In this document: positions 1-64,000 of the stretch, piece after piece | How the letters are laid out: each line of letters begins with the position of its first letter | Position numbering within the stretch: the first letter of the stretch is position 1 | Source of the DNA: Escherichia phage FL38 | Length of the DNA: 64,000 bases | Direction: 5' to 3' (one strand) | Sequence record: PP400784 | Translations under genes and position numbers: made by a program | The notes under the pieces: generated by a model | Database searches by the model: none | What the model saw: only the letters and a program-made list of their open reading frames with translations | What the model was told of the DNA's origin: nothing

Positions 1-476
1 GATTTTAACTCGAACTCAAGTTCATAATGAGCAGTGTCGCCCAATCCTTCTCCTACTTTGCCATAATAGAAAGTGTCTTTGCACATTTCCACTATACCGC
101 AACCCATATCTAGAGTCAATGACTTGCGATATGTCATTACTTGCATTATTGTAGTGATATAGTCGGAGTTTACCCCTAGACTATCAATAAAATGGACGAA
201 CTCATCCCAATTTGAAAATGTCATTTCCTCGCGGTTGAATAGTCCAGATTCATTATCACCCATTTTGACCATGATCTCTGATTTTCTACAGTCAAGTCGT
301 GCATAAATTCCTTTTTGACGTAGCGCATGATCTTCGGTATCATAATAAAATTCGTGTTTTAATATGTTATCTCGATCGACGATATTATAACCGTCATACA
401 TTGCCACCCACAAATCACAGATGGTTTCGACGCCAATTTGTGAGTGTGCATAGTATTTTAACTCAAGTTCTTTCAT
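1..476 (-). CDS. CYTH-like domain protein, partial (start at 476, 3' end beyond window edge)
   Basis: Open frame on minus from ATG at 474-476 with no stop before position 1; N-terminus MKELELKYY (ExExK), FYYDTEDHALRQKGIYARLD and later HYELEFELK resemble CYTH/triphosphate-tunnel motifs; lies immediately downstream of rnh. Confidence 0.45.
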   Translation of the reverse strand, partial: MKELELKYYAHSQIGVETICDLWVAMYDGYNIVDRDNILKHEFYYDTEDHALRQKGIYARLDCRKSEIMVKMGDNESGLFNREEMTFSNWDEFVHFIDSLGVNSDYITTIMQVMTYRKSLTLDMGCGIVEMCKDTFYYGKVGEGLGDTAHYELEFELK

Positions 477-486
477 GTGTCAACCC

Positions 487-1434
487 TTAGAACTCACCAA
501 TTTTCTGCAACATTTTAACTAACGCATTTGTTACAAAATAGTTATAAATTTTACCGCGTGGTGCTGGTTTAGATTTCTCCCATGCTAACAAAATTTCATA
601 TTCGATGTTATCAGGAATAAATTCAAAATCAATAAGTTCGCGGTTTTCGTCAAAGCGTCGTGCTTCTTCCTCTGTCATCAAAGACTTTGGATCTTCGGCA
701 TCGAAAATTTGCTCTAACCATTTGGTTGCAATTGGTTTAGCTCGTTCTCCTTCCAGTCGTGAGATAATGAAATCACTACGGCACTTGATAGAAGCTACAC
801 CGTCTTTTGCGTCACCCTTAACACATTTTACCATAAGGTCTTTGTAAGGGCTACCATATTTGCATTTCTTCCACGCTTTCTGTACTGGCGACCACTGTTT
901 CACGTTTTTGTATTTGTGCAACTGTGTGTAGTCACCATCGCCTGAGTTGATCAGCACCTGGCGACCTTCGACAGAAAACTTTTTAGTTAACACAGCGATT
1001 ATATCATCCGCTTCAACTTTGTCAACCTTAATAACGTGATAAGGCATGTTCTCTTTAAACTCTTCGGTGATCTTATTGATCGCAGCAAAGATCATCTCCC
1101 AATCACGCGGATCTGCGTCTCGTTTTTCCTTACGGTTGCGTTTATAGTAAGGGGCGATATCACGTCGCCAGTAACCTTTACTTGAATCAAAGGCAAGTAC
1201 CGTAATTGGGTATTGCTCTTTGAATTTTGTCATATTATAACGCATGGTGTCAAGAATAAGATGACGAATCATGCCTTCATTAATAGGATCTTCCGGTTTA
1301 AAGGTATGCGAGATAGTAGCAATCATAAGCTGCGACATATCAATCAAATGCACACCTTCCGGCAGTTTATCTTCTGGATCATCGAAGAAATCATTAAGTG
1401 TAGCGGTAGTTTTTGTAAACGGGTTATACGTCAT
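487..1434 (-). CDS. rnh: RNase H (5'-3' exonuclease, FEN family)
   Basis: 315 aa; size and position (divergent from gene 34) match T4 rnh; FEN-like acidic motifs. Confidence 0.85.
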   Translation of the reverse strand: MTYNPFTKTTATLNDFFDDPEDKLPEGVHLIDMSQLMIATISHTFKPEDPINEGMIRHLILDTMRYNMTKFKEQYPITVLAFDSSKGYWRRDIAPYYKRNRKEKRDADPRDWEMIFAAINKITEEFKENMPYHVIKVDKVEADDIIAVLTKKFSVEGRQVLINSGDGDYTQLHKYKNVKQWSPVQKAWKKCKYGSPYKDLMVKCVKGDAKDGVASIKCRSDFIISRLEGERAKPIATKWLEQIFDAEDPKSLMTEEEARRFDENRELIDFEFIPDNIEYEILLAWEKSKPAPRGKIYNYFVTNALVKMLQKIGEF

Positions 1435-1436
1435 AA

Positions 1437-1622
1437 TTAAGTTCTCTCCACTCTCACAACAACATATTCGCCAAACGAGTTAGATACTTCACGATCATAC
1501 CCGTACTTCTCCATAACTCGCAGAATTGCATTGTTTAATTCAGCACGGAAATAATTATAATCCTTATCAGGGATTCTGTCAACTACCCATTTTGCACCTT
1601 CTGACAAATCAACTTTAACCAT
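1437..1622 (-). CDS. hypothetical protein (61 aa)
   Basis: ATG with AGAGGA SD upstream; stop abuts rnh start; divergent from gene 34. Confidence 0.5.
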   Translation of the reverse strand: MVKVDLSEGAKWVVDRIPDKDYNYFRAELNNAILRVMEKYGYDREVSNSFGEYVVVRVERT

Positions 1623-1660
1623 AATATATCATCCTCTTTTGTTTCTATCAAGCCTCATTT

Positions 1661-1668
1661 TATAAATA
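1661..1668 (+). promoter_or_regulatory. T4-type late promoter motif TATAAATA upstream of gene 34
   Basis: Exact TATAAATA ~30 nt upstream of gp34 ATG. Confidence 0.5.
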
Positions 1669-1696
1669 TGAACATACTATAAAAGGAGACCCAATA

Positions 1697-4600
1697 ATGG
1701 CAGATTTTTCTCAACATTTCAAGGCCACATTTGGCTTTGACGCTGGTAATGAAAAGGTCGTCAATGTAGCATTGGCTGATAAGAATGTCAACACCGATGC
1801 GATCAACGTTGAATTTTTCAATTACCATAATGGTATTACTCAGTATGACACAACTCGCGGTTATGATCAATACGGAACTACAATCTATCAAAACCGTCCG
1901 TATTATGCAAAAGAAGATATCACAAAACCAGCAGGTGATTTTGACCCGACTAAATGGCAAGCACTGCGCACGGACCCACGTTGGGATTATATTGCAGCAA
2001 CTTCCGGTGATACTCCTTTACAGTCTGGTGATTATATCGCAGCAGATGGTCAATTTGCAAACTTGACTTTCTCTATGCCAACTAAGCCAGCAGAGGGAGA
2101 CACTATAACAGTAAAAGATATCGGTGGCAAGTGTGGTGTTAACGAATTATCGTTCTTGAGTACAGGACATGAGTTTTACCATAACGGTAATGTGTATAAC
2201 CGAAAATGGTATTGCACTACCCCGTATGCAATGAACTATTTCATCTTTGTTCGTAATCGTTGGCATGTTTATCAGACAGGAACAGAGCCACGCGGTGTGT
2301 ACGCACAGCCAGCGATTGATGCTATTCAAATGCAGAATGGTGATCAGGTATTTCGTCGTAGTTCGTTGGGTAATATTACCTTAGTGCTTCCTAAGTTTGC
2401 CAACAATGGCGACATGATCCAGACTACAGACCTTGACGGATTAACCGCAACCAACCACGTTACGGTTAAAGTTCATGAGCACGCAGAAGAACAATCAATT
2501 GGCACGTCCGGTCTAAAAGAGATTATCGGTAAGCGTAGCGGTCATGGTGTATTCATCTTTGACAAGACGGAAAACTTATGGCGTTTGTGGGATGGTGATC
2601 AGTCTGTTCGTCTTAAACCGATCATCGATGACACTCGCTTGCAACCTAATAGCTATGTTGCTGTATTTGGTGATCGTGATGTTACTCTGACGCTGCCGAC
2701 CAATATCGAGCCGGGTGATCGTATTCAAGTTTCTATGCAGTATATGAACGGAAACCAGAATTGCCGTATTATCACCGCCACAGAGGATACAAAAATCCTT
2801 ATGCAGAAAAACATGGTTCAGTTTCCTAAGCGTAGCGAGTACCCATTCAATGGGACCGATACATGGACGGGAGTATCTGAATTGTCTTTCAACGCTGCAA
2901 ATGATTATGTACCTTATCTGGAGTTCTCTTATTCAGAAGGTGATGATGGTAAGAAATACTGGTTGGTGGCACATCCTCACCCGATTGTAGAACGAGTAGA
3001 TCCGACTCGTAAAGATCGTGTTGGTGTAATTGCACTGGCTACCCAAACTGAAACGAATAAAAACCATGAAGAGAATCCTAGCGACGAAGTTGCAGTAACA
3101 CCAAAAATGCTGGCTAATAAAACCGCCAACGAAACTCGACGCGGTATTGCTCGCATTGCGACTCAAGCGGAAACGCATCAAGATACTGGTTCCAACTTCC
3201 TGGATGATGTTATCGTTACGCCTAAAAAGTTAAATGACTGTGTTGCTACCGAAGCCCGTCGTGGTGTGATGGAAATTGCAACCCAGCACGAAACCAATGA
3301 AGGTTTAGACGATACCCGCGCTATTACTCCTAAGAAATTAGAAGAACGTCGCGCTTCCGAAGATCTCGCTGGTATTGCTGAAATTGTTCAGGCTGGCGGC
3401 AGTGCTGCCGCTCGACGTGGCGAAGCTGGTACAGGGATCTATAACATCAATGACCATGCTAAAATTGTTACGCCAAAAAACATCAACGAAGTCAAGGCGA
3501 CCGAAACTTCCCGTGGTGTTGGCTATCTGGCAACTGACGCGGAAGTGCAAGGGGCTACAGAATCAACCCCGCAAGATGCTTTACTCATCACGACTCGCAC
3601 GCTAACGAAACGTACTGCTACCGAATCGCGCACTGGTATCGCTGAAATTGCAACTCAGGAAGAAACAAACTTAGGTCAAAGTGATAACCATATCATCACG
3701 CCTAAAAAGTTGCATACTCGCCGCGCAACGGAAACTTTACACGGTTTAGCAGAAATTGCAACTCAGCCGGAGTTTGACGCAGGTCGTGACGATTCTCGCA
3801 TTTCTACCCCATTGAAGATTAAAACCTTCTTTGAGAATGCACAGCGTTTGAAAGTAGATCCGACTCAGGGGCTTAACCTTACTGGTGATTTGTGGCAAGG
3901 TATCATGATCAGCGGTCTGGATGCAACCGAAGACACAAAAGGTGTCGCTAAAGTTGCTACTACTCAGCTTACTGACGCTGGTCAAGATGATACTACAATC
4001 ATCACGCCTAAAAAGCTGCAAGGCAAAAAGGCCACCGAAGGTAAAGAAGGCATTATCCGAGTTGGTACTCAAGCCGAAACCGTGGCTGGTATTATGGACA
4101 ATGTAGCAATTTCTCCGAAGAACTTCAAATATGTTGTTCAGACAGAGGATACATGGAAAGCAACCGAAGCGCGTCGTGGCTTCTTGAAAGTTGCTACTCA
4201 GGAAAACTGTTTTGTTGGTGATAATCTGCAAGGTTCTACTCAAGAACTAGGAAACTACCAGCATGACGGAATTGCTGTTACTCCGAAAGGATTAAACTAC
4301 GCACTTGCTAATTTCTTACCTAAGATGGCAACCGCTCAGAATAGTTTGAAATTGGGTAACGTAGAGGCCGCTAAATGGGCGCGTAGAGACATTGACCAGA
4401 CCATAGAGAGCAATTACACGTTTAATAAAAAAGTTAACGTGAAGGGCGATTTAGAGTGCTTAAAATCAGGTTCCTTTGAAACTCTGTCTGTGACTAAGAA
4501 CTCGACCGATGTTCCGAGTAATGGTCATCTGGTGTTGGGTGAGCGTGGAGTTGACGGTCACACCGGAATTACTCTGCATGGCACAACCGCATCGGAAGGC

Positions 4601-5437
4601 ATGAAAAACTCTTGGTCTATTATCGTTGGTGGTACTGGAACAGCGCAAGTTGTTGATAGTGATGCTATCGCTTTCGGTAAAATCAATGATGGTGGAGTCG
4701 TTGAGCATTACGCCTTTGCTATGAAACACAATGGCGACGCGACAGCATATCGAGACTTTATTGCAGGTCGTAACCTGTATGCGAAACAAGGCGGTTTATA
4801 CATTGTTGACCAGTCTAATCCGGCAATGACTCGTTCCCCAGATGGTATGCTGAATATCGGTCACGGTGGAAGTGTTAACATCAAGGCAGGGCATCAAACG
4901 TTAACTACAGAGATCGCCGGACAGAAGTATCAGATCGTACATGCAGGAAACGCTGACGAAGTTCTTAACCGTCAGTTTGTTAAGAATGCTGGCGATACAA
5001 TGGTCGGTAAGCTGACTATGGATAATGCGCCTATTGTTTCTGTTAAGCATGAAGCTAGCGCGGCAACCGCTCCGGCAATCGGTAACATCGGTTTCTGGAA
5101 TATGCGAGTTACTACCCAGAACATCAAAGAAACTTATCCAGAGAAGAAAAACGGTACTCTGATGCAATGGGGTACTGACGCGGACGGGCTTACCCAGCTT
5201 TGGTCCCCTGATGGTACTCATAAACATTATATCCGTTCCGGTACTGGTGGTCAATGGACCGCATGGGGTGAAATTTACACCAAACAGAACAAGCCTACCG
5301 CTCAGGAAATTGGGGCAGTGGTTGCCGAAGGTGGTTTGATGAACTCTATGACGGTTCGTGATTGGATCAAAGTTGGTAATGTTAAAATCATCGCCAATAA
5401 TCTGACTCGTACCGTAGACTTTATCTGGGAAGACTAA
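1697..5437 (+). CDS. 34: long tail fibre proximal subunit gp34
   Basis: 1246 aa; position after rnh as in T4; internal tandem ATE..RG.AEIATQ..ITPKKL fibre repeats; strong SD AAAGGAG. Confidence 0.9.
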   Translation: MADFSQHFKATFGFDAGNEKVVNVALADKNVNTDAINVEFFNYHNGITQYDTTRGYDQYGTTIYQNRPYYAKEDITKPAGDFDPTKWQALRTDPRWDYIAATSGDTPLQSGDYIAADGQFANLTFSMPTKPAEGDTITVKDIGGKCGVNELSFLSTGHEFYHNGNVYNRKWYCTTPYAMNYFIFVRNRWHVYQTGTEPRGVYAQPAIDAIQMQNGDQVFRRSSLGNITLVLPKFANNGDMIQTTDLDGLTATNHVTVKVHEHAEEQSIGTSGLKEIIGKRSGHGVFIFDKTENLWRLWDGDQSVRLKPIIDDTRLQPNSYVAVFGDRDVTLTLPTNIEPGDRIQVSMQYMNGNQNCRIITATEDTKILMQKNMVQFPKRSEYPFNGTDTWTGVSELSFNAANDYVPYLEFSYSEGDDGKKYWLVAHPHPIVERVDPTRKDRVGVIALATQTETNKNHEENPSDEVAVTPKMLANKTANETRRGIARIATQAETHQDTGSNFLDDVIVTPKKLNDCVATEARRGVMEIATQHETNEGLDDTRAITPKKLEERRASEDLAGIAEIVQAGGSAAARRGEAGTGIYNINDHAKIVTPKNINEVKATETSRGVGYLATDAEVQGATESTPQDALLITTRTLTKRTATESRTGIAEIATQEETNLGQSDNHIITPKKLHTRRATETLHGLAEIATQPEFDAGRDDSRISTPLKIKTFFENAQRLKVDPTQGLNLTGDLWQGIMISGLDATEDTKGVAKVATTQLTDAGQDDTTIITPKKLQGKKATEGKEGIIRVGTQAETVAGIMDNVAISPKNFKYVVQTEDTWKATEARRGFLKVATQENCFVGDNLQGSTQELGNYQHDGIAVTPKGLNYALANFLPKMATAQNSLKLGNVEAAKWARRDIDQTIESNYTFNKKVNVKGDLECLKSGSFETLSVTKNSTDVPSNGHLVLGERGVDGHTGITLHGTTASEGMKNSWSIIVGGTGTAQVVDSDAIAFGKINDGGVVEHYAFAMKHNGDATAYRDFIAGRNLYAKQGGLYIVDQSNPAMTRSPDGMLNIGHGGSVNIKAGHQTLTTEIAGQKYQIVHAGNADEVLNRQFVKNAGDTMVGKLTMDNAPIVSVKHEASAATAPAIGNIGFWNMRVTTQNIKETYPEKKNGTLMQWGTDADGLTQLWSPDGTHKHYIRSGTGGQWTAWGEIYTKQNKPTAQEIGAVVAEGGLMNSMTVRDWIKVGNVKIIANNLTRTVDFIWED
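3010..4300 (+). repeat. in-frame tandem ~40-aa tail-fibre repeats within gp34 (about 9 copies)
   Basis: Repeated ...TPKKL....ATE.RRG.AEIATQ.E... units seen in the translation. Confidence 0.6.
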
Positions 5438-5442
5438 TTAAA

Positions 5443-5458
5443 GGGGGCGAAAGCCCCC
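5443..5458 (+). other. GC stem-loop GGGGGC-GAAA-GCCCCC between genes 34 and 35
   Basis: Perfect 6-bp stem with GNRA tetraloop GAAA; no U-tract, so not a classical terminator. Confidence 0.4.
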
Positions 5459-5470
5459 TATGGGGTTATT

Positions 5471-6610
5471 ATGACACAAGATATAGAATTACGCAATACT
5501 GGAATTAGGTTTGCGCATTTCGACGAAGACTCTGCGACATTTACCAGCATTTCAGAAAATAACTCTGTGATGTATAAGCTGGAAGTGCGCGGATCTAATG
5601 CGGATTCTACCAAACCAGCAAGGATTAGATTTAATGGAGTGGAGATCGTTGGCACTGGCTATGAAAATGGCCTAAATTTTAAAGTTCTTACTCCAACTGG
5701 ACAACTACACGAAGAAAAGGTATTCTATGGTCGCGGTGCTGTTTTGGCAATGCGTGATTATCTTTCTTTGCTGAAAGGTGACTATATCATTGCGATGGCA
5801 ACGCATGGAGAATTGTTTGCAGATCCGATCAGTGATGGTGTATTCTCTAAGCTGGGATCTGTATCATTCCCGAATCACATTTTGCTACAGCAAATGCCTC
5901 GTGTATCCTATGCAGCAATTTATTCTACTAAAATGGGTAAAATTGTGTGCGAAGGGATGCAAGCAACTCACGGGGAAGGACAAGATTCATCTATACAAAT
6001 TGAGAAAGTCTATGATACTATAGATGATCTTGCTATAACAGGAACACCACAACGATTTTTAGATTATCCGGTTGAGTATGTTAGCGAAGATTCCGAACAT
6101 TTCGAGCTAATACAATGGCCTCGTGATGAGACCAGCGCCCCACTTGAGGATTTTAACATAAAGGCAGGTGACAAACTATCAATATCCTTTGAATTGTTCC
6201 GTGATAGTGCCGCAGCCGCAGCCAACGTAACAGCGCGTTTCTATCACAACTACTTCACCGATGGACAATATCAAACTGGTGTTCGATACAATGCCAGCAA
6301 AAAAGACCAATGGGAAAAGTTTGAAGCCGTCTATACCGTACCGGAAGGAGTTGATAGTGTAGTAACTGGTTGTATCAGATATCCAACCAACTCCAATGAA
6401 GGTATTGTTAAAATTAGAAACATACTAATAACGCCGATCAGTGGAGTCGTCAAAACTACTGGTCCTACTTCATTTGGTGTTAATGGTGTTAGAACAACTC
6501 ATATTCAGGATAACGGTGATTTTACTAACCCTGTAATGAGTCTTCTTAAACTACCCAGAGATAATAAACACATCACATCCAACAACTTTAAAGAGTTCGA
6601 TGTTGATTAA
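5471..6610 (+). CDS. 35: long tail fibre hinge/connector gp35
   Basis: 379 aa (T4 gp35 is 372 aa), between 34 and 36. Confidence 0.75.
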   Translation: MTQDIELRNTGIRFAHFDEDSATFTSISENNSVMYKLEVRGSNADSTKPARIRFNGVEIVGTGYENGLNFKVLTPTGQLHEEKVFYGRGAVLAMRDYLSLLKGDYIIAMATHGELFADPISDGVFSKLGSVSFPNHILLQQMPRVSYAAIYSTKMGKIVCEGMQATHGEGQDSSIQIEKVYDTIDDLAITGTPQRFLDYPVEYVSEDSEHFELIQWPRDETSAPLEDFNIKAGDKLSISFELFRDSAAAAANVTARFYHNYFTDGQYQTGVRYNASKKDQWEKFEAVYTVPEGVDSVVTGCIRYPTNSNEGIVKIRNILITPISGVVKTTGPTSFGVNGVRTTHIQDNGDFTNPVMSLLKLPRDNKHITSNNFKEFDVD

Positions 6611-6622
6611 CATTTTTTAACA

Positions 6623-6652
6623 AGCCGATCCATGTGGTCGGCTTTATTTTTA
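6623..6652 (+). terminator. intrinsic terminator after gene 35
   Basis: AGCCGA-(9 nt)-TCGGCT stem followed by TTTATTTTTAT. Confidence 0.6.
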
Positions 6653-6773
6653 TACAGTTGGTTAAAATGTAACCAAAACGAAGAAAGATCTTTAGAATAA
6701 TAGAAAATTTGTTTCGGTTAAAAATTAGTCAGTGCCTACGGCACGTCGCGAAGCGATATTTTTGTTAACATTC

Positions 6774-6781
6774 TATAAATA
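6774..6781 (+). promoter_or_regulatory. T4-type late promoter motif TATAAATA upstream of gene 36
   Basis: Exact TATAAATA ~35 nt upstream of gp36 ATG. Confidence 0.5.
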
Positions 6782-6815
6782 CTCGGAACTATAACTAATT
6801 TTTTGAGGTTACTTT

Positions 6816-8306
6816 ATGGCAGATTTGAAATATGGATCTACTGTAGGTGGATCTCCCATTTGGACGCAAGGAAACTTGACGATCCAGCCAGCGGGGGATC
6901 AGCTTTTCTACAAAGGTCATAAAATCTATACCGCTTTTGATAGACCTTCGGCTACCGATTTTGATGCTGTTAGTGCATCCGAAGGTGGCACATTTCAAAA
7001 GCAAGTTCATTTCGAGGAAGGTTTAAGCGTAGGTAGCGCATCGGCTGGAGAAACCAAAAAGAATGGTATCTTTAAAGGTCAGAGCGACGCTGCTAATTTT
7101 GACGGCGTAAGCTGGGGTTTGCATTCATGGAAGTCAATCGGCTTTGTTAATGCCCGTGATGGCGTTATTATGGCGTATATTGACACCACAACGGGCGAAT
7201 TTAAGTCTAAAGGGACTATCGAAGGGACAACCATTAAAGACACAGGTCAACGCGTCTATAGCCCTGTTAATAAACCAACGAATAATGATTTAGATTTGGT
7301 GTCTCGTCGCGGTGATACCCTCACAGGAACATATAATTTAAACACTGTCACTGTTAAACTATCGGTTGATTCGAAATTAATTGCAAGGGAACGTGATTTA
7401 ATTAATTTTGATGCGACTAAGATCTATTATGGTAACGTTCTTGACACGTTGGTCTTCCGAAGTAAAGATGAGCCTACCATTTTTGTTAATGACAGAGAAG
7501 GTCGTTTTTATCACACCAACAATAAACCAACTAAAGCCGATGTTGGACTAGGCAATGTCACCAATGATGCACAGGTTAAACGTGCTGGTGATATTATGGA
7601 AGGTAACTTGCAAGCGCCTAGAATGTTGGCGACAAACGATCCTGCTGGTCCTAATGAATTGGTTCGTTTGAGCTACTTTGAGAGAAAATCAATGGTAGCA
7701 AATCCAACCATCATTGGAAACGTTGATTGGAACACTCTTATTAATCGCGGTATCTATCGTGTGGAAAATGCTGGATCAGGTACTAATAAACCGTCTGATA
7801 GCTATTATAACGGCGTTTTGATGGTATATCGCCCAGAAGATGCTGTTGGTACTCGTCGAATTGTTCAGGTGTATTATCCTGAATCTATTGACCATCCGAT
7901 GTGCTGGCGTTCGTGTTCTAATGAATCATGGACTGCATGGAACTATGTAGATCACCGTAAATTGGCTGATATTCTCTATGTTAACGTCACTGGCGATACC
8001 ATGACAGGACCGTTAACTGTTCCGGCTGCAAACGGTGTTAGAACAGCTAAAACTAACTATAACGGGGATAACTGTTATGCGGCGTTAAGCGGTGCTGATG
8101 GTACTGCTATGATTCACCGCATTAGTGATATTAAAGGGACCGAAAAGCTGGGGATCACCCACGACTCAAAGGTCGTGTTTTTCCGTTCTCGAAACAATAC
8201 TCAAACCGTGGACCGCTATCAGCTTTATCATGAAGGTAATAAACCTACTCCGGCTGATGTTGGAGCGGTTCCACTTAATGCGGTGATTGATTTTGGTACT
8301 TTCTAA
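6816..8306 (+). CDS. 36: long tail fibre distal subunit gp36 (enlarged, 496 aa)
   Basis: N-terminus MADLKYGSTVGGSPIWTQGN matches the T4 gp36 N-terminus; position between 35 and 37. Confidence 0.75.
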   Translation: MADLKYGSTVGGSPIWTQGNLTIQPAGDQLFYKGHKIYTAFDRPSATDFDAVSASEGGTFQKQVHFEEGLSVGSASAGETKKNGIFKGQSDAANFDGVSWGLHSWKSIGFVNARDGVIMAYIDTTTGEFKSKGTIEGTTIKDTGQRVYSPVNKPTNNDLDLVSRRGDTLTGTYNLNTVTVKLSVDSKLIARERDLINFDATKIYYGNVLDTLVFRSKDEPTIFVNDREGRFYHTNNKPTKADVGLGNVTNDAQVKRAGDIMEGNLQAPRMLATNDPAGPNELVRLSYFERKSMVANPTIIGNVDWNTLINRGIYRVENAGSGTNKPSDSYYNGVLMVYRPEDAVGTRRIVQVYYPESIDHPMCWRSCSNESWTAWNYVDHRKLADILYVNVTGDTMTGPLTVPAANGVRTAKTNYNGDNCYAALSGADGTAMIHRISDIKGTEKLGITHDSKVVFFRSRNNTQTVDRYQLYHEGNKPTPADVGAVPLNAVIDFGTF

Positions 8307-8310
8307 TTTT

Positions 8311-8336
8311 AGCGGGGATTATCTCCCCGCTTTTCT
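8311..8336 (+). terminator. stem-loop/terminator after gene 36
   Basis: AGCGGGGA-TTATC-TCCCCGCT followed by TTTTCT. Confidence 0.5.
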
Positions 8337-8376
8337 AAATAATATTATTCTAATAACCGTTTAAGGATTTTATAAA

Positions 8377-11166
8377 ATGGCAGATTTAAGCAGAATCCAA
8401 TTTAAACGCACTAGCACTAAAGGTCGTAAACCTGATGCTAGTACGATGAATCCGGGGGAATTGGCAATCAACCTTGCGGATCAATATCTTCTTACTAAAA
8501 ATGATTCCGGTGCTATTATCAATTTAAGTTGTCCTCCTGTTTATGACCGCGATGTTACAATGGCGGGTAAGGTTAAAGGTAATAATTATATCTTAAGTAA
8601 AACCGCTAACTATCTGGAAGATCAGACCGCACGAGATCTTAATTACTTTGGTGCTTTCCGAACTAATGGACAAGATGGTCTTTTAGATCTAACTCTTAAT
8701 GTTCCTCATTCTGCTGGCATTAATCATGGTCGAGGATTTACTTTCCGTTATGCGACTGGCGGATCTCGTGTTGAAACCTATGGGTATAATGCACAGGGAC
8801 AAAAAGCATTTAGCTATAAAATGTATCACGAAGGTGATAAACCAACTCCAGGAGAATTGAACGTCTATAGCAAACAAGAAATTGACCGGATGTTTGTTAA
8901 GAACGTTAAAATGGTTGTTCCTTCTGGTGGTACAAACCGTGGTTATTTTAAAATTGCATCCGCAATGATCCCGCAGAGTGGTCGGATGGCGTTTCTGCGA
9001 ATCTATGGTGGTAATGGATATAATGTAAACTCATATGACCAAGTTGATTTTCTTGAAATTGTTATTCGTAGTGGTAATAATAACCCTAAAGGCGTTAGTA
9101 TTGCTGCATATCGTCGAAATTCTTTGAACGTCCATGAAGTATTTGCAATTAATACTTCCGGTGATAGCTATGACATTTATGTTAACTATGGTCGTTACAC
9201 TGATAACGTTATTGTAGAGTTTGGAAAAACTGTTGACGTCGCATTGACTGTTCATGATGTTCCTGAATTTTCGGCGACTAAACCAGAAACCGGAACTAAA
9301 TTTGATGCTCGTGTTATTACGATGTTCAACACCGAAAACAAAGCCGGAACATTGATGTTTGATAATAACAATCAGTTAACCTATGATATTGTTAGCCTTA
9401 GCAATGGTCCTGATGATGTTAGAAATTATCTGCGTAAATTCCGAAGTAAAGCGGGTGAAATGATTTGGCATGAAACCGTTCAGGGTGCTGTATATCGTCT
9501 TGCTACTGGAACTACTGATTCTACGGAAGTTCTTAGAGTTGATTCTAACAGTGCTCTCCCGGGTAGCTATAAAGGATATGTAATTACTGGTAAAATGGAA
9601 TTGCACGGTAGCGGTAGTGCGATGAATTTACACCGCCAGACTGGTCAAGCTGCATATATGGCGTGGTGGGATCGTCGTGATGGTAAAAACCAACGTAGTG
9701 GTTATATCGGCCATGCGGATGGTACTACTGATGGTTTTGTGTGGCGTAATGATGTTGGTGCGAACTCATTTGATTTGGAAAGTAGTGGACAAGTAAATTT
9801 GACTACAGGAAAAACAAAAATTGTATATACCAACGGACAATATTATTCCGCTAACTCTGATGCATTCCGTATGATTTACGGCAATTATGGCGCATTCTGG
9901 CGTAATGACGGCACTAAAGTTTATCTTCTTTCTACTGCCGAAAATGATCGTTTTGGTGGATGGAACGGCAACCGACCATTCATTTACGATTTGACTTCCG
10001 GTAACGTTCAATTAGGCGGTGACGGTAACGAAGCTGCATTAACGTTAGAACGTGCAAGCAAAGCCGCTCGTTTTACGGGTGATGTTTATGTAGAAAAAGG
10101 TTTCCTTCATTTCTCTAGTGGACGATTAGGATCTCGTGATTTCTTTAAAATCAACCATTGGGGTGATAGCAATAACGGTCGTGATAACATTTTGCAGTTT
10201 GAAGACAATAGCGGTGCACACTTCACAACTGAACGTAAAATGGCAACCGGTGAAATTACTGCGCGATTTAAAGGATTTGTGCGTGTAGAATCTGGCGAAA
10301 TTACATTCCATGCTAACCGTGGTTCTTCTTCGCAATTTAGTCTCAATACATGGGGTAATGAATCACGAAAACAAGTTTTTGAATGTAAGGATGCAACAAG
10401 TTATCATTGGTATACCGAACGTACTGCGGGTGGAACTGGTCCGGTTAAGTTCTCTGTTGCAGGTTCTTTCTATAGCGGAAGCGATGCTAACGTAGGCGGT
10501 AGTCTGAATTTTGGTAATGCTATTCAACGCGGCGCTAGCGTCATTACTATAGATTCTGGTTCTGCGGGTGCTGGTTCTTTTGCATCTCAACATGATGATA
10601 ACGTCAAAGCACCTATTTTCCAACGTTTAGACCGTGGTGATGCGTCTACATATGTTCCTTTGATCAAGCAACGTTATGTTCAAGGTGCAGTAACATTCTC
10701 GTTGGGTATGCTTCTTAATGAAGGTTCATGGCGAGTTCATGTTAAAGGTTCTGGTGTTGAATCTAATACTACCTTCTATAAAAACGGCGATTTCCAAGCT
10801 GGACGCAATGGTAACTTTAACGACGTTTACATTCGCTCTGATGCTCGCCTTAAAATCAACAAGGAAGAGTATAAGGAGAATGCCACTGATAAAGTTAATC
10901 GCTTGACGGTATACACCTATGACAAGGTTAAATCTTTAACCGACCGTACTGTCATTGCTCATGAAGTTGGTATTATTGCTCAGGATCTTGAAAAAGAATT
11001 ACCGGAAGCAGTAACAACTTCTAACATCGGCGATCCCGATAAGCCAGAAGAGATCTTAACAATTTCTAACTCTGCTGTCAACGCTCTTTTAATTAAGGCG
11101 TTTCAGGAAATGAGCGAAGAATTGAATGCCGTTAAAGCTGAACTAGCGGAACTTAAAAAGAATTAA
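8377..11166 (+). CDS. 37: long tail fibre distal subunit gp37 (receptor-binding fibre) with C-terminal intramolecular chaperone domain
   Basis: 929 aa; N-terminus MADLSRIQFKRTSTKGRKPDAS..GELAINL and internal AGSFASQ..DASTYVPLIKQRYVQG match T4 gp37. Confidence 0.9.
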   Translation: MADLSRIQFKRTSTKGRKPDASTMNPGELAINLADQYLLTKNDSGAIINLSCPPVYDRDVTMAGKVKGNNYILSKTANYLEDQTARDLNYFGAFRTNGQDGLLDLTLNVPHSAGINHGRGFTFRYATGGSRVETYGYNAQGQKAFSYKMYHEGDKPTPGELNVYSKQEIDRMFVKNVKMVVPSGGTNRGYFKIASAMIPQSGRMAFLRIYGGNGYNVNSYDQVDFLEIVIRSGNNNPKGVSIAAYRRNSLNVHEVFAINTSGDSYDIYVNYGRYTDNVIVEFGKTVDVALTVHDVPEFSATKPETGTKFDARVITMFNTENKAGTLMFDNNNQLTYDIVSLSNGPDDVRNYLRKFRSKAGEMIWHETVQGAVYRLATGTTDSTEVLRVDSNSALPGSYKGYVITGKMELHGSGSAMNLHRQTGQAAYMAWWDRRDGKNQRSGYIGHADGTTDGFVWRNDVGANSFDLESSGQVNLTTGKTKIVYTNGQYYSANSDAFRMIYGNYGAFWRNDGTKVYLLSTAENDRFGGWNGNRPFIYDLTSGNVQLGGDGNEAALTLERASKAARFTGDVYVEKGFLHFSSGRLGSRDFFKINHWGDSNNGRDNILQFEDNSGAHFTTERKMATGEITARFKGFVRVESGEITFHANRGSSSQFSLNTWGNESRKQVFECKDATSYHWYTERTAGGTGPVKFSVAGSFYSGSDANVGGSLNFGNAIQRGASVITIDSGSAGAGSFASQHDDNVKAPIFQRLDRGDASTYVPLIKQRYVQGAVTFSLGMLLNEGSWRVHVKGSGVESNTTFYKNGDFQAGRNGNFNDVYIRSDARLKINKEEYKENATDKVNRLTVYTYDKVKSLTDRTVIAHEVGIIAQDLEKELPEAVTTSNIGDPDKPEEILTISNSAVNALLIKAFQEMSEELNAVKAELAELKKN
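10837..11166 (+). other. C-terminal intramolecular chaperone (peptidase S74-like) domain of gp37
   Basis: SDARLKINKEEY ... GIIAQDLEKELPEAV ... coiled-coil end; matches the SDxRLK autoproteolytic chaperone signature of phage fibres/endosialidases. Confidence 0.65.
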
Positions 11167-11206
11167 GGAAACTCCCAGGGAAGGGAACTACTAAGGAGAA
11201 ACGGCT

Positions 11207-11446
11207 ATGGTCTATAATATCGTCATTGGTGCTTTGTCTAATTTCGGAATGAAATTATTGTCAAAGTTAATTAGTGAAAAGATGCTCACTAAAATTTTCT
11301 TCTATTGCGCTCGTCGTCTTGCGGATTATACCAATACGCCAATTGATGATCGTTTTGTGGAAGAACTTTATAAGGAGTTTAATAAAGATCAGTCAGAAGA
11401 TAGTAACGAGCAAGATAAACCTAGTGATAGTCAACTACCTAAATAA
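11207..11446 (+). CDS. hypothetical small protein (79 aa), N-terminal hydrophobic segment, acidic C-terminus
   Basis: SD AAGGAGAA; occupies the T4 gp38 position but is unrelated in size. Confidence 0.5.
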   Translation: MVYNIVIGALSNFGMKLLSKLISEKMLTKIFFYCARRLADYTNTPIDDRFVEELYKEFNKDQSEDSNEQDKPSDSQLPK

Positions 11447-11479
11447 GAGTACACTGTCATAGTTATCTTAGGGCATTAT

Positions 11480-12136
11480 ATGCAAGTTTCTGAAAAAGGG
11501 AAAGACTTTGCTATCTCAAATGTCCTGCGCGCTATTTTCACAACTAAAAGCACGGAGTTGCTCGTACTTCGTGTTTTTGCTGCCGTCGTGTTGTCCATAT
11601 TAGCATTTGTCGTTTATAGTAAAAACGAGTTATTTGCGCTTTATAAAGAGACTCGTTATGAGACTTATGCTCACATTCTCCAGGTAGAGAAAGACCGCAA
11701 TTTTGATAATGCAGCACAGGAGCAGTTACAGATAGTTCATGTGTCGGCTGATGCCGATTTTTCTGCTGTTTTTAGTTTTCGTCCGAAAAACCTAAACTAT
11801 TTTGTTGATTTGGTGGCATATGAAGGAAAGCTACCGCATACAATCGATGAAAAAAATTTAGGTGGATTCCCTATCAATAAAACGAGTGAAGAATATCGTA
11901 GGCATCTTTTAGGTAAATCCTATTTTACCGATAAAGATTTCCAGTATATTCCATCAAGAGAAAAGAAATTAGAGAATATCGATATAGGTTTCATGTATTC
12001 TTGTCCTATATTCAATCTCGATAATGTCTATTCTGGTAGTATCGCCATTTCATGGAAGAATAAACCGGATATTGACATTGAGAATTTAGATACTCTTTGC
12101 AATCAATCTGCCAGAATCCTCGGAAGGATTAGATAA
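11480..12136 (+). CDS. t: holin
   Basis: 218 aa; LEQLQIVHVSADADFSAVFSFRPKNLNYFVDLVAYEGKLP and C-terminal ARILGR match T4 holin T. Confidence 0.9.
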   Translation: MQVSEKGKDFAISNVLRAIFTTKSTELLVLRVFAAVVLSILAFVVYSKNELFALYKETRYETYAHILQVEKDRNFDNAAQEQLQIVHVSADADFSAVFSFRPKNLNYFVDLVAYEGKLPHTIDEKNLGGFPINKTSEEYRRHLLGKSYFTDKDFQYIPSREKKLENIDIGFMYSCPIFNLDNVYSGSIAISWKNKPDIDIENLDTLCNQSARILGRIR

Positions 12137-12142
12137 CTTAAA

Positions 12143-12173
12143 GGGGAAGCCTTTCGGCCTCCCCTTCTTTTTA
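12143..12173 (+). terminator. intrinsic terminator at convergence of late (+) and early (-) transcription
   Basis: GGGGAAGCC-TTTC-GGCCTCCCC hairpin then TTCTTTTTA; may act on both strands. Confidence 0.55.
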
Positions 12174-12419
12174 TTGGCGCATAGACGCGCCTGAATCGCA
12201 TTTTGACGCTGTATGATGAAAACAGGTAGCGTACCAGTCATCGGCTTGTTTGTCTTCGTCAGAAAACGCGTAATTGCGTTGTATGCCGTTTTCTACTTTG
12301 ACCAGTGCAATAGCTGTTTCTGGAAGATCAATCAATCGGACAAAATCGCCATCTTCCCATTCTACACGAGCAATATCATAACCCATCTCAAAATAAACAA
12401 TCACTTGCTCTAATCTCAT
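12171..12419 (-). CDS. hypothetical protein (82 aa)
   Basis: ORF with start overlapping the upstream stop. Confidence 0.45.
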   Translation of the reverse strand: MRLEQVIVYFEMGYDIARVEWEDGDFVRLIDLPETAIALVKVENGIQRNYAFSDEDKQADDWYATCFHHTASKCDSGASMRQ

Positions 12420-12763
12420 TCTGGAAACTTCCCGTAAACATTCTCTGCCAACTTACGTGCATCGCTAATAATATCTTTCATGTGATGGTCGTATTGCTTT
12501 GCCATAATAAGAATACAATCAATGAAGAATGAATAACGTCTAGAATTTACTAAAAAGTTTTTACCTAGTGAATCAAACGGATCTGGATCATCAAGTTCGA
12601 TAGATTCTCTAACTTTAGACAATTCTTTCATTACAAGGTTTACATCGTTTATAATATCTTTTGATTTATATGCGCCTTTCTTTAACAATATGGCGGTCAA
12701 TTCTGACGCAGTTTCTTGAAATTCTTTCTGATAAGCTGAGTTTACATCATCGATATTAAACAT
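12416..12763 (-). CDS. hypothetical protein (115 aa), tandem paralog A
   Basis: Starts MFNIDD, ends ENVYG; paralogous to the adjacent 12773..13105. Confidence 0.55.
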   Translation of the reverse strand: MFNIDDVNSAYQKEFQETASELTAILLKKGAYKSKDIINDVNLVMKELSKVRESIELDDPDPFDSLGKNFLVNSRRYSFFIDCILIMAKQYDHHMKDIISDARKLAENVYGKFPE

Positions 12764-12772
12764 AATCGCCTC

Positions 12773-13105
12773 TCAAATATTGCCGTAAATGTTTTCAGTC
12801 ATGGTTCTTGCTTCTTCCAGCATTTTGGTCATGCTCATGGTGTAGTTGTTATCTCGTACAGACTTAATAACGACAAGCAAGGAATCTAGGAAAACTTTAT
12901 ATACTCTCCATTTTACGCTATTGTTGAATAGTTTTATATCTTCTACTTTATCGATCAGATAACCTAAAACAGATAGCGCCTCGTTCACTTCTTCCGTTAC
13001 TTTACTGCCACTAAACCAGATGGGGTAAAGCTGGATTGACAGCGACCGTGCTGCCTCTTTCAGTTCGGTCGCCTTCCATGATTCATATTGATCAAAGTTA
13101 AACAT
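12773..13105 (-). CDS. hypothetical protein (110 aa), tandem paralog B
   Basis: Starts MFNFDQ, ends ENIYG; similar length and termini to 12416..12763. Confidence 0.55.
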   Translation of the reverse strand: MFNFDQYESWKATELKEAARSLSIQLYPIWFSGSKVTEEVNEALSVLGYLIDKVEDIKLFNNSVKWRVYKVFLDSLLVVIKSVRDNNYTMSMTKMLEEARTMTENIYGNI

Positions 13106-13117
13106 TATAGAATACCA

Positions 13118-13450
13118 TTACAGATGAAAACCTGTTACGATCACCGCATCGATCATACCGCTAGGAATAAACGGTTCGCCCTCTTTTATTTCAACTTTGA
13201 ATTGATGCCATTTCGCTAATACTTCTTCCGGTACACCCAGCGATTTGGCGTCTGCTTTAGTTTCATCCATAATCCAACTAGGCTGCATGAGAGCATAGTT
13301 TACATAGTCCATTTCTGGGGTCATGTCATCAATGTTAATATATTTGCAGTTGACGCGTTTCAGAATTTCAAATTCTTTATTGTCAACCTGTACCATGTAT
13401 AATTCAGTAGTTTCTGGAATCAGTTCCCACACAACCAGTACATTTTTCAT
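13118..13450 (-). CDS. hypothetical protein (110 aa)
   Basis: ORF in dense minus-strand array. Confidence 0.5.
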   Translation of the reverse strand: MKNVLVVWELIPETTELYMVQVDNKEFEILKRVNCKYINIDDMTPEMDYVNYALMQPSWIMDETKADAKSLGVPEEVLAKWHQFKVEIKEGEPFIPSGMIDAVIVTGFHL

Positions 13451-13458
13451 AGTTCACC

Positions 13459-13827
13459 TCACTTAACAAAGATTTTCTTTAATGCTTTCAGGATCGTTGC
13501 TTCCGGTGCTTCTTCCGGTGGAGGAAGCAATTCTACCACTTCCTCTTCCAACTCGATATAGTCTACCAGATATTCTACATAGAATGCAAGTGCTTCCATG
13601 AAATTAGATGCTACATCCGATTCACCACAAGCGCCTACATGCATTGTATAAACATCACTGCGATCAAGTTTGTGGATGCTTCCCAGATAGTTTCGGTTAT
13701 ACCAGACTTCCCACACTTTCAGCTTTCCGGTTTTGGTTGCTGTTTTATAATCGGTTTCGTAATGATGCAATTGACGTTGCAGATCATTGATAATAACACA
13801 TTTTTCGTAATTGTTTTGAATTTCCAT
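13459..13827 (-). CDS. hypothetical protein (122 aa)
   Basis: ORF in dense minus-strand array. Confidence 0.5.
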   Translation of the reverse strand: MEIQNNYEKCVIINDLQRQLHHYETDYKTATKTGKLKVWEVWYNRNYLGSIHKLDRSDVYTMHVGACGESDVASNFMEALAFYVEYLVDYIELEEEVVELLPPPEEAPEATILKALKKIFVK

Positions 13828-13837
13828 GATGTAATCC

Positions 13838-14029
13838 TCACTTATCGTTAAGAAGTTCTAAAACTTTCTGTCGTACTTTGTCAATATTAGTTGATTCAAA
13901 AACTGTACGGTATCCCCAGCTTTGACCGTATGAGCGCGAGCAATCCCCATATCCCCATTGTTCAACCTGATAGTATTCAAGGAATGGGTGCTGCCGAACT
14001 ATGATACCATCGCGATTAAAAATTACCAT
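13838..14029 (-). CDS. hypothetical protein (63 aa)
   Basis: ORF in dense minus-strand array. Confidence 0.4.
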   Translation of the reverse strand: MVIFNRDGIIVRQHPFLEYYQVEQWGYGDCSRSYGQSWGYRTVFESTNIDKVRQKVLELLNDK

Positions 14030-14052
14030 AATATAATCCTCACGTCAAAAAC

Positions 14053-14340
14053 TTATTTTCGGTTGTGGTCACGATATGTTTTAAAATATCCCTCGTACCA
14101 CGGTAAAATATCTGGATTTTTACCACTATACAGACATTTAACCATCATGTCAATAAGGCCATCTGGTGTTTGATAGTTTCCAGCTTTTATAAGCTCTTTG
14201 ATTAAAATCTCTCTGTATATGTCTTTCGGATCTTCGTAATCAACTTGTATTGTGGTTGTGGTCTCATTCAATTTGGTTTCTGGAGTATCTCGCATTGCAT
14301 CCCACCAATCTTTTGTGACCTTCATGTTATTGAATTGCAT
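14053..14340 (-). CDS. hypothetical protein (95 aa)
   Basis: ORF in dense minus-strand array. Confidence 0.5.
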   Translation of the reverse strand: MQFNNMKVTKDWWDAMRDTPETKLNETTTTIQVDYEDPKDIYREILIKELIKAGNYQTPDGLIDMMVKCLYSGKNPDILPWYEGYFKTYRDHNRK

Positions 14341-14351
14341 AATTTAACCTC

Positions 14352-15110
14352 TTACTTGCAAACGTATTGATCTACATCAATTGCGCCACCGAATGTAGGG
14401 TGACGTTTTTCAAATCGAATAGTTCCGTCGTTTGGTTCGAAAACGGAGTATTCATATAGATCTTTCTTGCCAACATTCTTATAAAACCCGCCTTTAGTCA
14501 TAACGGTTTCTTGTACGTTTGCTTTGTGTACGTTGTATTCGTCAATGTATACAAAATCAACCATCTTCCCATTTTTAATGGTTACTTTAAGATCTCCTGG
14601 CTGGTTTCCATATTTTGCATACAGTGGAGCTTCTTTAATTTTGGTGGAAATTCCATCTTTAATACTCCACTCATAACGAACGGTGCATTGATAGGTAAAA
14701 GTTTCGACCTTCGGTTCTTCCACCATTTTTTCTTCCTGTTTCGGTTGTTCTTCTTCAACCTTCGCAGAAGTCTCTGAATCGCTTTCTGACGCGGTTTCTT
14801 CTTTAGGTAATACATTCATCAAGTTTTGGATTTGAGCGTTGTATACAGCCTCCAGTGGCTGAATCTGCCCGATATTGATCATTGTATCACGAACAGTTTT
14901 ATTCCAGTTGAGTTGCTCTTGTTTAAGAGACGGATCAATCTTAACAGCCTTAACATATACTTCATGAAGTTTCGAATCCAGTGCGGAGATTGACTCATTA
15001 GCACAAATAAACTTCTCTGATTTGGTAGTGGCTTTAGCGCAATCAAAGGACGCAGCATTAGCACCGAAAGCAGTAGCGGAAAGAACGATAGCAGCGATAA
15101 TGTTTTTCAT
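14352..15110 (-). CDS. secreted protein with LprI/DUF1311-like N-terminal domain (candidate periplasmic lysozyme inhibitor)
   Basis: Signal peptide MKNIIAAIVLSATAFGANA; then SFDCAKATTKSEKFICANESISALDSKLHEVY, typical of DUF1311; Glu-rich linker; Cys-bracketed C-terminal domain. Confidence 0.55.
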   Translation of the reverse strand: MKNIIAAIVLSATAFGANAASFDCAKATTKSEKFICANESISALDSKLHEVYVKAVKIDPSLKQEQLNWNKTVRDTMINIGQIQPLEAVYNAQIQNLMNVLPKEETASESDSETSAKVEEEQPKQEEKMVEEPKVETFTYQCTVRYEWSIKDGISTKIKEAPLYAKYGNQPGDLKVTIKNGKMVDFVYIDEYNVHKANVQETVMTKGGFYKNVGKKDLYEYSVFEPNDGTIRFEKRHPTFGGAIDVDQYVCK

Positions 15111-15138
15111 AATATATTCCTCAATGTTTTGTCTTGAT

Positions 15139-15173
15139 GGGAGTATCTTACTACTCCCTTAATCCGGTGTCAA
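15139..15173 (-). promoter_or_regulatory. early promoter with inverted repeat (type II): -35 TTGACA, GGGAGTA/TACTCCC arms flanking -10 TAAGAT
   Basis: Minus strand reads TTGACA-17 nt-TAAGAT with a 7-bp palindrome around the -10; upstream of 14352..15110. Confidence 0.5.
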
Positions 15174-15179
15174 CTATTT

Positions 15180-15335
15180 TTAAATTTCTTCTACAGTAAA
15201 GTCTTCAATGTTATTGTGCTCGGAGAACGTTGCCAGACCAGCATTCCATGCATCATCCTCAGAGAAGAATACACCGTAACGTTCATATCCTTTAGCGCCT
15301 TCAAATTTAACCATTAATTTGTGAGTATGTTTCAT
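15180..15335 (-). CDS. hypothetical protein (51 aa; start trimmed to internal ATG)
   Basis: Track ORF 15180..15398 begins inside the promoter palindrome; internal ATG MKHTHK has SD GGAGAATCAAA. Confidence 0.45.
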   Translation of the reverse strand: MKHTHKLMVKFEGAKGYERYGVFFSEDDAWNAGLATFSEHNNIEDFTVEEI

Positions 15336-15366
15336 TTTGATTCTCCTTCGTTGTCTTGATGAGTTC

Positions 15367-15396
15367 ATTGTAGGGGATCGGCGATCCCCTGTCAAC
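15367..15396 (-). promoter_or_regulatory. early promoter with palindromic spacer (type I): GTTGACA-GGGGATCGCCGATCCCC-TACAAT
   Basis: Perfect 17-nt palindrome fills the -35/-10 spacer exactly. Confidence 0.6.
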
Positions 15397-15405
15397 AACT
15401 ATTTT

Positions 15406-15618
15406 TTAATTTTTACCCGCTCGTGCATTAATACGCATTTTCTGAATAGCCATGATCTGGCTTACTGCTTCTTCTTTACGTTCTTGCGTGATAACGTGAC
15501 CAGATTCCGCAAACTCTCCCGCAACTTCTTCTACGATCTCGCGAACTTGAGAACGTCCAAAGATGCGGTTTCCTTCGTAGCTCATAAACTCGGTTACTAC
15601 TTGCTCGATAGATTTCAT
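15406..15618 (-). CDS. hypothetical protein (70 aa)
   Basis: ORF with SD; preceded by promoter/palindrome element. Confidence 0.5.
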   Translation of the reverse strand: MKSIEQVVTEFMSYEGNRIFGRSQVREIVEEVAGEFAESGHVITQERKEEAVSQIMAIQKMRINARAGKN

Positions 15619-15642
15619 GTGATTCTCCTTTCGTTTCGGTGT

Positions 15643-15678
15643 GGGAGTATGTTAATACTCCCATTTCTTTACGTCAAC
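15643..15678 (-). promoter_or_regulatory. early promoter with inverted repeat (type II): TTGACG-17 nt-TAACAT inside GGGAGTAT/ATACTCCC
   Basis: Seen on minus strand upstream of 15406..15618. Confidence 0.5.
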
Positions 15679-15684
15679 CAGTTT

Positions 15685-15927
15685 TTAGAAATTTTTCGCT
15701 TCTTCTTCGGTCATCATCACCGCGCATTCGTGCATAACTTTGAAAACCGGATCAATCATATCGAATGCTTCGCGGGACAGTTTACGAGAAGCGATTTTGA
15801 TTGCTTCTACGTCTTCTACTACAGGAACAAAAACAGTTTTCAGTTCATCGAGAACGGCAGCTTCTTTTTCATTCAGGAAGATACCAGCGTCATACAGTGC
15901 AACTTCGATAACATTAACTTTAACCAT
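15685..15927 (-). CDS. hypothetical protein (80 aa)
   Basis: ORF in dense minus-strand array. Confidence 0.5.
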   Translation of the reverse strand: MVKVNVIEVALYDAGIFLNEKEAAVLDELKTVFVPVVEDVEAIKIASRKLSREAFDMIDPVFKVMHECAVMMTEEEAKNF

Positions 15928-15966
15928 TTTAATTCCTCCAGTTCGTTTAGGTATGGGAGTATAATA

Positions 15967-16191
15967 CTACCGATGACCTTTGGCGTCAACTGCTTTTTTA
16001 TTATTTTCGTGAAAATTTTTCGTCGCCTCATGTGCTTTTCGCTGGGCTTCTTGTTGTGCTTGCTGGCGTGCTGCCTCTTGTGAAGCCATAACGGAAGCAT
16101 TTGCAGCAGTTACAGCCGCTACCATCGCTGCGGTATTAGCATTTACAGTACATGCACTAGCCAGCAAAGCAATTGCAATCATTTTCTTCAT
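15967..16191 (-). CDS. small secreted/lipoprotein-like protein (74 aa)
   Basis: Signal peptide MKKMIAIALLASAC with possible lipobox, Ala/Gln-rich. Confidence 0.5.
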   Translation of the reverse strand: MKKMIAIALLASACTVNANTAAMVAAVTAANASVMASQEAARQQAQQEAQRKAHEATKNFHENNKKAVDAKGHR

Positions 16192-16358
16192 AGTTTCCCC
16201 TTTAGGTTATCTTCGACCTTCACCCATTCCGCGTATTCTTGCGCGGCTACTTTCGGATTTAGTCCGTCTTCGTACATTGCTTCAAGTAATGCTTCGTCGG
16301 TGGGCTTATACCCTAGATAAGCCTCCACCTGATTTTTCCAAATTTTATACCAGTTCAT
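16188..16358 (-). CDS. hypothetical protein (start uncertain; internal ATG MNWYKIW chosen)
   Basis: Track ORF 16188..16427 overlaps the upstream gene by 65 nt; the internal ATG removes the overlap. Confidence 0.35.
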   Translation of the reverse strand: MNWYKIWKNQVEAYLGYKPTDEALLEAMYEDGLNPKVAAQEYAEWVKVEDNLKGKL

Positions 16359-16362
16359 ATTA

Positions 16363-16635
16363 TCACCAGTCAAGAGCGCGTGTCTCTGCGTCTTCCCATG
16401 CTTGATCCATAACAGCCTTGAAAACATATTCTAAAGTATCATCTTTAGAGAATCCGAAGACCTTAGACGGAATATCTTCAATTGCTACTCCCGCGACTTC
16501 TGCATTACGCGCTTGGCAATAATGCAACTCTAAGTTATCGAGATAGCGACCGCCTAATTTCTCCATATCATCCCAGCATTTCCAGTAACCTACTTTATTT
16601 GCAATCGCTAACACCTTGCTGTTTTCGTTGTTCAT
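16363..16635 (-). CDS. hypothetical protein (90 aa; start trimmed to MNNENSK)
   Basis: SD AAAGGAGAATCAAAG before the internal ATG; track N-terminal extension reads through the leader. Confidence 0.5.
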   Translation of the reverse strand: MNNENSKVLAIANKVGYWKCWDDMEKLGGRYLDNLELHYCQARNAEVAGVAIEDIPSKVFGFSKDDTLEYVFKAVMDQAWEDAETRALDW

Positions 16636-16703
16636 CTTTGATTCTCCTTTTGTTTGGTATGTGTGTATTATGCAATGATGGATTTGTGAAGTCAACAACT
16701 TTT

Positions 16704-16736
16704 TAAAATAAAAAAGCCGACCACACGGATCGGCTT
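16704..16736 (-). terminator. intrinsic terminator after 16746..17141
   Basis: Minus strand AAGCCGATCCGTGTGGTCGGCTT then TTTTTATTTT; near-identical to the plus-strand hairpin at 6623. Confidence 0.6.
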
Positions 16737-16745
16737 AATAATCAG

Positions 16746-17141
16746 TTACTTACTAAATTTCTTTTTGGCTTCGTCTACCGCATGAGATGCCAGTACCGCA
16801 GCCGCATGTGCACTTTTATCTGTGTTGCAGAGAACGCCCAGATAAACATCACGCCAAAGTTTAATCATCTCGTAGATCATATCAATATCATTTTCTTGTT
16901 TGTTGGCGATGCTATTCGTCGTTATCTGGTAAGATAACGGCTTGATCTGTACTGGTTCCGCCATCGGGCTAATCGGTTTCGGATCAGTCATAATAGGTGC
17001 TGTTGTGGGTGGTGTTTTCCATACGTCATTATTCCACGGTTTAATCGTTGTATCGTAAAGTTTATAAGGATTTTTGTCTGGATTAACCATCCAGGCATGA
17101 TGAGTACCCAAACCATTTGAAGTGATGCGTCGTTCAGTCAT
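16746..17141 (-). CDS. hypothetical protein (131 aa)
   Basis: ORF followed by terminator. Confidence 0.5.
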   Translation of the reverse strand: MTERRITSNGLGTHHAWMVNPDKNPYKLYDTTIKPWNNDVWKTPPTTAPIMTDPKPISPMAEPVQIKPLSYQITTNSIANKQENDIDMIYEMIKLWRDVYLGVLCNTDKSAHAAAVLASHAVDEAKKKFSK

Positions 17142-17343
17142 ACTTTCCCTCCAAAAATTCTTTCATCAAATAGTCTATCGTTGCTCTGTGTTCTGGTGTG
17201 TTTGTTATCTCTGCTAACTTATTCAGAGATTCAATAGTGATCCGGTTGGATTCTTCCAGTGTTTCAACGACAATTGGAACAATCTTTTTATTGTTGTACA
17301 CAAATGCAATATAACCGCCTTCTGGATATTCTTTCATAATCAA
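17134..17343 (-). CDS. hypothetical protein (69 aa)
   Basis: Overlapping start/stop with neighbours. Confidence 0.45.
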   Translation of the reverse strand: MIMKEYPEGGYIAFVYNNKKIVPIVVETLEESNRITIESLNKLAEITNTPEHRATIDYLMKEFLEGKYD

Positions 17344-18701
17344 CCCTTCTTAAGTTCTTTAAGATCTTTCTTATATTCCTTCATTGCGGTCGTCTTTGTC
17401 CAATACTCATATTCACTATGATGTTTATCGGCATCTTTGACCAGTCGATCATACTCTTCTTGAGTAACGCTATACAATGGCATAGAAACTAGCTTATCGG
17501 CGTATGGACGCAGTTTTTCATGTCCATTGATGGATTGCATTACCTCGGCCTTTTTCTTGCCCTGTAGCTCGATTTCGCCCTTAATTACGCGGTCGATAAA
17601 TTCAGCTTTAGCCATTGCATAATTGTATGCTTCCAGTGTTTCCGCTTGCATCAATTCAATGCGTTTATCGACATACCCTAATCGGATTTCGACGAATCGA
17701 CGGATCAGATCGCTCGCTTTCTCGAATACTTCTACTAAACCACGTTCATTAACCACTACGATATTCTGGGCTACTAACTGTGTTAGTTTAAAATCCTTCA
17801 TGATTTGCTCATGTCGAGCGGATTCATCTTCGCTTTTGAAATAATCGCGTTTCAGTGTTACTTCAAATCTGAATCCATCCTTAGAGCAACGGTCATTATA
17901 TGAGACAATCAGATCTTTTTCTTCCAGTGCATCCAGTACCGCTACATATTCTTCACGGTCGAACTTATAAGGAACTTCTGATATTGTCAGTTTAGTCTTG
18001 CCGTTTAGTTCATATGTACCCTCAAGAATCACACCATCGCGATCATCTCGCGGGATAACTTTACCCGTGAATTTCGGGAATTGAACATTAGGTTCTTTAT
18101 CCAGTTTTCCGGCAAGTGCTAGCTCTGTGCATTCAATGAGGCTTTCCAGTGAATGCGGTAAAATGTCAGTTTTATACCCTGAAGCAATACCACTAATACC
18201 ATTAGCCAATACCATTGGCACAACTGGCAAGTAGAACGCTGGCGGGATGTGTTCCAGATCTTCGTGCTTAGGTGCGCAATTCATATCTTTATAGATTTTA
18301 AAGAAGTTTTCATGCACACGAGCAAAGATATAACGTGCCGCTCCTGCTTTCTGGACTAAACGCGATCCGAAGTTACCTTGACCGTCAAGCAGTGGAGTAT
18401 TATTGCTCCATGTATTCGCCATGAGTGATCCGGCTTCTACGGCATTAGTTTCGCCGTGGTGATACCCCAACTCAGCGACACCAGATCCAATATCTGCCAT
18501 CTTACGGAATTTCTTACGGTCGCCTTTACTCTTTTGCAAAGCACATTCCATAACAAAGCGTTGCACTGGTTTAAGCCCATCCACTAATTGAGGAATCCCG
18601 CGTTCCTCGGCAGAATAGATCGCATATTCCTTAGCTTCATTATGTACAATGCTTTCAAGGCTGCGGTAAGTAACTGATTTATTCATCTTCACCTCATACA
18701 C
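17340..18701 (-). CDS. 52: DNA topoisomerase II medium subunit (GyrA-like)
   Basis: 453 aa; GLKPVQRFVM GyrA-type N-terminal motif; T4 gp52 is 442 aa. Confidence 0.85.
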   Translation of the reverse strand: MYEVKMNKSVTYRSLESIVHNEAKEYAIYSAEERGIPQLVDGLKPVQRFVMECALQKSKGDRKKFRKMADIGSGVAELGYHHGETNAVEAGSLMANTWSNNTPLLDGQGNFGSRLVQKAGAARYIFARVHENFFKIYKDMNCAPKHEDLEHIPPAFYLPVVPMVLANGISGIASGYKTDILPHSLESLIECTELALAGKLDKEPNVQFPKFTGKVIPRDDRDGVILEGTYELNGKTKLTISEVPYKFDREEYVAVLDALEEKDLIVSYNDRCSKDGFRFEVTLKRDYFKSEDESARHEQIMKDFKLTQLVAQNIVVVNERGLVEVFEKASDLIRRFVEIRLGYVDKRIELMQAETLEAYNYAMAKAEFIDRVIKGEIELQGKKKAEVMQSINGHEKLRPYADKLVSMPLYSVTQEEYDRLVKDADKHHSEYEYWTKTTAMKEYKKDLKELKKG

Positions 18702-19056
18702 GCTTACAAATCACATTCTTTACTTTATCAGATTTATCAGCCCAATCCAATAGCCATTTTAACGGAAGGATTGACACAATAAACGGGGCAGCAATCAAAG
18801 CAAACATGATACACCTGATAATCAGGAAAACGCAAGTGACAAAACTAGCGATAGTGATCCCGACAAAACAAAATACCATAGAAAACAGAGTAATGATATA
18901 TAAAGGCCAGAATACCCACTCCCGCATCTTAACGCCTTTGTATTCTCTGAATTGCTTAAAATCTACAAACAACTCTCGGATAGACGCGTACAGGACCGAA
19001 AAATCATCTTTCATTGCTCTGAATGAGCAATCTTCTATTTTAGAATGACCTAGCAT
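18694..19056 (-). CDS. hypothetical membrane protein (120 aa, 2-3 TM helices)
   Basis: Long hydrophobic segments in the translation. Confidence 0.5.
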   Translation of the reverse strand: MLGHSKIEDCSFRAMKDDFSVLYASIRELFVDFKQFREYKGVKMREWVFWPLYIITLFSMVFCFVGITIASFVTCVFLIIRCIMFALIAAPFIVSILPLKWLLDWADKSDKVKNVICKRV

Positions 19057-19058
19057 TA

Positions 19059-19352
19059 TTAACCGCCTTTAACCATTGATACAGGAATTGTTTTCTGATT
19101 TGTGTATAAGTGGCCTACTTCAATTTTTTCTTGAATCACCACGACGTTACAATATCCACTGTCTTTAAGTTTTCTGATAATGACTCGCTTTTGTTCGTCG
19201 GTGATAGGATTGACTGTTCTCACCAATTCACCGCAAATAATAGCACCATCTTTACAATTACCAGTAACTTTCATGCTACGACCGTGAACAACAACCACGT
19301 CACCGTAAATCACATTTTCGTCGTCGTATTTGGTAATAACCGTGACCGTCAT
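19059..19352 (-). CDS. hypothetical protein (97 aa)
   Basis: ORF downstream of terminator hairpin. Confidence 0.5.
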   Translation of the reverse strand: MTVTVITKYDDENVIYGDVVVVHGRSMKVTGNCKDGAIICGELVRTVNPITDEQKRVIIRKLKDSGYCNVVVIQEKIEVGHLYTNQKTIPVSMVKGG

Positions 19353-19364
19353 AATGTATTCCCT

Positions 19365-19389
19365 CTAAGAAAGGCCGCGCAAAGCGGCC
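19365..19389 (-). terminator. stem-loop/terminator AGGCCGC-GCAAA-GCGGCCT
   Basis: 7-bp GC stem followed on minus strand by TTTCTT. Confidence 0.45.
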
Positions 19390-19397
19390 TATGTTGA

Positions 19398-19724
19398 TTA
19401 TTGTTCTACAGTATAACCGTTGTTTTCAAGCCATGCAATAACAATCTTTTCGCCAATTTCATCGAGCATTTCATCAGCGCCATATTCTTTAATGAAAGTC
19501 GATGGATCATTATTGCTTACTACGTGCTGGATCACAACATGTTCAGGAATTGCGTCTAGTAGTTCGCTATGATCATACTCATTAACGATATCTTCAACAC
19601 TAACATTATTAACCAAATCAACATCATCCATAGTCACAGTAACGCGACCGGACGGACGCAATGAATATTGGCTACTTTCAACTTCAACATGTGCACTTTC
19701 GCAAGTAACTTTCATATCAACCAT
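19398..19724 (-). CDS. hypothetical acidic protein (108 aa)
   Basis: ORF. Confidence 0.5.
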   Translation of the reverse strand: MVDMKVTCESAHVEVESSQYSLRPSGRVTVTMDDVDLVNNVSVEDIVNEYDHSELLDAIPEHVVIQHVVSNNDPSTFIKEYGADEMLDEIGEKIVIAWLENNGYTVEQ

Positions 19725-19738
19725 AATTAATTCCTCTG

Positions 19739-20740
19739 TTAGTAATGGCTAAAACCTTCGGTTACATCTTCAACCACATAGTAACGATGACAGCGCATTT
19801 TGGCATTCGCATAATCTTTCGGGATACTTACAACGTGACGCGGATCAACTTTACATTTAATGATTCGGCCTCGTCCACCGCCATAGTGCGGAATATAGTG
19901 TTTAGCTGCAACGTGGAGGCCATTAGAGCAAGTGCGATCATCATCTGGGTCCACGTCTTTACGCTTCATTTTAACCGTGCGACCTGGGCTATTATCAAAC
20001 GTATGCGTAAAGAAATCTTTATAATCAACATCAACACGTTTCCATGCATAGAAACAACCATCTTCCACGATCTCAATGTCGTTGTGCTCTAAGAAGTCAA
20101 ATAGACGATCTACGGCCTTACGGCTAGGGTTTTTCTTGCACTTCTCAAAGAAGTTCAGATAGTGCGTATATGGCTTATTCTCTTTAATCGACTCCACAAC
20201 TCGACGAGTCAGATTATTATCAAGAACAATATTATGATAATACACAATACCATTTTCGATACGGAAAGCGCCGTGATAATATACTTCAACCGCTTTCTTA
20301 ATGTCAATCAGCGTAATAGCTTTGATGAAATCATTATGTTTAATCGCTTCCAGTGCTTCATTAAAGTTAACATGCGATGGATCAGCAGTATAAACAATGT
20401 CACCACATGTAATAGTAATAAACTTAGTTGAGGCTATTGCTACGATTTTTGAGGAAGTAGTCACGGGCTTTTTTGCGCGTTCACCGCCTTTTCCTTTACT
20501 GGTTTTACGGCGTGCTTTACGTTTTTCTAGTGCCTTGCGACCTTCCGCTACTGCGTCTTTCTGAATCAGTAATACACGGGAGGCAGTACGACGAGATACC
20601 CCAAATGCTGACGCAAGTGCTTCGCGGGTAGTAAACTTACCTTCGCCCCACTGTTTAGCCAGTTTGATTTGTTTCGCAGAATCCAGGCATTGAACGTTAC
20701 GGTCAGAGCCGGTGATTTTTGCTTTAGTCATAGTATTCAT
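19739..20740 (-). CDS. rIIB: rIIB protein
   Basis: 333 aa; SRLFDFLxxNDIEIxEDGxFYAWK, TFDNSPG.VKM, HPR.VVSIP.DY..AKMR and VVEDVTE match T4 rIIB. Confidence 0.88.
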   Translation of the reverse strand: MNTMTKAKITGSDRNVQCLDSAKQIKLAKQWGEGKFTTREALASAFGVSRRTASRVLLIQKDAVAEGRKALEKRKARRKTSKGKGGERAKKPVTTSSKIVAIASTKFITITCGDIVYTADPSHVNFNEALEAIKHNDFIKAITLIDIKKAVEVYYHGAFRIENGIVYYHNIVLDNNLTRRVVESIKENKPYTHYLNFFEKCKKNPSRKAVDRLFDFLEHNDIEIVEDGCFYAWKRVDVDYKDFFTHTFDNSPGRTVKMKRKDVDPDDDRTCSNGLHVAAKHYIPHYGGGRGRIIKCKVDPRHVVSIPKDYANAKMRCHRYYVVEDVTEGFSHY

Positions 20741-20793
20741 TCCTCTATTAGTTGGGCGACTCTCGCCGCCCGATTCACATCATTATACCAGAA

Positions 20794-20925
20794 TTATTTT
20801 GCTTCTACAACCTTGCGGATTGTGCGGTCTGATACATTATAGATTCGTGCCAGTTCGCCTTTAGTCAAGCCGCGAGCGTATTGTTTACGGATTGTTTCTT
20901 TCTGGATAGCGGTCAGTTTAGTCAT
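20794..20925 (-). CDS. small helix-turn-helix protein (43 aa) between rIIA and rIIB
   Basis: Not in ORF track; SD AGAGGTGA; HTH TKGELARIYNVSDRTIRKV resembles the N-terminal HTH of rIIB. Confidence 0.5.
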   Translation of the reverse strand: MTKLTAIQKETIRKQYARGLTKGELARIYNVSDRTIRKVVEAK

Positions 20926-20936
20926 AATATCACCTC

Positions 20937-23045
20937 TTAAAATTTAACATTCTTAACCAGTTTCATAAAGTCTTGTGCGCGTTTGTCATTATGCAGAATA
21001 CGATACCAGTTATCTACAATATCATACAGTAACGGGCTATTCTCTTTAAACTTCGCACAAACTGCTTTAATTCGTTCGTTTGCTACCGTGAATTTTTCAT
21101 CACAAATCTTTTTAGTTTCTTCGTCCATAATCCAACGAGTACGAAGGAGTAACTTGGAAACCTCTTTATTATAATGACGACCGTACAGTCTGTCAATAAA
21201 TTCTGGAACACAGCGTTCTAGTTCATCGTCATGAAACAACATAGTGATCACACCCAGATATTCGCCATACCCCAGATGATTGGTCTTAACCTTCTTAGCC
21301 AGACCAGCCAGCTTACCGCGAACAAATTCTAGCGCACATTCCAATTGTTCGTCAACGAGATATTTTTGTGTCTCGTTTCGAGTAATAATATACTTTGTTA
21401 CCCCGAAGTAGTCAAGCGCCGTGTGTAATGTATTTTCACTATGGATCGATTTACGACTACGGCTTTCGAATGAATCACCTACGCGGAACATGTGCAAGCC
21501 TGATAACTCGCGAATCTCTGCCGCTTTCATGTGATGGCTGGTTTTATTCCAACTGTCACCAATCTTTTCCATGATATACACGTTAGGCAGCTTAGGAGTC
21601 GCTTCACGTTGTGTACGCTCGGTCTTCTCCGGTTTAACTGCTTTAGCACGCAGATCATCGGCCTCAGAAACTTTAATCACGGTCATTTCAGAATCATCAT
21701 AATACTGTTTGATGTACTCGAAAGTTTCCATATGTTTTTCGTTGCGCTGACGGAACACCAATACCTTTTTATTGATTCCGTATTCCTGGACCATGCCGTT
21801 AAGAGTCAGTGCACGCAGTTTCGGTTTATCGGTATCATCAATAAGACACGTAATATCTTCTTTATGCATCCATACAAAATGCGTAATGTTGTATTGACTG
21901 CTAACGAAAGCAGGGCGCAATTTACTGATTGTGTTACGAGTACGATATAGAGTATACACCTGACCTTCTACGTCATTTGGCGAATCTTTACCCGCATTCA
22001 CAAACTTATTATAGATTGCTACCGGATCATCCCACTGCCCGATCTTACCCATCTTGCTAATAATATTGCGTTGAGTCGATGAATACTCGCTCATAAATTG
22101 CGCAAGTTTACGCTCTGTTTTAATGTTGGCGATCTTCTCTTTAACCTTTTCCAACATCATTTCATTGATTTCTGCAATACGTTTTTCGATGTTCGCTTTA
22201 GTCTCAATTGACAAGTGAACTTCTTCACGCGATGGCATCAGGTCCAGATCACCCAACTCAAAATTAATGTAAATGGTCTGGTGCTGGCGGTTTACAGCTT
22301 CTAACCATGTTCCGCGAACATATTCATACGGGATCGGATACTGGATCTTACCCATGATTGCATATACTACATAGGAATCGTTATCACGCCCATTACAAAC
22401 ATAATAATTATCAAAGCTAGGGAAATAATTAATTTCGATTGCATTGATATTAGGTTTGTGTTCCCCAAAATGACGCAGTACAAATTGCGCTTCTCGATGC
22501 CATGTCTGAATGTCTTTTTCTTTCACTGGAATAGTGATTTTCAGACCATTGTCTTCATAGGTCGGTTCGTCGAAAATCTGCACCATTTTCGGCATAGAGT
22601 TTTGCACAAATGCCGTAAAGCCATAAGCGCGACCATTGTAATAGTTTACGATTGTAAAGGTGTCAGTGTAGCTATAAGCAGATTTCGCACCTAAACCAAA
22701 AGACCCGATATAGTCATTAGTCTGGTCTTTTGTTGATTCAAAGTAAACCGTAAACAGTTGTTCTAATTCTTTCTTAGACGGAATACCAGTACCATAATCA
22801 CGCACAGAAAAATACGGTTCGATTGCAGTCGGTAAATGAATATCAAACGGACGATCTAAGGTTCCGGCTTCTTTGTGAGTGTCGGTAGCATTGCACGAAT
22901 ACTCACGGACGCAAGCACGCTCACAATATTGATAAGTGTTCTTAGAAAGCACCATAAAAGCCTTGCTACTTGCTTTCAGTGAAAAATCAACCGCACCGCT
23001 CAGGTCACTGCCAAATACTTCTTCATTATCAATATGCATTTTCAT
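20937..23045 (-). CDS. rIIA: rIIA protein (GHKL-type ATPase fold)
   Basis: 702 aa; adjacent to rIIB as in T4; DYGTGIP/GSFGLGAKSAY ATPase-like motifs. Confidence 0.85.
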   Translation of the reverse strand: MKMHIDNEEVFGSDLSGAVDFSLKASSKAFMVLSKNTYQYCERACVREYSCNATDTHKEAGTLDRPFDIHLPTAIEPYFSVRDYGTGIPSKKELEQLFTVYFESTKDQTNDYIGSFGLGAKSAYSYTDTFTIVNYYNGRAYGFTAFVQNSMPKMVQIFDEPTYEDNGLKITIPVKEKDIQTWHREAQFVLRHFGEHKPNINAIEINYFPSFDNYYVCNGRDNDSYVVYAIMGKIQYPIPYEYVRGTWLEAVNRQHQTIYINFELGDLDLMPSREEVHLSIETKANIEKRIAEINEMMLEKVKEKIANIKTERKLAQFMSEYSSTQRNIISKMGKIGQWDDPVAIYNKFVNAGKDSPNDVEGQVYTLYRTRNTISKLRPAFVSSQYNITHFVWMHKEDITCLIDDTDKPKLRALTLNGMVQEYGINKKVLVFRQRNEKHMETFEYIKQYYDDSEMTVIKVSEADDLRAKAVKPEKTERTQREATPKLPNVYIMEKIGDSWNKTSHHMKAAEIRELSGLHMFRVGDSFESRSRKSIHSENTLHTALDYFGVTKYIITRNETQKYLVDEQLECALEFVRGKLAGLAKKVKTNHLGYGEYLGVITMLFHDDELERCVPEFIDRLYGRHYNKEVSKLLLRTRWIMDEETKKICDEKFTVANERIKAVCAKFKENSPLLYDIVDNWYRILHNDKRAQDFMKLVKNVKF

Positions 23046-23059
23046 AATATAATCCTCAC

Positions 23060-23317
23060 TTAATTAAAATCTTCTTTGTCCATCTCTGCGTAGATTACAT
23101 CCCACGCCCATAAATCAATAAACGCATTATATGTCACGGTGCAATCGTTGTCAATCACTTCTTTCGCATATTTCTTGATGTTTTCGTAGGAAACTTGCGG
23201 GTCAATTTTGTGTTTACGAAGGTGCGCATATTCATATCTCAGACATTTCATAAACAGGTCCATCGATTTCTTTTCTCGATGACACTTGGCGATCATAAAA
23301 TCAAAACTTCGACTCAT
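23060..23317 (-). CDS. hypothetical protein (85 aa)
   Basis: ORF. Confidence 0.5.
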   Translation of the reverse strand: MSRSFDFMIAKCHREKKSMDLFMKCLRYEYAHLRKHKIDPQVSYENIKKYAKEVIDNDCTVTYNAFIDLWAWDVIYAEMDKEDFN

Positions 23318-23328
23318 TTTTCTACTCC

Positions 23329-23523
23329 TTATACATTTTCAATTACCCATTGCAGATGGGCTTCTGCGTCAACCAGTTCAGCGCGGCTTTTCTCTAAGCA
23401 CTTGCTGTATTCTTTACGTTCCCACTCGGCAATTTCGTTTTTCAGGACTTCTTCATAGTAAGCAATTACGCCTTTCAGGTCTGAAACTTTACGGCTTGCC
23501 AATTCGATGTAATGGTTACGCAT
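23329..23523 (-). CDS. hypothetical protein (64 aa)
   Basis: ORF. Confidence 0.45.
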   Translation of the reverse strand: MRNHYIELASRKVSDLKGVIAYYEEVLKNEIAEWERKEYSKCLEKSRAELVDAEAHLQWVIENV

Positions 23524-23710
23524 TTTGATTCTCCTTTGTTACTAGATAACGAATTTGGTCTTGCATTGCGATCAGTTCCCAGCGTGCTACTTTCATCATG
23601 GAAACTGACTCTTTGAACATAATATTAGCTTTTTCCTTCTCCCCTGTCAAGTAGATTTCTGCAATTTTTTCACAAAATTTTTGAGTTTCTTCATTCTTAA
23701 ACGGTTTCAT
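23516..23710 (-). CDS. hypothetical protein (64 aa; ATG start chosen over track TTG)
   Basis: The track start is TTG lying in the promoter -35; ATG three codons downstream. Confidence 0.45.
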   Translation of the reverse strand: MKPFKNEETQKFCEKIAEIYLTGEKEKANIMFKESVSMMKVARWELIAMQDQIRYLVTKENQNA

Positions 23711-23776
23711 ATAAGTCAACCTTTTGTTTTCGATGGGGACATTATGATATATCCCCGATCCAGTGTCAACAGATTT

Positions 23777-24076
23777 TTAATCTTTTTTCAATGCATCCAT
23801 TACTCGCTCTGCGATCAGTTCTCGTAAGCACTGATAACCATGATATTTGATGGCAATGTCACGCAGATCATTAACCAGTTCCCGTACTTCATGGTCTTTC
23901 AGATCGTCTCTGTATTTCGATTTAACCGTGTCTTTAGGTGGATTGTGGATAACCTGAAAACCTTGTTCTGCAATCACTGCGGCTTCTCGCTGGCGTTCAT
24001 GTTGTACTGTATTTTTGATCAGGTCTACTTCCATGAACTTTGTCATGCTCATCATCATGTTATTCTTTTTGCTCAT
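23777..24076 (-). CDS. hypothetical protein (99 aa; start trimmed to MSKKNN)
   Basis: Track N-terminus reads through the promoter/palindrome; internal ATG has SD GAGGA. Confidence 0.5.
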   Translation of the reverse strand: MSKKNNMMMSMTKFMEVDLIKNTVQHERQREAAVIAEQGFQVIHNPPKDTVKSKYRDDLKDHEVRELVNDLRDIAIKYHGYQCLRELIAERVMDALKKD

Positions 24077-24141
24077 TATTAAATCCTCATAAACGAAAAG
24101 GGAGACTCCCATTATAGAGAATCTCCCTTGTATGTCAAGTG

Positions 24142-25965
24142 TTATGATTGCATCCAAATTTTGCGGCGGTCTGAATCTTCGCTATAGAGCAAATCGAATA
24201 GCTCTTTATAGTTTTCCGGTAACGTGATGATTTCCATTACAGGATCGTTGATCACGCGATGATAATCTGATTCTGTAAGAGATGCTAACCCTTTGATATA
24301 TCGAATGCTATAACCTTTGATATTATCTCGGTCGTTCTCGAAATCTTCTAGGTCATAATACCATCGAACATCATCACCTTTCTTTGGTTCCGCAATGATA
24401 ATAGGTGTTTTGATAAACCGGATTCGTCCATCTTCGAACAATTCAGGCCAACGTGCAAAGAAAGAGATCAGACTAGGTTTAATAGACCCGATCCCGTCAG
24501 TATCAGCGTCTGTCATAATCGCAATATTTTTGTATTGCATAACTTCCAATGCATCAACACCAAATTGCAAACCAGTGATCGCCATGATGTTAAAAATTTC
24601 GGCGTTCTTAACGATCTTTGCCTCCGGTTGTTCCCACGTTGTAAGAGTTTTGCCTCGCAACGGGAAACCTCCATGTAAATCTGGATCACGTACAGAGACC
24701 AGATAGTTGATCGCGGAATCACCTTCCGTCAAAAACAGGGTAGTTTCTGCGTCAGTTCCAATAAGGTTAGCTTTAACGTGTTTTGCTACCTTAGCCCGTT
24801 TCGCTGCTTTGGCTGCCTTAGTCGCTGCCGCTTTATCTGCTGCCTCTTTGCGTGCCAGGACTACAGCAATAATAGGCATGATAATGTTTTCTTTCTTCGC
24901 AATGACTTTAGCCAGCTTTTTAAAATCAAGATCAATATGACGCTTGATATCACCAGTTGGATTAGTCAATCGTTCTTTTGTCTGTGAATCAAAACGAAGG
25001 TTAGGCAATTCACGAACAATAAGAATACAGGTCAATCCAGACTTAACCGCAGCTTTAGTAACATCAACCTTATGTTCTTTCTTGATTCGTTTTACAATCT
25101 CTTCACAAAGATCATCTGTCACGTAGTCTACGTGTGTTCCCCCGTTTTTGGTAAACAGACCATTAGCAAAGGATACTGATTTAAAACCTTCTCCCTCGAC
25201 CGCAGGAACTAGGGCAAGTGAAAAGTTTTTATCTTCAATGACAAACGGATCATCATTGTATAGTTTAGCATAATCCTTGAACTTACTAACAATACGTTTA
25301 CCATTAAACTTAAACGTGATCTTAGGAAAGATTACGCTCAATGATTGCAGACGATCATGAACAATATCTAAAACAGAGTTGTCCATCATATAACCTTCGA
25401 AGTGGTCGAAGTCTGGACAAAATGTAACCTTCGTTCCCTTCAATTTTGATGGTTTTGATGACCATGTGATATTTTCAGCCCCGTTTGTGCATTGAACGGT
25501 CATTTCTGTTTCACCATCACAGGTCACACCAGTAAACCAATCGCTAAAGAAATTTGACAACGACGACCCCACACCGTTCATCCCTTGCGTTAATCGATTG
25601 GTATCATCAAAGTTAGACCCTGCTTTTGTTCGTGTCCATGCGGCTACAGGTTGCGGAATCTGCGTACCCTCTGGGGTAGTAACCATATGTTGAGGAATAC
25701 CGCGACCATTGTCTGTTACCGTAACAATATTGTTTTGGATATCGACGCTAATCACATTGGCAAATTCAAAGTTAGTGCGGATCGCCTCGTCTACAGAGTT
25801 GTCGATGATCTCATCAATGATTTTAACCAGTCCAGGAACATATGAAATTTTTGTCCACTTACCGAACAGGAAACGTTGATGTTCTTCGTAAGTTGTTGAT
25901 CCTATATACATTCCTGCACGCTTAAGGACATGTTCACGATCAGATAAAATGCGAAACTCACTCAT
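24142..25965 (-). CDS. 39: DNA topoisomerase II large subunit (GyrB-like), apparently unsplit
   Basis: 607 aa; GHKL ATPase motif IIDNSVDEA; longer than T4 gp39 (516 aa), consistent with fused 39+60. Confidence 0.9.
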   Translation of the reverse strand: MSEFRILSDREHVLKRAGMYIGSTTYEEHQRFLFGKWTKISYVPGLVKIIDEIIDNSVDEAIRTNFEFANVISVDIQNNIVTVTDNGRGIPQHMVTTPEGTQIPQPVAAWTRTKAGSNFDDTNRLTQGMNGVGSSLSNFFSDWFTGVTCDGETEMTVQCTNGAENITWSSKPSKLKGTKVTFCPDFDHFEGYMMDNSVLDIVHDRLQSLSVIFPKITFKFNGKRIVSKFKDYAKLYNDDPFVIEDKNFSLALVPAVEGEGFKSVSFANGLFTKNGGTHVDYVTDDLCEEIVKRIKKEHKVDVTKAAVKSGLTCILIVRELPNLRFDSQTKERLTNPTGDIKRHIDLDFKKLAKVIAKKENIIMPIIAVVLARKEAADKAAATKAAKAAKRAKVAKHVKANLIGTDAETTLFLTEGDSAINYLVSVRDPDLHGGFPLRGKTLTTWEQPEAKIVKNAEIFNIMAITGLQFGVDALEVMQYKNIAIMTDADTDGIGSIKPSLISFFARWPELFEDGRIRFIKTPIIIAEPKKGDDVRWYYDLEDFENDRDNIKGYSIRYIKGLASLTESDYHRVINDPVMEIITLPENYKELFDLLYSEDSDRRKIWMQS

Positions 25966-26068
25966 TATTAAACCTCTTCATAACATAACCATAACTTACT
26001 GCAACCGCCACAAAGACGGCTGCAACAATCATATTAAAAATTGAGTGATTGTCAAGTATATGACTCAT
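25958..26068 (-). CDS. putative small single-TM peptide (36 aa)
   Basis: Not in ORF track; ATG overlaps upstream stop (ATGA); stop overlaps gp39 start; hydrophobic core MIVAAVFVAVAVSYGYV. Confidence 0.35.
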   Translation of the reverse strand: MSHILDNHSIFNMIVAAVFVAVAVSYGYVMKRFNNE

Positions 26069-26238
26069 GACACGCGCACATTTTTATCATAGTACCCGCC
26101 ATTAATCCCGCGCGGGGCAGTTAATCCCTGTTTGCATTCTTTACCACATTCAGGGCATTCTGCCTTTTCACGTTCGGAAATTTTGCGGATTTTCTGAAAT
26201 TGACCGTGTTCTTCACAAGAATAATCATATAATGGCAT
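26065..26238 (-). CDS. FmdB-like zinc-ribbon protein (57 aa; start trimmed)
   Basis: MPLYDYSCEEHGQF ... CPECGK matches the FmdB-type CxxC zinc-ribbon pattern. Confidence 0.45.
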   Translation of the reverse strand: MPLYDYSCEEHGQFQKIRKISEREKAECPECGKECKQGLTAPRGINGGYYDKNVRVS

Positions 26239-26239
26239 A

Positions 26240-26908
26240 TTATCCCCTTTGTTTCTTAACTGAATTTGGATCTGGATTTTCTGGTAGGTCTTCCAGACCC
26301 ATAGCATAACGTTGTGCATAGATTAGCATAAGAATATCGCGAGCGCAATCATGAATTGCATCATGTGCGATAAAACCATCTAGCGTACCCATTGGTAACG
26401 GACACTCACACATCCCGCGATGCATCAATGTACGCTCAATGGCGGTGCGAACATCTCGGATATTCCAGAATCGCACAGGTTCAAGGCTGAACGTCTCTCG
26501 TGTATTGTGTGCACGTCGAATCATATCAACTAGTAATGGAATATCAAACGCATTACCGCGTGACCACATTACGGATTTAACCGGATCTACCCCTACGGAT
26601 TCACAGAATGCGTTAAAACGCGCTAAACCTTCTTTAGTTGATACTTCCGTACCATTTGTGATTAATTGCTTTCTCATGCCTTCTGAGGCGGTATTCTTCC
26701 ACCATTCAACCACACCATGATCAAACACCCTTACACCTTTCTGGGAAGGAATATCAAATTTTACCAGAAAGGAATTGTCAACCAGTTCTTTAAATGTAGG
26801 TGGATTGTGCGGATCTTCTTTAAATCCGATTGCCGCCATATTGATAACCGCCCCATCAGGCGGATAACCTAAACTTTCAAAGTCAATCATTAAATCCACT
26901 GGAAGCAT
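26240..26908 (-). CDS. dexA: exonuclease A (DnaQ-like 3'-5' exonuclease)
   Basis: Start trimmed to MLPVDLMIDFESLG (SD GGAGGA); DnaQ-like Exo motif; T4 dexA is 227 aa; position between 39 and dda. Confidence 0.7.
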   Translation of the reverse strand: MLPVDLMIDFESLGYPPDGAVINMAAIGFKEDPHNPPTFKELVDNSFLVKFDIPSQKGVRVFDHGVVEWWKNTASEGMRKQLITNGTEVSTKEGLARFNAFCESVGVDPVKSVMWSRGNAFDIPLLVDMIRRAHNTRETFSLEPVRFWNIRDVRTAIERTLMHRGMCECPLPMGTLDGFIAHDAIHDCARDILMLIYAQRYAMGLEDLPENPDPNSVKKQRG

Positions 26909-26909
26909 G

Positions 26910-27152
26910 TTAAATATCCTCCGCGATGTGCCGGAACAACTCCAGATCGTTTTTATCCAGAATGAAACCGCTACAATCAATAATCCCGTTACCGTAATTA
27001 TCGGTTAACAGTCGTTCCGTTGCCATGTATGCGCGTACTTTGTTGTTAAAATTCATTACATGTTGTGCATAGTCACAATGAATCTTTTGACGGTTCCACG
27101 CGACAATTGATTGTAGATGTATTACATTAGCCACATTATTAATAACAACCAT
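26910..27152 (-). CDS. hypothetical protein (80 aa; start chosen at ATG coupled to upstream stop)
   Basis: Track ORF 26910..27215 extends into the repeat; TGAnATG junction with the gene above. Confidence 0.45.
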   Translation of the reverse strand: MVVINNVANVIHLQSIVAWNRQKIHCDYAQHVMNFNNKVRAYMATERLLTDNYGNGIIDCSGFILDKNDLELFRHIAEDI

Positions 27153-27213
27153 ATCAAAACCCTCGCTTAGTGGAATGTTCTGGCATTTTATTGATACATT
27201 CAGCTTGGTAGTC
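27149..27213 (-). repeat. direct repeat copy 1 (~65 bp) spanning a gene junction
   Basis: About 85% identical to 27328..27391. Confidence 0.6.
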
Positions 27214-27330
27214 ACGAGATTTTTTTGACGAATTAAGAGCTACAGCCAAAAAATCCTGTAACTGTTCGTTTGTCATTTTTGGCTTACACCGCGTATCTAA
27301 ACCCTTCGTTCTTCTAGCTTCATTAGCCAT
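27154..27330 (-). CDS. hypothetical small protein (58 aa), ends ...ECINKMPEHSTKRGF
   Basis: Not in ORF track; C-terminus encoded by direct repeat copy 1. Confidence 0.4.
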   Translation of the reverse strand: MANEARRTKGLDTRCKPKMTNEQLQDFLAVALNSSKKSRDYQAECINKMPEHSTKRGF

Positions 27331-27391
27331 ATCAAAAACCTCGCTTAGTGAAATGCTCGATCATTTTATTGATACATGCAGCTTCACTATC
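27328..27391 (-). repeat. direct repeat copy 2 (~65 bp) spanning a gene junction
   Basis: About 85% identical to 27149..27213. Confidence 0.6.
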
Positions 27392-27499
27392 GCCGGACAC
27401 GTTCCAGCCGTATAGACCCCATCTAAAGCACATGGTAACAGTTCCATTGTGACGGCTTACCGTCACATCATTAAATTCTGGGATACTTCGCATAATCAT
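27332..27499 (-). CDS. hypothetical small protein (55 aa), ends ...ACINKMIEHFTKRGF
   Basis: Not in ORF track; SD GAGGAAA; C-terminus encoded by direct repeat copy 2. Confidence 0.4.
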   Translation of the reverse strand: MIMRSIPEFNDVTVSRHNGTVTMCFRWGLYGWNVSGDSEAACINKMIEHFTKRGF

Positions 27500-27509
27500 A
27501 ATAATTTCC

Positions 27510-28901
27510 TCAAATATAGTCTACTCGATACCTCGCACGGGTAACACCCACATATAATAACTGCATTGCCAATTCAAAGTCAACATTGTCTGTACACATG
27601 CAAGGAGTATACAGGAACACGCGGTCTACGCTGATCCCTTGTGACTTATGAATGGTGCAAGCTGGTAATGCTTTTACATTCAAGAACATACGCTTCATCG
27701 TCCAGAAGGAATCCCAATCTGGTTTAAATTTTGGATTCTCTTTCTTCATTTCGCGATATTGTCCGGCGACCGTATTCAGATAGATAGAGAAAATGTTCTT
27801 CTGACGTTGTTCTGTCAGAATGTTGATTTCTACTAAATCTGGTTTATCTGTAGTGATTCCGACTGCATCTAAACCGACTTTCTGATTTAGGATTTCTTTG
27901 TCTTCGTCATCATCGACGCTTTCCACTTTCAGAGTATATCCTAAAACTGGTTGCGGATCTACCCCCGTGCAACGTAATGTAAATTCACGCGGGATGACCT
28001 CTTTAACTCGGATCATCTCACCATTGTTAAAAATAACATTGGGAATCTTCTTCCCGCGTTCATCTCGCAGATATTCGATCAATGGTTCCTGAGTAACCAG
28101 AATTTCATCTACAATCACTGGTTCATCGGTGTTATAAACGCGCTTACGTACAATTTCATTGAGTTTTTCGACGCTCTTGTTAGTGTAGGCCAGAATACGG
28201 TTTTCTAGAAGGTCTTCCGGCGTTTTAACGGTTTCGAAATAATGCTTCATAAACTCCGGCAGAGTTGAGCTATGGAATACACCCTCGTTACCGCACTGCT
28301 TTTCGAATACCCATTTACCATTACGGACAGCGGTCGCCACATCAATTATTGGAGCATTAGATCGTTTAATCTCTGTAAGTTCTACATTCTGAAACCTTTC
28401 ATCGGTGAAGAAAGGAGAGATCGACGTTGCACCGCTCGGATCAACTGGTCGTAACTGGTTCAGATCACCCACGGCAATAATAACAATTCGACCGTTGATA
28501 CTCTTCATGAGAATATCAAATAGTTTCTTATCGACCATACTCGCTTCATCAACAATGATGATCTGAACATCATCTAGCTTAGGAGTATCTTTTTGCTCAA
28601 ATACTTGAGTATCTTCATAGTTGGTCGGGTTTAGTCGCAGTAGTGCATGTAAAGTAAATGCTTGACGACCTACCGCTTTACTCAAAACTTTTTTAGCCTG
28701 GTGGGTAGGCGTTGCCAAAACCACACCAGTTACCCCACGACGGACCATTTCCTGAACAATGAATTTCATCATTGCGGTTTTACCAGTACCCGCCGCACCA
28801 CGGACAGTTGTATGCTTCTTTTGTTCAATACGTTTCATTAGAACATCAAAAGCATGTTTTTGCCCGTCTGTTAACATATCGAAAGTTAATACTCTGCTCA
28901 T
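27510..28901 (-). CDS. dda: Dda-like SF1B DNA helicase
   Basis: 463 aa; Walker A GAAGTGKT; VDEASMV Walker B; position after dexA as in T4. Confidence 0.85.
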   Translation of the reverse strand: MSRVLTFDMLTDGQKHAFDVLMKRIEQKKHTTVRGAAGTGKTAMMKFIVQEMVRRGVTGVVLATPTHQAKKVLSKAVGRQAFTLHALLRLNPTNYEDTQVFEQKDTPKLDDVQIIIVDEASMVDKKLFDILMKSINGRIVIIAVGDLNQLRPVDPSGATSISPFFTDERFQNVELTEIKRSNAPIIDVATAVRNGKWVFEKQCGNEGVFHSSTLPEFMKHYFETVKTPEDLLENRILAYTNKSVEKLNEIVRKRVYNTDEPVIVDEILVTQEPLIEYLRDERGKKIPNVIFNNGEMIRVKEVIPREFTLRCTGVDPQPVLGYTLKVESVDDDEDKEILNQKVGLDAVGITTDKPDLVEINILTEQRQKNIFSIYLNTVAGQYREMKKENPKFKPDWDSFWTMKRMFLNVKALPACTIHKSQGISVDRVFLYTPCMCTDNVDFELAMQLLYVGVTRARYRVDYI

Positions 28902-29215
28902 TATCCTAAAATCCTCACCTTGCGAACACAGATAGTATTGAGTTCTCGCCGTACCCGTTCTTTTTCATATTCAGGAATTTTATATTCGATACCATCCCGA
29001 ACAATTTCAGAAGACCGGATTATGCCAAATTTTCGTTTAGGTACAACCTTGTATTTCGGTTCACCCGCCAATAGACTCTCACAATAATCTATCTGATCAC
29101 ACATTGACGCTAACGCAGCATCATGTGTTTCGCAAGTTAGGACGCGACCCTTCGCGTCCACTGAGTATTGAAAGAATCCGTCTTTATCACGATAACATAC
29201 AGCAAATACATGCAT
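28901..29215 (-). CDS. hypothetical protein (104 aa)
   Basis: ORF coupled to dda. Confidence 0.5.
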   Translation of the reverse strand: MHVFAVCYRDKDGFFQYSVDAKGRVLTCETHDAALASMCDQIDYCESLLAGEPKYKVVPKRKFGIIRSSEIVRDGIEYKIPEYEKERVRRELNTICVRKVRILG

Positions 29216-29970
29216 TATAAACCTACCTTCGCTTTCATCAATTCAATCCACGACGCATCAATCGGAAGCCCGTATTTCACGCGTTCTTTTTGTGCTGGCG
29301 TTAAGTTCTCATACTTAGAAAGAGATTCAATCAAAACGCTGGTATATTTTAGCACGATTTCGGTATTGTTTGCAATAGCCTTAAGTTTTTCTTCTTTCTT
29401 GTTGATTTCGCTAAGTGCTTGCTTGAGATCTGCAATTTTCTGATAACGTTCTTCCATACGGAAGAGAGTATTTTTAATCGCTCGCTCGGCTGCCTCTGCT
29501 TTCTCCGGTTCGTTGTGCTTTTTATGGCGCTCGATTGCTAATTTCTTTTCTTCGATTGCCATTTCCTGATTTTTGATGCGATTCTCGTTAAGTTCGATCC
29601 ACTCGATGTACTTCGCACGTAGGGCAATTTCATCATCAGAAAGTTTACCGTTAGTTCCTAGTTCCTGGATCTCTTTAAGAGATTCGATAGTGTGATTGCC
29701 ACGGAAAGAATTGTATTTCAGTTTAACCGGAATTACATTGCCATCAACATATCCCAGATTGCAATCAATGCGCTCTAAGGAGAGTCCGTCATCACCTTCA
29801 CCGAAAGCCTCACCTGAATAGGCACAATGAGTCTGACGGTAAATGTTACGAACAGTGACTAAGCTCATAGAGAAGTCTTTGTTGCGACGTGAAGCACCAG
29901 CCATGATAGAGTTCAGCCGGAAAACAACCAGCGCCAATTCTTCGTTAGATTTAAAAGCAAACAGTTTCAT
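29215..29970 (-). CDS. hypothetical protein (251 aa) with HNH-like N-terminal motif and coiled-coil C-terminus
   Basis: HCAYSGEAFGEGDDGLSLERIDCNLGYVDGNVIP...NSFRGNH resembles a degenerate HNH motif; Lys/Glu-rich C-terminus. Confidence 0.45.
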   Translation of the reverse strand: MKLFAFKSNEELALVVFRLNSIMAGASRRNKDFSMSLVTVRNIYRQTHCAYSGEAFGEGDDGLSLERIDCNLGYVDGNVIPVKLKYNSFRGNHTIESLKEIQELGTNGKLSDDEIALRAKYIEWIELNENRIKNQEMAIEEKKLAIERHKKHNEPEKAEAAERAIKNTLFRMEERYQKIADLKQALSEINKKEEKLKAIANNTEIVLKYTSVLIESLSKYENLTPAQKERVKYGLPIDASWIELMKAKVGL

Positions 29971-30031
29971 AATTGATTCTCCTTAGTTGGTATGTGTGTA
30001 TTATTGTCTATCTGGTTTGTGCTGTCAACAC

Positions 30032-30535
30032 TTAAATTAAAGAAAATTTGTAAATCTCTATCCGATCGCCATTACACGCGTAAACTTCCTCGATCTCATC
30101 AAGGATCATGGTCGTCCCTGTCTTGTATATGCACTCGCGCTCATCTGCCAACATAGCATACAAAGACAGTCGAGTAGTCGGATTGTCATACTCTTTAGAC
30201 ACCACTCGGTCAATAGCATGTTCGTAATAATTCATGCAAGGCTTGGTAGGTTTTATTGCAATAATCTTTCCTGTTGCATAAACATCGGTCGCAAAGTCCT
30301 CTGCTGTTGATTGCAGTGGCGTAAAGCTCATAGGACGCTCTACAACGAAAGAATCGCCTACAATTAAGGTATCCAGCTTACGACCTTCTCTTTTGCTCAC
30401 ACCGCGATACAAGGCTTCATGATGCACTAACCGCTCAGTCTTTTCGATCAATCCATTAAGGATCGACATATCGATATTTTCTTTAGAGTTCATCACTTCA
30501 TCAATGATGTTAAGTTCTTCTGGTGTAAATTGCAT
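30032..30535 (-). CDS. hypothetical protein, possible ADP-ribosyltransferase-like (ModA/ModB position)
   Basis: 167 aa; candidate R (LYRGV), S-x-T (MSFTP) and E-x-E (ERE) motifs in ART order; synteny with T4 mod genes; speculative. Confidence 0.35.
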   Translation of the reverse strand: MQFTPEELNIIDEVMNSKENIDMSILNGLIEKTERLVHHEALYRGVSKREGRKLDTLIVGDSFVVERPMSFTPLQSTAEDFATDVYATGKIIAIKPTKPCMNYYEHAIDRVVSKEYDNPTTRLSLYAMLADERECIYKTGTTMILDEIEEVYACNGDRIEIYKFSLI

Positions 30536-30604
30536 AATAAAAAAGCCTCCAATCTTTCGACGGGAGGCATAATAAAACCATTATAGAGTAGTGTCAACTA
30601 ATTT

Positions 30605-31129
30605 TTAGTAGCCGCGTTCTTGACGGGCGAAGTTTTCAGCATTTTTCAGATAGTACAGAATAAAGAGTTCTTGAGCGTCAATACCCAGCGGGATCATCTT
30701 TGACAGAATGAAGTGGATCGCGTCCACAAATTCAAATTTCACTTCAAGCTGATCTTCCGGTGACAGTTCAGAGAATTTACGCGCTCGCGCTTCTCCGTGG
30801 TTCTTTTTCCACATTTTCCAGATTGCACTTGCATCTTTACCATTGGACATTCCACCCAGCGATGTGTAAAGCTCTCGTGTTTCGTCTGCGATAGCGTCAT
30901 CCATCCGTTGCATCCAATCCAGCATTTCACCGCAAGTCTCTAGCTTAGTTGGATTTGGGACCCAATCAAATTTTTCGGATAATGCAACCTGCAAACCAGT
31001 TTGCATTTCGAGCATCACCTGAAACGGATCTTTACCTTCTGCAATAGCGTGATGATATGCGGCGATAGCCGCGTTAATATCTTTTTCGTTAACCAGACCA
31101 GCACAAGAATTAAATTCTGACATATTCAC
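30605..31129 (-). CDS. 56: dCTP pyrophosphatase-like (MazG-type) protein
   Basis: 174 aa (T4 gp56 is 171 aa); acidic MazG-like helices; adjacent to primase gene. Confidence 0.6.
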   Translation of the reverse strand: MNMSEFNSCAGLVNEKDINAAIAAYHHAIAEGKDPFQVMLEMQTGLQVALSEKFDWVPNPTKLETCGEMLDWMQRMDDAIADETRELYTSLGGMSNGKDASAIWKMWKKNHGEARARKFSELSPEDQLEVKFEFVDAIHFILSKMIPLGIDAQELFILYYLKNAENFARQERGY

Positions 31130-31137
31130 CTCATTAA

Positions 31138-32166
31138 TTAAAATTTACAATATTTCATAAACCGCATTTTAGCCATCAGACCTTGTACGGTGTTCTCTTT
31201 GATGTATTCCATGATCTGGTCGCGTGTAGCGCCCTCGTCCTGAATCATGGCGTTAACGTCTTTAGAATGCCACGGGCAACGATCCCACAATACAATCTTT
31301 TCCCCTGCATTGATAAACTTTTCCAGTCGGTGCATTGTATCGGCAGACCGTGGTTCCGCATCAAGTACAAACACTCGCTGGTCTGGGAAAGGGATTTCAT
31401 CTAATCCCAAAGTACCGCCAGTAATTGCACACCCGTTATCAATAAACAATGAATCGATCGGACCTTCTAAGAAATACACTGGTTTACTCGGATCGGCGCG
31501 TTCAAGACCATAGACCTTACTCGCTAACTCGTGAGTTTTAATCGTCATATATTTGGTCTTTCCGTAATCCTTTCTCAATGCTCGCCCCTGAATGGATTCT
31601 ATCTTGTTCTCGCGGTTAAAGATAGGAATCACTAAACGCGGTTCAGGTTGTGGATTCTTGAAAGTATCAGCCTTAATGTGATTTGCTACCTTTTGCCATT
31701 CTCTCGTGAAATACAGAAGATCCCATTTATCGTGAGGAATACAGCGATCACTGACATACTTTATTATAGGATGATTAGCCGGAAGAGTATCTAATCTCTC
31801 GCAGAAAGGCAATGTTTGCACTTTCTTAATCTCCGGCTTTTCTACCTTTTTCAGTGGCTTGAACGTGGTGTTCTTGTGGTCGCCTTGTTCCTTCCGTCGT
31901 TCCATAAGCCATTCCCTGAATAGGTCCGGCTTATACTGTTTGAGAAATTCACCTAACGGCTGATTGTAGTTACAGTTGAAACAGCCGCAACGCAAACTAT
32001 CCTTATAGGTATAGATACGGAATCGCGCTTGAGTATGATTTTTCTTTGAGTCACCGCAGATCGGACAACTACAGACCAGCGTAAATGAGCTAGTATGCAA
32101 CCGTTTAAAATTTCGTTCGCCGTATATGGCTTTTTCCGCTATTTCATAATCTGCGTAGTAAATCAT
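31138..32166 (-). CDS. 61: DNA primase
   Basis: 342 aa, same as T4 gp61; N-terminal zinc ribbon CSCPICGD...CGCFNC; TOPRIM region. Confidence 0.9.
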   Translation of the reverse strand: MIYYADYEIAEKAIYGERNFKRLHTSSFTLVCSCPICGDSKKNHTQARFRIYTYKDSLRCGCFNCNYNQPLGEFLKQYKPDLFREWLMERRKEQGDHKNTTFKPLKKVEKPEIKKVQTLPFCERLDTLPANHPIIKYVSDRCIPHDKWDLLYFTREWQKVANHIKADTFKNPQPEPRLVIPIFNRENKIESIQGRALRKDYGKTKYMTIKTHELASKVYGLERADPSKPVYFLEGPIDSLFIDNGCAITGGTLGLDEIPFPDQRVFVLDAEPRSADTMHRLEKFINAGEKIVLWDRCPWHSKDVNAMIQDEGATRDQIMEYIKENTVQGLMAKMRFMKYCKF

Positions 32167-32175
32167 ATTAACCTC

Positions 32176-32379
32176 TTATAGCTCAAATTTCATGAAAGTT
32201 CCTACACTTTCATTTTCATTCTCTCCGTTCTCATCTAAGCCAAATTTGTAGACACTACCATCTGGCGATGTGTAAGAGAATACACGAAAACGGCCTACCG
32301 GATCAAGTTCTGTAAATTCATATTCTTTTCCGGCTTCAAAAAGTGCATATGTGCTTTTAAGACATTTCATCGTAATCAT
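32176..32379 (-). CDS. hypothetical protein (67 aa)
   Basis: ATG overlaps the stop of the small gene above (ATGA). Confidence 0.5.
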   Translation of the reverse strand: MITMKCLKSTYALFEAGKEYEFTELDPVGRFRVFSYTSPDGSVYKFGLDENGENENESVGTFMKFEL

Positions 32380-32519
32380 TTAAGCGCCACCGACAACAGA
32401 ATGAGAACTACACCAACATACATTGTGATCTCGGATAACTTTTCTGTTTTTGTTTTGTGTCCAGATAATCCGAAAACAACAACACCGATAATAGCGGACA
32501 GCAAGCCAACGATAAACAT
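32376..32519 (-). CDS. putative small membrane protein (47 aa, 2 TM)
   Basis: Not in ORF track; SD GGAGAAAG; stop overlaps the next start (ATGA). Confidence 0.45.
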   Translation of the reverse strand: MFIVGLLSAIIGVVVFGLSGHKTKTEKLSEITMYVGVVLILLSVALK

Positions 32520-32526
32520 GATGATA

Positions 32527-32703
32527 CTAAGCACCGTCTTTCTCCTTTTTGCGTTTTTCTTTACCCGCTACACTAGGTCCACGATTGGTAATAGATCCGC
32601 TCGTTTCACCTGCTGCGATCTTCTCAGGATTGCCGCCAGCATCGCCAGCGGTCATATCTTCTTTGAGTTTATTTTCTTCAACAAACTGTTTAAAGCCAAT
32701 CAT
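32527..32703 (-). CDS. putative small protein (58 aa, Gly/Lys-rich)
   Basis: Not in ORF track; ATG overlaps the upstream stop (ATGA). Confidence 0.4.
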   Translation of the reverse strand: MIGFKQFVEENKLKEDMTAGDAGGNPEKIAAGETSGSITNRGPSVAGKEKRKKEKDGA

Positions 32704-33077
32704 AGAATAATCTCTTTCAGTAAGTCAACAATCTGGTCTTTTGTCAGTTTATCCTGATTCTCTACAATCTTGATAACACAAGCGTTAACATCTTTTCTAG
32801 TCACGCGGGAGATCGTTTTAATCCGGTTAAATGGTTCGTAGAAATACACTGCTTCATTATAGAGAGCGGATACTTTACGACGCATTTGATCTTTATCTGA
32901 CAAGAAAACAAGTGCTGTTTTATGACCTTCTACACCCGCCACGTTATATAGTTCAGCAACACCCCAGCGACCTTCCGGTTCAATCATTCCGGCGTGTTTA
33001 CCGTCGATAAAAATAAGAATATCTCCGTTGAATGCGGTTTTGAATGCTACATCTTCCGGTGCAATCATATTTTTCAT
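32700..33077 (-). CDS. hypothetical protein (125 aa)
   Basis: ORF. Confidence 0.5.
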   Translation of the reverse strand: MKNMIAPEDVAFKTAFNGDILIFIDGKHAGMIEPEGRWGVAELYNVAGVEGHKTALVFLSDKDQMRRKVSALYNEAVYFYEPFNRIKTISRVTRKDVNACVIKIVENQDKLTKDQIVDLLKEIIL

Positions 33078-33107
33078 AATATAGTCTCCTTAGAGTTTCA
33101 TTATAGA

Positions 33108-33743
33108 TCAATCGAATGTAGAAAGCAACTGTTTTGTTTCTTTCAGTTGTCGTTCAAGATTTTTGCGTTTCTCTTTAAGTTGCATTTTAGCATTATTTCG
33201 CTCTCTTGTAACCTCTTTATCAATGCTCTTATTCCAGTTATCAATATCAGAATAAGTTGGCATACCCAATTCTAGACCTAATGCGGTTGGATGCAGGGTA
33301 ACAGTCCATAAACCGCTAATCTTCTTAAATAGGTCGGGGTGTAGTGTACTATCTACATCTTCCGGTGTCAACTCTTTTTCTTCTTTCAGTGGTGGGATCT
33401 CGTCATATGGTTCCAGTGCATTTACTTTAATATCAGATACCTCATCAAAGAATCCGCGTACATCCGCAGGAAATACACAAGCAATTTCCCAACCGTGATC
33501 ACGCAGAGAAGTAATATTTTTCACTCCCCCACCATGTGTGATGATTGATGTGACATTGCCATCAAGGTCCACCGAATTTACGAGAAATGGCTTATCGTCT
33601 GTCAGATCATTATAAAACTGTGCTTCGGCTGTAGTCATCTCCAGAAACAGATCTCGGATCGGACGACCATCAGGTGCGTTACCTTCCTTGAGAGTATAAA
33701 AGCGACTTACGATCCATTTTGGCGGTAAAGCATTAGCGATCAT
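33108..33743 (-). CDS. hypothetical protein (211 aa)
   Basis: ORF; coiled-coil C-terminus. Confidence 0.5.
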   Translation of the reverse strand: MIANALPPKWIVSRFYTLKEGNAPDGRPIRDLFLEMTTAEAQFYNDLTDDKPFLVNSVDLDGNVTSIITHGGGVKNITSLRDHGWEIACVFPADVRGFFDEVSDIKVNALEPYDEIPPLKEEKELTPEDVDSTLHPDLFKKISGLWTVTLHPTALGLELGMPTYSDIDNWNKSIDKEVTRERNNAKMQLKEKRKNLERQLKETKQLLSTFD

Positions 33744-33793
33744 GTTATATCTCCTATCAAATCATTCATCAGCGCCCCGCAGGGCGCATTTTA

Positions 33794-35206
33794 TTAGAAA
33801 GTCATGTTATTTGCTAGCTCGTCGAGTTTTTCTCGTTTCTCGGCTTGCTGTGCGCTTTGCGGTTTAACTTGTGCATTCTCCTGATCTGCGATCTGGTTTG
33901 GTACTTCATACCAACGCTGATTGCCTTTTTTCACACCAACGTTAAACCGTGAATAATAGTTCTTGTCACCGTAACGAGACTTGATCTGCTTCATGAGTTG
34001 GACGCCCATTTTAGCCAGGTCTTCGGTTTCGATAACACCCAACATAAAGTCGGCAGTAGCCGGAAGACCTGCTGATTCAGCGGTATCACTCATGTTAAGG
34101 TCGGAAGCATCCCAACCCGCGCGGGTAGTCTGTGCCGCAGTCCAACCAACAACATCCCACTTAACAAAAAATCCTCGCAGTTCTTCCGCAATCGCCTTAA
34201 CTAGTGTGTAACTATTTTCAGAGTATACACGCAAGCGAGACGATGCGCAAATCCCCAGATAGTCAACAATCACAACATCAGGTTTAAACTGTTTCTTGAG
34301 TCGCAATTCATTCATTAACGCCTCAAAGTGATTGGAGTTCGCGCCACCAGTCGGATACTGCTTGATCATCAATTTTCCAACCGGACGATCTCCGATCTTC
34401 TTATTCTTAACACGCTTCATGCGTGCGGAATATTCCGCAAAAGAAACATTACCATTATCCAATTCATCTAATGTAATGTCAAGCAAGTTTGCGTCGATAC
34501 GTTTTGCTACTACATGCTCCGCCATCTCCATTGAGATATACAATACATCATAACCACATTCCATATAATCCGCAGCAAGAGAACACAATCCAAGCGATTT
34601 ACCAACATTTACACCAGCAAGCAACACATTTAGCGTTTTTCTTTCCGCACCTCCTTTCGTGATTTTATTCAACATCGGCAGCTTAAACGGGATCTTATTC
34701 GCCTTAGTCTGATATAGCAAGAATCGTTTTTCAAAGTCATTAAACCAGTCATGACCTACATCAGAATCAAACGTAATGGATAGTGCTTCCTGCATGATCT
34801 CAGGAATAGCACCCTCACTCGGCAATTTCTTATTCTGTTTCTCTTTTGGTAGTTGTGCGTTCGCCTGAATCTCTAGCGCCCGTGACATTGCATTGTACAT
34901 AGCACGGTCACGAATAAATTTTTCGGTTTCCTTCATTAACCAATCAAGGTCTTCCGGTGTATTCTCCAGCGAATCGAGAAGAGTTTTAGCCCCTTCATAT
35001 GTTGTCTGATTGCCTCTCTCCTTGTCTAAAGCAATCTGTAATGCAGTTGGCGTAGGAATATTGGAATATTCGTCTACGTGCTTTTTAATCAGCTTATAAA
35101 TCAGTTTTTCTTCGTCTTCGGTGAAGTAGTCCGCTTTAAGGTGAGGCCATACATTCGTAAAGAATGCGCCATTGTAAATCAACTGTGAAAAGATAGTTTT
35201 AATCAT
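33794..35206 (-). CDS. 41: replicative DNA helicase (DnaB-like)
   Basis: 470 aa; Walker A GVNVGKS; T4 gp41 is 475 aa. Confidence 0.9.
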   Translation of the reverse strand: MIKTIFSQLIYNGAFFTNVWPHLKADYFTEDEEKLIYKLIKKHVDEYSNIPTPTALQIALDKERGNQTTYEGAKTLLDSLENTPEDLDWLMKETEKFIRDRAMYNAMSRALEIQANAQLPKEKQNKKLPSEGAIPEIMQEALSITFDSDVGHDWFNDFEKRFLLYQTKANKIPFKLPMLNKITKGGAERKTLNVLLAGVNVGKSLGLCSLAADYMECGYDVLYISMEMAEHVVAKRIDANLLDITLDELDNGNVSFAEYSARMKRVKNKKIGDRPVGKLMIKQYPTGGANSNHFEALMNELRLKKQFKPDVVIVDYLGICASSRLRVYSENSYTLVKAIAEELRGFFVKWDVVGWTAAQTTRAGWDASDLNMSDTAESAGLPATADFMLGVIETEDLAKMGVQLMKQIKSRYGDKNYYSRFNVGVKKGNQRWYEVPNQIADQENAQVKPQSAQQAEKREKLDELANNMTF

Positions 35207-35520
35207 ACATAGCCCCCAACTACACGCATAACAAAGGTCTTGAGTTTATACCAGAAAGTTTCTTTTTTCAACTTTTCTTCTGCTTCTTTGATCTGCGCGG
35301 TTAACGCCTTAATGACGTGTGGATATACCACATCACGATCTGACGGCGTGGAGTAGTCGACCACAATACCTTTAGTGTCTGGATCGTATTCAACATTATG
35401 AATATAGACAATATGATGTTCTCCCTCTTCATCAACAATTATCAGTTCCTGGATAACTGTCTTCATTGCTTCTTGAATCAAGCTGTGTGCTTCTTCTAAA
35501 CTTGTTGGTTTCTTATCCAT
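35203..35520 (-). CDS. hypothetical protein (105 aa) at the position of T4 gene 40
   Basis: Synteny only (between uvsX and 41); C-terminal hydrophobic segment. Confidence 0.4.
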   Translation of the reverse strand: MDKKPTSLEEAHSLIQEAMKTVIQELIIVDEEGEHHIVYIHNVEYDPDTKGIVVDYSTPSDRDVVYPHVIKALTAQIKEAEEKLKKETFWYKLKTFVMRVVGGYV

Positions 35521-35575
35521 AATATAATCCTCTCTAGATATGAAAAAGGGGCACGTAGCCCCTTTACTACCATTG

Positions 35576-36646
35576 TTATGCTAACATATCTTCGATTTCT
35601 TTGTCAACTGCTTCGTCGCTGATCACTTGCCCCAGCTTATAATGATCGTTGATTGCTTCGTTAAACTTATCGTTTGTCAGAAGTGGTTTCCAGAACTCAA
35701 TGCTATTGGTTTCTTTAGCACGGAACTTGCGTTCTTCGGTTTCCATCTCTCCGGTCTCGGTATTTAGGATTGAACGGGAATACCAGCCGTTTGACGGTTT
35801 CACTACCCAGCCTAACTCTACAGCCAATTCCAGCAAGCCGGAATAAGGATCGATGCCACCGCTAAATGTTACGCTAATCGGGAACTTCGATTTTTCTTTA
35901 ACGGTTCGTGATTTTTCCGCATTCAGGATAAAATCATAACCAGTAATTTCGGTTCCTTCTTTCTGCTGACGACGACCAATAATGAAAACTTCATTGGCTG
36001 AATACATCGCGCCCGTACCGCCGGACATAACGGTCTTACTAAACATTTCTTGCGTTTCGTAAGTGTGGTTAATAGCGATGCACGGGATATCATTCATAGT
36101 CAGATACGGCGTAACCATACGGAACAAGCCTTTAAGTGCTTTCGCTCGCGTCATATCCTGTGCGGATTTCTCATTAATCGCGTCTTCAACTTCTTTTTTA
36201 CTTGCTAAGTTACCGATTGAGTCAATAAAGATGATCACTTTATCTTCACGGGTAATTTGCTCAAGCTGGTTCATGATTTCAAATTTAAGTTCTTCGATGT
36301 TCTTGATTGGAACATGCACCACGCGATCAGGATCTACACCCATAGATTCAAGATAAGCGGGTGTAATACCGAACTCAGAATCAAAGAACAAACACGCCGC
36401 ATCAGGATTCTGTTTCATGTATGCACTAACACAAGTTAATCCCATGTTTGATTTAAAGTGCTTAGACGGACCAGCAAAGAAAATCAGACCAGATTGAAAG
36501 CCTTTTTTAAGATCACCTGAAAACGCAATATTCAGCATCGGGATCTTAGTGCGAGTATTTGTTTTTTCGTTAAAGAAGCTGGATTTAGACAGTACCGCAG
36601 TAGTTTTCAGGGTAGAGTTCTTTTTCAGTTTTTCCAGTACAGACAT
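35576..36646 (-). CDS. uvsX: UvsX recombinase (RecA-like)
   Basis: 356 aa; Walker A FFAGPSKHFKS as in T4 UvsX. Confidence 0.9.
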   Translation of the reverse strand: MSVLEKLKKNSTLKTTAVLSKSSFFNEKTNTRTKIPMLNIAFSGDLKKGFQSGLIFFAGPSKHFKSNMGLTCVSAYMKQNPDAACLFFDSEFGITPAYLESMGVDPDRVVHVPIKNIEELKFEIMNQLEQITREDKVIIFIDSIGNLASKKEVEDAINEKSAQDMTRAKALKGLFRMVTPYLTMNDIPCIAINHTYETQEMFSKTVMSGGTGAMYSANEVFIIGRRQQKEGTEITGYDFILNAEKSRTVKEKSKFPISVTFSGGIDPYSGLLELAVELGWVVKPSNGWYSRSILNTETGEMETEERKFRAKETNSIEFWKPLLTNDKFNEAINDHYKLGQVISDEAVDKEIEDMLA

Positions 36647-36657
36647 TATTAATACCT

Positions 36658-36885
36658 CTATTCAGTTAATCCGTAATACTTTAATTGCTTCATTGTTATT
36701 CGATCTTTGTAGTGCTCTTGAATTAACTTTTTCATCGCATCAACATCGATCGTCACAAATACTTCGTTGCTGTGATTTCCGTGAACTTTCTTGAAATGCT
36801 CTATGCCTTCCTCACGTTCACGTTTAATCTTTTCAATTTCTCTCATAGTATATTTCTCACGTTGGCGGGTATCGTCACCCAACAC
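36658..36885 (-). CDS. hypothetical protein (75 aa)
   Basis: ORF between 43 and uvsX. Confidence 0.5.
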   Translation of the reverse strand: MLGDDTRQREKYTMREIEKIKREREEGIEHFKKVHGNHSNEVFVTIDVDAMKKLIQEHYKDRITMKQLKYYGLTE

Positions 36886-36907
36886 CCGCCATTATACACA
36901 CTTTATC

Positions 36908-39616
36908 TTAAATGTCAAACAGGTCTGTAAGAGATGCCACTTTTTCATATTGCAGCTTTGCAGCCGTGGTAATGTTCTCCAGTGGTTTGACGAAAGTCTT
37001 ATTAAACAACAAAGGCCAGTCTAACCACTTTAACACCTCTGATTCAATTTCTGGAGGAATACGAGTACCGGACAACCAACCAAAACAGATTTCTCCAAAC
37101 GGATTTCGATCTTTCAGCGGTACAATCATAACCTTCTCGCCTTCACGAATCGGATCTAGTCCGAATTTTCGAGCATTACGATTATAACACAATACACTCT
37201 TAACCGCATACGGACAACCCTTAATCGGATACCCGTTTGAATCGCTGTATTTCTGTAGGTTGTTTGCAGATGATACCGCAGCAACATCAAGATAGTCAAG
37301 TTTTCTAAATTCTTGCTCAAAAATACCGTAGTATTCCTGCAATGACTCTTCACCTTCCTGCAACATACGGCGAATACATTCTTTCAGTGATTTCTGACAT
37401 GCTTTAGGGGTGGAGCTACGTTGCGTTTCCAAGCCCATGATTTTTAGCTTAGGTTCAGCAAAGCGCGTTCCTTCCATATCCCAAACATTAAGAGCATAAC
37501 GCTTTTTACCAGTCCAGAATCCACCGATACCCGCAGATTTCAATGGAGGACCAGCAATTGCCTCACGGTCCATAAACATCAAGTGCTCATAGTTGTTCAT
37601 GTACTCGCATAACTCGCGATATCCCTTGTCGATAATAGGTTCCATTCGATGTTTACCGAAATTATCAAGGAAGTCAACAAGTTTTTCGGTATCGTCGAAA
37701 CGGTCTTCCCCGCCAACCTTATCAACAACATTGTTAACCAGCACATAAACGGAGTCAGTATCACAATAACGAACATATGCAAAATCGGTTGTTCCACAAA
37801 GCTCGTTTAAGTATTCGTTAATCTTACGCTCAATCCACTGAATTGCAAGCTGACCAAACAAGGTGATCGCACTAGCGTTACGGAGATCATAAAAACGGAA
37901 TTTAGGATTCCCCAACGCACCATAAAGGGAGTTGATCAAAACTTTACGAGAAAGCTGGTTTGTATTGCACAAGATCGACTCGTCTTTACATTCTTCCAGC
38001 AATTTCTCTAAGGCATCTTTACTTAATTCAGAAAGCATCGATTTAAACGCTTCATCAAAGTCGTGACGCACTTCAACGCTATAGTTAATGGTTCCTCCAT
38101 AAACATGATTTTCATCGTGTAGAATCGCTTTACAGAGTTCAGCATTGCGATCACATGCCAACATCATGTTTTTGTACTGCTTACGCTGATCGAATACCTT
38201 TTTAATCTCAATCGGTACGATACCGTGAATATCTTTTCTATACATCCATCCGTTAGGCGAGCAAGAATACTCATCACTCGGACGTGGTGCAGTTTTATTG
38301 ATATACTCGTGCATCGGTGCAGCATCAAAAGATCCAGCGATTGTTTCAGGCGAAATATTAACCTGTCGAATAATAGATGGGTACAGACTTGTTAAGTCAA
38401 AGCTCATCATCCAACGGTAAGCATTCGGCACAGGTTCTTTTACGAATGCGCCTGGATACGTCTGCTTAGGCTGTATCTTATTTTCCGGTACTACTTTACC
38501 CTCAGCTTTCAGAGATCCGAAGATAATAGCATCCCACACTTTCATCGGGTTATAAACATGGTTAAATTTAATCTTTGCATAGAAACATAGACTATACACC
38601 AGATCGATAAATCCACGCTTTTTATCAATCGCCAGAACACGATCAACGTCGCCGATGTTATAATCGATGTAAAGTTGATGGTTGTCATCACGCAATTTCT
38701 TTAACGGACCATCATAATCAACCTTACCGATTCCTGTCTCATATTCAGCAACATAATCTAATGCATATGTTGGTTGAGTCGTAAAGCTAAATTTCTTGTA
38801 CAGGTCAATATAATCAAGGCTTTCGATCCCCATGATCGTAAATGCTTCACGCTCGTTGCCAAAATCATCCTGTGAGATTCGGGATTTAATCTTACCGCAC
38901 GGGCTTAGACGGTTAGCGGTTCTACTTCCGAACTTATTACTGATACGTTTAATGATATATGGAATATCGAATGTTTCTGTGTTCCAGCCAGTGAAACCAA
39001 CGGGTCGGTTTTCCTCAAAGAATCGGATGTATTCTAACAGCAATTCATCTTCTGTGTCATAGACGTTATAAACAACGCGCTCTACAATATCAGGTCGAAG
39101 AATAGACTTGCTAGATTCCCAGATTTCACCGTTTTTTCCTTTCAAATCAAATACAAAGAAACGATCATGTACGGAATCATAATGCGTAATTGCATCGATA
39201 GGATATTTCGCTTCTTCTGGTTTAGGAAATTCTGGGGCAGTGACCTCGATATCAACCCATGCTACACGGATTTTATTTCGGTCATATCGAATCTCTCCTT
39301 TATACGTATCAGACAGATAGGAGATGATAAAATCATCCATCCCTAGCGCCTCTTGCCCCATTTCTCCCATCTTTTTACGCCATTTGTTGGCCTCGTTCAT
39401 AGAGGGGAATTTTTTAGCAATGCAAGGCTTGCCATAGATATCTTTATAATTCGTAACCATACCAGGCGCGGCATGATGAAATAAAGTTGGCGTATATTCA
39501 ACGTAACGCTCTTGTTCTTGTCCAGCATCATCAATATAACGCTCGTAGATCTTATCACCTACTCGCTCACATGACAGAAAATACATAATATAAACTCCTT
39601 CACTTACGAAAGACAC
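36908..39616 (-). CDS. 43: DNA polymerase (family B)
   Basis: 902 aa; YCDTDS polymerase motif; exonuclease motifs; T4 gp43 is 898 aa. Confidence 0.95.
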   Translation of the reverse strand: MSFVSEGVYIMYFLSCERVGDKIYERYIDDAGQEQERYVEYTPTLFHHAAPGMVTNYKDIYGKPCIAKKFPSMNEANKWRKKMGEMGQEALGMDDFIISYLSDTYKGEIRYDRNKIRVAWVDIEVTAPEFPKPEEAKYPIDAITHYDSVHDRFFVFDLKGKNGEIWESSKSILRPDIVERVVYNVYDTEDELLLEYIRFFEENRPVGFTGWNTETFDIPYIIKRISNKFGSRTANRLSPCGKIKSRISQDDFGNEREAFTIMGIESLDYIDLYKKFSFTTQPTYALDYVAEYETGIGKVDYDGPLKKLRDDNHQLYIDYNIGDVDRVLAIDKKRGFIDLVYSLCFYAKIKFNHVYNPMKVWDAIIFGSLKAEGKVVPENKIQPKQTYPGAFVKEPVPNAYRWMMSFDLTSLYPSIIRQVNISPETIAGSFDAAPMHEYINKTAPRPSDEYSCSPNGWMYRKDIHGIVPIEIKKVFDQRKQYKNMMLACDRNAELCKAILHDENHVYGGTINYSVEVRHDFDEAFKSMLSELSKDALEKLLEECKDESILCNTNQLSRKVLINSLYGALGNPKFRFYDLRNASAITLFGQLAIQWIERKINEYLNELCGTTDFAYVRYCDTDSVYVLVNNVVDKVGGEDRFDDTEKLVDFLDNFGKHRMEPIIDKGYRELCEYMNNYEHLMFMDREAIAGPPLKSAGIGGFWTGKKRYALNVWDMEGTRFAEPKLKIMGLETQRSSTPKACQKSLKECIRRMLQEGEESLQEYYGIFEQEFRKLDYLDVAAVSSANNLQKYSDSNGYPIKGCPYAVKSVLCYNRNARKFGLDPIREGEKVMIVPLKDRNPFGEICFGWLSGTRIPPEIESEVLKWLDWPLLFNKTFVKPLENITTAAKLQYEKVASLTDLFDI

Positions 39617-39668
39617 TCATTATAGGGGAATCGACTTAGTTTGTCAATACCCCTATCCCATCAGTATC

Positions 39669-40031
39669 TTATCGCCCGATCTGATATTTCTCGATCAGCG
39701 TCCACTCTTCTTTCTGTTTGAAAGACAATACACGGAAATTATTAACTTCGGTAGTTTCAAAATCACTATCAATCAGGGTACACAGATTCCACTGCGCCAG
39801 AAGTTTTGCAATGTTATTACGGCGTAATTCATCTTCCCACGTCATTTTAACACTACGACCATCTAATTTCAACAACTCCTTGAAATGAACGATGTAATAG
39901 CGCCCTTTCTTCTGGAGAATATGACAAGACTGATACAGTGTCTTGTCTCGATTGTTGGCAATGCCGCAGCGGGTTAAAGTTTCCTTAATTTTAAGGAAGT
40001 TTTCAGGACTAATCAAATTAATTTCAATCAT
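39669..40031 (-). CDS. regA: translational repressor RegA
   Basis: 120 aa; MIEI.L..PE.FLK.KETLTR.GIANN.DK.LYQSCHILQKKG.YYIVHFKE matches T4 RegA. Confidence 0.92.
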   Translation of the reverse strand: MIEINLISPENFLKIKETLTRCGIANNRDKTLYQSCHILQKKGRYYIVHFKELLKLDGRSVKMTWEDELRRNNIAKLLAQWNLCTLIDSDFETTEVNNFRVLSFKQKEEWTLIEKYQIGR

Positions 40032-40032
40032 T

Positions 40033-40611
40033 TTACCACCTTTCTATAATCTTTTTAAGTCGTTTCCTTTCTGTCTGATTCTTAGTAACACCCGCCAAAA
40101 GTTCATCGGTCGCATACGGTTTAATGTGCTTCAATAACTTGTCCATATATCCCTTTTCATTAGCCAAATCGAGATAAAACCGGGCGTCATCCATATTTAC
40201 ACAATATGCTTTCGCCACTGCCATTAAAACCAATTTTTGGTCCAATTCTTCTGTTAGTTTAGCCCATTTACCGTATCGTTTCCCCTTAGAAATACTCTGT
40301 AAGAGATAATCAAAATGCATTTGATCTGGGAGGCCATGACCGATTAAATTCATCACATACGCGCTATATAGGCAATCTGCGTGCTGGGAAAGAGCGGTGT
40401 TAATCCATCTCTGGTTATATGCAGAATTGTTTCCCACATTAACGCGCTGTTTATCTAAGGTGATATGATCCATCAGAGCAAATAATGCATTGTCGGTTTT
40501 CTCGGTGAATGTATCCGCTAATTCAGACACCTTTTCCCAATCACGAGAGCGCCATGCAATTTCATGCTCGTTTAATTGTGTATCATCTTCACCGAAAAAT
40601 TGACCTAACAT
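40033..40611 (-). CDS. 62: clamp loader small subunit
   Basis: 192 aa; QLNEH..AW.S.DW, YVMNLIG.GL, GKRYGKWAKL match T4 gp62. Confidence 0.88.
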   Translation of the reverse strand: MLGQFFGEDDTQLNEHEIAWRSRDWEKVSELADTFTEKTDNALFALMDHITLDKQRVNVGNNSAYNQRWINTALSQHADCLYSAYVMNLIGHGLPDQMHFDYLLQSISKGKRYGKWAKLTEELDQKLVLMAVAKAYCVNMDDARFYLDLANEKGYMDKLLKHIKPYATDELLAGVTKNQTERKRLKKIIERW

Positions 40612-41600
40612 TATACGAACTCCAATTCAACCATTAATTGCATTAACAAAAAGACAATGTGAATCTCTTTATCAGCCGCGTGCGCAAACATCTGATTATT
40701 TTCACCGATAATCTCAGTGAGACGAATAATAGAAGCTGGCTTAACTTGAGTATACAACTCATTATAAAGTTTCTTGACAAATTGAGCGTATGTATTGGTA
40801 TATCGCGGCGCAAGTTTACGCACATTAGCAAACTGTTTAGTTTTAAGTGCTTCCACCACATCGGTTACTTCGGTATTGCTACTTTCGATAACCATGCTCA
40901 ATACGCCAGCATCAATTTTACCATGTTTAGCGTAGCGGTCCAAAAGTTTCATTACGCGTCGGAAGTCTGGGAAGTTCTGTTTAACCAGTTCCGCTAATAC
41001 GCGCATTTCTTCTACTGGCACACCTTCTTTATCAAGAATTGCTTTACACCGGACGATCATTTCTTTCATCATGCGAAGCTGATCATCTTTAGTCGGAGAT
41101 CCAAACGTTATGGGGTCAAATCGAGATCGTAACGCTGGGATAATACCTTCTAGATCGTTTGCTGTGATAATGAATGTCACATTGTTTGAGTATGCCTCAG
41201 AGAAACTACGCAAGTGTCTTTGAGCGTCAGCCAACCCCGCTCGGTCATACTCATCGATAATAACAACTTTGCCTTTTTCTCTTTTTTCTTCATCGAGTGA
41301 TACACTCTGCGCAAAGCGTGTAATCTCATCGCGGATAAAATCAATCTTACAATCTGCGCCGTTAACAAACAGATAATCAACACCCACATCTTCGCAAAGC
41401 GCCTTAGCAACGGTTGTTTTACCAGTACCCGGCGATGGGCTATGCAGGATCATAGAAGGGATTCGGCCTTGCTTAACAATCTGCGCGAAGATCTTTTTAT
41501 CTGCTTCCGGCAGAATACATTCAGAAATTGATTTCGGACGGTATTTCTGTTCCCACTGAAACTCATTTTCATTAACACTCAGCATATAATCACCTCTCAC
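40611..41600 (-). CDS. 44: clamp loader large subunit (AAA+ ATPase)
   Basis: 329 aa; Walker A SPSPGTGKTT; T4 gp44 is 319 aa. Confidence 0.9.
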   Translation of the reverse strand: MRGDYMLSVNENEFQWEQKYRPKSISECILPEADKKIFAQIVKQGRIPSMILHSPSPGTGKTTVAKALCEDVGVDYLFVNGADCKIDFIRDEITRFAQSVSLDEEKREKGKVVIIDEYDRAGLADAQRHLRSFSEAYSNNVTFIITANDLEGIIPALRSRFDPITFGSPTKDDQLRMMKEMIVRCKAILDKEGVPVEEMRVLAELVKQNFPDFRRVMKLLDRYAKHGKIDAGVLSMVIESSNTEVTDVVEALKTKQFANVRKLAPRYTNTYAQFVKKLYNELYTQVKPASIIRLTEIIGENNQMFAHAADKEIHIVFLLMQLMVELEFV

Positions 41601-41618
41601 AAATTACATCATTAAAAC

Positions 41619-41639
41619 GGGGAGTATTTTATACTCCCC
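41619..41639 (-). other. stem-loop between genes 45 and 44
   Basis: GGGGAGTAT-AAA-ATACTCCCC followed by GTTTT on minus strand; possible partial terminator or RNA structure. Confidence 0.4.
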
Positions 41640-41651
41640 ACAAACATTATA

Positions 41652-42341
41652 TTAGTCGGTGTAGCTGGAGTCAAGGTCACACGCGATCATATAAGATACG
41701 GTTTCACTTGCCAGCCATACAGCCTTACGGCGAGTGAAGCTCAGTTTGTAATCGCCGAAGTCAGTAGCAACCAGTTTCATGTTATCTTTACGAATAAAGA
41801 AATGGAAGTCTGCGGTTCCGGTATATTCGCCCATATCAAGACAAAACATCTCATTAGGATTATTTTTGTCAATCTCTTCCCAACCTTTGATCATCAGACG
41901 ACCATCAATCGGAAGAAATTCAAGGCGATCCACTTTAAGCTGATTGCTCATTTTCATAAGCTGTTTCAGATCGTCATTGCTCAGTTCGTAATCTACATCG
42001 CTTGCAGGTGGAGTAACTCGGCCTTTCGGTGATACGATAGCAGCAGCACTAGCACCAGGGTAATTAATTTTCAGACGATCATTAGACACACGAATGTTAC
42101 CAGTGCGGTCATCAACCGTAATATCTGCTTCATCGCCTACCAGATTCAGAATACCCAAGAAAGAGTTAAGATCATAGATCCCAATTTCGTGTTCCAGTTC
42201 TTGATTCAGAGTCGCTTCACCATATACAACGTTTGTCATGTTTTTGGTGATCAGGACGTTTCCTTTTTTCAGGATGATACCTGGGTTAATAGCGGAAAAG
42301 TTTTTCAGGGTAGCAATGGTTTCTTTAGTCAGTTTCATCAA
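41652..42341 (-). CDS. 45: sliding clamp
   Basis: 229 aa; N-terminus MKL.K.T.A.LKNF..IN.GI.LK and overall similarity to T4 gp45 (228 aa). Confidence 0.9.
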   Translation of the reverse strand: MMKLTKETIATLKNFSAINPGIILKKGNVLITKNMTNVVYGEATLNQELEHEIGIYDLNSFLGILNLVGDEADITVDDRTGNIRVSNDRLKINYPGASAAAIVSPKGRVTPPASDVDYELSNDDLKQLMKMSNQLKVDRLEFLPIDGRLMIKGWEEIDKNNPNEMFCLDMGEYTGTADFHFFIRKDNMKLVATDFGDYKLSFTRRKAVWLASETVSYMIACDLDSSYTD

Positions 42342-42368
42342 ATCACCTTTATCATGTTAATCAATTAA

Positions 42369-42767
42369 TTACGGGTTTACTGCGTGTTCGTTACGAATCT
42401 TGAGCATTTTGTTTTGGAAGTTTTCCGCAGCTTGCTCATCAATAGCATGAGTATACTTAAATCCAATGTATGCTGTCAAGTATTGTTGCAGAGCATAGAC
42501 AGTAACAGGATTCTTTGCGGTCTTCTTGCCTTCGAGATATATCAGATCACCACGAACATCAAACGCAAGTTTACGACGAATCACATTATCAACAAACTCA
42601 TCAACAACAAAATGCCAAATGTTGCTATCGGTTCCAATATCAAAATTAATCACACAGCCTTGTTTGACATAATCAAACGGTATCGGGAATAGTTTATAGT
42701 CAAGTTCGATAAACATTAATTGTTCTTTTAAGCTCATACGTTTCATTCTATCACTTCCCATCAGCAA
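42369..42767 (-). CDS. hypothetical protein at rpbA position (RNA polymerase-binding protein A-like?)
   Basis: 132 aa (T4 RpbA is 129 aa), immediately upstream of 45; synteny only. Confidence 0.4.
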   Translation of the reverse strand: MLMGSDRMKRMSLKEQLMFIELDYKLFPIPFDYVKQGCVINFDIGTDSNIWHFVVDEFVDNVIRRKLAFDVRGDLIYLEGKKTAKNPVTVYALQQYLTAYIGFKYTHAIDEQAAENFQNKMLKIRNEHAVNP

Positions 42768-43143
42768 TTGCGATTAGACGAGTTACTACTACGCTAGCGG
42801 CTTCAATCAGCAGTTCATCAGTATCAATCTGATAACCCTTTTCGAGAATATCTTTACCTCGAATAGTTTTAGCGCCTTTAGCAATTGAATCATCGTAATA
42901 CTTGCGCATTGCCGCGATCCATTCTTTTTGCACCATATCATCAATATGCGCGTACAGTTCAAAGCGTGCTTGCTGCGGGATAACCTTCATTTTAGCTTTC
43001 TCGCTTTCCGGCATTTGTAGTACCCACGCTTTACGGATCTTGTTCATTGCTCGGTCAAATTCGAGACTGGTTTTCTTGTTCTGAATGTCTGCTACAGTAA
43101 TTTTAGCCAGGTTTGCGGAAGTAGTCATAATATTAATCTCCAA
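42751..43143 (-). CDS. hypothetical protein (130 aa)
   Basis: ORF. Confidence 0.5.
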   Translation of the reverse strand: MEINIMTTSANLAKITVADIQNKKTSLEFDRAMNKIRKAWVLQMPESEKAKMKVIPQQARFELYAHIDDMVQKEWIAAMRKYYDDSIAKGAKTIRGKDILEKGYQIDTDELLIEAASVVVTRLIAIADGK

Positions 43144-43158
43144 AATAAAATCAGTATA

Positions 43159-43389
43159 TCACGTTCTAAAGTTTGTTGCAACCCCAGCATCAGGGTAATC
43201 AAGTTTATCAAAGTTTGGGACCAGCATAAACTCATGATGACGACAAGACAACATTTTTGTTATGTCTTCATCGCTGTATATGCTGTTTTTCATATCCCCC
43301 ATACTAACTACATATTCTTCACCGGAATATAGATTGATTAAGGTATACAATTCTAACTCCGGCTGCGTTACTCTGTCAAATGTTAACAT
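43159..43389 (-). CDS. hypothetical protein (76 aa)
   Basis: ORF. Confidence 0.45.
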   Translation of the reverse strand: MLTFDRVTQPELELYTLINLYSGEEYVVSMGDMKNSIYSDEDITKMLSCRHHEFMLVPNFDKLDYPDAGVATNFRT

Positions 43390-45073
43390 TCATTTCAGTG
43401 AATCGCCCACGTTTAACCATCTTGAGATGACGGCTAAAATCATCAGGGTTATGGTCACGATGGCTGATAATATACACGTTATCATCTAACTTGTCAATGA
43501 TGGAATCAAGTGCTTTTACGCCTTGAACGTCCGTAGCCCCATCATAAATTTCGTCGAGTACCAACAAAGAAATGTTAGTACCAGATACTTTACCAGCAAC
43601 ATCACGCCATGTAAAGAGCATCGCAAGGTCAATACGTGCTTTTTCGCCTTGACTGAACGATGTATACGAAAACGATTCACGCCCCCGTGATTTGATTGTT
43701 TCGTTAAACTCTTCATCTAGCGTAAAGATATAATCCGCTTCCATGATATCAAGATAATACGCAATCCGATCATTGAAATATGGAATATATTTCTTGACGA
43801 TAGACGCCTTAACACCGGAATCCTTCAACATTTCTGTTACAAATCCACGGTGATATTTTTCAAGAACTAGCTTTGATTTTTCATTAGTAATCTCTACCAG
43901 TTCGTGTTCCAGTTTAGCAAGTTCTTCGGAATTGTCAACCCTTTCTTTTTGTAATTCCTGAATTGCTTTCTGGATCTGTTTAGCCCGACCTACAGATGCC
44001 GTTAAATTCGCTCTCTGTGACTCTATAGCGCGTTTAATTTCCAAGACCTTAGTTTGTGCTGTCTGGAAAGAATTGGCTTTCTCTGCGTATTCTACGCGTT
44101 TCTCGTCAATAAGAGACAGTTTATGTTCGGCTTGTGCTTTTTGTTCGCGTACAGCCTGATCATTACCCTGAATGATCGGTTGTGTGCACGTAGGACAGAT
44201 CCCGCCTTTCTCGTGCATATGGATAACACGGTCAAAGTTCTGGATCTGCGCACCAATCTGTGCGATAGCAGTATTAATTTTAGCCAATGCTGCGCTAGGA
44301 TCTTCCGGCATAACAACAGACAATAGCTCATCGGTCAAGCGCGTTTCTTCGGCTTTAAACGCTTTAGCTGATTCTACTTCTTTCTCGTACATATTCTGCA
44401 AACGCTGTAGATTCTCGGCACTCGCCTTGCTAGCGTCTTCTATGTACTTTTTATGAGTGTTGATTTGTTGCTGAACGTGATTAGCTTTCATTTCCTGCAT
44501 TTGGATATTCTGGGTTATCTCGCGCACATACGCTTTATTCAGTTTATCCATTTCACCTAGCGTAGCAATATCTAACAGGTCTTCTACCAGTTTACGGCGA
44601 CCCGCTGCCGGAAGACTCATAAACGGAACATAACCAGCAGTGCCTAAAACAACGATCTGTTTGAAGCTGGCTAGGTTCATTCCTATGATACCTTCAAAAT
44701 ATTCCTGAAAGTCTTTGGTGCTTGCGCTCTCGTCGATCTTTTGACCGTCGCGATGCACTTCGAATACTTCCGGTTTTTGACCACGTTTGATATAAAACTC
44801 TTTCCCGTCCAGTTCAAACCAGACTTCGACTAACAGTTTCTTTTTGTTGACGCTGTTAATCAATTGGCCTTTCTTGATACTACGAAACGGTTTACCGAAC
44901 AACACAAAGCAAAGCGCCTCGATCATTGTTGATTTACCAGCACCGTTAACACCAGTGATTAGTGTCTTTTTGAATCCGTCTAGCTGAATCTCTACAGGTT
45001 CAGCACCCACGCTCATTATATTTTGATAGCGCAAGGTTTTAAAATTTAACTTTGCCATTAATCCACTCCGCAA
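43376..45073 (-). CDS. 46: recombination endonuclease subunit (SbcC/Rad50-like)
   Basis: 565 aa; N-terminus ...YQNIMSVG...KTLITG.NG.GKSTM.EA..F.LFGKPFR..KKGQLINS matches T4 gp46. Confidence 0.92.
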   Translation of the reverse strand: MRSGLMAKLNFKTLRYQNIMSVGAEPVEIQLDGFKKTLITGVNGAGKSTMIEALCFVLFGKPFRSIKKGQLINSVNKKKLLVEVWFELDGKEFYIKRGQKPEVFEVHRDGQKIDESASTKDFQEYFEGIIGMNLASFKQIVVLGTAGYVPFMSLPAAGRRKLVEDLLDIATLGEMDKLNKAYVREITQNIQMQEMKANHVQQQINTHKKYIEDASKASAENLQRLQNMYEKEVESAKAFKAEETRLTDELLSVVMPEDPSAALAKINTAIAQIGAQIQNFDRVIHMHEKGGICPTCTQPIIQGNDQAVREQKAQAEHKLSLIDEKRVEYAEKANSFQTAQTKVLEIKRAIESQRANLTASVGRAKQIQKAIQELQKERVDNSEELAKLEHELVEITNEKSKLVLEKYHRGFVTEMLKDSGVKASIVKKYIPYFNDRIAYYLDIMEADYIFTLDEEFNETIKSRGRESFSYTSFSQGEKARIDLAMLFTWRDVAGKVSGTNISLLVLDEIYDGATDVQGVKALDSIIDKLDDNVYIISHRDHNPDDFSRHLKMVKRGRFTEMNVNI

Positions 45074-45302
45074 TCACACATTCCATAATATTAAATGCTA
45101 ACACATCTTCATCAATGTTGTAAACACTTGCCGCCTTCACTTTAACTAATGTGTCTCTGCGATCTGGCAACATGATCACATAATCCAGTGTCGCAGGATC
45201 ATATGTCATAAAGGGATCAACATAAATCCCTTTATTCAATGCCAGATATTCGCGAAGACCTTCTATAACCCTGTGTCTAAGGTAGGTCATCGATAGAATC
45301 AT
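45039..45302 (-). CDS. hypothetical protein (87 aa)
   Basis: ORF. Confidence 0.45.
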   Translation of the reverse strand: MILSMTYLRHRVIEGLREYLALNKGIYVDPFMTYDPATLDYVIMLPDRRDTLVKVKAASVYNIDEDVLAFNIMECVIAEWINGKVKF

Positions 45303-45895
45303 TTTAGTTTATGTTCCTCTAAAAATTCTTCAATTTCACCTTGCAGGTCTTCCGCTTGCTGTTCCAGAATATCGCGAAATTCACCTACAGTCAAGCGGTA
45401 ATCACATTTCACCAGTCGATGCGGGAGAATATACCCTTTATACATTGTCTCTGACGCTTCCAGGAATACCCCACTATGCATGACAGAGATCCAACCTGTT
45501 AACGTCAATGGAGTATTCGGAAAATAATACTTGCTGGATTGTTTCCACTGTACGAAAGCACCATATACAATCGGATTATATTCACCAACCACACTCTTAA
45601 TAATGGATTCTACTTTGTCTTTTACAAAGTCGCCAATGTCCATAGTTACCATCAAATCCTGTGGATGAATCACTTTAAGGTAACGACGATAACCGTCATC
45701 ATACCACATCTTAACCACTGGCGGACCCCACATTTTAGCAATACTCGCTTTCAGATAGCCATAGATCGGATTCTTGCAATGTGATTGTTTTAGTGTGTAT
45801 GTGTGCACCAATTTAATAAAATGTTCCATTACCAACAAATCAGAATCAGCCGCGACCATAGTCGTATTCATAATATGTTCCTCGTTCAATCTCAT
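45299..45895 (-). CDS. hypothetical protein (198 aa; start uncertain)
   Basis: ORF; overlaps the upstream gene by 50 nt from the track start. Confidence 0.5.
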   Translation of the reverse strand: MRLNEEHIMNTTMVAADSDLLVMEHFIKLVHTYTLKQSHCKNPIYGYLKASIAKMWGPPVVKMWYDDGYRRYLKVIHPQDLMVTMDIGDFVKDKVESIIKSVVGEYNPIVYGAFVQWKQSSKYYFPNTPLTLTGWISVMHSGVFLEASETMYKGYILPHRLVKCDYRLTVGEFRDILEQQAEDLQGEIEEFLEEHKLK

Positions 45896-46163
45896 ATTGT
45901 TTCAGGTCTTCTAAAAGTTCATCCACTGCTTGTTTCAGTACATGACGCAGCGTAAAGTAATAGCTTTCATCAAATTCTATTTCCGCGCGAGGAATAGAGC
46001 GAAACTTACACTTAACGGTAGTATCAGTGAGTCGCTTTTCGACCATCATCCGAACTTCTTCATGCTCTTTGGAATACCATACATCAACGGAGATCCCCTT
46101 ACGTCGAGCAAACATAGGCAATGCCTCATTAAATTCCATTACCTTTTGTGCAAGTGTTTTCAT
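45846..46163 (-). CDS. hypothetical protein (105 aa)
   Basis: ORF. Confidence 0.5.
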   Translation of the reverse strand: MKTLAQKVMEFNEALPMFARRKGISVDVWYSKEHEEVRMMVEKRLTDTTVKCKFRSIPRAEIEFDESYYFTLRHVLKQAVDELLEDLKQYEIERGTYYEYDYGRG

Positions 46164-46423
46164 CGTACAGACCCCATAGATCCACGCGCAATAACATTCT
46201 GGGTAATATCAGCAACCTTACGGGATACGATGTTTGTTAGCCCCTCTTTGGTGATATTTTCACGATCAAATGGGATTTCGTCATGAGTCCACAAACCATA
46301 GTTAGATCGAAATGATAGCATATACTGACCATCTCGCACAACCTCAAATACATGGATCTTAGTGAATTTCGATAAACCTTCGTTGATTTCTTTCAATGCA
46401 TTAGTAATCATAACAACCTCCAA
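46160..46423 (-). CDS. hypothetical protein (87 aa)
   Basis: ORF preceded by a type I promoter. Confidence 0.5.
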   Translation of the reverse strand: MEVVMITNALKEINEGLSKFTKIHVFEVVRDGQYMLSFRSNYGLWTHDEIPFDRENITKEGLTNIVSRKVADITQNVIARGSMGSVR

Positions 46424-46436
46424 TCAATTTTTAGAG

Positions 46437-46466
46437 AGTATAACGGGGATTTCTCCCCGCGTCAAC
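46437..46466 (-). promoter_or_regulatory. early promoter with palindromic spacer (type I): TTGACG-CGGGGAGAAATCCCCG-TATACT
   Basis: Spacer is an inverted repeat; overlaps the gp47 stop. Confidence 0.55.
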
Positions 46467-47491
46467 TAACTTTTTGCGCTATTTACCTCGGCTAAAAGTT
46501 CATCAGAAATACGCTTGACCGCCGCAAGTTCTTCCGGTTCTAGGTTTTGTTCTTCCAGATATTCATATACCATCTGAATAGTGCTTTTAACTTCAATAAC
46601 ACCTGTTTCCTGTGATGCGCTACTCTCCAGTTTATGGACCACTTTTAGCTTGTGTACAACGGCCTCTAACGCGCTTTCTAACTTAGTTAACCCATTATCA
46701 GCAACCGTTGCAATAAGACGCACACTAAGCCCCTTAAAGCGTTCTACATCGATTTTATCATCTGACGGGTAAGTGATACGCACATGATAAGTTTTGTCAT
46801 TCTGGATAAACTCTTTTTTGTGTGTATCGGTATCGAATACCCAAAACCCACGCGGATCGTTTTCGTCACCCGCCGTTAGTGTGTATGGTGTACCGATATA
46901 CGTTACATTACCGCCATCGCTGATAGTATGAAAATGACCGGAAAACACTTCACGGTATTTCTTGAGGAAGTCCGCGCTATAACCTTCGGATTTTAGCCCT
47001 TTATAGAAATAGTAACCGGACAATTCCCAATGGCCTACACAATATTCGCTGAATGAGTTTTGAATAAACTCTAAAATCTCTGATTTATTGTCATCACAAA
47101 ACCACGGGAACAGATCAAATGATACACCATCAAAGGTAACTGTTTCCGGTTTATCGATAACCTTAATGCAATCATACTGGCTTAACACTTCACGCGGTGC
47201 GTTAGGCTGGATCTTGTTTCGTTTAAACATATCATGGTTCCCGACCGTGATATAACAAGTAATTCCAGCCTCTTCCAGTAATGGGATGACCTTAGTACGG
47301 TTAAATTTCATGGTTTCATGGGTAATTGCTTTTCGGCAATCAAACCAATCCCCTGTTTGAATCCATGTCTTAATATTATGCTCTTTGGAGTATTCAACCG
47401 CCTTCTTGATGGTATCAAGAATATACTCATGCACCCACGGATCATCGCCACCGATACCAGTATGCAGATCACCTAAAAGCAAAATTTTCAT
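46466..47491 (-). CDS. 47: recombination endonuclease subunit (SbcD/Mre11-like)
   Basis: 341 aa; MKILLLGDLH phosphoesterase motif; T4 gp47 is 339 aa. Confidence 0.9.
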   Translation of the reverse strand: MKILLLGDLHTGIGGDDPWVHEYILDTIKKAVEYSKEHNIKTWIQTGDWFDCRKAITHETMKFNRTKVIPLLEEAGITCYITVGNHDMFKRNKIQPNAPREVLSQYDCIKVIDKPETVTFDGVSFDLFPWFCDDNKSEILEFIQNSFSEYCVGHWELSGYYFYKGLKSEGYSADFLKKYREVFSGHFHTISDGGNVTYIGTPYTLTAGDENDPRGFWVFDTDTHKKEFIQNDKTYHVRITYPSDDKIDVERFKGLSVRLIATVADNGLTKLESALEAVVHKLKVVHKLESSASQETGVIEVKSTIQMVYEYLEEQNLEPEELAAVKRISDELLAEVNSAKS

Positions 47492-47581
47492 AGTCTCTTC
47501 CTCTCTTCGTTTTCGATGCTCTCACTATATCACAGAAAAATAAAAAGGGAAACCCCTTTCAGAGTCTCCCTTATAAAGCCA

Positions 47582-47869
47582 TTACAGCATACTTAATACC
47601 GTTTGCCGTGTACTAATCCACATAGCAGAAAGCAGTTCTGGCGTGTGTGGCTGTTTGTAGATATCACGTAACTTTCCGATAGCGTAGATATACGCATCAC
47701 GGTTATCATCGATGATAGCTTGTTCAGCCCACCGCTTAAGGCGTGCAATCTCTCGCGAGTTCTTACGCAAGATCTTTTCCGCTTTCTTAGCGGCTTTAGC
47801 CTCTAGTTCTGCTTGTACTTTGTCTACTTCATTCACTGCAATCTGGTCATGCTGTTCATTGCAAGTCAT
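47582..47869 (-). CDS. hypothetical protein (95 aa)
   Basis: ORF. Confidence 0.5.
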   Translation of the reverse strand: MTCNEQHDQIAVNEVDKVQAELEAKAAKKAEKILRKNSREIARLKRWAEQAIIDDNRDAYIYAIGKLRDIYKQPHTPELLSAMWISTRQTVLSML

Positions 47870-47870
47870 A

Positions 47871-48104
47871 TTATTTTACCTCTGGGATATAATCAATTAT
47901 TAAAGAAAATTCATCTTCTGATACATTATAGCTATGTGAGATTGTACCCGTAAAGACCTCAAGATCCGGTGATTTGATATTGCACGGATCGATAATCACC
48001 GGAACGCCGCAATCTCTCAAAAATAATTTGGCGAAATACGGCACAAGGTCAGTTTCAAACTCTGCTTCTTCCAGCAAACGGGAAATGTTAATTTTCAATC
48101 TCAT
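47871..48104 (-). CDS. hypothetical protein (77 aa)
   Basis: ORF. Confidence 0.45.
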
Positions 48105-48621
48105 AAAATTGGTCCAAGCTAGGCAATTCCTCGGTCAATACATCTTCAACCTTTGGCGCTTTCGGTTTATTGACCGATTCCTCGTAGTTGTTGATTTTAT
48201 CGTAAATGTCCTGTATGAATGCCTCATCAGCAATCTGGCACATATCAGCGTCGCGTTCGTCATATACATGATGCACAAAATATTTGTATTTTGCGGCTGT
48301 CGCTGTTCTCTCTTTTTTAATGCGCTGTACAAAAGCATTAAAGCACGCTTGCGTGATGTAAGCATGAGGATTTTTATACTTTGTCTCGTCAAAATTAATC
48401 AAACCCTTGACCGCCGCTTCGATTCCGTCGTCGATCATTTCTTCGCGCCACGTTTGACTATAACCAGAAAAGTTAAAACGACGTGATAGATTTTTAGAGA
48501 TTTGCATAATTGCTAGGCCGATTTGATCGCTCATTGGAACTTGCCGACCTTCTGCTGCAATTTGTTGTTTCCAACGGCAAATTTCTTCGTAAAGCTCTTT
48601 ATTGTTTACATAATCAGACAC
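48088..48621 (-). CDS. 55: late-transcription sigma factor
   Basis: 177 aa; [50 protein letters not shown] and FIQDIYDK match T4 gp55. Confidence 0.93.
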
Positions 48622-48661
48622 TTCGCACCCTCGCTATTATTTAGGAAATAACCCTTTCGGG

Positions 48662-50131
48662 CTATTCCCCATTACCATTATACTTTCTTTGCTTAGTTAT
48701 CCACACTCTAACCATCTCTACAGATTCGCCGTCAGACGGATCAAGAGTTTTTCCTTTTTTCTTCATGCGGTACTTAAATCCGTTAAATCTTGCATTCTCT
48801 TGCTCGTTAAAGTCGAACATCTTTTTAAATGATTTTCGCCCTTTACGTTCACCACATTCTAGCGGAATCATTCGATCTGTTATTACATTGGCATTAGGCA
48901 GAAACGTTTTTAGATAATCCACCAACGCCCAATCAGGAACATATAGATTAACATTCTCCTTGCTCTCGTTGTCTCTCAGGTTACAACGCAAACATAATTG
49001 AAATGCTGGTTCCAGATAATCAGACACATGACGCGCTTTCAAAAACTCGTTTGTCGGGAGATCACAACTATTAGCAAGACCTTTTAAAATATCAATCTCC
49101 CATCGTTGAGGGTTAAAGCTGAACATCACAGCAACATTTTTATGATGAATGTAAGAGTTAAGACCATAAGACCCGTAAGGTATCCGCTCACCAATACCAT
49201 TTGTACACGCTTCACGGTCCCGATTCACGGTATAAATGAAGTCATCGCCACATTCATTTTTAACCATATCAACAAGACGTTCAAAGGTATTGTTTGTTTC
49301 TGACTGGTGACGCGACCATCGTTCAGAGTCCGTCATAAGGATGATATTAACTCTATCTGTATTTTTATACTCTTTGAAATATAGTCTGGATTCTAGCGCA
49401 CTCGGAACAAAATCGCAATTTGCATAGTATCGTAGATACTTCCCACTATATGTATCAAAGAGATTTGCACATGCTATCGTAACCTTTTTAAAGTCTCCCC
49501 ACGTACCGTGTTTGTTATCGTTCAAGAAAACAATTTTCGACCCATTCTTCCGGTGTCCTTCGTTATGTTTTACCATAACGTTGATTTTCTTCTCTAATAA
49601 CGCCTCATAAAGCCCTCTAAGAGAAGAATCGATCATATCAGTACCATCCTTCGCACTTTCTATCTTTTCTTTGATAGCGGCCTTCTCAGAGTCTTTTAGA
49701 ACTAAGTTCTGTAGGCATTCCGATTCGTCGGCGATTGGTTCGCAATGCTTCGTGATAAGTTCAAGATTAGACTTAAACGGATACTCATTAAATTCAACCA
49801 GTTGAGGAACTTCATCAATGTAAAGAGCATAATCACCAAACATTTTTGAACGTTCCATATTAGATAACGCTGTATGTGTAATGAATATCACATCAGCACC
49901 ATCTTTAACTGATTGCATTATCGACGCTTGCACTGTCTTAAGGCTTCTTAGTCTTGTGCTATCAATCAAGACAGCACGACCGCCCATTCTTTTAAACTTA
50001 TTGTAAGATTGTTCACTTAAAACACGAGATGGCGAAGCAATAACCGCTTTTTCTTTTGTCTCTAGGACGTGGGAAAGTATAGCATCAGTTTTCCCCGCCG
50101 CTGGCAATGCGATTAATGTTTCAATCTTCAT
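48662..50131 (-). CDS. P-loop NTPase of unknown function (489 aa)
   Basis: Walker A IALPAAGKTD at residues 8-17; motif Ia-like VIASPSRVLSEQ; Walker B LYIDEVP; no T4 counterpart recognised. Confidence 0.5.
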   Translation of the reverse strand: MKIETLIALPAAGKTDAILSHVLETKEKAVIASPSRVLSEQSYNKFKRMGGRAVLIDSTRLRSLKTVQASIMQSVKDGADVIFITHTALSNMERSKMFGDYALYIDEVPQLVEFNEYPFKSNLELITKHCEPIADESECLQNLVLKDSEKAAIKEKIESAKDGTDMIDSSLRGLYEALLEKKINVMVKHNEGHRKNGSKIVFLNDNKHGTWGDFKKVTIACANLFDTYSGKYLRYYANCDFVPSALESRLYFKEYKNTDRVNIILMTDSERWSRHQSETNNTFERLVDMVKNECGDDFIYTVNRDREACTNGIGERIPYGSYGLNSYIHHKNVAVMFSFNPQRWEIDILKGLANSCDLPTNEFLKARHVSDYLEPAFQLCLRCNLRDNESKENVNLYVPDWALVDYLKTFLPNANVITDRMIPLECGERKGRKSFKKMFDFNEQENARFNGFKYRMKKKGKTLDPSDGESVEMVRVWITKQRKYNGNGE

Positions 50132-50436
50132 TAGAAACCCTTACGTCGTGCTTTCTGGCATTTCTTGATCATTTTATCAGAAATTTCGCGCTTAGGTGCA
50201 ATCTCTTTCACACCGAAAGCACTAATGCCAAATTCAGAGAGAATATATTCAACCAACAATTCACGCACACGCGCTTTACCGATATTCACGCCGTTATTTT
50301 TCAGATATGTCTGGCCTTCGACTTGCATCAGATCTAAATCTGCGTCGGTAATATTGATTTCTTCCATGCGCCCAAATCGAGAATAAACCATGTGTGCGAT
50401 TGCATTGTGTACTAACATAATATATTCCTCACTCAA
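50131..50436 (-). CDS. hypothetical protein (101 aa)
   Basis: ORF. Confidence 0.5.
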   Translation of the reverse strand: MSEEYIMLVHNAIAHMVYSRFGRMEEINITDADLDLMQVEGQTYLKNNGVNIGKARVRELLVEYILSEFGISAFGVKEIAPKREISDKMIKKCQKARRKGF

Positions 50437-50439
50437 GAA

Positions 50440-50598
50440 TTACTTAATGATACTTACTTTACCAGATCCATGACAATGAGCGCAACACCCATCACCACGC
50501 AATCCTGTTCCGTTACAGTGTTTACACTTCTTCAACGGTAAAGCCATTATAGCAAATAAAGCAATAATGAATACCGAAACTAAATTCTCAATAATCAT
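50440..50598 (-). CDS. putative membrane-anchored zinc-ribbon peptide (52 aa)
   Basis: Not in ORF track; N-terminal TM helix then CKHCNGTG...CCAHCHGSG; ATG inside the end of the upstream gene. Confidence 0.4.
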   Translation of the reverse strand: MIIENLVSVFIIALFAIMALPLKKCKHCNGTGLRGDGCCAHCHGSGKVSIIK

Positions 50599-50857
50599 AA
50601 ATCGCCCTCAGTTCTTTATAGCCTCCAATGTGCTCGTTGTCAATGAATATCTGGGGGTATACAAATCGGAGGCTCTTTGAGTTCATCCTCCCCGCCAGTT
50701 CTTCAATCATATCACGGTCGGGAATAATGTCAACCCCGACCTGCTTGAATACTGGTTTAAGTGTATACGGAATACCCAGATCATCCAGTAGCTTCATTGC
50801 ACTAATACAACCATAACAATGATAAGCCTCTTTCGGTATACCGTATATCTCGATCAT
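50588..50857 (-). CDS. glutaredoxin-like protein (NrdH-like)
   Basis: 89 aa; CYGC redox motif; C-terminal PQIFIDNEHIGGYKEL glutaredoxin signature. Confidence 0.6.
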   Translation of the reverse strand: MIEIYGIPKEAYHCYGCISAMKLLDDLGIPYTLKPVFKQVGVDIIPDRDMIEELAGRMNSKSLRFVYPQIFIDNEHIGGYKELRAIYDY

Positions 50858-51354
50858 TTCTCAGCCTTTAATCTTTCTAGTTCTTCTTCCAGTTCCTTGA
50901 TCCGTTGGTCACGTTCAAAGTCACGCTGCAACTTAGTGGCGAATACTCGTTTAAACTGATTGTAATCATCGATTTTAAACACTTCTTCTTCGCCATAGCG
51001 ACGCACAGAAACTTCGTAGTTATTGAAGAATTGTTGCATCATTGCTTCGGATGATAGCTCTGCTGATACCACTTTAAAATATTGATCTTCTGTAGGCGAA
51101 AACCAATTACAAGCATAAAGATAAACCTTTTCATTGTCTGGACACTGGTAAGCCTTACCATCGATTTCAATCACAGAAACATATTCAGGTATACTAGATG
51201 AATCAATAGCTAAGACTTTAAACGCACGGTCCCCGATAAACTCGGAGATCACACGATTCGCATCACTGGTTGCAAATGCTTTACGCGCTTGTTCGTTTTT
51301 CCACTGATAGGTCATGCCAACAACAAACATATTACCAACCTCGCTCTTTACCAA
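50854..51354 (-). CDS. repeat-domain family protein (1 domain + helical tail)
   Basis: Shares the ...FKVLAID...IEIDG...WF...DQYFKVV core and coiled-coil tail with neighbours. Confidence 0.55.
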   Translation of the reverse strand: MVKSEVGNMFVVGMTYQWKNEQARKAFATSDANRVISEFIGDRAFKVLAIDSSSIPEYVSVIEIDGKAYQCPDNEKVYLYACNWFSPTEDQYFKVVSAELSSEAMMQQFFNNYEVSVRRYGEEEVFKIDDYNQFKRVFATKLQRDFERDQRIKELEEELERLKAEK

Positions 51355-52156
51355 TCAAAAATTCAACTTCACGACGTTTAATGTCTTCTTGAAGGTCTTT
51401 AATCTTCTGGCGATCTTGCATGATTTCATCCATCTTGTCAAGTGCCGCAATGAAATCATCGAAACGTTCAAAGGTTTTACCTTCATTTGCTTCGCCAAAT
51501 TTAACCATTGTCAGGCCGTAACGACTACTAAACAGACGTTTCAACTGTCCAACGATCTTAGAATCAGTGGTTATAACTTCCAATTCTTCTACTTCACGAA
51601 AGAATTTTCTATCAGAATCAATAAACCAGCTAGTTCCTTTATGGTCTCTATCTTCGGTTGCGCTCATTAGAGTATGGTCTTTACCATCAATTTCAATTAC
51701 ATCAATTTGCCCACATGGACGAACATTTTTAACAGTAAAAGGTCTATAATTTATTGCTCGTGCAATAACATAATTAAGATTAGATACGTTTTCAGCATAA
51801 TGACAGAAGTCGGTCATAGCATTCGCATCTTTCCAAGTATAAGTTTTACCAACTTCCCATTTCTGGGGAACTTCTTCAACTTCACGAAAGAATTTTCGAT
51901 CGAATGGACTAAAGAAATATGTTGCAGTCCAAATGTCTTTTCCTGTAGCAGTTTTCGCCGTATGATAAACACCGTCTAGCTCTATTGCATCAATCCAACC
52001 GTTACCATCGATCTCGATGATGGTAAATGGCTTGTCACCAATAGCTGCACTAATATCGCTGTTAAGTGGAGAAAGAACACCTTCTCCGTTAGTAATAAAC
52101 TCAGTTTTAGCGTTTTCATCTTTCCAGGTGTAGGTTTTACCAATTTCCCATTTCAT
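51332..52156 (-). CDS. repeat-domain family protein (2 tandem domains + helical tail)
   Basis: MKWEIGKTYTWKD...DRKFFREVEE occurs twice, then tail. Confidence 0.6.
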   Translation of the reverse strand: MKWEIGKTYTWKDENAKTEFITNGEGVLSPLNSDISAAIGDKPFTIIEIDGNGWIDAIELDGVYHTAKTATGKDIWTATYFFSPFDRKFFREVEEVPQKWEVGKTYTWKDANAMTDFCHYAENVSNLNYVIARAINYRPFTVKNVRPCGQIDVIEIDGKDHTLMSATEDRDHKGTSWFIDSDRKFFREVEELEVITTDSKIVGQLKRLFSSRYGLTMVKFGEANEGKTFERFDDFIAALDKMDEIMQDRQKIKDLQEDIKRREVEFLIGKERGW

Positions 52157-52168
52157 AATATATTCCCC

Positions 52169-52669
52169 TTAACCGATTTTATCAAGTTCGTTTAATGCTT
52201 TCTCTGCTTCCTGTATAGCTTGCACCCTTTCCGGCATTTTGTCAAGAAAATCTTTCAACTCTTCAAAACTGGAGATATGACGCAATGCGTTAGCACCGAT
52301 AGCCGCATGTGATTTGCATTCAAAGCGGATTTTATAATTATCCATCGCCAATTTGAGAAGGTCTATTAGATCATATTCATGACCAGGCAATAAAACTTCT
52401 TTGAAGCACGCTCGGTCGCCATCGGAAAACCATATATTATCACCAACATCGATAGAACTAATATAATCCCCTTCGTGATTATAGATTGAACGTACATTAC
52501 CCCAACGGTCTACCGTAGCGACAGTAAATGGTTTATCTAGATATGTAAACACACCATCAATATTAGGTTTTTGTTCGTAACGCCAACAATCACGCAAAAT
52601 GCGCTTTTCGTCCTCACCAACCAACTTATATGTCTTCCCTTCTTCCCATTTCATAATATCATCTCTCAT
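52169..52669 (-). CDS. repeat-domain family protein (1 domain + helical tail)
   Basis: MKWEEGKTY...KPFTVATVD...DRACFKEV, tail with LKDFLDKMP. Confidence 0.6.
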   Translation of the reverse strand: MRDDIMKWEEGKTYKLVGEDEKRILRDCWRYEQKPNIDGVFTYLDKPFTVATVDRWGNVRSIYNHEGDYISSIDVGDNIWFSDGDRACFKEVLLPGHEYDLIDLLKLAMDNYKIRFECKSHAAIGANALRHISSFEELKDFLDKMPERVQAIQEAEKALNELDKIG

Positions 52670-53195
52670 TTTTGATACGTGATTCTAATTGGATCATACG
52701 GTCGCGCGTTTGTTTGTATTCTCGGATAGCACCGATCCGGCTAGGCATACCATCCAGTACGCTCTTAATACCTTCTAGGGTAGTGATTTTAGCAATGCTA
52801 TTATGCAACCCCATCTTATCGATCAACTGAATGTCGTAGGCTTCCATAAGCAGACCCAGACGTTCTAAAGTTAGGTCTTCTTCTTTTTCTTCAGAATCTG
52901 GAATCTTAGGTTCAATAATAACTTCGGTAAAGAAACGACGCTCACCCGACCAAAACCACACACCGGAACAGCCAATAGGGGATTCTTTTAACGTCATAGA
53001 GTCGAAATCACTACCGATAATAGTAATTTCTCTAACATCACCATCATCGTCAATGTCTTCTACCCTAAACGGGCGACCAGCCAACAAGTCAACAATACAT
53101 CTGTTAATAGACGACGAAAATTTAGTCAGTTCGGCTTTCGACGCTTCGCATTCAATCTTGTAAGTTTTACCAACTTCCCATTCCATAATAATCAC
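52659..53195 (-). CDS. repeat-domain family protein (1 domain + helical tail)
   Basis: MEWEVGKTY...RPFRVEDID...ERRFFTEV, tail with LDGMP. Confidence 0.6.
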   Translation of the reverse strand: MIIMEWEVGKTYKIECEASKAELTKFSSSINRCIVDLLAGRPFRVEDIDDDGDVREITIIGSDFDSMTLKESPIGCSGVWFWSGERRFFTEVIIEPKIPDSEEKEEDLTLERLGLLMEAYDIQLIDKMGLHNSIAKITTLEGIKSVLDGMPSRIGAIREYKQTRDRMIQLESRIKNER

Positions 53196-53196
53196 C

Positions 53197-53706
53197 TCAA
53201 ATAATTTTCACTGGAATACTATTAACAATCTTGTATTGTACTTGATTGTCAGATCCCCGCCACGGCTTCTTCGTTGGCATATCTTTAATATAACGCCCAT
53301 CGATGAACATGTCAACTGATTCTACAATTTTTCTTTGCTCATCATTCAATTGGTCAAGGGTATAACCGGACCATAGCCAAATATCTTTATTTGGCATCCA
53401 TGATTTTACTTCATCGATGATCCGCTGTACACCCTTTAAATTGCGTTTATACAGTGGATCGCCACCTAAGAATGTTAGCCCCTGAATAAAATCAGGTCTA
53501 AGCAGATCCAGAATCAATCCCATTGTATCATCGGTGAATGGTTCCCCGTTCTTAGGATTGAGTAGGCTAGCATTAAAGCAACCATCACATGCATGTGAAC
53601 ATCCGGTAACGTAAAGGGAGACTCTCACTCCCTCACCGTTAACCATATCACAATCTTTAATATCGGCATAGCGTAGTTTGCCGTATGTATCAGAACTCAT
53701 ATTCAA
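53197..53706 (-). CDS. nrdG: anaerobic ribonucleotide reductase activating protein (radical SAM)
   Basis: 169 aa; GCSHACDGC cysteine cluster; adjacent to nrdD. Confidence 0.8.
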   Translation of the reverse strand: MNMSSDTYGKLRYADIKDCDMVNGEGVRVSLYVTGCSHACDGCFNASLLNPKNGEPFTDDTMGLILDLLRPDFIQGLTFLGGDPLYKRNLKGVQRIIDEVKSWMPNKDIWLWSGYTLDQLNDEQRKIVESVDMFIDGRYIKDMPTKKPWRGSDNQVQYKIVNSIPVKII

Positions 53707-53842
53707 TTACCCCGAACTCGTTTACAATCTGCGCTTTATAGTAACCACCGCGAGATGCTAATAGATAAGCTGGGCTTAGGTATTCGTATTCACGGATTTC
53801 TACTTGTGCGTTTTCAGTTTCCCAAATCAGTAAAGTCCACAT
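53690..53842 (-). CDS. hypothetical small protein (50 aa; start trimmed)
   Basis: Track start lies inside the promoter palindrome; internal ATG MWTLLIW has SD AGGAGAATCAAAT. Confidence 0.4.
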   Translation of the reverse strand: MWTLLIWETENAQVEIREYEYLSPAYLLASRGGYYKAQIVNEFGVIEYEF

Positions 53843-53884
53843 ATTTGATTCTCCTGTAAAGTTGTATCTCGTCTTGATGAATAT

Positions 53885-53914
53885 AGTATAGGGGATCTCG
53901 CGATCCCCGTCAAG
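53885..53914 (-). promoter_or_regulatory. early promoter with palindromic spacer (type I): TTGACG-GGGATCGCGAGATCCCC-TATACT
   Basis: Inverted repeat fills the spacer. Confidence 0.55.
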
Positions 53915-53917
53915 CAT

Positions 53918-54466
53918 TTATTTTAAATTTTTTCGAATGTAGTCAGACCATTCCTTCCCTGTCAGTTCGGTCCCATTCTGGAAACTGAAATATTCATACG
54001 GCATCGAGTCAAGATAAAACAGGATCATACATCGCGCCATATAATACCAATCACGATTAAAGTAAACTACGTTATCACCAGTACCATCAACCCCTTTATC
54101 ATAACCATCGCGGGTACGGGCGACCCATTGAATAGTATCATTTTTCTCGCGGATCGTAACAGGTTCCCAATATCCAGCACATCCAGCATGACCACACGAA
54201 CAAGTCAGGAAATATTGACCTTTTGCTTTGTTGTCATCCCATTCACGATGGATTGGTTCGATCTCGTGAAACAGTGCTAAGCAATCATGATTATGCAACA
54301 CTGGCTTACCATCAATCAATGCATGGAATGTATACAAACGACCAGTAGACAAATAGCTATCCTCACGCTCAACCAGTTCAATAGCAATCTTTTTAGCTCG
54401 TTCTTTGTGTCGTTGTGCTTTACGCTTACGGTTTAATGATTTCATATTCACCTCACACATTATCAA
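53918..54466 (-). CDS. hypothetical protein (182 aa) with Cys cluster CSCGHAGCAGY
   Basis: ORF between nrdD and nrdG. Confidence 0.5.
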   Translation of the reverse strand: MIMCEVNMKSLNRKRKAQRHKERAKKIAIELVEREDSYLSTGRLYTFHALIDGKPVLHNHDCLALFHEIEPIHREWDDNKAKGQYFLTCSCGHAGCAGYWEPVTIREKNDTIQWVARTRDGYDKGVDGTGDNVVYFNRDWYYMARCMILFYLDSMPYEYFSFQNGTELTGKEWSDYIRKNLK

Positions 54467-55002
54467 AGGTCGCGATATAGTACATTATGAAAATGAGAAC
54501 TTGCATTACCAATATTGTAGATAATAAATTCTTCATCCGGCGCTTGCGCTACAAATTGAGTATGAGCAACCGCCACAACCTTAAAAATACGATCCGTGAT
54601 CTTGTGTTTAATTTCTGCCCCTACTTCCATAGGAACATATTCATTTGTTTCTGTTTCAGTCGCAAAACAGCCATCTTCTTCATAAGCACGAACAAATCGA
54701 TCGCAATCAGTACGCTTAACAAATTCAAGAGTATACAATTCTCGTGAATTGTCGGTATAGACCAATACAGAATTATTATGATAGCGAATCACATACAGGT
54801 TATTATCATCGTCAATTACGCAAAAGCTACGGATTCCTTCGCCTTGACTCCAGCAGATATTAACCACCGTTCCTCTAATAAAAAAACTTTCCTTTAAATT
54901 AAAACTAGTCAATGTGCTAGCGTGCATTTTAACAACAACACCATCGCCAATTTCCAGTTTACGAAGTTTAACTTCTTTGTTCAGTACACAAAACATCATC
55001 AT
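54463..55002 (-). CDS. hypothetical protein (179 aa)
   Basis: ORF; TTGACA-16 nt-TATAAT promoter upstream at about 55030-55058. Confidence 0.5.
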   Translation of the reverse strand: MMMFCVLNKEVKLRKLEIGDGVVVKMHASTLTSFNLKESFFIRGTVVNICWSQGEGIRSFCVIDDDNNLYVIRYHNNSVLVYTDNSRELYTLEFVKRTDCDRFVRAYEEDGCFATETETNEYVPMEVGAEIKHKITDRIFKVVAVAHTQFVAQAPDEEFIIYNIGNASSHFHNVLYRDL

Positions 55003-55069
55003 GTTGTCCTCTCGTTGTTTTCGATGTGAGCATTATACATTAGCTAATCATGTTGTCAACACCCCAAAA

Positions 55070-55097
55070 CGAAAAAGCCGACCCTTTCGGATCGGCT
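55070..55097 (-). terminator. intrinsic terminator after nrdD
   Basis: Minus strand AGCCGATCCGAAAGGGTCGGCT then TTTTTC; same arm sequence as hairpins at 6623 and 16714. Confidence 0.55.
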
Positions 55098-55102
55098 GAA
55101 AA

Positions 55103-56965
55103 TTACATGTGCTTAACGCGGTTTACCATCTCGGAGTGTTTCCCGTGGTTAAATGGACGCAGATCAACAGATCCAAGATATCCACTAACGCGACGGATAA
55201 CATTCATCTTTTCCAGATTGTCATTGCCGCAATCAGGGCAAACAAAACCAGACTCGGTCGCTCTCATTTCCTTATTAGATCCGCATACATGACATACATC
55301 AGAAGGAGTATTAACACCGAAGTAGTGCAATTTATCCATTGCATAGTCTACTACAGTTTCAAGACCTTTCAGGTTGTTTTTCATGTCTGGGAACTCAACA
55401 TAAGAGATCATGCCACCGGACGCCAGCCAGTGATAATCTTTCTCAAAGTCGATTTTCTCAAATGGTGTGACTTTCCGGTCTACGTCAAGGTGGAATGAGT
55501 TGGTGTACCAGTCTTTATCGGTAGCACCCTTAACAATACCAAATTTCTCTCTGTCCAGTCGATTAAATCGATAGCAAAGACTCTCGGCTGGCGTACCGTA
55601 AAGACTAAACCCAAGTCCGGTTTCGTCCTTCCATTTTTCAGTATAATGACGCAAGATCTTAAGAATATGTTTACCGTATCGCTGCGCATCTTCCGAATCA
55701 AACGGATGAACACCAAACAGGACGCTCAATACCTCATGTAAACCAATATATCCAAGAGAGATACTAGCGCGACCATCTTTCAGCACTTCCAAAATTTCAT
55801 CGTTTTGATGAATACGGAAAAATGCACCTTCGGTATACAGTACAGGAGCAACATTGGCTTTAGCCCCTTTTAAAGCGTCTACGCGACTCATAAGCGCATC
55901 AAAACAAATAGGCAGACGATTCGCTAGCTCTTGTTCGAATAGCTCAATTCTGCGCATTACAGACGCTTTACCAGCACGACGCGCGGCAATAAGGGCAATA
56001 CGCGGAAGATTCAGAGTCACAACACCTAAGTTATTACGTCCGTCTAATACTTCTTCGCCTTTCTCATTATGCCACACACCCAGGAAGCTACGACAACCCA
56101 TCGGGCTAACCGGAACACTAGATCCAGTGATGCTACGGTTATTCTTCGCAGAGATATAATCAGGGTAAAGACGCTTACTCGAACATTCCAATGCAAGTTG
56201 CTTAATGTCGTAGTTCGGATCTTCCGGTTTAAGGTTTAATCCTTCTTCTAAGAACATCACCAGCTTAGGAAACACCGGAGTTATACCGTCTTTACCTAAA
56301 CCTTTAGTTCGAACTTTCAGGATCGCTTTCTGAATCAGTTTTTCTTCCCAGCTAGTACCCATACCAAAGGTTAAAGTCACAAAAGGCGTTTGACCGTTGG
56401 TGGAGAACAAAGTGTTGATTTCATATTCCAACGCTTGATACCCGTCTAAAGTTTCTTTTTCTGTCTTCTCTTGTGCATAGAGAGTATCAGCTTTGATTCC
56501 GTAGGTTTCGGCATCAGCAAGGTGTTTATGATATGTTTTCTCAACGTATGGCGCTAAAACCTGATCGATGTTTGCAATTGTGGTCCCGCCATATTGATGA
56601 CTTGCCACCTGTGCGATAATTTGAGCGGTTACAGCACAAGCAACGCCGATTGATTTCGGACTTTCGATTTGTGCGCTACCCAATTTAAAACCATTCTCTA
56701 ACATGTCTTTGAGATTAACAAGACAGCAGTTAGTAAACGGCATAGCTGGTGCATAATCCATATCATGATAATGAATATCACCGTCTACATGCGCTTTATA
56801 GATGTGCTCAGGTAACACGGTTTTAGCAATCTGTTTAGACACAGCGCCAGCAATCAGATCTCGACGTGTCGGGAATGTTCGCGCGTCTTTGTTCGCGTTC
56901 TCTTTGCTTACTTCGTTTTCTTTACCCGTTGCGATCTCTGTAATGTCTTTGATTAGTTTTTCCAT
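55103..56965 (-). CDS. nrdD: anaerobic ribonucleoside-triphosphate reductase (glycyl radical enzyme)
   Basis: 620 aa; C-terminal zinc ribbon CHVCG...CPDCGN and glycyl-radical motif RVSGYLG. Confidence 0.95.
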   Translation of the reverse strand: MEKLIKDITEIATGKENEVSKENANKDARTFPTRRDLIAGAVSKQIAKTVLPEHIYKAHVDGDIHYHDMDYAPAMPFTNCCLVNLKDMLENGFKLGSAQIESPKSIGVACAVTAQIIAQVASHQYGGTTIANIDQVLAPYVEKTYHKHLADAETYGIKADTLYAQEKTEKETLDGYQALEYEINTLFSTNGQTPFVTLTFGMGTSWEEKLIQKAILKVRTKGLGKDGITPVFPKLVMFLEEGLNLKPEDPNYDIKQLALECSSKRLYPDYISAKNNRSITGSSVPVSPMGCRSFLGVWHNEKGEEVLDGRNNLGVVTLNLPRIALIAARRAGKASVMRRIELFEQELANRLPICFDALMSRVDALKGAKANVAPVLYTEGAFFRIHQNDEILEVLKDGRASISLGYIGLHEVLSVLFGVHPFDSEDAQRYGKHILKILRHYTEKWKDETGLGFSLYGTPAESLCYRFNRLDREKFGIVKGATDKDWYTNSFHLDVDRKVTPFEKIDFEKDYHWLASGGMISYVEFPDMKNNLKGLETVVDYAMDKLHYFGVNTPSDVCHVCGSNKEMRATESGFVCPDCGNDNLEKMNVIRRVSGYLGSVDLRPFNHGKHSEMVNRVKHM

Positions 56966-56976
56966 TGTATCACCTA

Positions 56977-57000
56977 TGAAAAAGCGGGATTTCTCCCGCT
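56977..57000 (-). other. stem-loop AGCGGGA-GAAA-TCCCGCT plus U-tract immediately upstream of nrdD
   Basis: Terminator-like hairpin 12 nt before the nrdD ATG; possible attenuator or processing site. Confidence 0.45.
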
Positions 57001-57009
57001 CGTTGATAG

Positions 57010-57504
57010 TTATTTTACCAGTTCTGCTAATTCTTTTTCTTTAGCTTCTAGTTCAGCTTTAAGCTGTTTAATCTCTTGTCGCTTCTTATTAGCGGCTTCT
57101 TGCTTACTATTTCGGATAACCTGATCTAGATACAACTCCCAATCCTGAATATTTTTGATAATGTAACCGTCAACATTAATTGGTCGGAGATTCAGTACAG
57201 CTTCCAGTTTAGTCGCAAAAACTTTAATTGCTGGTGTGAAGTATTCATATTCGTTATCTTCAAACCAATAACCTAGACTTGCATTATCAATACGAAGACG
57301 AAGTTCAAGATCAAGGTCTTTATCTTCGGTGTAAAGATCTTTCACCTGACCCAGCGAACTAACAACAACTTTAAAACGAATTTTATCTACACCACCAAAC
57401 ACATCAGTAAGGATACCAGCAATTGAGCTATTAGCGCAAGATTGGTCGCTGAATGCGTCAAGGTTTTCTTTAGTTACAGTATACCAAACATCTTGTACCC
57501 ACAT
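57010..57504 (-). CDS. hypothetical protein, possibly divergent member of the repeat-domain family (coiled-coil C-terminus)
   Basis: YWFEDNEYEYF and KQLKAELEAKEKELAEL tail; weak similarity only. Confidence 0.45.
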   Translation of the reverse strand: MWVQDVWYTVTKENLDAFSDQSCANSSIAGILTDVFGGVDKIRFKVVVSSLGQVKDLYTEDKDLDLELRLRIDNASLGYWFEDNEYEYFTPAIKVFATKLEAVLNLRPINVDGYIIKNIQDWELYLDQVIRNSKQEAANKKRQEIKQLKAELEAKEKELAELVK

Positions 57505-57528
57505 AATATAATCCTCTCGTTGTTAAGT

Positions 57529-57563
57529 GGGAGTATTATAGCATACTCCCTTCGCATGTCAAG
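57529..57563 (-). promoter_or_regulatory. early promoter with inverted repeat (type II): TTGACA-16 nt-TATAAT within GGGAGTAT/ATACTCCC
   Basis: The -10 TATAAT sits in the loop of an 8-bp inverted repeat. Confidence 0.55.
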
Positions 57564-58737
57564 CACTAACTTTTTTCTTTACTGCTTTCACCTTCTGGCG
57601 AATTGCTCGAATCTCTTCGATCTCTTTTTCAGTCTCTTTAACAATTTCTTTGCGATTCTGAATATCTGTATCTAGATTATCATCAAGTTTAGGCAGCATG
57701 TCAATCAAGAACTTTTTAAAGTCTTTCAGGTTTCGGATAACAGCACCTTCACCCATTACCGCCACGCCTACACCATCCGGCAGATCACCAAACAGCTTAA
57801 CCAGTTCAGACAGATGATCATGATCTTCTAGTGCTTCTTCCGGTTCAGATGGCAGTTCAACAAAGTTATAACGTTCATCATTGCTGATCAGGTGATACCA
57901 GCAAAGCCCAAAAGATTTAGGAGTATATTCTACACCACCAACTTCAACTGCGTCAACACTTCCGAAAGAATCTACTTTAGTTACCTTAAATCCATGTTCC
58001 AGCGTTTTAATAATTTCAATAACATGACTGGATACGGTTTCAGTATTAAACCAATGAGGCAAATTATGTGGATTTGGCTTGTATCGTTCGCCTACTTTAA
58101 ATCTCTGACCACGCTCTTGCATACGGACATATTCAACTCGCGTGATTTCCGCGAAGTATTCAAATTCGCTACCGTCAAACAAGCAATTCCATTGATCACA
58201 AAAACGGTCCGCCTTGACGGTTTCACCTTTCGCGGTGATCATGGTAGCTGATCCGTGCAATTCTTCTTCAACTAAAAAGCCATATTCGACAAAATCAACA
58301 AGTTTCATGGCTTCTTTGTGCTCTGGGTCATGCTCTCCCCAGAATCGCTTAAATTCTTGCAAACCTTCTGGGGTAAACGAATAACATTTACCTTTTTCAA
58401 AGTAAGTCGGCATTGCATCCTCTTTCTTGTTCATCGCTTCGTATGCCTCTTTTGAGATACGTTTAAAGTATTTGCGCTCATTGTGCATAATCATAGTAGA
58501 CCAATAATAAACGATATCCTCAGCGGAATAAACTACATCTCCAGCTTCAATAGTAATAACATGACCGTGGTCATCTTTTTCTAATACTTTAAAGCCCTTT
58601 TCTACGATTTCAGCAACCCGAATATGACCACGGCGCGAAGCATCGGTCAGAATAATTGAATAGCGAGAAAAGTCTAGAAACTCATCTTTACCGCCTTCAC
58701 GGAATGCATAGTAATGACCTTCAAAGAATTTAGCCAT
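57559..58737 (-). CDS. repeat-domain family protein (3 tandem domains + helical tail)
   Basis: Three units each with F.xG.YY...GFKV...ERKYF/ERYNF, then tail with NLKDFKKFLIDMLP. Confidence 0.6.
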   Translation of the reverse strand: MAKFFEGHYYAFREGGKDEFLDFSRYSIILTDASRRGHIRVAEIVEKGFKVLEKDDHGHVITIEAGDVVYSAEDIVYYWSTMIMHNERKYFKRISKEAYEAMNKKEDAMPTYFEKGKCYSFTPEGLQEFKRFWGEHDPEHKEAMKLVDFVEYGFLVEEELHGSATMITAKGETVKADRFCDQWNCLFDGSEFEYFAEITRVEYVRMQERGQRFKVGERYKPNPHNLPHWFNTETVSSHVIEIIKTLEHGFKVTKVDSFGSVDAVEVGGVEYTPKSFGLCWYHLISNDERYNFVELPSEPEEALEDHDHLSELVKLFGDLPDGVGVAVMGEGAVIRNLKDFKKFLIDMLPKLDDNLDTDIQNRKEIVKETEKEIEEIRAIRQKVKAVKKKVSA

Positions 58738-58762
58738 AATATAATCCTCTCGTTGTTTAGAT

Positions 58763-58797
58763 GGGAGTATCTTACTACTCCCGTTTCATCATGTCAA
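58763..58797 (-). promoter_or_regulatory. early promoter with inverted repeat (type II): TTGACA-17 nt-TAAGAT within GGGAGTA/TACTCCC
   Basis: Palindrome identical to the one at 15139. Confidence 0.55.
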
Positions 58798-59378
58798 GCG
58801 TTAAATGACTTTTGGATCTCTTTCAGTTCAGCTACTTTATCTGCGCTGAATTTAGCGTAGGTATCATGTCGAATAATTTCACTTTCAAGAAAGGTTTCCA
58901 GTCGAGATCTATTTTCAATAAGGAACTCTTTCAGGTCTTCCGCGTTCTTGACAAAGATTTTATTGTCGGTAATGTCATCTTCAATCGCAAAGGAGATAGA
59001 GCGAACTTTACCAAACAAGTTAATCAGATCTTCCAGAGATTCTTCTTTCTTAACTGGTTTCATTTCTTCAAACTGCTTTTTAGTGATGCGTTTAAAGTAT
59101 TTGCGCTCGCTTGCATCAATCATGATTGACGCACCCTCATAATCATGAGTTTCTACCAAATACACTTTACCCATAACATTAACCGTAAGAACTTTAAAGC
59201 CCCTGTGAAGCACACCATACAGGAACTTGTTATGTTGTGGGTAGCGTTTAACAAATTCCTCTGCGGACTCAGCATTACGGAAAGTGTAATAACGACCTCG
59301 TTCAAAAACAGCATCATTTGAAGACTTAGCCGGATACAATTTATACGTTTTCTGTACCATAATATAATCCTCTATCAT
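58794..59378 (-). CDS. repeat-domain family protein (1 domain + helical tail)
   Basis: FERGRYYTF...GFKVL...ERKYFKRI, tail with AEDLKEFLIEN. Confidence 0.6.
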   Translation of the reverse strand: MIEDYIMVQKTYKLYPAKSSNDAVFERGRYYTFRNAESAEEFVKRYPQHNKFLYGVLHRGFKVLTVNVMGKVYLVETHDYEGASIMIDASERKYFKRITKKQFEEMKPVKKEESLEDLINLFGKVRSISFAIEDDITDNKIFVKNAEDLKEFLIENRSRLETFLESEIIRHDTYAKFSADKVAELKEIQKSFNA

Positions 59379-59707
59379 TTCACTAATTGAACAGCACGGA
59401 ACAGAATGCGCTCACACGGAAGCAGCATAAATTCCCAACGCGGATCAAAGTCTTTAGCGGTGTATGTTTTCCCATCAACCGAGATTTCACTTACATAACC
59501 AACAGGTGACACTTTAAGAACAGTAAACCCATTCTTGATGACTTCGTAGGTATATTTCACCCCTTCGTATTCATCATCTAAGAAGTCTTTATGTGCTTGC
59601 TCAGATTTAAAAACATAGGCAACACCGGATTTAAACATCTTACGCATTGTTGATTCTCCTTCTTGATTAGATGGGAGTATTTTACTACTCCCATTTCTTA
59701 TTGTCAA
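59375..59707 (-). CDS. repeat-domain family protein (single domain, no tail)
   Basis: MFKSGVAYVF...GFTVLKV...ERILFRAV. Confidence 0.55.
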   Translation of the reverse strand: MTIRNGSSKILPSNQEGESTMRKMFKSGVAYVFKSEQAHKDFLDDEYEGVKYTYEVIKNGFTVLKVSPVGYVSEISVDGKTYTAKDFDPRWEFMLLPCERILFRAVQLVK

Positions 59708-59708
59708 C
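59673..59708 (-). promoter_or_regulatory. early promoter with inverted repeat (type II): GTTGACA-17 nt-TAAAAT within GGGAGTA/TACTCCC
   Basis: Between gene 49 and the family gene 59375..59707. Confidence 0.55.
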
Positions 59709-59710
59709 TA

Positions 59711-60199
59711 CTATCTTAATCTTTGTATGAATTGTTTCTTATACTTCTTCGTGATTTCTTCTCGTGTATCAGCGTCGCAGTAATCGAAACCTTCTGCGTC
59801 CATAATATCAACCATCTCCGCGCGTGTCAAGCGTGAAAATCGTTTTACTTTATCAACAGCATATTGAGGATGTAAATGATTGTTGGTGTAGTCTCCTTTG
59901 ATGTAATTAACATAGTTTGTAGCCCAAACAACGAAATCAGCACCTAAAGCACCAACACCAAACCGTTTAAAGTCTCCGGTCAACGATCCTTCTAGGCGGT
60001 TGCAACACGAATGAAGCAATCCCCTTACGCGGCCTTGCCCTTTCCCATCTAGATCGTGGTCGTGGTCAAGATGGTTTTTGCTCATATCCTCAAAAAGTGG
60101 CAATTGACAAAGGGGGCAAATGCCCCCCTGTTTTTCGAATAGTTCTTGTTTGTACTCTTTAGCACTCTTAGCAGTCAGTAACATAAATTCACCCTCCAA
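59711..60199 (-). CDS. 49: endonuclease VII (Holliday junction resolvase)
   Basis: 162 aa; C.LCQ zinc site, HLDHDH...G..RGLL..CN..EG and YIK.DYT.N..HP match T4 gp49. Confidence 0.88.
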   Translation of the reverse strand: MEGEFMLLTAKSAKEYKQELFEKQGGICPLCQLPLFEDMSKNHLDHDHDLDGKGQGRVRGLLHSCCNRLEGSLTGDFKRFGVGALGADFVVWATNYVNYIKGDYTNNHLHPQYAVDKVKRFSRLTRAEMVDIMDAEGFDYCDADTREEITKKYKKQFIQRLR

Positions 60200-60208
60200 A
60201 GAAGGTAT

Positions 60209-60502
60209 TTAACCATTAATCTTGTTTTTGACTACAAAGGATCGGAACTCATCAAAGCCACCGATATAATCACCATCATAGAAAATCTGCGGCATGGTGG
60301 CAATAACTTCTACCCCTGCGCGATCCTGAATATCGGCAATGATAGAATCAATCTTTACCGGACGACCGTTTTCGTCCACACCATCATTAACCGGAATGTA
60401 GATGTAAGGGATCTTACGCGATTCACAAAGGCGCTTTGCATTCTGGCAATACTTACAGTTGTAACCTTCAAAACCAAAAATTTCTACCATGTTATACCTC
60501 AA
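60209..60502 (-). CDS. nrdC: thioredoxin/glutaredoxin
   Basis: 97 aa; C.YCQNAKRL and TMPQIF.DG..IGGFD match T4 NrdC. Confidence 0.8.
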   Translation of the reverse strand: MRYNMVEIFGFEGYNCKYCQNAKRLCESRKIPYIYIPVNDGVDENGRPVKIDSIIADIQDRAGVEVIATMPQIFYDGDYIGGFDEFRSFVVKNKING

Positions 60503-61311
60503 TCTACGTTAGTTACATAAACTTCTTGTGTATCAGAAGACTTGCCACCTGAACGATCTAGGCAATAGGTCTTATTCAACAGGACGCAGTTTAAATCATT
60601 CCGCTTGATAAAGTCAAGAAGATGATCATTTACCTTTCCCTTATGATGTGTGACATTACTGATACCAAACTGAAAACCACGCGCCATAATAGATTCTACC
60701 CACTGATAGAATTTAATCTCTTCCTCGTCACTCCAGAACTTATTATATTCCGCAGAAGTGATAAGGTACGGCGGGTCCAAATAAACGAAATCACCCGGCA
60801 AGATCTCGATCTCGTCATAACGACCAGACGTAAAACTGATTCGACCGTCTTTGTTTTCTTCCTTAAAATTCAGGACACGCTCTACCGCGTTTTCGTTAAA
60901 AGTCCGGCGACCAAAATTAGCATTAAATTCGCCCTTCCGGTTATGACGGTTAATGTTGCTAAAACTATGCTGAATCAACACAAACAGCGATAGCGGATCT
61001 GGATTCTCGTTATACTTCTTGCGGAATGCCATATAAGAATCTTTATCATCACGAGACAAACCATTTTCGGCAATAATCCTCTTGATCATAAAAACCGGAT
61101 CAGGACACTCATCAATGGCCTTGTAAGCGTCAATTAAGCGGTGATCATAGTCATTAGCCAGCACATCCCCTTCGACGTACAGAGACACGCTCAAGCCACC
61201 ACAAAAGGCATCGACAAAGCGGTTATAGTGCTTAGGGAAATACTTACTAACACCAGGCAATAACTTTTCCTTATTGCCCGTATAGGGAATTAAACCTAAT
61301 GCTTTCTTCAT
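60499..61311 (-). CDS. dam: DNA adenine methyltransferase (N6-A, GATC-type Dam)
   Basis: 270 aa; FVDAFCGGLSVSL and DFVYLDPPYLIT...YNKFWS match T4 Dam. Confidence 0.88.
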   Translation of the reverse strand: MKKALGLIPYTGNKEKLLPGVSKYFPKHYNRFVDAFCGGLSVSLYVEGDVLANDYDHRLIDAYKAIDECPDPVFMIKRIIAENGLSRDDKDSYMAFRKKYNENPDPLSLFVLIQHSFSNINRHNRKGEFNANFGRRTFNENAVERVLNFKEENKDGRISFTSGRYDEIEILPGDFVYLDPPYLITSAEYNKFWSDEEEIKFYQWVESIMARGFQFGISNVTHHKGKVNDHLLDFIKRNDLNCVLLNKTYCLDRSGGKSSDTQEVYVTNVD

Positions 61312-61745
61312 TATCCCTTCCTCAAATAAGTTCTTTCAATTTCTACCAGTTCGAAAAATTCTTCCCAATCACACGGAAAATTGCAGTTTCCAAAATGGTC
61401 TTCATTGTAAAGTTCTTTACCGGATGGCAACTTAATATCTGTTACAGTATACCAACCGCAACAATCGCAATCACCCTCAGCAACAGAAACTTTCGTAGGA
61501 ATTTGCATCATTGCAAGATACAAAGGCACGTCGGACTGTTCAAAGATCATGTAACCTTCATGGTCAAACGAAACAAAATTATCATCACCCAAAAAAGGGA
61601 TATAGTGGTCATAGTCAGTAACAGGTTGACCGTGTAATTCCCATTCTACAATATTAATCTTACCGCTAAAAGTGATACCCATCATATCAACCATAAAATG
61701 GGTATCATCGATGTAAATCTTACTAGGAGTTGGATAAACCATCAT
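61311..61745 (-). CDS. hypothetical protein (144 aa)
   Basis: ORF. Confidence 0.5.
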   Translation of the reverse strand: MMVYPTPSKIYIDDTHFMVDMMGITFSGKINIVEWELHGQPVTDYDHYIPFLGDDNFVSFDHEGYMIFEQSDVPLYLAMMQIPTKVSVAEGDCDCCGWYTVTDIKLPSGKELYNEDHFGNCNFPCDWEEFFELVEIERTYLRKG

Positions 61746-61752
61746 ATAATCC

Positions 61753-62049
61753 TCATATCTCAGAGAATAGAATCTCTGTTAATCGTACTGACTGCTCTCT
61801 GAATGTTAGCGTATACTCGAAAGGAAAGTCAACACCTAATTTCATAAGAGAATAGCCTACCGCCTCTTTATGCTTGTCTGTTAGGGCAATCCTAACCAAT
61901 TCCCGTTGAATCTCTTTAGGCGGTGAATGGATAGTAACACGGGTATCGTGCAATGTCCAGTCACCATTACGAATCAAGATTAACGGTTTATCGTCATTGA
62001 AGATCACCGACCCCTTTCCGGTCGGTGAGTGTTTTATACTAATCATCAA
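61753..62049 (-). CDS. hypothetical protein (98 aa)
   Basis: ORF. Confidence 0.5.
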   Translation of the reverse strand: MMISIKHSPTGKGSVIFNDDKPLILIRNGDWTLHDTRVTIHSPPKEIQRELVRIALTDKHKEAVGYSLMKLGVDFPFEYTLTFREQSVRLTEILFSEI

Positions 62050-62260
62050 ACTCTAAGAAATATTCTGGAACGATATACCCGTTAAAGTCATTGCACTTAT
62101 AAAAGTGTGGTGCATTTAATGCTGGATGAGCATTAGTAAAGAGTTTACCCTCTAGAAACAGAATGTAATTAATAGGTCTAATACCTACAGAATCAGGGTC
62201 TAAACCTTTTTCTTTCAGTTCAGCCAGCGTTAAAACTCGTCCAGATCGTAACTTAGCCAT
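62039..62260 (-). CDS. hypothetical protein (73 aa)
   Basis: ORF. Confidence 0.45.
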   Translation of the reverse strand: MAKLRSGRVLTLAELKEKGLDPDSVGIRPINYILFLEGKLFTNAHPALNAPHFYKCNDFNGYIVPEYFLEFDD

Positions 62261-62546
62261 GATTTACCCCTAATTCATCAAGATTATGTCTCAGCATTTC
62301 AGAGTATTTTTCTACTTCCTTGATCTTAGTGTGGATCTCCACGATCTCATCTTCACTATCAGATAGTTTAATGGCAATAGCGAGCGTGCTTTTACCAGCT
62401 TTCATAGTCTCTTTCCGTTCAACCAATAGATCCGCGTGTTTCAATAGCAATTCTTCACGTCGAACATAAGCGACGGTCAAAGCCTCATCAGCGATTTCTA
62501 AAGCATTTTCAGCGACACCAACAACCATTTTACGAGTAGACAGCAT
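62253..62546 (-). CDS. hypothetical protein (97 aa)
   Basis: ORF. Confidence 0.5.
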   Translation of the reverse strand: MLSTRKMVVGVAENALEIADEALTVAYVRREELLLKHADLLVERKETMKAGKSTLAIAIKLSDSEDEIVEIHTKIKEVEKYSEMLRHNLDELGVNHG

Positions 62547-62560
62547 AAATTCACCTCACA

Positions 62561-62869
62561 TTATTTCACGTTAACGCCGTTATCAATCCAGCCGACGCTA
62601 TTTGGTTTAACAGTTTTACCATAGGATGCATACTTAATCAAGCATGGTTTAACATCATTATCAAATCTTCCTAAACGTACTCCCAAATCAGGAATATCCA
62701 TGTATGCGGCTTTATATCCCCATGTACCGTATTCAGAATCAATCTCAACCGGACGGCCTTTAAAAGCATACACTACACCGTGACGGTCAACGATAACATA
62801 GCGATAGCCAGCCGGAAGATACACAGTTTCGCCGTAAACTTTAACTGGAGTAGCAGAAGAGATAAACAT
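62561..62869 (-). CDS. hypothetical protein (102 aa)
   Basis: ORF. Confidence 0.5.
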   Translation of the reverse strand: MFISSATPVKVYGETVYLPAGYRYVIVDRHGVVYAFKGRPVEIDSEYGTWGYKAAYMDIPDLGVRLGRFDNDVKPCLIKYASYGKTVKPNSVGWIDNGVNVK

Positions 62870-62938
62870 AATATAATCCTCACATCGTTCATTTGATGCG
62901 GTTATTATATGATAACCGCATTTTCATGTCAACAGTTT

Positions 62939-63313
62939 TTAAAAATCTTCTTCCGGTTTATATCGACCGTCGTCTTCTTGTTTTGGAGTAAATCCTTTAT
63001 GCGTGCGCGGCTTCGCTTCCGGTTTACCCGCGATCGATAGTCCAAGCCATTTAAGAAGTTTGTATGAGTAAGCGATGATCACAACTACCCACGTTAAAGG
63101 CCATACAATAGAACAAATGGCATATGCTCCAGTATCGACCGCTTTGGTGTCCTTGTCGAATCTGGCGTATAAGCAAATTATAAGATAGGTGATCATTGCA
63201 CCAGTAGGCCAGATATAAAGCACATTAACAATATCTTGTGTTGTCAAATTGTCCTCCTTACATGTCTTGCAGTGCATAAAAGCATTTTTCTTCGTAGTCA
63301 TAGAAAATGTCAA
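62939..63313 (-). CDS. hypothetical membrane protein (start uncertain, 2 TM)
   Basis: Hydrophobic helices; the track N-terminus may be an over-extension. Confidence 0.4.
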   Translation of the reverse strand: MTFSMTTKKNAFMHCKTCKEDNLTTQDIVNVLYIWPTGAMITYLIICLYARFDKDTKAVDTGAYAICSIVWPLTWVVVIIAYSYKLLKWLGLSIAGKPEAKPRTHKGFTPKQEDDGRYKPEEDF

Positions 63314-63536
63314 AGTATGCTTTTTCTACATACTCGCCATTGATCCAAGCGGCAGTAACAATCAGAGTGGTCCAGGTAGATCCGCTCTCAACGGTAAAGG
63401 TTTTAATACCCAGCTTCGCTGCCAAGTCGAACGCAAACCGGACGCAACCACGACAGGAAGTGATGTTGGAAGTTTTGATTTTAAAGCCACCGCGAGTTTT
63501 AGAAATTTCTACTTTAGCGAAAGACAGGTTGCTCAT
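63258..63536 (-). CDS. hypothetical protein (92 aa; start trimmed to MSNLSFAK)
   Basis: SD AAGGAGAATCAAA before the internal ATG; the track start reads through the promoter. Confidence 0.45.
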   Translation of the reverse strand: MSNLSFAKVEISKTRGGFKIKTSNITSCRGCVRFAFDLAAKLGIKTFTVESGSTWTTLIVTAAWINGEYVEKAYFDIFYDYEEKCFYALQDM

Positions 63537-63578
63537 TTTGATTCTCCTTAAGAAAGTGTGTTTCGTTTTGATGTGTGT

Positions 63579-63608
63579 AGTATAGGGGATCACCGATCCC
63601 CTGTCAAC
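63579..63608 (-). promoter_or_regulatory. early promoter with palindromic spacer (type I): GTTGACA-GGGGATCGGTGATCCCC-TATACT
   Basis: Perfect 17-nt palindrome as spacer. Confidence 0.6.
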
Positions 63609-63623
63609 AACTTTTTTATGATT

Positions 63624-63881
63624 TTAGTGAATTAACTCTACACCAAAATGAGGCACAGAGAACGCCTTACAAAACACATATTCATCATGTTTAGGAATCG
63701 CCCCTAACCGCTCTATTTCGCTCGCTAACACTATAAACTGTTTATCTGGTGCATATGCCTTGCGTGCTTCAACAACGCACGGAAAACGCGTTTTAGAGAG
63801 TTCTGGATAGTTTTCCGAATCCAGCAGGACAATGAATACCCTGTTACATTGATTGTAGAATCCTGTTTTTGATTTCATCAA
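63624..63881 (-). CDS. hypothetical protein (85 aa)
   Basis: ORF. Confidence 0.5.
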   Translation of the reverse strand: MMKSKTGFYNQCNRVFIVLLDSENYPELSKTRFPCVVEARKAYAPDKQFIVLASEIERLGAIPKHDEYVFCKAFSVPHFGVELIH

Positions 63882-64000
63882 GTTTTCCTCTCAGTACAAT
63901 TCGTGAAATCTTCCCTTCATGATTTCGTTGGTTCTTGTCTTCACAGTTTACCCATTCAACAAGGTCTTTACCTAACTCGAAAGCCCATTCTCGGTCCTGC

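What the first reader, a model, noticed from the sequence alone, without database searches (positions are those of the whole stretch)
1..476. Partial CYTH-like (triphosphate tunnel metalloenzyme) gene downstream of rnh
The minus-strand ORF starting at 476 and running off the window begins with the ExExK motif (MKELELKYY) and contains FYYDTEDHALRQKGIYARLD and HYELEFELK, resembling the acidic beta-strand motifs of CYTH domains (class IV adenylate cyclase / triphosphatase). In T4 the genes downstream of rnh are dsbA and 33, which are smaller and unrelated. A CYTH enzyme in a phage could make or destroy a nucleotide signal or act on triphosphorylated RNA ends.
Basis: partly seen in the sequence, partly recalled or inferred. 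Interest (0 to 1): 0.5.

Follow-up and report, generated by a model that had tools for sequence, protein, structure and literature searches.

The report
Phage CYTH triphosphatase gene, already annotated
The cut-off gene at the window's left edge is a CYTH "triphosphate tunnel" enzyme carried by RB49-like (Krischvirus) coliphages, almost certainly a phosphate-cleaving hydrolase and not an adenylate cyclase; the CYTH match was published in 2006, but its substrate and role in infection are still unknown.

Summary
Window 476→1 (minus strand) holds codons 1-158 of a 199-aa protein (RB49p245/phi1p245). This gene lies between rnh and dsbA in all 58 Krischvirus-type genomes found.

All two-metal catalytic residues are invariant: E3/E5/K7, R60, E84 and E154/E156. 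The three published signatures of class IV adenylate cyclases are all absent. The "adenylate cyclase" label in some GenBank records is therefore wrong.

Nolan et al. (2006) already listed the RB49 CYTH match, and the RB49 GenBank record notes similarity to ygiF. I found no functional study.

Two points appear to be new:
- The phage clade has a remodelled tunnel. YgiF-type G/A-x-R-x-R becomes Y58-x-R60-x-D62, and K40, C132 and Y138 are clade-specific. This hints at a substrate other than plain triphosphate.
- The central 140 codons exist as deeply diverged alleles that have been swapped by recombination into otherwise near-identical genomes. They remain under purifying selection.

Overall this is ordinary, with a modest open question about substrate and role.

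The parts
1..476 (-). 5' part (codons 1-158 of 199) of the phage CYTH/TTM gene, the orthologue of RB49p245 / phi1p245 / TB34TRB_110. The last 41 codons lie beyond the window edge.
   Evidence: Translation. PHROG 14893 E 4e-104. Pfam CYTH 20.5 bits for the fragment and 29.5 bits for the full-length homologue. Annotated CDS in TB34, Phi1 and RB49.
456..470 (-). ExExK hallmark motif (E3-L-E5-L-K7) on strand beta1. E3 and E5 are metal-2 ligands, equivalent to YgiF E4/E6/K8.
   Evidence: Invariant in 15 phage-clade and 47 bacterial homologues. Residue roles from PMC4641920.
339..359 (-). Strand beta2 tunnel face: K40, E42, Y44, D46. E42-x-Y44 takes the place of the DxY water-positioning motif. K40 is specific to the phage clade (Leu in bacteria).
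   Evidence: Column comparison. Invariants. DxY motif from PMC8233210.
291..305 (-). Y58-A-R60-L-D62 on strand beta3. R60 is the catalytic Arg (YgiF R56). D62 replaces the second Arg (YgiF R58; Arg in 47 of 47 bacterial homologues). Y58 sits at the position of ThTPase W53.
   Evidence: Motif definitions from PMC8233210. Codons read directly (tat gca cga ctt gac).
225..266 (-). K71 on beta4 (probably the equivalent of YgiF K69; alignments differ by 1-2 residues) and F80-x-R82-x-E84 on beta5. E84 is the fourth acidic-patch Glu (YgiF E83 / AtTTM3 E90).
   Evidence: PMC4641920.
63..128 (-). R117 on beta6, and E130, C132, D134, F136, Y138 on beta7, all on the tunnel face. C132 and Y138 are invariants specific to the phage clade.
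3..23 (-). E152-L-E154-F-E156-L-K158 on beta8. E154 is the metal-1 ligand (YgiF E160) and E156 the metal-2 ligand (YgiF E162).
   Evidence: PMC4641920. Codons read.
480..489 (-). Junction of rnh and the CYTH gene: rnh stop TAA (489-487), AAGGG Shine-Dalgarno-like stretch (488-484), and in-frame TGA (482-480) that closes the CYTH frame upstream of its ATG.
   Evidence: Read directly. I infer that the two genes are co-transcribed.
487..1434 (-). rnh (T4-type RNase H / 5'-3' exonuclease), the gene immediately upstream in the same transcription direction.
   Evidence: Pfam RNaseH_C 2.6e-37 and 5_3_exonuc_N 4.8e-18.
998..1025 (-). Perfect sigma-70 consensus (TTGACA-16-TATAAT with an upstream TG) inside rnh. 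It is a candidate early promoter reading into the CYTH gene and is unverified.
   Evidence: L001 6025-5998, which is the window coordinate plus 5000. It is a consensus match only.

Best explanation
The ORF is the first 158 codons of a 199-aa stand-alone CYTH / triphosphate-tunnel metalloenzyme of the YgiF type. It has no CHAD domain. The lineage of RB49-like T4-type phages acquired it from bacteria, and it stays fixed between rnh and dsbA in the early replication-gene block.

Proposed mechanism, inferred from characterised relatives: an eight-stranded beta-barrel closes around a triphosphate group. One Mg2+/Mn2+ ion is held by E154 and the substrate. A second ion is held by E3, E5 and E156, with E84 and K71 orienting them, and it activates a water molecule. 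R60 protonates the bridging oxygen, and the terminal phosphate is hydrolysed.

It is a hydrolase, not a cyclase. The default substrate is inorganic triphosphate (PPPi), or a short polyphosphate or NTP, which would make it a phosphate- or nucleotide-pool housekeeping enzyme during infection. The remodelled far end of the tunnel (K40, E42, Y58, D62, F80, C132, F136, Y138) means the true substrate may differ from that of bacterial PPPases.

My estimates: fold and family about 0.97; active hydrolase rather than cyclase about 0.8; PPPi as the physiological substrate about 0.35-0.4.
For: Family:
- Pfam CYTH scores 29.5 bits against a 23.2-bit cut-off for the full-length protein.
- A profile search reaches hundreds of bacterial ~200-aa CYTH/YgiF-like proteins at E 1e-15 to 1e-24.
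- A phage-only profile against YgiF gives hhalign 94.8%, E 5e-8 over residues 2-195, and YgiF is its only PDB sequence hit.

Fold:
- The AF2 model has pLDDT 94.5, with eight long strands and a C-terminal helix.

Catalytic set:
- E3, E5, K7, R60, K71, R82, E84, E152, E154, E156, K187 and R190 are invariant across 15 phage-clade sequences down to about 30% identity.
- They align with the YgiF residues shown by structure and mutagenesis to bind the two metals and catalyse hydrolysis.

Selection:
- dN/dS is 0.16-0.34.
- In the variable central region, strand positions assigned to the tunnel face (assigned by alternation from the aligned catalytic residues, not from model coordinates) are far more conserved than the intervening positions (entropy 0.66 vs 1.55 bits, Mann-Whitney p 6e-6).

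Not a cyclase:
- There is no room for the HFxxxxExExK motif.
- ExE is kept rather than ExA.
- The first Arg is kept (sequence).

Context:
- The closest bacterial relatives lie next to a PHO4 phosphate transporter and a PhoU-like gene.
- There is no late-promoter TATAAATA on the gene's strand anywhere in the 11.7 kb around it, while sigma-70-like sites are plentiful.
Against: - No biochemical or genetic data exist for any member of the phage clade.
- The second Arg of the xRxR motif is Arg in 47 of 47 bacterial homologues and binds phosphate in ThTPase. In the phage clade it is Asp (14 of 15) or Asn (1 of 15), and several small or aliphatic tunnel residues have become aromatic. This argues against a simple PPPi specificity.
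- One of the 58 genomes (G2494) carries a 1-nt deletion that breaks the gene at codon 59. If that is real, the gene is dispensable in culture.
- I could not inspect model coordinates. Tunnel-facing assignments therefore rest on strand alternation and on homology to YgiF.
- Expression timing is inferred from consensus promoter matches only.
Confidence: 0.6

Rival explanations
1. It is a specialised hydrolase for an organic triphosphate: thiamine triphosphate or AThTP, an alarmone such as pppGpp or pppApp, a damaged or antiviral nucleotide such as ITP/dITP or ddhNTP, or a 5'-triphosphorylated signalling oligonucleotide. By removing that molecule the phage would blunt a host starvation or defence response.
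For: - The clade-specific tunnel changes cluster where ThTPase and other TTMs hold the organic 'tail'. Y58 (Tyr in 12 of 15, Phe in 1 of 15) sits at the W53 position of the published W/YxRxR ThTPase motif, where other TTMs have a small residue.
- R-to-D62 together with L-to-K40 and N-to-E42 changes the charge at that end. H-to-F80, G-to-F136 and V-to-Y138 add aromatic residues.
- Deeply diverged alleles are kept and exchanged at one locus in otherwise 95-100% identical genomes. That pattern is sometimes seen for genes involved in host-phage conflict.
Against: - dN/dS is below 0.35, with no sign of positive selection.
- Allele exchange is common in T4-like phages for many genes.
- Y58 is not invariant (Ser or Val in two sequences).
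- There are no PADLOC hits and no published anti-defence link.
- The hhalign match to ThTPase is not significant on its own (probability 1.2%).
- The ThTPase motif needs the second Arg, which is missing here.
Confidence: 0.22
2. It is a class IV (CyaB-type) adenylate cyclase that makes cAMP to reprogramme the host, as several GenBank records annotate it.
For: - It belongs to the same superfamily. Records for AV108, KMB43 and PHB13 call it 'adenylate cyclase'.
Against: - All three published AC-IV discriminators fail.
- There is no HF motif four residues before ExExK. The motif starts at residue 3, and a TGA stop lies two codons upstream of the ATG.
- The second Glu of ExE is kept (E156) instead of Ala.
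- The first Arg (R60) is kept instead of a small residue.
- 'Adenylate cyclase' is a known legacy mis-annotation of CYTH proteins (PMC3440374 abstract).
Confidence: 0.03
3. It is an RNA 5'-triphosphatase (Cet1-like chemistry) that converts 5'-ppp RNA ends to pp or p. This would speed host mRNA decay or process phage RNA or primers, which would fit its position next to rnh.
For: - The neighbouring genes act on nucleic acids.
Against: - There is no Pfam mRNA_triPase match even at E up to 10.
- Fold similarity to RNA triphosphatases is much weaker than to YgiF.
- The conserved SKAERG plug helix (187-196) closes one end of the tunnel, as in small-molecule TTMs.
- There is no RNA-binding extension.
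Confidence: 0.07
4. It is a catalytically dead or very slow binding protein (a 'sponge' for a triphosphate ligand), or a dispensable passenger gene with no role in infection.
For: - One natural frameshifted copy exists.
- The loss of a conserved Arg could lower turnover.
- The central region evolves faster than its neighbours (protein identity 57% against 96% for rnh in Skers).
Against: - Every metal ligand and the catalytic Arg are invariant down to about 30% identity.
- Purifying selection falls specifically on strand positions assigned to the tunnel face.
- The gene is present in 57 of 58 intact copies and in more distant uncultured T4-like phages at the same locus.
Confidence: 0.08

Closest known systems
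E. coli YgiF inorganic triphosphatase, N-terminal TTM domain (PDB 5a60/5a61; Martinez et al. 2015, PMC4641920)
   Same: - The two proteins share ExExK, the catalytic Arg (R56 / R60), the acidic patch (E4, E6, E83, E162 / E3, E5, E84, E156), the metal-1 Glu (E160 / E154) and the SKAxRGY/F plug helix.
   Different: - The phage protein has no linker or CHAD domain (199 aa against 433 aa).
- YgiF R58 is Asp in the phage protein, G54 is Tyr, L36 is Lys, N38 is Glu, H79 is Phe, G145 is Phe and V147 is Tyr.
- Three residues are deleted around the beta3-beta5 hairpins.
- Overall identity is only 22-26%.
Bacterial stand-alone ~200-aa CYTH proteins annotated 'inorganic triphosphatase' or 'CYTH domain-containing protein' (for example P0044 and P0045 from uncultured Gammaproteobacteria)
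   Same: - They have the same length and single-domain architecture.
- They are 25-31% identical, with profile E-values of 1e-44 to 1e-49.
- They share the C-terminal ELELELKSGDEKAL...SKAERGY signature.
   Different: - They are chromosomal housekeeping genes next to PHO4/PhoU-type phosphate genes.
- They keep the canonical A-x-R-x-R motif and a Leu/Asn/His/Phe/Gly tunnel lining.
Mammalian 25-kDa thiamine triphosphatase (PDB 3bhd, 5a64)
   Same: - An aromatic residue sits two positions before the catalytic Arg (W53 / Y58). In ThTPase it stacks on the thiazole ring.
- The ExE motif is kept.
   Different: - The second Arg of W/YxRxR is Asp here.
- Sequence similarity is not significant on its own.
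- ThTPase Y79 corresponds to R82 here.
- This is a resemblance at a single position, not family membership.
Class IV adenylate cyclases (CyaB, YpAC-IV; PDB 2fjt, 3n0y)
   Different: The phage protein lacks the HF motif, the ExA motif and the small residue in place of the first Arg. It is therefore predicted not to cyclise.

Membership tests
CYTH / triphosphate tunnel metalloenzyme superfamily (Pfam PF01928) | Profile match at or above Pfam's gathering score | tested here: met
   The full-length homologues score 29.5 and 28.7 bits against a 23.2-bit cut-off. The window fragment alone scores 20.5 bits, just below it.
CYTH / triphosphate tunnel metalloenzyme superfamily (Pfam PF01928) | N-terminal ExExK motif | tested here: met
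   E3-L-E5-L-K7 is invariant in all phage and bacterial homologues aligned.
CYTH / triphosphate tunnel metalloenzyme superfamily (Pfam PF01928) | Eight-stranded antiparallel beta-barrel tunnel closed by a C-terminal plug helix | tested here: met
   [not shown]
CYTH / triphosphate tunnel metalloenzyme superfamily (Pfam PF01928) | Metal-1 Glu, acidic patch for metal 2, and catalytic Arg | tested here: met
   E154; E3, E5, E84 and E156; and R60 align with YgiF E160; E4, E6, E83 and E162; and R56. All are invariant.
CYTH / triphosphate tunnel metalloenzyme superfamily (Pfam PF01928) | Divalent-cation-dependent hydrolysis of a triphosphate | not testable with these tools
   This needs an enzyme assay. 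No published assay of any phage-clade member was found.
YgiF-type CYTH-CHAD inorganic triphosphatase | C-terminal CHAD domain (PF05235) | tested here: not met
   The protein ends at residue 199, and CYTH is the only Pfam hit.
YgiF-type CYTH-CHAD inorganic triphosphatase | Small residue-x-Arg-x-Arg on beta3 (both arginines) | tested here: not met
   The phage clade has Y58-A-R60-L-D62. The second position is Arg in 47 of 47 bacterial homologues, but Asp in 14 and Asn in 1 of 15 phage-clade sequences.
Class IV adenylate cyclase (CyaB) | HF motif four residues before ExExK (HFxxxxExExK) | tested here: not met
   ExExK begins at residue 3, and an in-frame TGA lies two codons upstream of the ATG. 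The criterion comes from PMC8233210.
Class IV adenylate cyclase (CyaB) | Second Glu of the ExE motif replaced by Ala | tested here: not met
   E154-F-E156 is invariant.
Class IV adenylate cyclase (CyaB) | First Arg of xRxR replaced by a small neutral residue | tested here: not met
   R60 is invariant.
Thiamine triphosphatase (25-kDa ThTPase) | W/Y-x-R-x-R motif | tested here: not met
   The aromatic residue (Y58, mostly) and the first Arg are present, but the second Arg is Asp or Asn.
Cet1-like RNA triphosphatase (Pfam PF02940) | mRNA_triPase profile match, with a tunnel open to an RNA 5' end | tested here: not met
   [not shown]

The most novel reading that the evidence does not exclude
The Krischvirus-lineage proteins would form a distinct, uncharacterised CYTH subfamily, defined by [Y/F]-x-R-x-[D/N] plus invariant K40, C132 and Y138. 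Its remodelled substrate-tail pocket would make it hydrolyse an organic triphosphate rather than PPPi, for example thiamine triphosphate or AThTP, a (p)ppNpp-type alarmone, or an antiviral or defence nucleotide. The phage would use it early in infection to erase a host stress or immune signal. The deep allele lineages shuffled by recombination would then reflect that conflict.
Probability: 0.15. Interest if true: 0.6.

Novelty: already known. Interest (0 to 1): 0.25.

Why it matters
As a family assignment it matters little. The CYTH match in RB49 has been in print since 2006 and in GenBank notes since 2003.

Its practical value is in correcting annotation. These proteins should be labelled CYTH/TTM-family triphosphatase, not adenylate cyclase.

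The open question is what a T4-type phage gains from a triphosphate-tunnel hydrolase that it keeps at a fixed site among its early replication genes. The altered tunnel lining gives concrete, cheap experiments: substrate panels, and D62R and Y58A mutants. If the substrate proved to be a signalling or antiviral nucleotide, this would add a new enzyme class to phage counter-defence. If it is PPPi, it is a minor auxiliary phosphate-metabolism gene.

Tried and rejected
- A single-sequence phmmer search of the full-length protein against PDB gave only noise-level hits (YgiF E 1.2; an 'immunity protein TriTu' at E 0.072 is not credible). Profiles were needed.
- NCBIfam gave no meaningful hit.
- PADLOC gave no hits for the phage protein, a divergent allele or the nearest bacterial relative.
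- hhalign of the phage profile against human ThTPase gave probability 1.2%. I used it only to read the ungapped register around YYDT...R.
- Literature searches for CYTH, TTM, ygiF, RB49, Krischvirus and anti-defence found no functional study.
- The AFDB50 fold library was unavailable.
- My first dN/dS run for dsbA used a wrong frame for TB34, whose assembly has a 1-nt deletion in an A-run. I discarded those dsbA numbers.
- I considered and rejected in-situ hypermutation or diversifying selection as the cause of the variable central cassette. Synonymous sites are saturated there while flanks have dS 0-0.15, and dN/dS is below 0.35, so the pattern fits imported old alleles.
- I considered and rejected a longer ORF with an N-terminal extension, because of the in-frame TGA.
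- The window has no tRNA genes and no Rfam hits.

Full report
**What is in the window**

On the minus strand an ORF starts with ATG at 476-474 and runs off the left end after 158 codons. An in-frame TGA at 482-480 lies two codons upstream, so the ATG is the only possible start. The rnh stop (489-487) is 10 nt upstream, and an AAGGG stretch lies in between.

The window comes from a Krischvirus, an RB49/Phi1/JSE-type T4-like coliphage. Bases 1-1700 are 98.9% identical to phage TB34 and at least 90% identical to 58 records. In TB34, Phi1 and RB49 the complete gene encodes 198-199 aa. The local order is gene 34 (opposite strand) | ORF247-rnh-CYTH-dsbA-33-59-32. The window therefore lacks only the last 41 codons.

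**Is it a CYTH protein?**

Yes.
- The fragment alone scores 20.5 bits against Pfam CYTH (E 4.7e-4), just under the 23.2-bit gathering score. The full-length protein scores 29.5 bits.
- PHROGs places it in family 14893, of unknown function (E 4e-104).
- A sequence search finds only about 44 close relatives, all phage-like.
- A profile of these reaches hundreds of bacterial ~200-aa proteins annotated as CYTH domain, inorganic triphosphatase or YgiF, at E 1e-15 to 1e-49.
- A profile built only from phage sequences aligns with the E. coli YgiF tunnel domain over residues 2-195 (hhalign 94.8%, E 5e-8). YgiF is its only PDB sequence hit.
- An AlphaFold2 model has mean pLDDT 94.5, eight long strands and a C-terminal helix.

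**Catalytic residues**

Martinez et al. (PMC4641920) established the YgiF active site:
- E160 binds metal 1.
- E4, E6 and E162 bind metal 2, which activates the attacking water. The equivalent of AtTTM3 E90 completes the acidic patch.
- R56 is the likely proton donor.
- K69 orients E4.

In the phage protein the aligned residues are E154; E3, E5 and E156; E84; R60; and K71. The K71 equivalence is uncertain by 1-2 residues between alignments.

All of these, plus K7, R82, K187 and R190, are invariant in 15 phage-clade sequences that go down to about 30% identity. This clade includes two uncultured T4-like phages in which the gene again sits just upstream of dsbA-33. R117 is invariant in the 13 Krischvirus-lineage sequences of that set. 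It appears variable in the 15-sequence set only because P0121 and P0126 are misaligned there. Both have an Arg a few residues away.

**Hydrolase or cyclase?**

Vogt et al. (PMC8233210) give three signatures of true class IV adenylate cyclases:
- an HF motif four residues before ExExK;
- Ala in place of the second Glu of ExE;
- a small residue in place of the first Arg of xRxR.

The phage protein fails all three. ExExK starts at residue 3 and the frame is closed upstream. E154-F-E156 is kept, and R60 is kept. The 'adenylate cyclase' label in some records (AV108, KMB43, PHB13) is therefore a legacy mis-annotation. 'Inorganic triphosphatase' (the Makalu phages) is closer to the truth but unproven.

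**How the phage clade differs from bacterial PPPases**

At positions that face the tunnel (assigned by strand alternation and YgiF homology), the phage clade carries its own conserved residues.

| Position | Phage clade | Bacterial homologues |
|---|---|---|
| 62 | Asp 14/15, Asn 1/15 | Arg 47/47 (YgiF R58) |
| 58 | Tyr 12/15, Phe 1/15 | Ala or Gly |
| 40 | Lys (invariant) | Leu |
| 42 | Glu or Asp | Asn |
| 80 | Phe | His or Ser |
| 115 | Thr | Phe |
| 132 | Cys (invariant) | Ala |
| 136 | Phe | Gly 47/47 |
| 138 | Tyr (invariant) | Val or Ile |

Position 58 is the W53 position of the published ThTPase W/YxRxR motif, where other TTMs have a small residue. The phage motif Y-x-R-x-D is therefore neither the canonical TTM form nor the ThTPase form.

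I infer, but cannot show, that the end of the tunnel that holds a substrate's 'tail' has been rebuilt. The physiological substrate may therefore not be plain PPPi.

**Evolution at the locus**

The gene is present in all 58 Krischvirus-type records and nowhere else in the phage collection. One copy (G2494) has a 1-nt deletion at codon 59.

In Skers and in two metagenomic phages, ORF247, rnh, dsbA and gene 33 are 95-100% identical in DNA to TB34. Codons ~9-150 of the CYTH gene are only 36-66% identical. Its first ~24 nt and last ~150 nt are again 98-100% identical.

Synonymous sites in the central part are saturated (pS about 0.75), while flanks have dS 0-0.15. dN/dS is 0.16-0.34. This fits old, diverged alleles moved by recombination between related phages and kept under purifying selection. 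It does not fit local hypermutation or positive selection.

Within the variable part, strand positions assigned to the tunnel face are much more conserved than the intervening positions (entropy 0.66 vs 1.55 bits, p 6e-6). That pattern is what an active enzyme with a conserved substrate would show.

**Context and expression**

The nearest bacterial relatives (P0044, P0045) are chromosomal genes next to a PHO4-type phosphate transporter and a PhoU-like gene. This is consistent with phosphate or polyphosphate housekeeping.

In the phage, the gene lies in the leftward early replication block. No T4-type late promoter (TATAAATA) occurs on its strand in the 11.7 kb around it. The only copy, at window 1661-1668 on the plus strand, serves gene 34. 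Sigma-70-like sites are over-represented on the gene's strand, including a perfect consensus inside rnh at window 1025-998. Early co-transcription with rnh is my inference and has not been shown.

**Prior knowledge**

Nolan et al. 2006 (Virol J 3:30, PMC1524935) list 'RB49ORF244c, CYTH domain, 0.0026' among novel ORFs. The RB49 RefSeq record notes 'similar to P45267, P30871, HI1598, ygiF'. I found no biochemical, structural or genetic study of any phage-clade member, and no match to known defence-system proteins.

**Verdict**

The remaining interest lies in the unknown substrate and role, the distinctive Y-x-R-x-D tunnel variant, and the allele mosaicism. I score interest at 0.25. About 15% of the probability goes to a more interesting reading, in which the enzyme removes an organic triphosphate signal or an antiviral nucleotide.

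Noticed in passing
window 1-476 (about codons 9-150), compared with L003 4001-4600, L004 5001-5591 and L006 3443-4033: There is a mosaic cassette inside the CYTH gene. In Skers and two metagenomic Krischviruses the flanking genes are 95-100% identical in DNA to this window or to TB34. CYTH codons ~9-150 are only 36-66% identical and their synonymous sites are saturated. The first ~24 nt and last ~150 nt of the gene are 98-100% identical. At least five allele types exist.
   Followed up: yes
L009 1501-2096 (phage vB_EcoM_G2494): A single-base deletion at nt 175 (codon 59, just before the catalytic Arg) splits the CYTH gene into two annotated ORFs. It could be a natural pseudogene or a sequencing error. 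It is the only broken copy among the 58.
   Followed up: partly
window 998-1025, minus strand (inside rnh): A perfect sigma-70 consensus (TTGACA-16 nt-TATAAT with an upstream TG) lies inside the rnh coding sequence and points towards the CYTH gene. Strong sigma-70-like sites are about 2.7-fold over-represented in this region (20 found against 7.5 expected). A similar site (L001 4983-4954) lies inside the conserved 3' end of the CYTH gene, upstream of dsbA and outside the window.
   Followed up: partly
window 1661-1668, plus strand: This is the only TATAAATA (T4 late-promoter consensus) in the 11.7-kb neighbourhood. It lies 29 nt upstream of the gene 34 start (1697), in the 74-nt divergent intergenic region shared with ORF247.
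   Followed up: partly
window 1437-1622, minus strand: A 61-aa ORF lies between gene 34 and rnh (PHROG 3594, unknown function, E 2.6e-31). It is conserved in Phi1, RB49 and Skers and overlaps or abuts the rnh start.
   Followed up: no
L001 4597-4872 (TB34, just outside the window): The TB34 assembly has a 1-nt deletion in an A-run at the start of dsbA, and dsbA is not annotated there. This is probably a homopolymer sequencing error. It invalidated my first dsbA dN/dS numbers.
   Followed up: partly
window 5471-6610, plus strand, compared with L001 10471-11361: Gene 35 is a 379-aa ORF in the window, as in Phi1. The TB34 record annotates a shorter 296-aa product, so either the assembly or the annotation differs.
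   Followed up: no
window 1-64000: There are no tRNA genes and no Rfam family matches at gathering thresholds anywhere in the 64-kb window.
   Followed up: yes

Follow-up and report, generated by a model that had tools for sequence, protein, structure and literature searches.

Why should one terminator-like hairpin recur behind gene 35, behind a small ORF and behind nrdD, on both strands of a phage genome? An initial annotation of a 64,000-nucleotide stretch of Escherichia phage FL38 (PP400784; hereafter the window) had raised this question and proposed a portable terminator module. With an identity of 98-99% to phages of Krischvirus (kaaroe, RB49, Phi1, JSE, ECD7, and others), the window belongs to an RB49/Phi1-like T4-type phage, and it is colinear with Phi1 143,277-164,270 plus 1-43,045. 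We favor, with a probability of roughly 70%, the reading that the three hairpins (s1, s2, and s3) are intrinsic terminators, that s2 and s3 are parts of PeSL cassettes, that the hairpins are alike through recombinational copying of cassettes combined with purifying selection on the stem, and that s1 is a lone representative of this hairpin lineage.

A pattern search of the window for AGCCGA-N6-12-TCGGCT returned exactly three matches, at positions 6623-6643, 16715-16735, and 55076-55097, with 0 expected from 100 dinucleotide shuffles of the window, which bears out the presence of three near-identical hairpins on the two strands. A stricter pattern allowing up to 3 mismatches matched only s1 and s2, with 0.03 matches expected. 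On the transcribed strand, s1 (6622-6644, plus strand) reads AAGCCGATCCATGTGGTCGGCTT, i.e., AAGCCGAUC-CAUGU-GGUCGGCUU as RNA, and runs into the tail TATTTTTATA (6645-6654), which the TT of the stem precedes. Likewise, s2 (16714-16736, minus strand) reads AAGCCGATCCGTGTGGTCGGCTT, i.e., AAGCCGAUC-CGUGU-GGUCGGCUU, followed by TTTTATTTTA (16713-16704), and s3 (55076-55097, minus strand) reads AGCCGATCCGAAAGGGTCGGCT, i.e., AGCCGAUCC-GAAA-GGGUCGGCU, followed by TTTTCGTTTT (55075-55066). The hairpins s1 and s2 are identical at 22 of 23 positions and have a common loop frame, C-N-N-G-U. The location of the hairpins is also as first described: s1 starts 11 nt after the TAA of gene 35 (5471-6610, plus strand), s2 starts 9 nt after that of the ORF267 homologue (16746-17141, minus strand, 131 aa), and s3 starts 5 nt after that of nrdD (55103-56965, minus strand). 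Synteny places s1 in the spacer of genes 35 and 36, s2 in that of ORF267 and ORF266, and s3 in that of nrdD and ORF055.

All three sequences are predicted to fold into a 9-bp stem that includes one U.G pair, closed by a 5-nt loop in s1 and s2 and by a GAAA tetraloop in s3. The stem had initially been given as AGCCGA/TCGGCT with loops of 8 to 10 nt; that stem is present, but the helix extends further, the loops comprise only 4 to 5 nt, and the third loop had been written in the plus-strand orientation rather than as transcribed. The 45-nt stretches of s1, s2, and s3 have folding energies of -12.6, -12.5, and -16.6 kcal/mol (z = -3.3 to -4.1), and the three sites rank top in terminator scans. 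T-rich tails are found on the transcribed side, as had been noted, and on that side alone; the antisense sides are not T-rich. The antisense hairpins of s1 and s2 are nearly as stable as the sense hairpins (-11.6 versus -12.0). We considered the U.G wobble as a determinant of orientation or as a signature of the family and discarded it on account of these near-equal energies and of an enrichment over background that was not significant. It is the U-tract that sets the orientation of the hairpin.

The three sites thus combine a stable, GC-rich, short-loop hairpin with a 3′ U-tract at a gene-oriented 3′-end position. Canonical Rho-independent terminators, including those with the stable tetraloops C(GAAA)G and C(UUCG)G that Tuerk and coworkers in 1988 and d'Aubenton Carafa and coworkers in 1990 are said to have treated, reportedly have this design. 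The resemblance to terminators of the Escherichia coli or T4 type extends to the GC-rich 9-bp stem, the short loop (of the GNRA type in s3), the U-tract directly 3′ of it, and the position just past a stop codon. Nothing mechanistic distinguishes the hairpins described here; what differs is that one stem recurs three to four times per genome, within a lineage-enriched AGCC...GGCU family. Public records contain independent predictions to the same effect: s1 is annotated as an ARNOLD terminator in the GenBank records of G2248 and G37-3, s2 is annotated as a terminator in several Krischvirus records, and s3 is so annotated in G37-3, TB34, Makalu_001, and Makalu_003. A literature search for transcript mapping in Krischvirus returned none. 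As far as can be judged from sequence, the initial view of these elements as terminators holds, given the hairpin and U-tract past a stop codon, the invariant stems described below, and the ARNOLD predictions, and we infer that they terminate transcription. The hairpins had no Rfam match at gathering or permissive thresholds.

Short-query BLAST located s1, s2, s3, and a fourth copy at the same positions in 57 to 62 Krischvirus records each, and returned only marginal, partial matches outside Krischvirus. The s2 hairpin was present in all of about 60 such records and s3 in 58. Among about 58 genomes, the three hairpins and the fourth copy occupied the same positions and showed no polymorphism in presence or absence, and the three window sites showed none in copy number or position. 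In an alignment of 13 genomes, none of the 18 columns of the s1 stem was variable, as against 96 of the 205 other columns of the spacer (Fisher p = 3e-5), and two of the five loop positions varied, the loop being CAUGU or CUCGU. The letters of the s2 stem are identical in 13 of 13 genomes, an apparent count of 2 variable columns out of 18 being a gap artefact in the T-run, and its loops are CGUGU, CUUGU, or CUAGU. Metagenomic relatives of about 85% identity retain both stems. Recent gene conversion between s1 and s2 was rejected, as no genome has a loop common to both sites. We also observed that the terminator behind ORF165 (Phi1 99150-99169) has the loops TTTG, TTGT, and TTCT across genomes; at s1, s2, and this site, loop variants arise in genomes that elsewhere share about 97% identity, with the stems frozen.

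Stems that are wholly invariant in 13 genomes and in relatives of about 85% identity, with no compensatory substitutions among orthologues and with the same U.G pair in all three hairpins, are also what one would expect if a phage or host factor, such as an RNA-binding protein, a processing nuclease, or an antiterminator, read the stem sequence and thereby marked a set of co-regulated 3′ ends. We regard such sequence-specific recognition as very improbable. At so short a divergence, structural selection alone predicts invariance, the U.G enrichment over background is not significant, and the loops vary freely. The four sites, moreover, lie behind functionally unrelated genes, both early and late, and many terminators of the genome have other stems. 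We know of no candidate factor.

What accounts for the likeness of the sites to one another? For RB49 and Phi1, about 50 PeSLs per genome have been described, each consisting of a near-consensus sigma70 early promoter and a terminator stem-loop, and they have been called a "mobile regulatory cassette" (Arbiol et al. 2010, PMC2839356). In that article, 51-52 PeSLs are listed for RB49/Phi1; they occupy the spacer from a stop codon to the next SD/ATG, are alike over about 100 nt, adjoin genes that differ between RB49 and Phi1, and recombine into mini-circles (PMC2839356). A subclass whose stem-loop lies upstream of -35 is defined there, nrdD and hoc are named as PeSL-associated genes, and terminator activity is reported for one stem-loop, PeSL211/210, of a sequence class other than that of s1 to s3 (PMC2839356). 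The typical stem-loop of RB49/Phi1 PeSLs is given as Gn-loop-Cn (PMC2839356; Comeau et al. 2014, PMC4122927).

The sites of s2 and s3 match this description feature by feature. Both are cassettes of about 100 nt in which a stop codon, the hairpin, a U-tract within an AT-rich stretch, -35 and -10 boxes, a similar leader, an SD sequence, and an ATG follow one another, with 16 to 18 nt of T/A-rich sequence between the end of the hairpin and the -35 box. At s2, the predicted early promoter (16667-16695, minus strand) is of the sigma70 type, with TTGACT, a 17-nt spacer, and CATAAT (10 of 12 consensus positions), and the cassette ends at the SD sequence GGAG and the ATG (16633-16647, minus strand) of the ORF266 homologue (16363-16635); it is in this zone that homology to other genomes is lost. 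At s3, TTGACA, a 16-nt spacer, and TATAAT (55032-55059, minus strand) form a 12-of-12 sigma70 consensus, followed by the SD-like GAGAGGA and the ATG (55000-55013, minus strand) of the ORF055 homologue (54463-55002). Similarity among s2, s3, and the fourth copy is significant across promoter and leader, the scores being reached by 0 to 5 of 500 shuffles. The further points of likeness are that these cassettes come from the same phage genus, that their group is tied to gene replacement and indels between close relatives, that the PeSL-associated nrdD is the gene preceding s3, and that a PeSL spacer, ORF194-195, carries the variant hairpin. Their stems differ from the Gn-loop-Cn form, a frequent and not obligatory trait of PeSLs, in that those of s1 to s3 are AGCCGAUC.../...GGUCGGCU. 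On this anatomy, we consider s2 and s3 to be probable PeSLs, with s2 and s3 as their stem-loops.

PeSLs of the classical Gn-loop-Cn kind were also observed in the window, at 15367-15395 and at about 63579-63607 (both minus strand). They read TTGACA, GGGGATCgccGATCCCC, TACAAT, with the stem-loop between the -35 box and the -10 box, and the two copies are almost identical. Related hairpins of the form AAGGGAGA(T/C)TCT...CCCTT are located at 24099-24128 (minus strand; promoter 24138-24111) and 47545-47572 (minus strand); the former has a TATAAT -10 box in its loop and corresponds to a PeSL subclass in which the stem-loop overlaps the -10 box. Other minus-strand sites were found at 15642-15663 and 59671-59694, with promoters at 15677-15649 and 59707-59679.

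The s1 site is different, in that it has no early promoter, belongs to a late operon, that of the tail fibre, and lies on the opposite strand. The best sigma70 match next to it reaches 8 of 12 positions, and what follows instead is a late promoter box, TATAAATA (6774-6781, plus strand), for gene 36 (6816-8306). The flanks of s1, s2, and s3 do not align with one another, and the hairpin, 23 nt at s1, is the sole part in common. In shuffle tests, the downstream flank of s1 showed no significant similarity to the s2 and s3 cassettes; its score against the fourth copy was reached by 6 of 500 shuffles, a figure that concerns score alone. The possibility that s1 is a decayed PeSL is not supported, as its flank is not significantly similar to the s2 and s3 cassettes and has no -35/-10 boxes. 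Thus, s1 is not a PeSL, and we take it to be a solitary predicted intrinsic terminator behind gene 35.

Directly behind s1 lies a repeated intergenic element of about 110 nt (6658-6766, plus strand), present as a single copy within the window. It contains the palindromes TTGGTTA-N5-TAACCAA and AAAGATCTTT; the spacer of the former varies between copies, and its arms are conserved or compensated. The fold of the element is moderate (z of about -2.7), and it had no match in Rfam. Its other copies were located in Phi1 and RB49: an inverted, 93%-identical copy lies upstream of late gene 3 (Phi1 62585-62478, minus strand), and two copies of about 80% identity follow ORF165 (Phi1 99105-99019 and 98954-98885, minus strand), the first of them directly behind another AGCC-type terminator. 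The element may be a small RNA or protein-binding DNA.

Two further observations concern this spacer. A "hypothetical protein" of 29 to 31 aa has been annotated from an ATG in the s1 loop (CCATGTGG; window 6631 onward, plus strand) in PQ351811 (SSG23) and OR896825 (Delraymugoa); only genomes with this variant of the loop contain it, and the annotation is probably spurious. In addition, the genome of LF73P4 (OZ035795.1) is rearranged relative to Phi1, with junctions at about 37.6, 56.8, and 83 k that overlap short repeats. One pairs the PeSL211/210 spacer with the ORF070/071 spacer, and another, which begins 14 nt past s1, pairs the 110-nt repeat of the gene 35-gene 36 spacer with the copy upstream of gene 3. 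These junctions may reflect real recombination at repeats or an assembly error.

Direct signs of exchange were found at two of the cassettes. At s2, conservation of the cassette extends to the start codon, after which three unrelated ORFs occur in different genomes: a 90-aa ORF of the ORF266 type in the window, Phi1, RB49, G2248, JSE, Delraymugoa, and KFS-EC; a 70- to 75-aa ORF in ECD7-like phages and ERZ1034939; and a 68-aa ORF in two uncultured contigs as well as in G37-3 and SSG23. The point at which homology is lost lies either shortly past the -10 box or in the SD-ATG spacer, i.e., there are at least two breakpoints within the cassette, so that several independent exchanges have taken place. 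No gene replacement was seen at s3 in four complete genomes.

The other such cassette carries the fourth hairpin, whose variant sequence is AGCCGACCTTAG(C/T)GTCGGCT and which lies beyond the window, between ORF197 and ORF194; whole-genome searches found exactly four hairpins of the AGCCGA class in Phi1 and in an RB49-type genome. RB49 has two copies of the variant hairpin with its promoter, arranged as a direct repeat (GCCGACCTTAGTGTCGGCTTTTTT...) around about 500 nt missing from Phi1 and LF73P4, and the single variant cassette of Phi1 is a chimera of the two found in RB49. ORFs 195, 196, and 196.1 are listed as unique to RB49 in the published comparison, where the ORF194-195 spacer is named as a PeSL and appears as a crossover partner in a sequenced mini-circle (PMC2839356). 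As that spacer carries the variant hairpin, at least one published PeSL has a hairpin of the AGCCGA class as its stem-loop. In addition, the window between 10258 and 16201 appeared hyperplastic relative to Phi1 153.5-159.5 k, with several indels or replacements, including a segment of about 500 nt (15698-16201) missing from Phi1.

Lambdoid morons, discussed in the same article, consist of a gene equipped with a promoter and a terminator of its own (PMC2839356). The loci described here resemble them in that small genes are bracketed by a promoter and a terminator between conserved genes, as are the alternative ORFs behind the s2 cassette; they differ in that the conserved cassette here is the site of exchange.

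Boundaries of gene replacements and indels within or beside hairpin-bearing cassettes, the LF73P4 junctions at intergenic repeats, one beginning 14 nt after s1, and the near-equal stability of the two orientations of s1 and s2 could also speak for a function other than termination, at the level of DNA or in the stabilization of RNA 3′ ends: the hairpins might act as recombination hot spots, as cruciform targets, or in protection against exonucleases. We find such a role hard to credit. Read in the direction of the gene, every hairpin closely follows a stop codon, the U-tracts occur at all sites on the transcribed side only, and the s2 breakpoints map downstream of the -10 box and in the SD-ATG spacer, outside the hairpin; as for the LF73P4 junctions, they may be assembly errors.

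The hairpins are the tightest subset of a wider family. A catalogue of hairpins followed by a T-tract in Phi1 comprised 52 raw sites, and 14 of these 52 predicted terminators have an AGCC...GGCU clamp. The family scaffold, found at 13 sites on both strands, is A(A)GCC, one or two variable pairs, (U)CC, a tetraloop, GG(G), and GGCU(U). Twelve of 13 family sites are located 4 to 11 nt past a stop codon; for the remaining member, at 58424, the filter found no ORF end. The next element is a strong sigma70 promoter at eight sites, including those after nrdD and hoc, a late promoter at two sites (plus strand), and neither at three. By comparison, 1 Mb of unrelated viral DNA yielded 198 predicted terminators, of which only 7 have the AGCC clamp (p = 2e-6), and the first 50 kb of T4 has none among 4. 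For the lineage specificity of the family, the main support is the environmental viral comparison, since the T4 control contains only four terminators; a T4-like control sought via gp43 loci returned only close relatives. RB43-like phages have AGCC...GGCU hairpins with other cores after nrdD.

We also observed that, by equal criteria, positions 1-50,000 of T4 contain only 4 strong hairpin-plus-T-tract sites versus about 16 in positions 1-50,000 of Phi1. RB49-like phages thus seem much richer than T4 in strong intrinsic terminators.

The AGCCGA stem is not confined to phages of this genus. A scan of IMG/VR with the 16-base stem pattern matched at least 120 contigs, mostly unrelated among the matches listed. 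The AGCCGA stem is a common terminator solution, and the IMG/VR matches are no evidence of transfer. The exact 23-mer occurs in Campylobacter, in terminators of unrelated bacteria, and in actinobacterial contigs, where its context looks coding and has no T-tract; the s3 hairpin is also found as a terminator in unrelated bacteria and phages. The most plausible reading of the matches in unrelated bacteria is that they arose independently within a very large pool of terminators, and as the 23-mer arises independently there, sequence identity alone is no proof of transfer. We rejected the idea of a widely mobile element for the reason that the occurrences of the 23-mer in metagenomes and bacterial genomes are independent, and that of an origin from the host on the basis of absence from 5424 of 5426 E. 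coli genomes. As a separate observation, the 23-mer AAGCCGATCCGTGTGGTCGGCTT was found in a conserved, Campylobacter-like context (ctttacaAAGCC...GGCTTgataaagtctgcgc) without a T-tract on contigs L148, L150-L153, L156, L163-L166, L168, and L176; there was no Rfam match on L148.

Could the three terminators then have reached one favored design of this lineage, with an A-tract, a GCC clamp, CC-tetraloop-GG, and a U-tract, independently and with no copying between sites? Such convergence would fit the presence of AGCC...GGCU in 14 of the 52 Phi1 predicted terminators, which makes half of the common stem generic to the lineage, as well as the recurrence of the 23-mer and of the s3 hairpin in unrelated organisms, the unrelated flanks of s1, and the different cores after nrdD in RB43-like phages. 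We nevertheless hold it to be unlikely. Even given the AGCC clamp, the occurrence of the same next four bases in 3 of 13 members has a p value of about 0.004. The near-identity of s1 and s2 extends to the common loop frame, the promoter and leader similarity of s2, s3, and the fourth copy is significant, and duplication of a cassette is directly visible at the ORF195-196.1 locus of RB49.

Recombinational copying of cassettes, followed by selection on the stem, therefore remains our preferred account. The hairpins would be Rho-independent terminators that insulate adjacent transcription units of an RB49-like phage: s1 would close the late transcript of genes 34-35 upstream of gene 36's own late promoter, s2 would end an early transcript before the next early promoter (ORF267 to ORF266), and s3 would do the same between nrdD and ORF055. 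Cassettes of about 100 nt would be copied and exchanged through homologous recombination of the phage, with the cassette, including the hairpin, serving as a patch of homology; the crossover patch proper may be the hairpin or the promoter part. After copying, selection would hold every base of the stem while the loops drift. As to s1, we infer that it belongs to this hairpin lineage as a solitary copy, situated in a late operon on the opposite strand. More generally, our observations suggest that RB49-like phages acquire terminators largely through copying and to a lesser extent de novo.

A bolder version of this account would make the AGCC...GGCU hairpins a distinct, self-propagating terminator lineage with at least 13 sites per genome, on both strands and in early and late regions, whose hairpin and U-tract serve as the crossover patch in short-homology or factor-assisted recombination; s1 and the 110-nt repeat would then represent a second, late-region type of shuffling cassette beyond the PeSL concept. 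We consider this version doubtful.

The proposal of a portable module holds in part, in that s2 and s3 lie in reused cassettes of about 100 nt that bear signs of recombination, namely, the three alternative ORFs at s2 and the duplicated variant cassette of RB49. It does not hold for the hairpin alone: the positions are fixed in about 58 genomes, s1 shares just 23 nt with the other sites, and the 23-mer occurs independently elsewhere. The fixed positions and the 23-nt s1 unit, devoid of flanking repeats, likewise do not correspond to a mobile repeat of the REP or MITE type. The portable module is already published for RB49/Phi1 as the PeSLs, and the sites are already publicly annotated as terminators. 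What is modestly new is that PeSL cassettes and a late-operon terminator have one stem-loop class in common and that the AGCC...GGCU family is lineage enriched, with varying loops and frozen stems; the neighboring 110-nt repeat is the other new element.

The hairpins would mark boundaries of transcription units and, at two sites, cassettes that are prone to recombination and act as drivers of gene shuffling among RB49-like therapeutic coliphages. Their importance beyond good annotation is small. They may be of use in avoiding spurious gene calls, such as the small ORF starting in the s1 loop, and in predicting where accessory genes are swapped, as exemplified by the three alternative ORFs behind the s2 cassette.

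Follow-up and report, generated by a model that had tools for sequence, protein, structure and literature searches.

The distal tail fibre protein of Escherichia phage FL38 ends in an intramolecular chaperone domain and probably carries a gp38 adhesin encoded at a displaced site

We analysed the long-tail-fibre locus of Escherichia phage FL38 in a 64,000-nucleotide stretch of its genome (record PP400784; hereafter the window) and found that the last 109 residues of gp37, the distal long-tail-fibre subunit, are, by profile and structural-model comparison, an intramolecular chaperone of the Peptidase_S74 type. The fibre built on this protein is very probably the ordinary and already described T2/S16-type fibre of RB49-like phages, in which the chaperone is cut off and a gp38 cap binds the receptor. 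The gp38 gene of this phage is almost certainly not missing but situated about 2 kb past the window edge.

The window comes from a Krischvirus (an RB49-like phage), and its closest record is that of phage kaaroe, with 94% nucleotide identity over gene 37. The product of gene 37 and its parts lie as follows:

8377..11166, plus strand: gp37, distal long-tail-fibre subunit, an ORF of 929 aa
8377..10836, plus strand: predicted mature gp37, aa 1–820, left after release of the chaperone domain (phrog_1699; RB49 gene 37 synteny)
9652..9987, plus strand: Gp34_trimer-like domain inside gp37, aa 426–537 (PF21446, E 3.4e-38, 131 bits)
10819..10836, plus strand: pre-cleavage segment NDVYIR, aa 815–820, where R820 is predicted to become the C-terminal residue of mature gp37 (from conservation)
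10837..10854, plus strand: SDARLK, with the predicted scissile, nucleophilic Ser821 and general-base Lys826 (from invariance and the Ser/Lys(+5) spacing)
10837..11163, plus strand: intramolecular chaperone (Peptidase_S74) domain, aa 821–929 (PF13884), followed by the stop codon at 11164–11166
11068..11160, plus strand: long C-terminal helix of the chaperone domain, aa 898–928, presumed trimeric coiled coil (DSSP on the AF2 model)

The protein matches phrog_1699 (“long tail fiber protein distal subunit”) with E 6.6e-153, and its gene occupies a position syntenic with gene 37 of RB49, to whose product its overall identity is 77–82%, according to the alignment method used; kaaroe gp37 is 87.6% identical to it over the full length. 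The Gp34_trimer-like part retrieves T4 gp34 from the PDB (5nxf and 4uxe, E about 1e-13). Toward the distal end, aa 501–929 are at least 96% identical to kaaroe gp37 and aa 701–929 are 100% identical to it, and aa 601–800 show 96–100% identity to kaaroe and 12–54% to RB49. Judged from these comparisons, the distal shaft module of about aa 601–800 is of the kaaroe/MIZ type, unlike the RB49 type.

The chaperone domain forms the extreme C-terminus of the subunit, the interval 10837..11166 holding its 109 aa and the stop codon. Residues 821–880 match Peptidase_S74 (PF13884) across the entire profile (positions 1–58 of 58). The score of 45.0 bits (E 1.4e-11) clears the gathering cutoff of 22 and far exceeds what chance would give, and the same family is present in 40 of 40 database homologues of gp37. 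The first-pass annotation had proposed a self-cleaving-type chaperone in these approximately 109 residues and had named a profile comparison as the means of checking it; the match to PF13884, the presence of Ser821 and Lys826 and the fold all bear this out. In an AF2 monomer model of aa 701–929, built from a shallow alignment, pLDDT is 78–95 over aa 821–929, and residues 198–228 of the modelled fragment are assigned by DSSP to a helix with pLDDT above 90. Foldseek searches with the modelled chaperone recovered the ICA domain of MyRF (7dc3; E 5e-5, prob 1.0) and the chaperones of the K1F endosialidase (3gw6) and GA-1 (3gud), the latter two with prob 0.94–1.0; the TM-score normalised to the target was 0.53–0.67 for 3gud and 7dc3. 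The K1F endosialidase, the GA-1 neck appendage protein and MyRF (3GW6, 3GUD, 7DC3) share fold and Pfam family with the gp37 chaperone but only 10–21% sequence identity, and their cargo is a tailspike or a transcription factor, not a T-even fibre. Closer to home, the domain is 100% identical to that of kaaroe, about 88–96% identical to that of RB49 and 55–64% identical to those of Krischviruses with an adjacent gp38.

Codon 821 (tct, Ser) begins exactly at nt 10837. S821, D822 and K826 are invariant in the 40 homologues, and since these fall to 27% identity overall, such invariance indicates purifying selection on the catalytic residues; the same set shows no variation at V817 or R820 and at least 90% conservation at N815, D816, Y818 and I819. 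The cut would fall between Arg820 and Ser821: a cleavage motif DVYIR^SDGRLKI has been reported for the T2-like fPS phages (PMC7917993), the DVYIR^SDARLKI of the window aligns with DLNVS^SDRRIKK of S16 (alignment to 6f45_A), and the scissile Ser1264 and Lys1269 of T5 pb1 are spaced just as Ser821 and Lys826 are (PMC4690869). RB49 gp37 is described as bearing a self-cleaving chaperone domain and as being capped by gp38 thereafter (PMC9569957). It is scarcely credible that the C-terminal domain of the FL38 protein is instead a vestige that has lost cleavage and remains part of the virion fibre: the Pfam profile is covered from end to end, the Ser, Asp and Lys residues do not vary, and an uncleaved chaperone would hide the end on which gp38 docks (PMC7917993).

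Among characterised fibres, S16 provides a gp37–gp38 tip (PDB 6F45; Dunne et al. 2018, as summarised in PMC7917993) in which a chaperone of about 110 aa at the gp37 C-terminus cleaves itself off; its removal exposes the gp38 docking surface (PMC7917993). Phmmer aligns residues 72–196 of 6f45_A to aa 802–927 of the window gp37 (E 3.7e-6); upstream of the last 18 or so residues before the cleavage site the two have no detectable similarity, and S16, unlike the window, encodes gp38 directly after gene 37. T5 pb1 (PDB 4UW8; PMC4690869) likewise bears a C-terminal Peptidase_S74-type chaperone with the Ser/Lys(+5) arrangement and a coiled-coil end, but its chaperone, with about 133 aa and long beta-hairpin “tentacles”, is the longer of the two, T5 has no separate adhesin, and PDB sequence searches yielded no pb1 match to the window gp37. 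A distal fibre of the T4 type was considered and rejected. T4 gp37 has a homologous N-terminal part and an equal role in the fibre (phrog_1699), but it forms its own receptor-binding needle tip, is devoid of a chaperone domain and depends for assembly on an unrelated gp38 chaperone (PMC3157838), as well as on gp57A; the T4 tip was not retrieved from the PDB by searches with the whole window gp37 or with its last 229 aa, and the window protein ends in the Peptidase_S74 domain. Both the cleavage motif and the chaperone of the window gp37 are homologous to those of gp37 proteins from gp38-bearing phages, as expected of the T2/T6/S16 type. A gp37 chaperone together with a gp38 cap constitutes the T2/T6/S16 paradigm (PMC9569957; PMC7917993), and with the chaperone on gp37 and gp38 present in relatives, the FL38 fibre would thus follow the T2/S16 paradigm. 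The earlier expectation of host-range determinants unlike the T4/T2 paradigms is not supported, and the comparison with T4 gp38 on which it drew conflates the T4-type assembly chaperone with the T2-type adhesin, although these proteins are unrelated.

The canonical placement of gp38 directly downstream of gene 37, which is inessential to function, is not found in the window. Six-frame tblastn with seven gp38 proteins detected no gp38-like sequence within the 64 kb (best E = 2.2), whereas on the kaaroe locus, used as a positive control, the same seven proteins were matched with E values from 1e-27 to 6.5e-168. Pfam searches of ten unassigned window ORFs (198–342 aa) returned no gp38, and among the seven of these ORFs that were inspected none had a Gly/His-rich gp38-like sequence. 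The initial statement that no gp38 follows gene 37 is accordingly correct for the locus and for the whole window, but its extension to absence from the phage is unsupported, as the site used in relatives lies outside the window, which covers only about 40% of a genome of roughly 164 kb.

Gene 37 is followed, after a gap of only 40 nt from its stop codon, by two further genes:

11207..11446, plus strand: 79-aa ORF (Dc5 of RB49), conserved between the fibre genes and holin t (phrog_402, of unknown function, E 1.1e-19)
11480..12136, plus strand: holin t, closing the fibre gene block on its downstream side (PF11031, E 4.5e-61)

The resulting order 34-35-36-37-Dc5-t is common to the window and RB49, and in gene order, gp37, Dc5 and synteny the window resembles the RB49/Krischvirus fibre locus as described (Desplats 2002; Trojet et al. 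2011, PMC3157838; Efimov et al. 2022, PMC9569957). The Dc5 ORF, which has no Pfam match, differs by one to three residues in RB49, kaaroe, FL15 and G2494 (three in RB49, counting its alternative GTG start). In RB49 the gp38 gene has been reported as displaced, a small ORF occupying the vacated spot (PMC3157838). The first-pass annotation had seen an unrelated 79-aa ORF in the place of gp38, but Dc5 does not take that place: it occurs both where gp38 neighbours gene 37 and where gp38 has been moved away, and in the Krischviruses that keep gp38 beside gene 37 (FL15, G2494, MIZ4 and kvi) it coexists with that arrangement, sitting between gp38 and t. Dc5 as a substitute chaperone or adhesin was rejected, being equally present in those relatives.

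The likely whereabouts of gp38 emerge from the opposite end of the window, where two features anchor the synteny:

60499..61311, minus strand: dam methyltransferase, used as a synteny landmark (PF02086, E 1e-29)
63624..64000, minus strand: right edge of the window, aligning to kaaroe L005 and FL37 L009

RB49 and kaaroe both carry gp38 beyond dam and on the strand of that gene (minus); the distance is about 4.6 kb measured from the far end of dam and about 5.4 kb measured from the near end. The RB49 coordinates are 39922–40734 for dam and 45367–46143 for g38 (RB49p079), so that g38 follows the stop codon of gene 37 at a distance of about 54.7 kb; those of kaaroe, in locus L005, are 4500–5312 for dam and 9944–10729 for gp38 (kaaroe_95). 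Nucleotide 64000 of the window corresponds to position 8003 of kaaroe L005 and to position 8869 of FL37 L009, in which gp38 occupies 6142–6927. The flanking synteny up to the displaced site is common to the window, RB49 and kaaroe, and by this synteny the start of gp38 is expected about 1.94 kb beyond the window's last nucleotide. Such a location agrees with the placement of Krischvirus gp38 about 55 kb downstream of gene 37 (bioRxiv 10.64898/2026.04.02.716166) and with the description of gp38 in RB49 and its relatives as a T2/S16-type adhesin moved away from gene 37 (PMC3157838; PMC9569957). No recorded protein was identical to the window gp37, and an exact 60-nt pattern taken from the window edge matched neither viral nor metagenome contigs; six contigs sharing a 102-aa ORF with the window are only 95–98% identical to it. 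Within the 55 nt upstream of the displaced gp38 of kaaroe and RB49 there is a terminator-like hairpin, and no T4-type late promoter (TATAAATA) was found in the same interval.

The relatives themselves speak for a gp38 in this lineage. The kaaroe and RB49 proteins both match PF05268 (E 1e-70) and PF21721 (E 4e-18); in 41 phage records gp37 shares 55% identity or more with that of the window, and every one of them carries a Krischvirus-type gp38, the 41 being included in the 43 records that have the N-terminal half of this type at 95% identity or more. In FL15 and G2494 the displaced site is empty and gp38 directly follows gene 37, as it also does in MIZ4 and kvi. In one Krischvirus lineage, G37-3, inspection of two sites revealed a PF05268 gene at neither, so gp38 may not be universal in Krischvirus.

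The same observations bear on a fibre that would work independently of gp38, with the gp37 segment just upstream of Ser821 serving as the receptor-binding tip in the manner of T5 pb1, whose receptor is bound by the domain that directly precedes the chaperone (PMC4690869). The lack of gp38 anywhere in the 64-kb window and the case of G37-3 would fit such a fibre, which we nevertheless regard as very improbable. The window stops short of the genus-typical gp38 site; the gp37 of G37-3 is only 49.5% identical to that of the window and is followed by three extra ORFs absent from the window; the records with similar gp37 carry gp38 without exception; and the host-range mutations of RB49 map to gp38 (PMC9569957). 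Moreover, kaaroe has both gp38 and a gp37 tip identical to that of FL38; the proposal that the pre-cleavage region of gp37 is the receptor-binding tip is not supported. That this particular phage has lost gp38 entirely, its exposed gp37 end (aa ~560–820, the kaaroe/MIZ-type module) binding the receptor directly, is exceedingly doubtful; if true, it would represent a T5-pb1-like solution within a T-even fibre.

Another alternative assigns the fibre two determinants, in that gp38 caps it and the exchangeable gp37 module of about aa 560–800 adds a second specificity, for example for O-antigen. It draws on the mosaicism of this module between the kaaroe and RB49 types, against a gp38 N-terminal half that is 98–100% identical across the genus, and on the remark of Efimov et al. 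that recognition of several O-antigens by a small gp38 is counter-intuitive (PMC9569957). Nonetheless, we consider it unlikely: Pfam and PDB sequence searches detected no binding-domain family in gp37 aa 560–820, mosaicism of fibre shafts is common without functional meaning (PMC3157838), and the selected RB49 host-range mutants map specifically to E230/Y231 of gp38 (PMC9569957).

We therefore favour the T2/S16-type fibre, which may be pictured as follows. Three gp37 chains of 929 aa each would be aligned in register and folded by way of their own C-terminal chaperone (aa 821–929). Once the trimer has folded, Ser821, activated by Lys826, would cut the Arg820–Ser821 bond, and the released chaperone would be absent from the virion. 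The new end of gp37 would then offer the docking surface for a single copy of gp38; in the AF2 monomer model residues 701–782 have pLDDT below 50, leaving the pre-chaperone tip uninformative as to this surface. The gp38 protein, comprising a Gp38_N attachment domain and a glycine-rich receptor-binding domain, would be the main determinant of receptor specificity. Its gene would lie about 55 kb downstream of gene 37 on the opposite strand, some 1.9 kb outside the window, and is predicted to be a minus-strand ORF of 258–266 aa spanning roughly 1.9–2.7 kb past the edge, with PF05268 and PF21721 and an N-terminus resembling MAISSGWVGSSAVSETGQRW.

As this arrangement is already known, its significance beyond correct annotation is small. 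The predicted Arg820/Ser821 site could nevertheless be helpful in designing recombinant fibre constructs, and a pipeline or a reader restricted to the fibre locus would wrongly call gp38 absent. Work on RB49-like phages that aims to predict host range or to engineer fibres should take gp38, encoded about 55 kb away from the fibre genes, as the receptor determinant to consider.

The window falls within Krischvirus, the RB49-like phages, by megablast, which returns the gene 37 of Escherichia phage kaaroe as its nearest counterpart (94% nucleotide identity) and no identical record. A T-even long-tail-fibre block spans 1697-12136 (+) and is made up as follows:

Within 1697-12136 (+): ORF in the gene 34 position, 1246 aa, syntenic with RB49 gene 34 and of the same length
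Within 1697-12136 (+): gp35, 379 aa, phrog_1154
6816-8306 (+): gp36-like protein, 496 aa, phrog_16472 and phrog_1425
8377..11166 (+): gp37, the distal subunit, 929 aa, phrog_1699 (E 6.6e-153)
11207..11446 (+): 79-aa ORF, named Dc5 in RB49, phrog_402
11480..12136 (+): holin t, PF11031

The protein in the gp36 position is more than twice as long as T4 gp36 (about 220 aa); it scores 21.4 bits against the Phage_T4_gp36 Pfam model, under the cutoff of 26, and its first ~40-77 aa are matched by N-terminal sequences in several PHROG families of the gp37 type.

The first-pass annotation held that gp37 ends in an SDxRLK intramolecular chaperone and proposed a Peptidase_S74 profile comparison as a check. 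The last 109 aa are indeed such a domain, and the call is real, correctly placed and no chance match, because of the following: The codon for Ser821 starts at nt 10837, in the motif SDARLK, and aa 821-880 give a full-profile match to Pfam Peptidase_S74 (PF13884; 45 bits vs a cutoff of 22, E 1.4e-11). The C-terminal 229 aa of gp37, searched against a database, yielded 40 homologues, each with PF13884; their alignment shows no variation at R820, S821, D822 or K826 and next to none at N815, D816, Y818 and I819. Built from this alignment, the AlphaFold2 model has high confidence at aa 821-929 (pLDDT 78-95), with a long terminal helix at aa 898-928, and Foldseek matches it in the PDB to the MyRF ICA domain 7dc3 (E 5e-5), the K1F endosialidase chaperone 3gw6 and the GA-1 chaperone 3gud (probability 0.94-1.0). 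Finally, the Ser/Lys(+5) pair corresponds to that of T5 pb1, in which Lys1269 activates the scissile Ser1264 (PMC4690869). That the domain persists as a non-cleaving vestige is highly improbable, given the invariance of its catalytic residues.

No gp38, the T2/S16-type adhesin that caps gp37, follows gene 37 in the window, as had been noted: the 79-aa ORF begins only 40 nt after the stop codon, and a search of all frames of the window recovered no gp38-like sequence (best E 2.2; the positive control worked). The extension of this absence to the phage as a whole is contradicted by its relatives. A 2026 preprint (bioRxiv 10.64898/2026.04.02.716166) places gp38 downstream of gp37 in five Krischvirus phages, at a distance of about 55 kb; the displaced genes of RB49 and kaaroe are:

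RB49, 45367-46143 (-): g38 (RB49p079), 258 aa, about 4.6 kb beyond the far end of dam
kaaroe locus L005, 9944-10729 (-): gp38 (kaaroe_95), 261 aa, at the site equivalent to that of RB49 g38

Both are matched by PF05268 GP38 (E about 1e-70) and PF21721 Gp38_N (E about 4e-18). The window carries dam at 60499-61311, and its nt 64000 is the counterpart of position 8003 in the kaaroe locus; therefore, it ends 1.94 kb before the gp38 position. By tblastn, 41 phage records encode a gp37 that shares 55% or more identity with that of the window, and 41/41 fall among the 43 records in which the N-terminal half of the Krischvirus-type gp38 is present at no less than 95% identity. Wherever the distance was computed, 54-56 kb separate gene 37 from gp38, which is encoded on the other strand (54.7 kb in RB49 and kaaroe, 55.3 kb in MIZ6 and TB34). 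Since kaaroe and all these similar-gp37 records possess gp38, the relatives argue strongly that FL38 also encodes it.

The displaced gp38 is a late structural gene among the leftward genes of a variable region. In kaaroe (L005 10730-10783 (-)) and RB49 (locus L004 10145-10198 (-)), the 55-nt spacer preceding it has a terminator-like hairpin (GCCCCTTAATTGGGGCTTTT) within 30 nt upstream of the gene and no TATAAATA late promoter; thus, the route of its transcription is not obvious. Also on the leftward strand, neighbouring ORFs of the window (51332-52156, 57559-58737, 58794-59378 and 59375-59707, all (-)) repeat a ~90-aa module, with KWE[IV]GKTYTWKD...FFREVEE occurring twice in a 274-aa ORF of the group. 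Two of them are annotated in RB49 as "goF mRNA metabolism modulator", and together they look like a locally expanded paralogous family. A further 252-aa ORF (14352-15110 (-); hypothetical protein RB49p262 in RB49) has a signal-peptide-like N-terminus and a borderline match to the LprI lysozyme inhibitor (PF07007, 22.6 bits vs a cutoff of 22).

Among the Krischvirus genomes inspected, gp38 takes one of two locations, the displaced ~55 kb site or the position directly after gene 37. The latter is seen in FL15, G2494, MIZ4 and kvi; of these, FL15 and G2494 were the two inspected at the displaced site, which is empty in both. Because a very different gp37 (27-33% identity in FL15 and G2494) and a T2/T6-like gp38 (47-58% identity in the same two) accompany the adjacent arrangement, these comparisons suggest that the whole gp37-tip/gp38 cassette has been exchanged with other T-even genera. 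The 79-aa ORF had been read as an unrelated occupant of the place of gp38; however, in all four genomes Dc5 sits between gp38 and t, which rules it out as a replacement. It always adjoins holin t on the upstream side and varies by 1-3 residues across Krischvirus (no more than one in FL15 and G2494), as befits a separate conserved gene by sequence comparison. Its N-terminal stretch is hydrophobic or amphipathic (MVYNIVIGALSNFGMKLLSKLI) and its C-terminus acidic and of low complexity.

The most unusual thing seen lies outside the window: G37-3 (MK327941), G2248 (MK327932) and UPWr_E1 (PP418985), only 3/50,697 phage records, have a gp37 with the chaperone domain and, after it, three ORFs of ~100 aa that are paralogous to one another. 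In the Krischvirus G37-3, the one examined in detail (gp37 of 954 aa, PF13884 E 9e-15), the stretches concerned are:

L017 (gene 37 locus) 3011-3307, 3310-3615 and 3615-3917: three paralogous ORFs, then Dc5 and t
L018 4628-5201: second G37-3 stretch

Each ORF starts with M-x-x-W-[VI] and has an internal FDIPNG[YW]; none has a Pfam or PHROG match. No gp38 (PF05268) was found at either inspected site, the displaced site being empty and tblastn of the 5.7-kb gene 37 locus blank. These ORFs may constitute a set of alternative fibre tips or adhesins not described before.

By sequence comparison, the gp37 of the window is a mosaic. Its identity to the gp37 of kaaroe is 100% at aa 701-929, no lower than 96% across aa 501-929 and 30-64% at aa 351-500. 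Identity to the RB49 protein is 86-96% at aa 351-500 and falls to 12-54% at aa 601-800, a region with an additional insertion of about 50 aa in RB49. A strongly matched Gp34_trimer domain lies mid-protein (aa 426-537, nt 9652-9987; PF21446 E 3.4e-38), with PDB matches to T4 gp34 (5nxf and 4uxe, E ~1e-13); thus, a proximal-fibre-subunit module is reused in the distal subunit. An exchangeable module at aa ~600-800, so divergent from RB49 and identical to kaaroe, could add a second binding specificity beside a gp38 whose N-terminal half is invariant genus-wide; this is unlikely, as RB49 host-range mutants map to gp38 (PMC9569957). The earlier proposal of a new host-range logic, with a gp38-independent, T5-like fibre binding the receptor by the gp37 tip, is very improbable: Trojet et al. 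(PMC3157838), Efimov et al. (PMC9569957) and the comparative data on gp38 contradict it.

In S16, the last 113 residues are removed by autocleavage, which "exposes the Gp38 docking surface" (PMC7917993). The cleavage motif of T2-like Yersinia phages, DVYIR^SDGRLKI (PMC7917993), is essentially the same as DVYIR^SDARLKI of the window, with which S16 DLNVS^SDRRIKK aligns (alignment to 6f45_A). By analogy, gp37 would trimerise and fold assisted by its own chaperone domain, which would depart upon a cut at the Arg820-Ser821 bond; gp38 would then dock via its N-terminal attachment domain, which in kaaroe and RB49 has Trp residues (MAISSGW...QRW), and bind the receptor through its glycine-rich and hypervariable loops. 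A chaperone-bearing gp37 has already been described for RB49-like phages. The domain with its residues and fold, as well as the synteny, is observed here; the T2/T6/S16 scheme of a self-chaperoned gp37 would add cleavage, docking and a gp38 cap, and very probably it holds for FL38.

Follow-up and report, generated by a model that had tools for sequence, protein, structure and literature searches.

T4 carries gene 38 in the interval between gp37 and the holin gene t. In the 64,000-nucleotide stretch of Escherichia phage FL38 DNA analyzed here (sequence record PP400784; hereafter the window), this interval holds a small ORF, and the question is what its product does. A sequence-only reading had assigned the ORF to the gp38 slot and had suggested that it could be either a lysis regulator or a fiber accessory factor. 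The window is RB49-like (genus Krischvirus), and the 1.4 kb around the ORF was 99.6% identical to kaaroe and 97% identical to RB49. The ORF corresponds to RB49p252, or "dc5", and the RB49 protein was 96% identical to that of the window. In RB49 the same frame begins with GTG where the window has ATG, which explains the second RB49 annotation, "dc5", with its internal ATG start. The GenBank labels in all records examined were "hypothetical protein" or "Phage protein", and RB49 additionally has "Dc5".

Signals, Conservation, and Transcription of the ORF

The ORF consists of 79 codons, starting with ATG and ending with TAA (Table 1). The GGAG core of its SD sequence AAGGAGAA ends 8 nt upstream of the ATG. 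This sequence was unchanged upstream of the homologs in RB49 and L019, and an SD-like motif with matching spacing was found upstream of the start of every homolog examined. By tblastn, an intact homolog with 80–99% identity was present in 58 Krischvirus-type records, and the surrounding 1.4 kb was matched at ≥90% by just as many records. The ORF was thus kept in all 58 Krischvirus records with the region, contrary to the lack of conservation that the earlier reading had named as a refutation. Compared with the diverged relatives L058 and L060, which are metagenomic T4-like sequences, the dN/dS of the ORF was 0.08–0.25, with synonymous sites near saturation, and that of the holin gene t was 0.03–0.08 in the same comparison. 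From the conservation in 58 records, the dN/dS values, and the SD-like motifs of the homologs, it is clear that this reading frame did not arise by chance. It is a genuine gene under purifying selection, well initiated and situated between gp37 and the holin gene, as the first description had it.

TABLE 1. Features of the ORF and its surroundings, in positions of the window.
Feature	Position	Strand	Basis
T4-type late promoter box TATAAATA, before gp36	6774..6781	+	pattern search
gp37, distal long tail fiber, upstream neighbor	8377..11166	+	Pfam Gp34_trimer + Peptidase_S74
SD sequence AAGGAGAA of the ORF	11193..11200	+	direct reading
ORF, 79 codons	11207..11446	+	
Helix 1, aa 2–21, narrow polar face (family-conserved K8, K16)	11210..11269	+	AF2, hydrophobicity, column conservation
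Core: helix 2 (aa 24–42), turn (aa 42–48), amphipathic helix 3 (aa 45–60)	11276..11386	+	AF2, conservation
Acidic low-complexity tail, aa 59–79, predicted disordered	11381..11443	+	AF2, alignment
Holin t, T4 T family, single TMD	11480..12136	+	PF11031 E 4.5e-61; phrog_860 E 5e-88

The holin gene t starts 33 nt downstream of the ORF on the same strand, and the pair was also present in L058 and L060. Two sites in the window, 1661 and 6774, matched the T4-type late promoter pattern, and the box at 6774 was the sole one upstream of the ORF on the + strand. A pattern scan reported no strong terminator between gp37 and t. Since this single late box lies upstream and no terminator-like site separates gp37 from t, a late transcript comprising gp36, gp37, the ORF, and t is likely, with its probable start at the 6774 box. 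gp37 would then probably share the late transcript of the ORF. The two genes have no functional tie, because the genes upstream of the ORF differ in L058 and L060.

Relationship of the ORF Product to PM2 P18

The ORF matched phrog_402 (function unknown in PHROGs) with an E value of 1.1e-19. The same family was matched by PM2 gp l (8.2e-14), PaP3 orf10 (7.8e-18), cyanophage S-CAM9 gp094 (2.3e-16), and gp20 of autolykivirus 1.249.A (1.7e-11). The product of PM2 gene l is MFSTLAKYLAVKLLTETFIKRVCLATAKHLANKSENTLDNELIDALEDALN. When a family profile of 41 sequences was aligned to PM2 gp l with hhalign, the probability was 91.4% and the E value 8.9e-7 over 42 columns. Pairwise BLASTP of the ORF product against gp l was not significant (E 0.47), and the relationship is therefore visible at the profile level only. 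In a collection of 5.8 billion proteins, PF26925 ("Phage_PM2_Gpl") had been pre-assigned to 79 of 79 relatives of the ORF, and it was also carried by cluster representatives that share about 90% identity with the ORF protein. Searches of the ORF against NCBIfam and a Pfam version without the PF26925 model gave nothing significant. Judged by these matches, the ORF very probably belongs to the PM2 P18 (gp l) family (PF26925; PHROG 402).

To this family, HMMER assigned 360 members at E ≤1e-3 among 1.84 billion cluster representatives (50% identity). Nearly all of the 150 matches listed out of these 360 were stand-alone proteins of 53–91 aa. The 4303-aa match P0127 was discarded as spurious, as it is a repetitive adhesin-like protein in which a repeated "TADPTDDEF" string alone matches. 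All identified hosts of the family-bearing phages were diderm. In a scan of viral contigs for the family, most loci were Felix O1-like, and the diversity hardly increased.

Homologs of P18 had been listed in PaP3, Felix O1, RB49, P-SSM4, S-PM2, and P-SSM2 by Krupovic and Bamford 2007 (PMC1950889), so the P18 homology of the RB49 gene is already known. We confirmed the phrog_402 family in PM2 and PaP3, and among the cyanophages the related S-CAM9 was checked. The lysis factors of PM2 are given as P17 (gp k) and P18 (gp l) in passages of PMC9502842 and PMC1950889. [quoted passage not shown]

Gene Neighborhood Across Lineages

The sequence-only reading had left open a fiber function. A replacement for gp38, acting as a tail fiber chaperone or adhesin accessory, is suggested by the position of the ORF in the gp37–t interval. 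In L060, whose protein is 59% identical, a true gp38 (Pfam Gp38_N + GP38) is followed by the ORF homolog and then by holin T, so that gp38 and the homolog coexist. In L058 (67% identical), a Gp10_C-type fiber end precedes the homolog and holin T. Since the ORF and its homologs kept their place beside t with three fiber-tip types, including gp38, the ORF travels with the holin and not with the fiber. Furthermore, gp37 of the window has its own intramolecular chaperone, the Peptidase_S74 domain at its C-terminus (aa 821–880), and homologs occur in the tailless phages PM2 and autolykivirus 1.249.A. The ORF gave no match to Pfam GP38 at E up to 1; T4 gp38 shares the map interval with the ORF and has no sequence relationship to it. 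A fiber role is thus very improbable, and this part of the earlier proposal was abandoned.

The neighborhoods of the more distant homologs were then compared. In PM2, gene l and the holin gene k overlap. In Felix O1, Moogle, and Kolesnikvirus, the last tail fiber gene is followed by the homolog and by a gene for a coiled-coil protein of about 120 aa with a single TMD (phrog_4038). The start of this gene abuts or overlaps the stop of the homolog, and its Texas A&M annotation is putative holin. A conserved P17–P18 module was considered and rejected, as PM2 gp k and ORF190, the neighbor of the homolog in Felix O1, gave no alignment and were alike in topology alone. In Vibrio phages, a Shewanella baltica prophage, and three other contigs, the homolog directly follows a soluble endolysin gene of the Phage_lysozyme, Amidase_3, or phrog_315 type. 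No spanin-like gene adjoined these endolysin-linked homologs, which sit in the slot usual for spanins. In the autolykivirus, the homolog follows a P5-type peptidoglycan hydrolase. An endolysin or holin gene was a neighbor of the homolog in at least seven lineages, and in most lineages the family gene is linked to a gene of one of these two types.

A different arrangement was found in PaP3, the SU10-like phages (ECO319P1, L064, and L065), and Aeromonas phage LAh_8, where the homolog lies in the structural module, away from the lysis genes. These copies, from three or four podophage lineages, usually sit just before an adaptor-type gene (phrog_2941 / SU10_adaptor). Their position counts against the lysis assignment and is what a virion-assembly or structural accessory, with no part in the lysis of tailed phages, would lead one to expect; the location of the homolog directly after the last tail fiber gene in Krischvirus and Felix O1-like phages could be read in the same way. 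However, the structural proteins of PM2 are P1–P10, and P18 is classed as a lysis protein (PMC1950889). PaP3 orf10 is not marked as a virion constituent, whereas its neighbors are. The endolysin or holin neighbors in the seven or more lineages, the three fiber-tip types beside which the gene occurs, and its presence in tailless phages also argue against a structural function, which we consider quite improbable.

Predicted Architecture of the Protein

An AlphaFold2 (AF2) model was built from the 41-sequence alignment. It predicted helices at residues 2–21, 24–42, and 45–65, with a mean pLDDT of 73 and values of 83–84 over residues 31–60. The C-terminal tail had a pLDDT of 51–57, and no secondary structure was predicted past residue 65. 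According to this model, the protein is all-helical, with a core of about 65 residues; it has no signal peptide. A Foldseek search of the model against the PDB returned nothing with E below 4, which is unsurprising for so small a fold (three helices, about 65 residues). The length of the family members was 52–91 aa, with a median of 65.

The N-terminus had been described as hydrophobic or amphipathic. The helix is present in the model, and its hydrophobicity proved merely marginal, with a maximum KD-19 of 1.31 and a Hessa sum of +6.8 kcal/mol. Averaged over the family, the Eisenberg <H> of helix 1 was 0.50 and the muH 0.31, which falls into the "multimeric membrane" zone of the Eisenberg plot, and KD-19 reached ≥1.6 in 45% of the members. 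Helix 1 is therefore borderline across the family and below the usual thresholds in the ORF protein. The ORF matched no holin family in Pfam or PHROGs. Because of its marginal hydrophobicity and the conserved lysines at positions 8 and 16, helix 1 is not a confident prediction of a transmembrane segment; an interfacial or oligomeric membrane helix would be conceivable.

Over 223 family sequences, T42, T44, D47, and D48 were conserved in 95, 86, 99, and 94%, respectively, and E24, F32, and A35 were likewise conserved. The near-invariant T-x-T-x-x-D-D turn formed by the former residues links helices 2 and 3, and its conservation makes it the likely functional site of the protein. The sole cysteine, C34, lies inside helix 2. 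The C-terminus is highly acidic, as had been noticed at first inspection. This tail belongs to Krischvirus and close relatives alone and was not aligned in the rest of the family.

Possible Action at the Inner Membrane

The position next to t is also consistent with an inner-membrane co-holin, holin activator, or antiholin, which would insert into the membrane or dock there through helix 1 and modulate the triggering of T. The gene adjoins, and is sometimes translationally coupled with, genes for single-TMD holins that are unrelated to each other (PM2 gp k, T, and phrog_4038). The family average of helix 1 in the "multimeric membrane" zone and the share of members with high KD-19 values point in the same direction, as do the endolysin-linked copies, which have a soluble endolysin and no obvious holin nearby. 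On the other hand, partners as diverse as unrelated holins and varied endolysins argue against a regulator that binds a specific holin. Lysines are conserved midway along helix 1, and its predicted insertion free energy is positive, so that a stable TMD is unlikely. The PM2 literature, in the passages cited above, gives the cytoplasmic membrane to P17 and the outer membrane to P18.

Two known proteins bear on this possibility. T4 RIII is a small, cytoplasmic, helical antiholin that acts on T. RB49 lacks rIII at the syntenic 30.3–31 site, and the approximately 100 kb of Krischvirus DNA examined contained no RIII-like sequence, which speaks for the inner-membrane reading. However, RIII and the ORF protein have no sequence relationship (hhalign probability 0.03%). 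The single, weak RIII-like tblastn match in the window, at 48717–48890 (E 0.027), was rejected, since it lies antisense within a gene of 489 aa.

Lcc6 of the Shewanella prophage LambdaSo is a protein of 65 aa with hydrophobic residues 5–22 and about 43 cytoplasmic residues. It is an additional requirement for lysis beside holin, endolysin, and spanin, and it acts at the holin or depolarization step (bioRxiv 10.1101/2024.01.23.576932). The likeness of Lcc6 to the ORF protein is one of size and layout, by description only, and its gene is far from the lysis genes, unlike the ORF. When species-representative bacterial genomes were scanned with family motifs, the only matches were two 1-kb Phocaeicola MAG contigs, and no Shewanella oneidensis locus was among them. 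Taking both sides together, we regard action at the holin level as rather unlikely, although it deserves consideration.

Spanins and the Proposed Role in Lysis

RB49 carries pseT.3 and pseT.2, and PseT.2 matched the Rz-like spanin PHROG with E 1.4e-32. The annotated starts of both genes were corrected. An in-frame upstream ATG adds an N-terminal TMD to PseT.3, and PseT.2 then has a lipoprotein signal ending in ALSSC. Judged by these features, the two-component spanin of Krischvirus looks intact. In the classification of Kongari et al. (PMC6139136), RB49, Phi1, and JSE belong to the T4 spanin family, and the JH2 family includes Felix O1 and Moogle; the genome announcement of Moogle names both spanins (PMC4319497). 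The 91 phages listed as spanin-less by Kongari et al. (PMC6139136) include PM2, PaP3, P-SSM2, P-SSM4, and S-PM2. The list thus holds PM2 itself and all four of the remaining tailed phages in which Krupovic named P18 homologs, which is a small and biased sample. This distribution is in line with a P18 family whose members can take the place of spanins in some phages and act in addition to them in Krischvirus and the Felix O1-like phages.

Because of the homology to PM2 P18 and the conserved pairing with t, a role of the ORF protein in Krischvirus lysis is likely by analogy. The suggestion of a lysis regulator was broadly right in this respect, since the protein is homologous to a genetically defined PM2 lysis factor and its gene is linked to holin and endolysin genes. 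Our preferred reading, which we hold with moderate confidence, is a late, holin-linked accessory lysis factor that acts at the final envelope step and is auxiliary in Krischvirus. The protein would be made late, on the transcript shared with gp37 and the holin, and would accumulate in the cytoplasm or, by means of the weakly hydrophobic helix 1, on the cytoplasmic side of the inner membrane. Its action would have to wait until the triggering of holin T opens this membrane. Thereafter the protein would reach the envelope and aid in breaching the last barrier, the outer membrane, as reported for PM2 P18. Since the PseT.3/PseT.2 spanin looks intact, the ORF protein would not be the sole disruptor in Krischvirus, and its contribution may be auxiliary or dependent on conditions, for example when the outer membrane is stiffened by divalent cations, or it may act at the inner membrane instead.

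Two points weigh against action at the outer membrane. Such a role would be redundant in Krischvirus and Felix O1-like phages, because they possess spanins. In addition, a near-neutral cytoplasmic protein of 8–9 kDa, as predicted here, would have no evident means of breaching an outer membrane.

A bolder version of the accessory-factor reading is that P18-like proteins form a third, widespread class of envelope-breaching proteins, distinct from spanins and cationic disruptins; we consider this unlikely. Proteins of such a class might be released through single-TMD holins and might act through the T-x-T-x-x-D-D turn, for example in competition for the LPS-bridging divalent cations. If this were true, Krischvirus and Felix O1-like phages would have a factor parallel to spanins, which would make the last lysis step robust to the state of the envelope.

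The assignment as an accessory lysis factor is of practical use, since therapy and biocontrol have been suggested for many Krischvirus and Felix O1-like phages, to which a lysis annotation could then be transferred. It is also relevant to the way in which lysis is completed by the approximately 13% of phages listed as spanin-less, five of which are reported with P18 or a homolog. The P18 family is the sole non-spanin, non-cationic candidate for outer-membrane disruption in genetically tractable coliphages. In RB49-like phages, a P18-like gene occurs alongside spanins and beside the best-understood holin, so that the mechanism is testable in E. coli.

Comparison With Known Systems

Spanins, such as T4 PseT.3/PseT.2 and lambda Rz/Rz1, carry out the last step of lysis in Gram-negative hosts, and this role is also proposed for the P18-like protein. 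Unlike spanins, the ORF protein has neither an N-terminal TMD with a periplasmic coiled coil nor a lipobox or secretion signal.

The disruptin gp28 of phiKT is an example of outer-membrane disruption without spanins, and it gains access through the earlier lysis steps (bioRxiv 10.1101/515445). Like the ORF protein, gp28 is small (56 aa), helical, amphipathic, and without a signal sequence, and no homology is asserted between gp28 and the P18 family. However, gp28 is strongly cationic, resembles antimicrobial peptides, and has homologs confined to its own clade (bioRxiv 10.1101/515445), whereas the P18 family is near-neutral and widespread. Against a disruptin profile of charge ≥+4, amphipathicity, and a length of <80 aa, the ORF protein was rejected as a member, since its net charge is −2 and the family median is 0; ≥+4 was reached by 8% of the members. 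The membrane-attack mechanism of gp28, the one characterized disruptin, is not transferable, because the P18 family is not cationic.

The closest comparison is that with PM2 P18, the sole member of the family for which there is experimental lysis evidence. At 51 aa, PM2 gp l is shorter than the 79-aa ORF protein; it is without the first approximately eight residues of helix 1 and has no C-terminal tail, whereas the ORF protein has an acidic one. In PM2, the holin gene precedes l, while in the window the l-like gene precedes the holin gene. PM2 has no recognized spanin, in contrast to Krischvirus with its seemingly intact one. Both proteins share a core of about 50 residues (K-L-L...S/T-E...I...F-F..A..L...T-x-T-x-x-D-D/N-x-F/L). 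Both are predicted to be all-helical and without a signal peptide, and both are encoded by late genes that adjoin a holin gene in phages of diderm hosts.

Start codon and family membership of the P18 homologue

The ORF of the P18 homologue starts with ATG in the window (11207), compared with GTG in RB49 (L001, 3409) and in L018 (4001), an IMG/VR relative. A second RB49 annotation of this ORF, "dc5", was begun at an internal ATG (Met15), probably because GTG replaces ATG at the ORF start. In the representative search, a protein of 4303 aa (P0127) matched the profile of the P18 family (PHROG 402/PF26925) with an E value of 2.7e-12. This repetitive adhesin-like protein, with DUF5801, Big_9, and cadherin-like domains, was rejected as a family member and the match regarded as spurious, since the score came solely from ten copies of the string "TADPTDDEF", summed over the repeats.

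Genes downstream of the holin gene

The 82-aa ORF and the holin gene t are convergent. This ORF matched the Tad2-like domain of Pfam at 23.5 bits (E 8e-5), where the cutoff is 25 bits, and its syntenic counterpart in the metagenomic T4-like relative L060 also showed this weak match. The G+C-rich hairpin following t has one mismatch and leads into a T-run (aaaggggaagcctttcggcctccccttcttttt). Lying between t and the minus-strand ORFs facing it, this hairpin probably acts as a terminator in both directions. The automatic terminator scan gave no call at this hairpin. About 2 kb from the holin, the 252-aa ORF carries a signal-peptide-like segment at its N-terminus and a match to the LprI N-terminal domain (cutoff 22 bits), and its product is predicted to be a secreted lysozyme-inhibitor-like protein.

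Features noted in the window and in other phages
Feature	Sequence	Coordinates	Strand	Remark
82-aa ORF	window	12171..12419	-	Tad2-like (Thoeris anti-defence 2), just under Pfam cutoff
Hairpin + T-run	window	about 12138..12175		between t and minus-strand ORFs
252-aa ORF	window	14352..15110	-	LprI (lysozyme inhibitor) N-terminal domain, 22.6 bits
RB49p215, 54-aa ORF	L017 (RB49)	26078..26242	-	at T4 rIII position
pseT.3/pseT.2	L017 (NC_005066.1)	28606..29429	-	spanin genes
phrog_4038 gene	L002 (Felix O1)	6187..6552		3' of P18 homologue
phrog_4038 gene	L004 (Hena2)	5201..5536		3' of P18 homologue
phrog_4038 gene	L005 (Moogle)	4186..4560		3' of P18 homologue

Spanin genes and rIII position in RB49

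For both spanin genes of RB49, the start codon given in RefSeq is apparently misplaced. As annotated, pseT.3 encodes 88 aa and lacks an N-terminal TMD, which is restored from an in-frame ATG upstream (MSKLIYIVIISVLLGVGGN...). The RefSeq start of pseT.2, giving 150 aa, lies about 40 codons 5' of a likely lipoprotein signal (MFKKAHKNFQTAIIHVFAVPIVFALSSC). Between genes 30.x and 31, where T4 carries rIII, RB49 had only the unrelated RB49p215. The Krischvirus DNA searched, roughly 100 kb in all, yielded no sequence resembling RIII.

Gene downstream of the P18 homologue in Ounavirinae

The Ounavirinae phrog_4038 proteins (about 111-124 aa) combine a single TMD at the N-terminus with a long coiled coil. 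No sequence similarity to PM2 gp k was detectable. Their topology is shared with T4 T, with the holin gp k of PM2 and with i-spanins.
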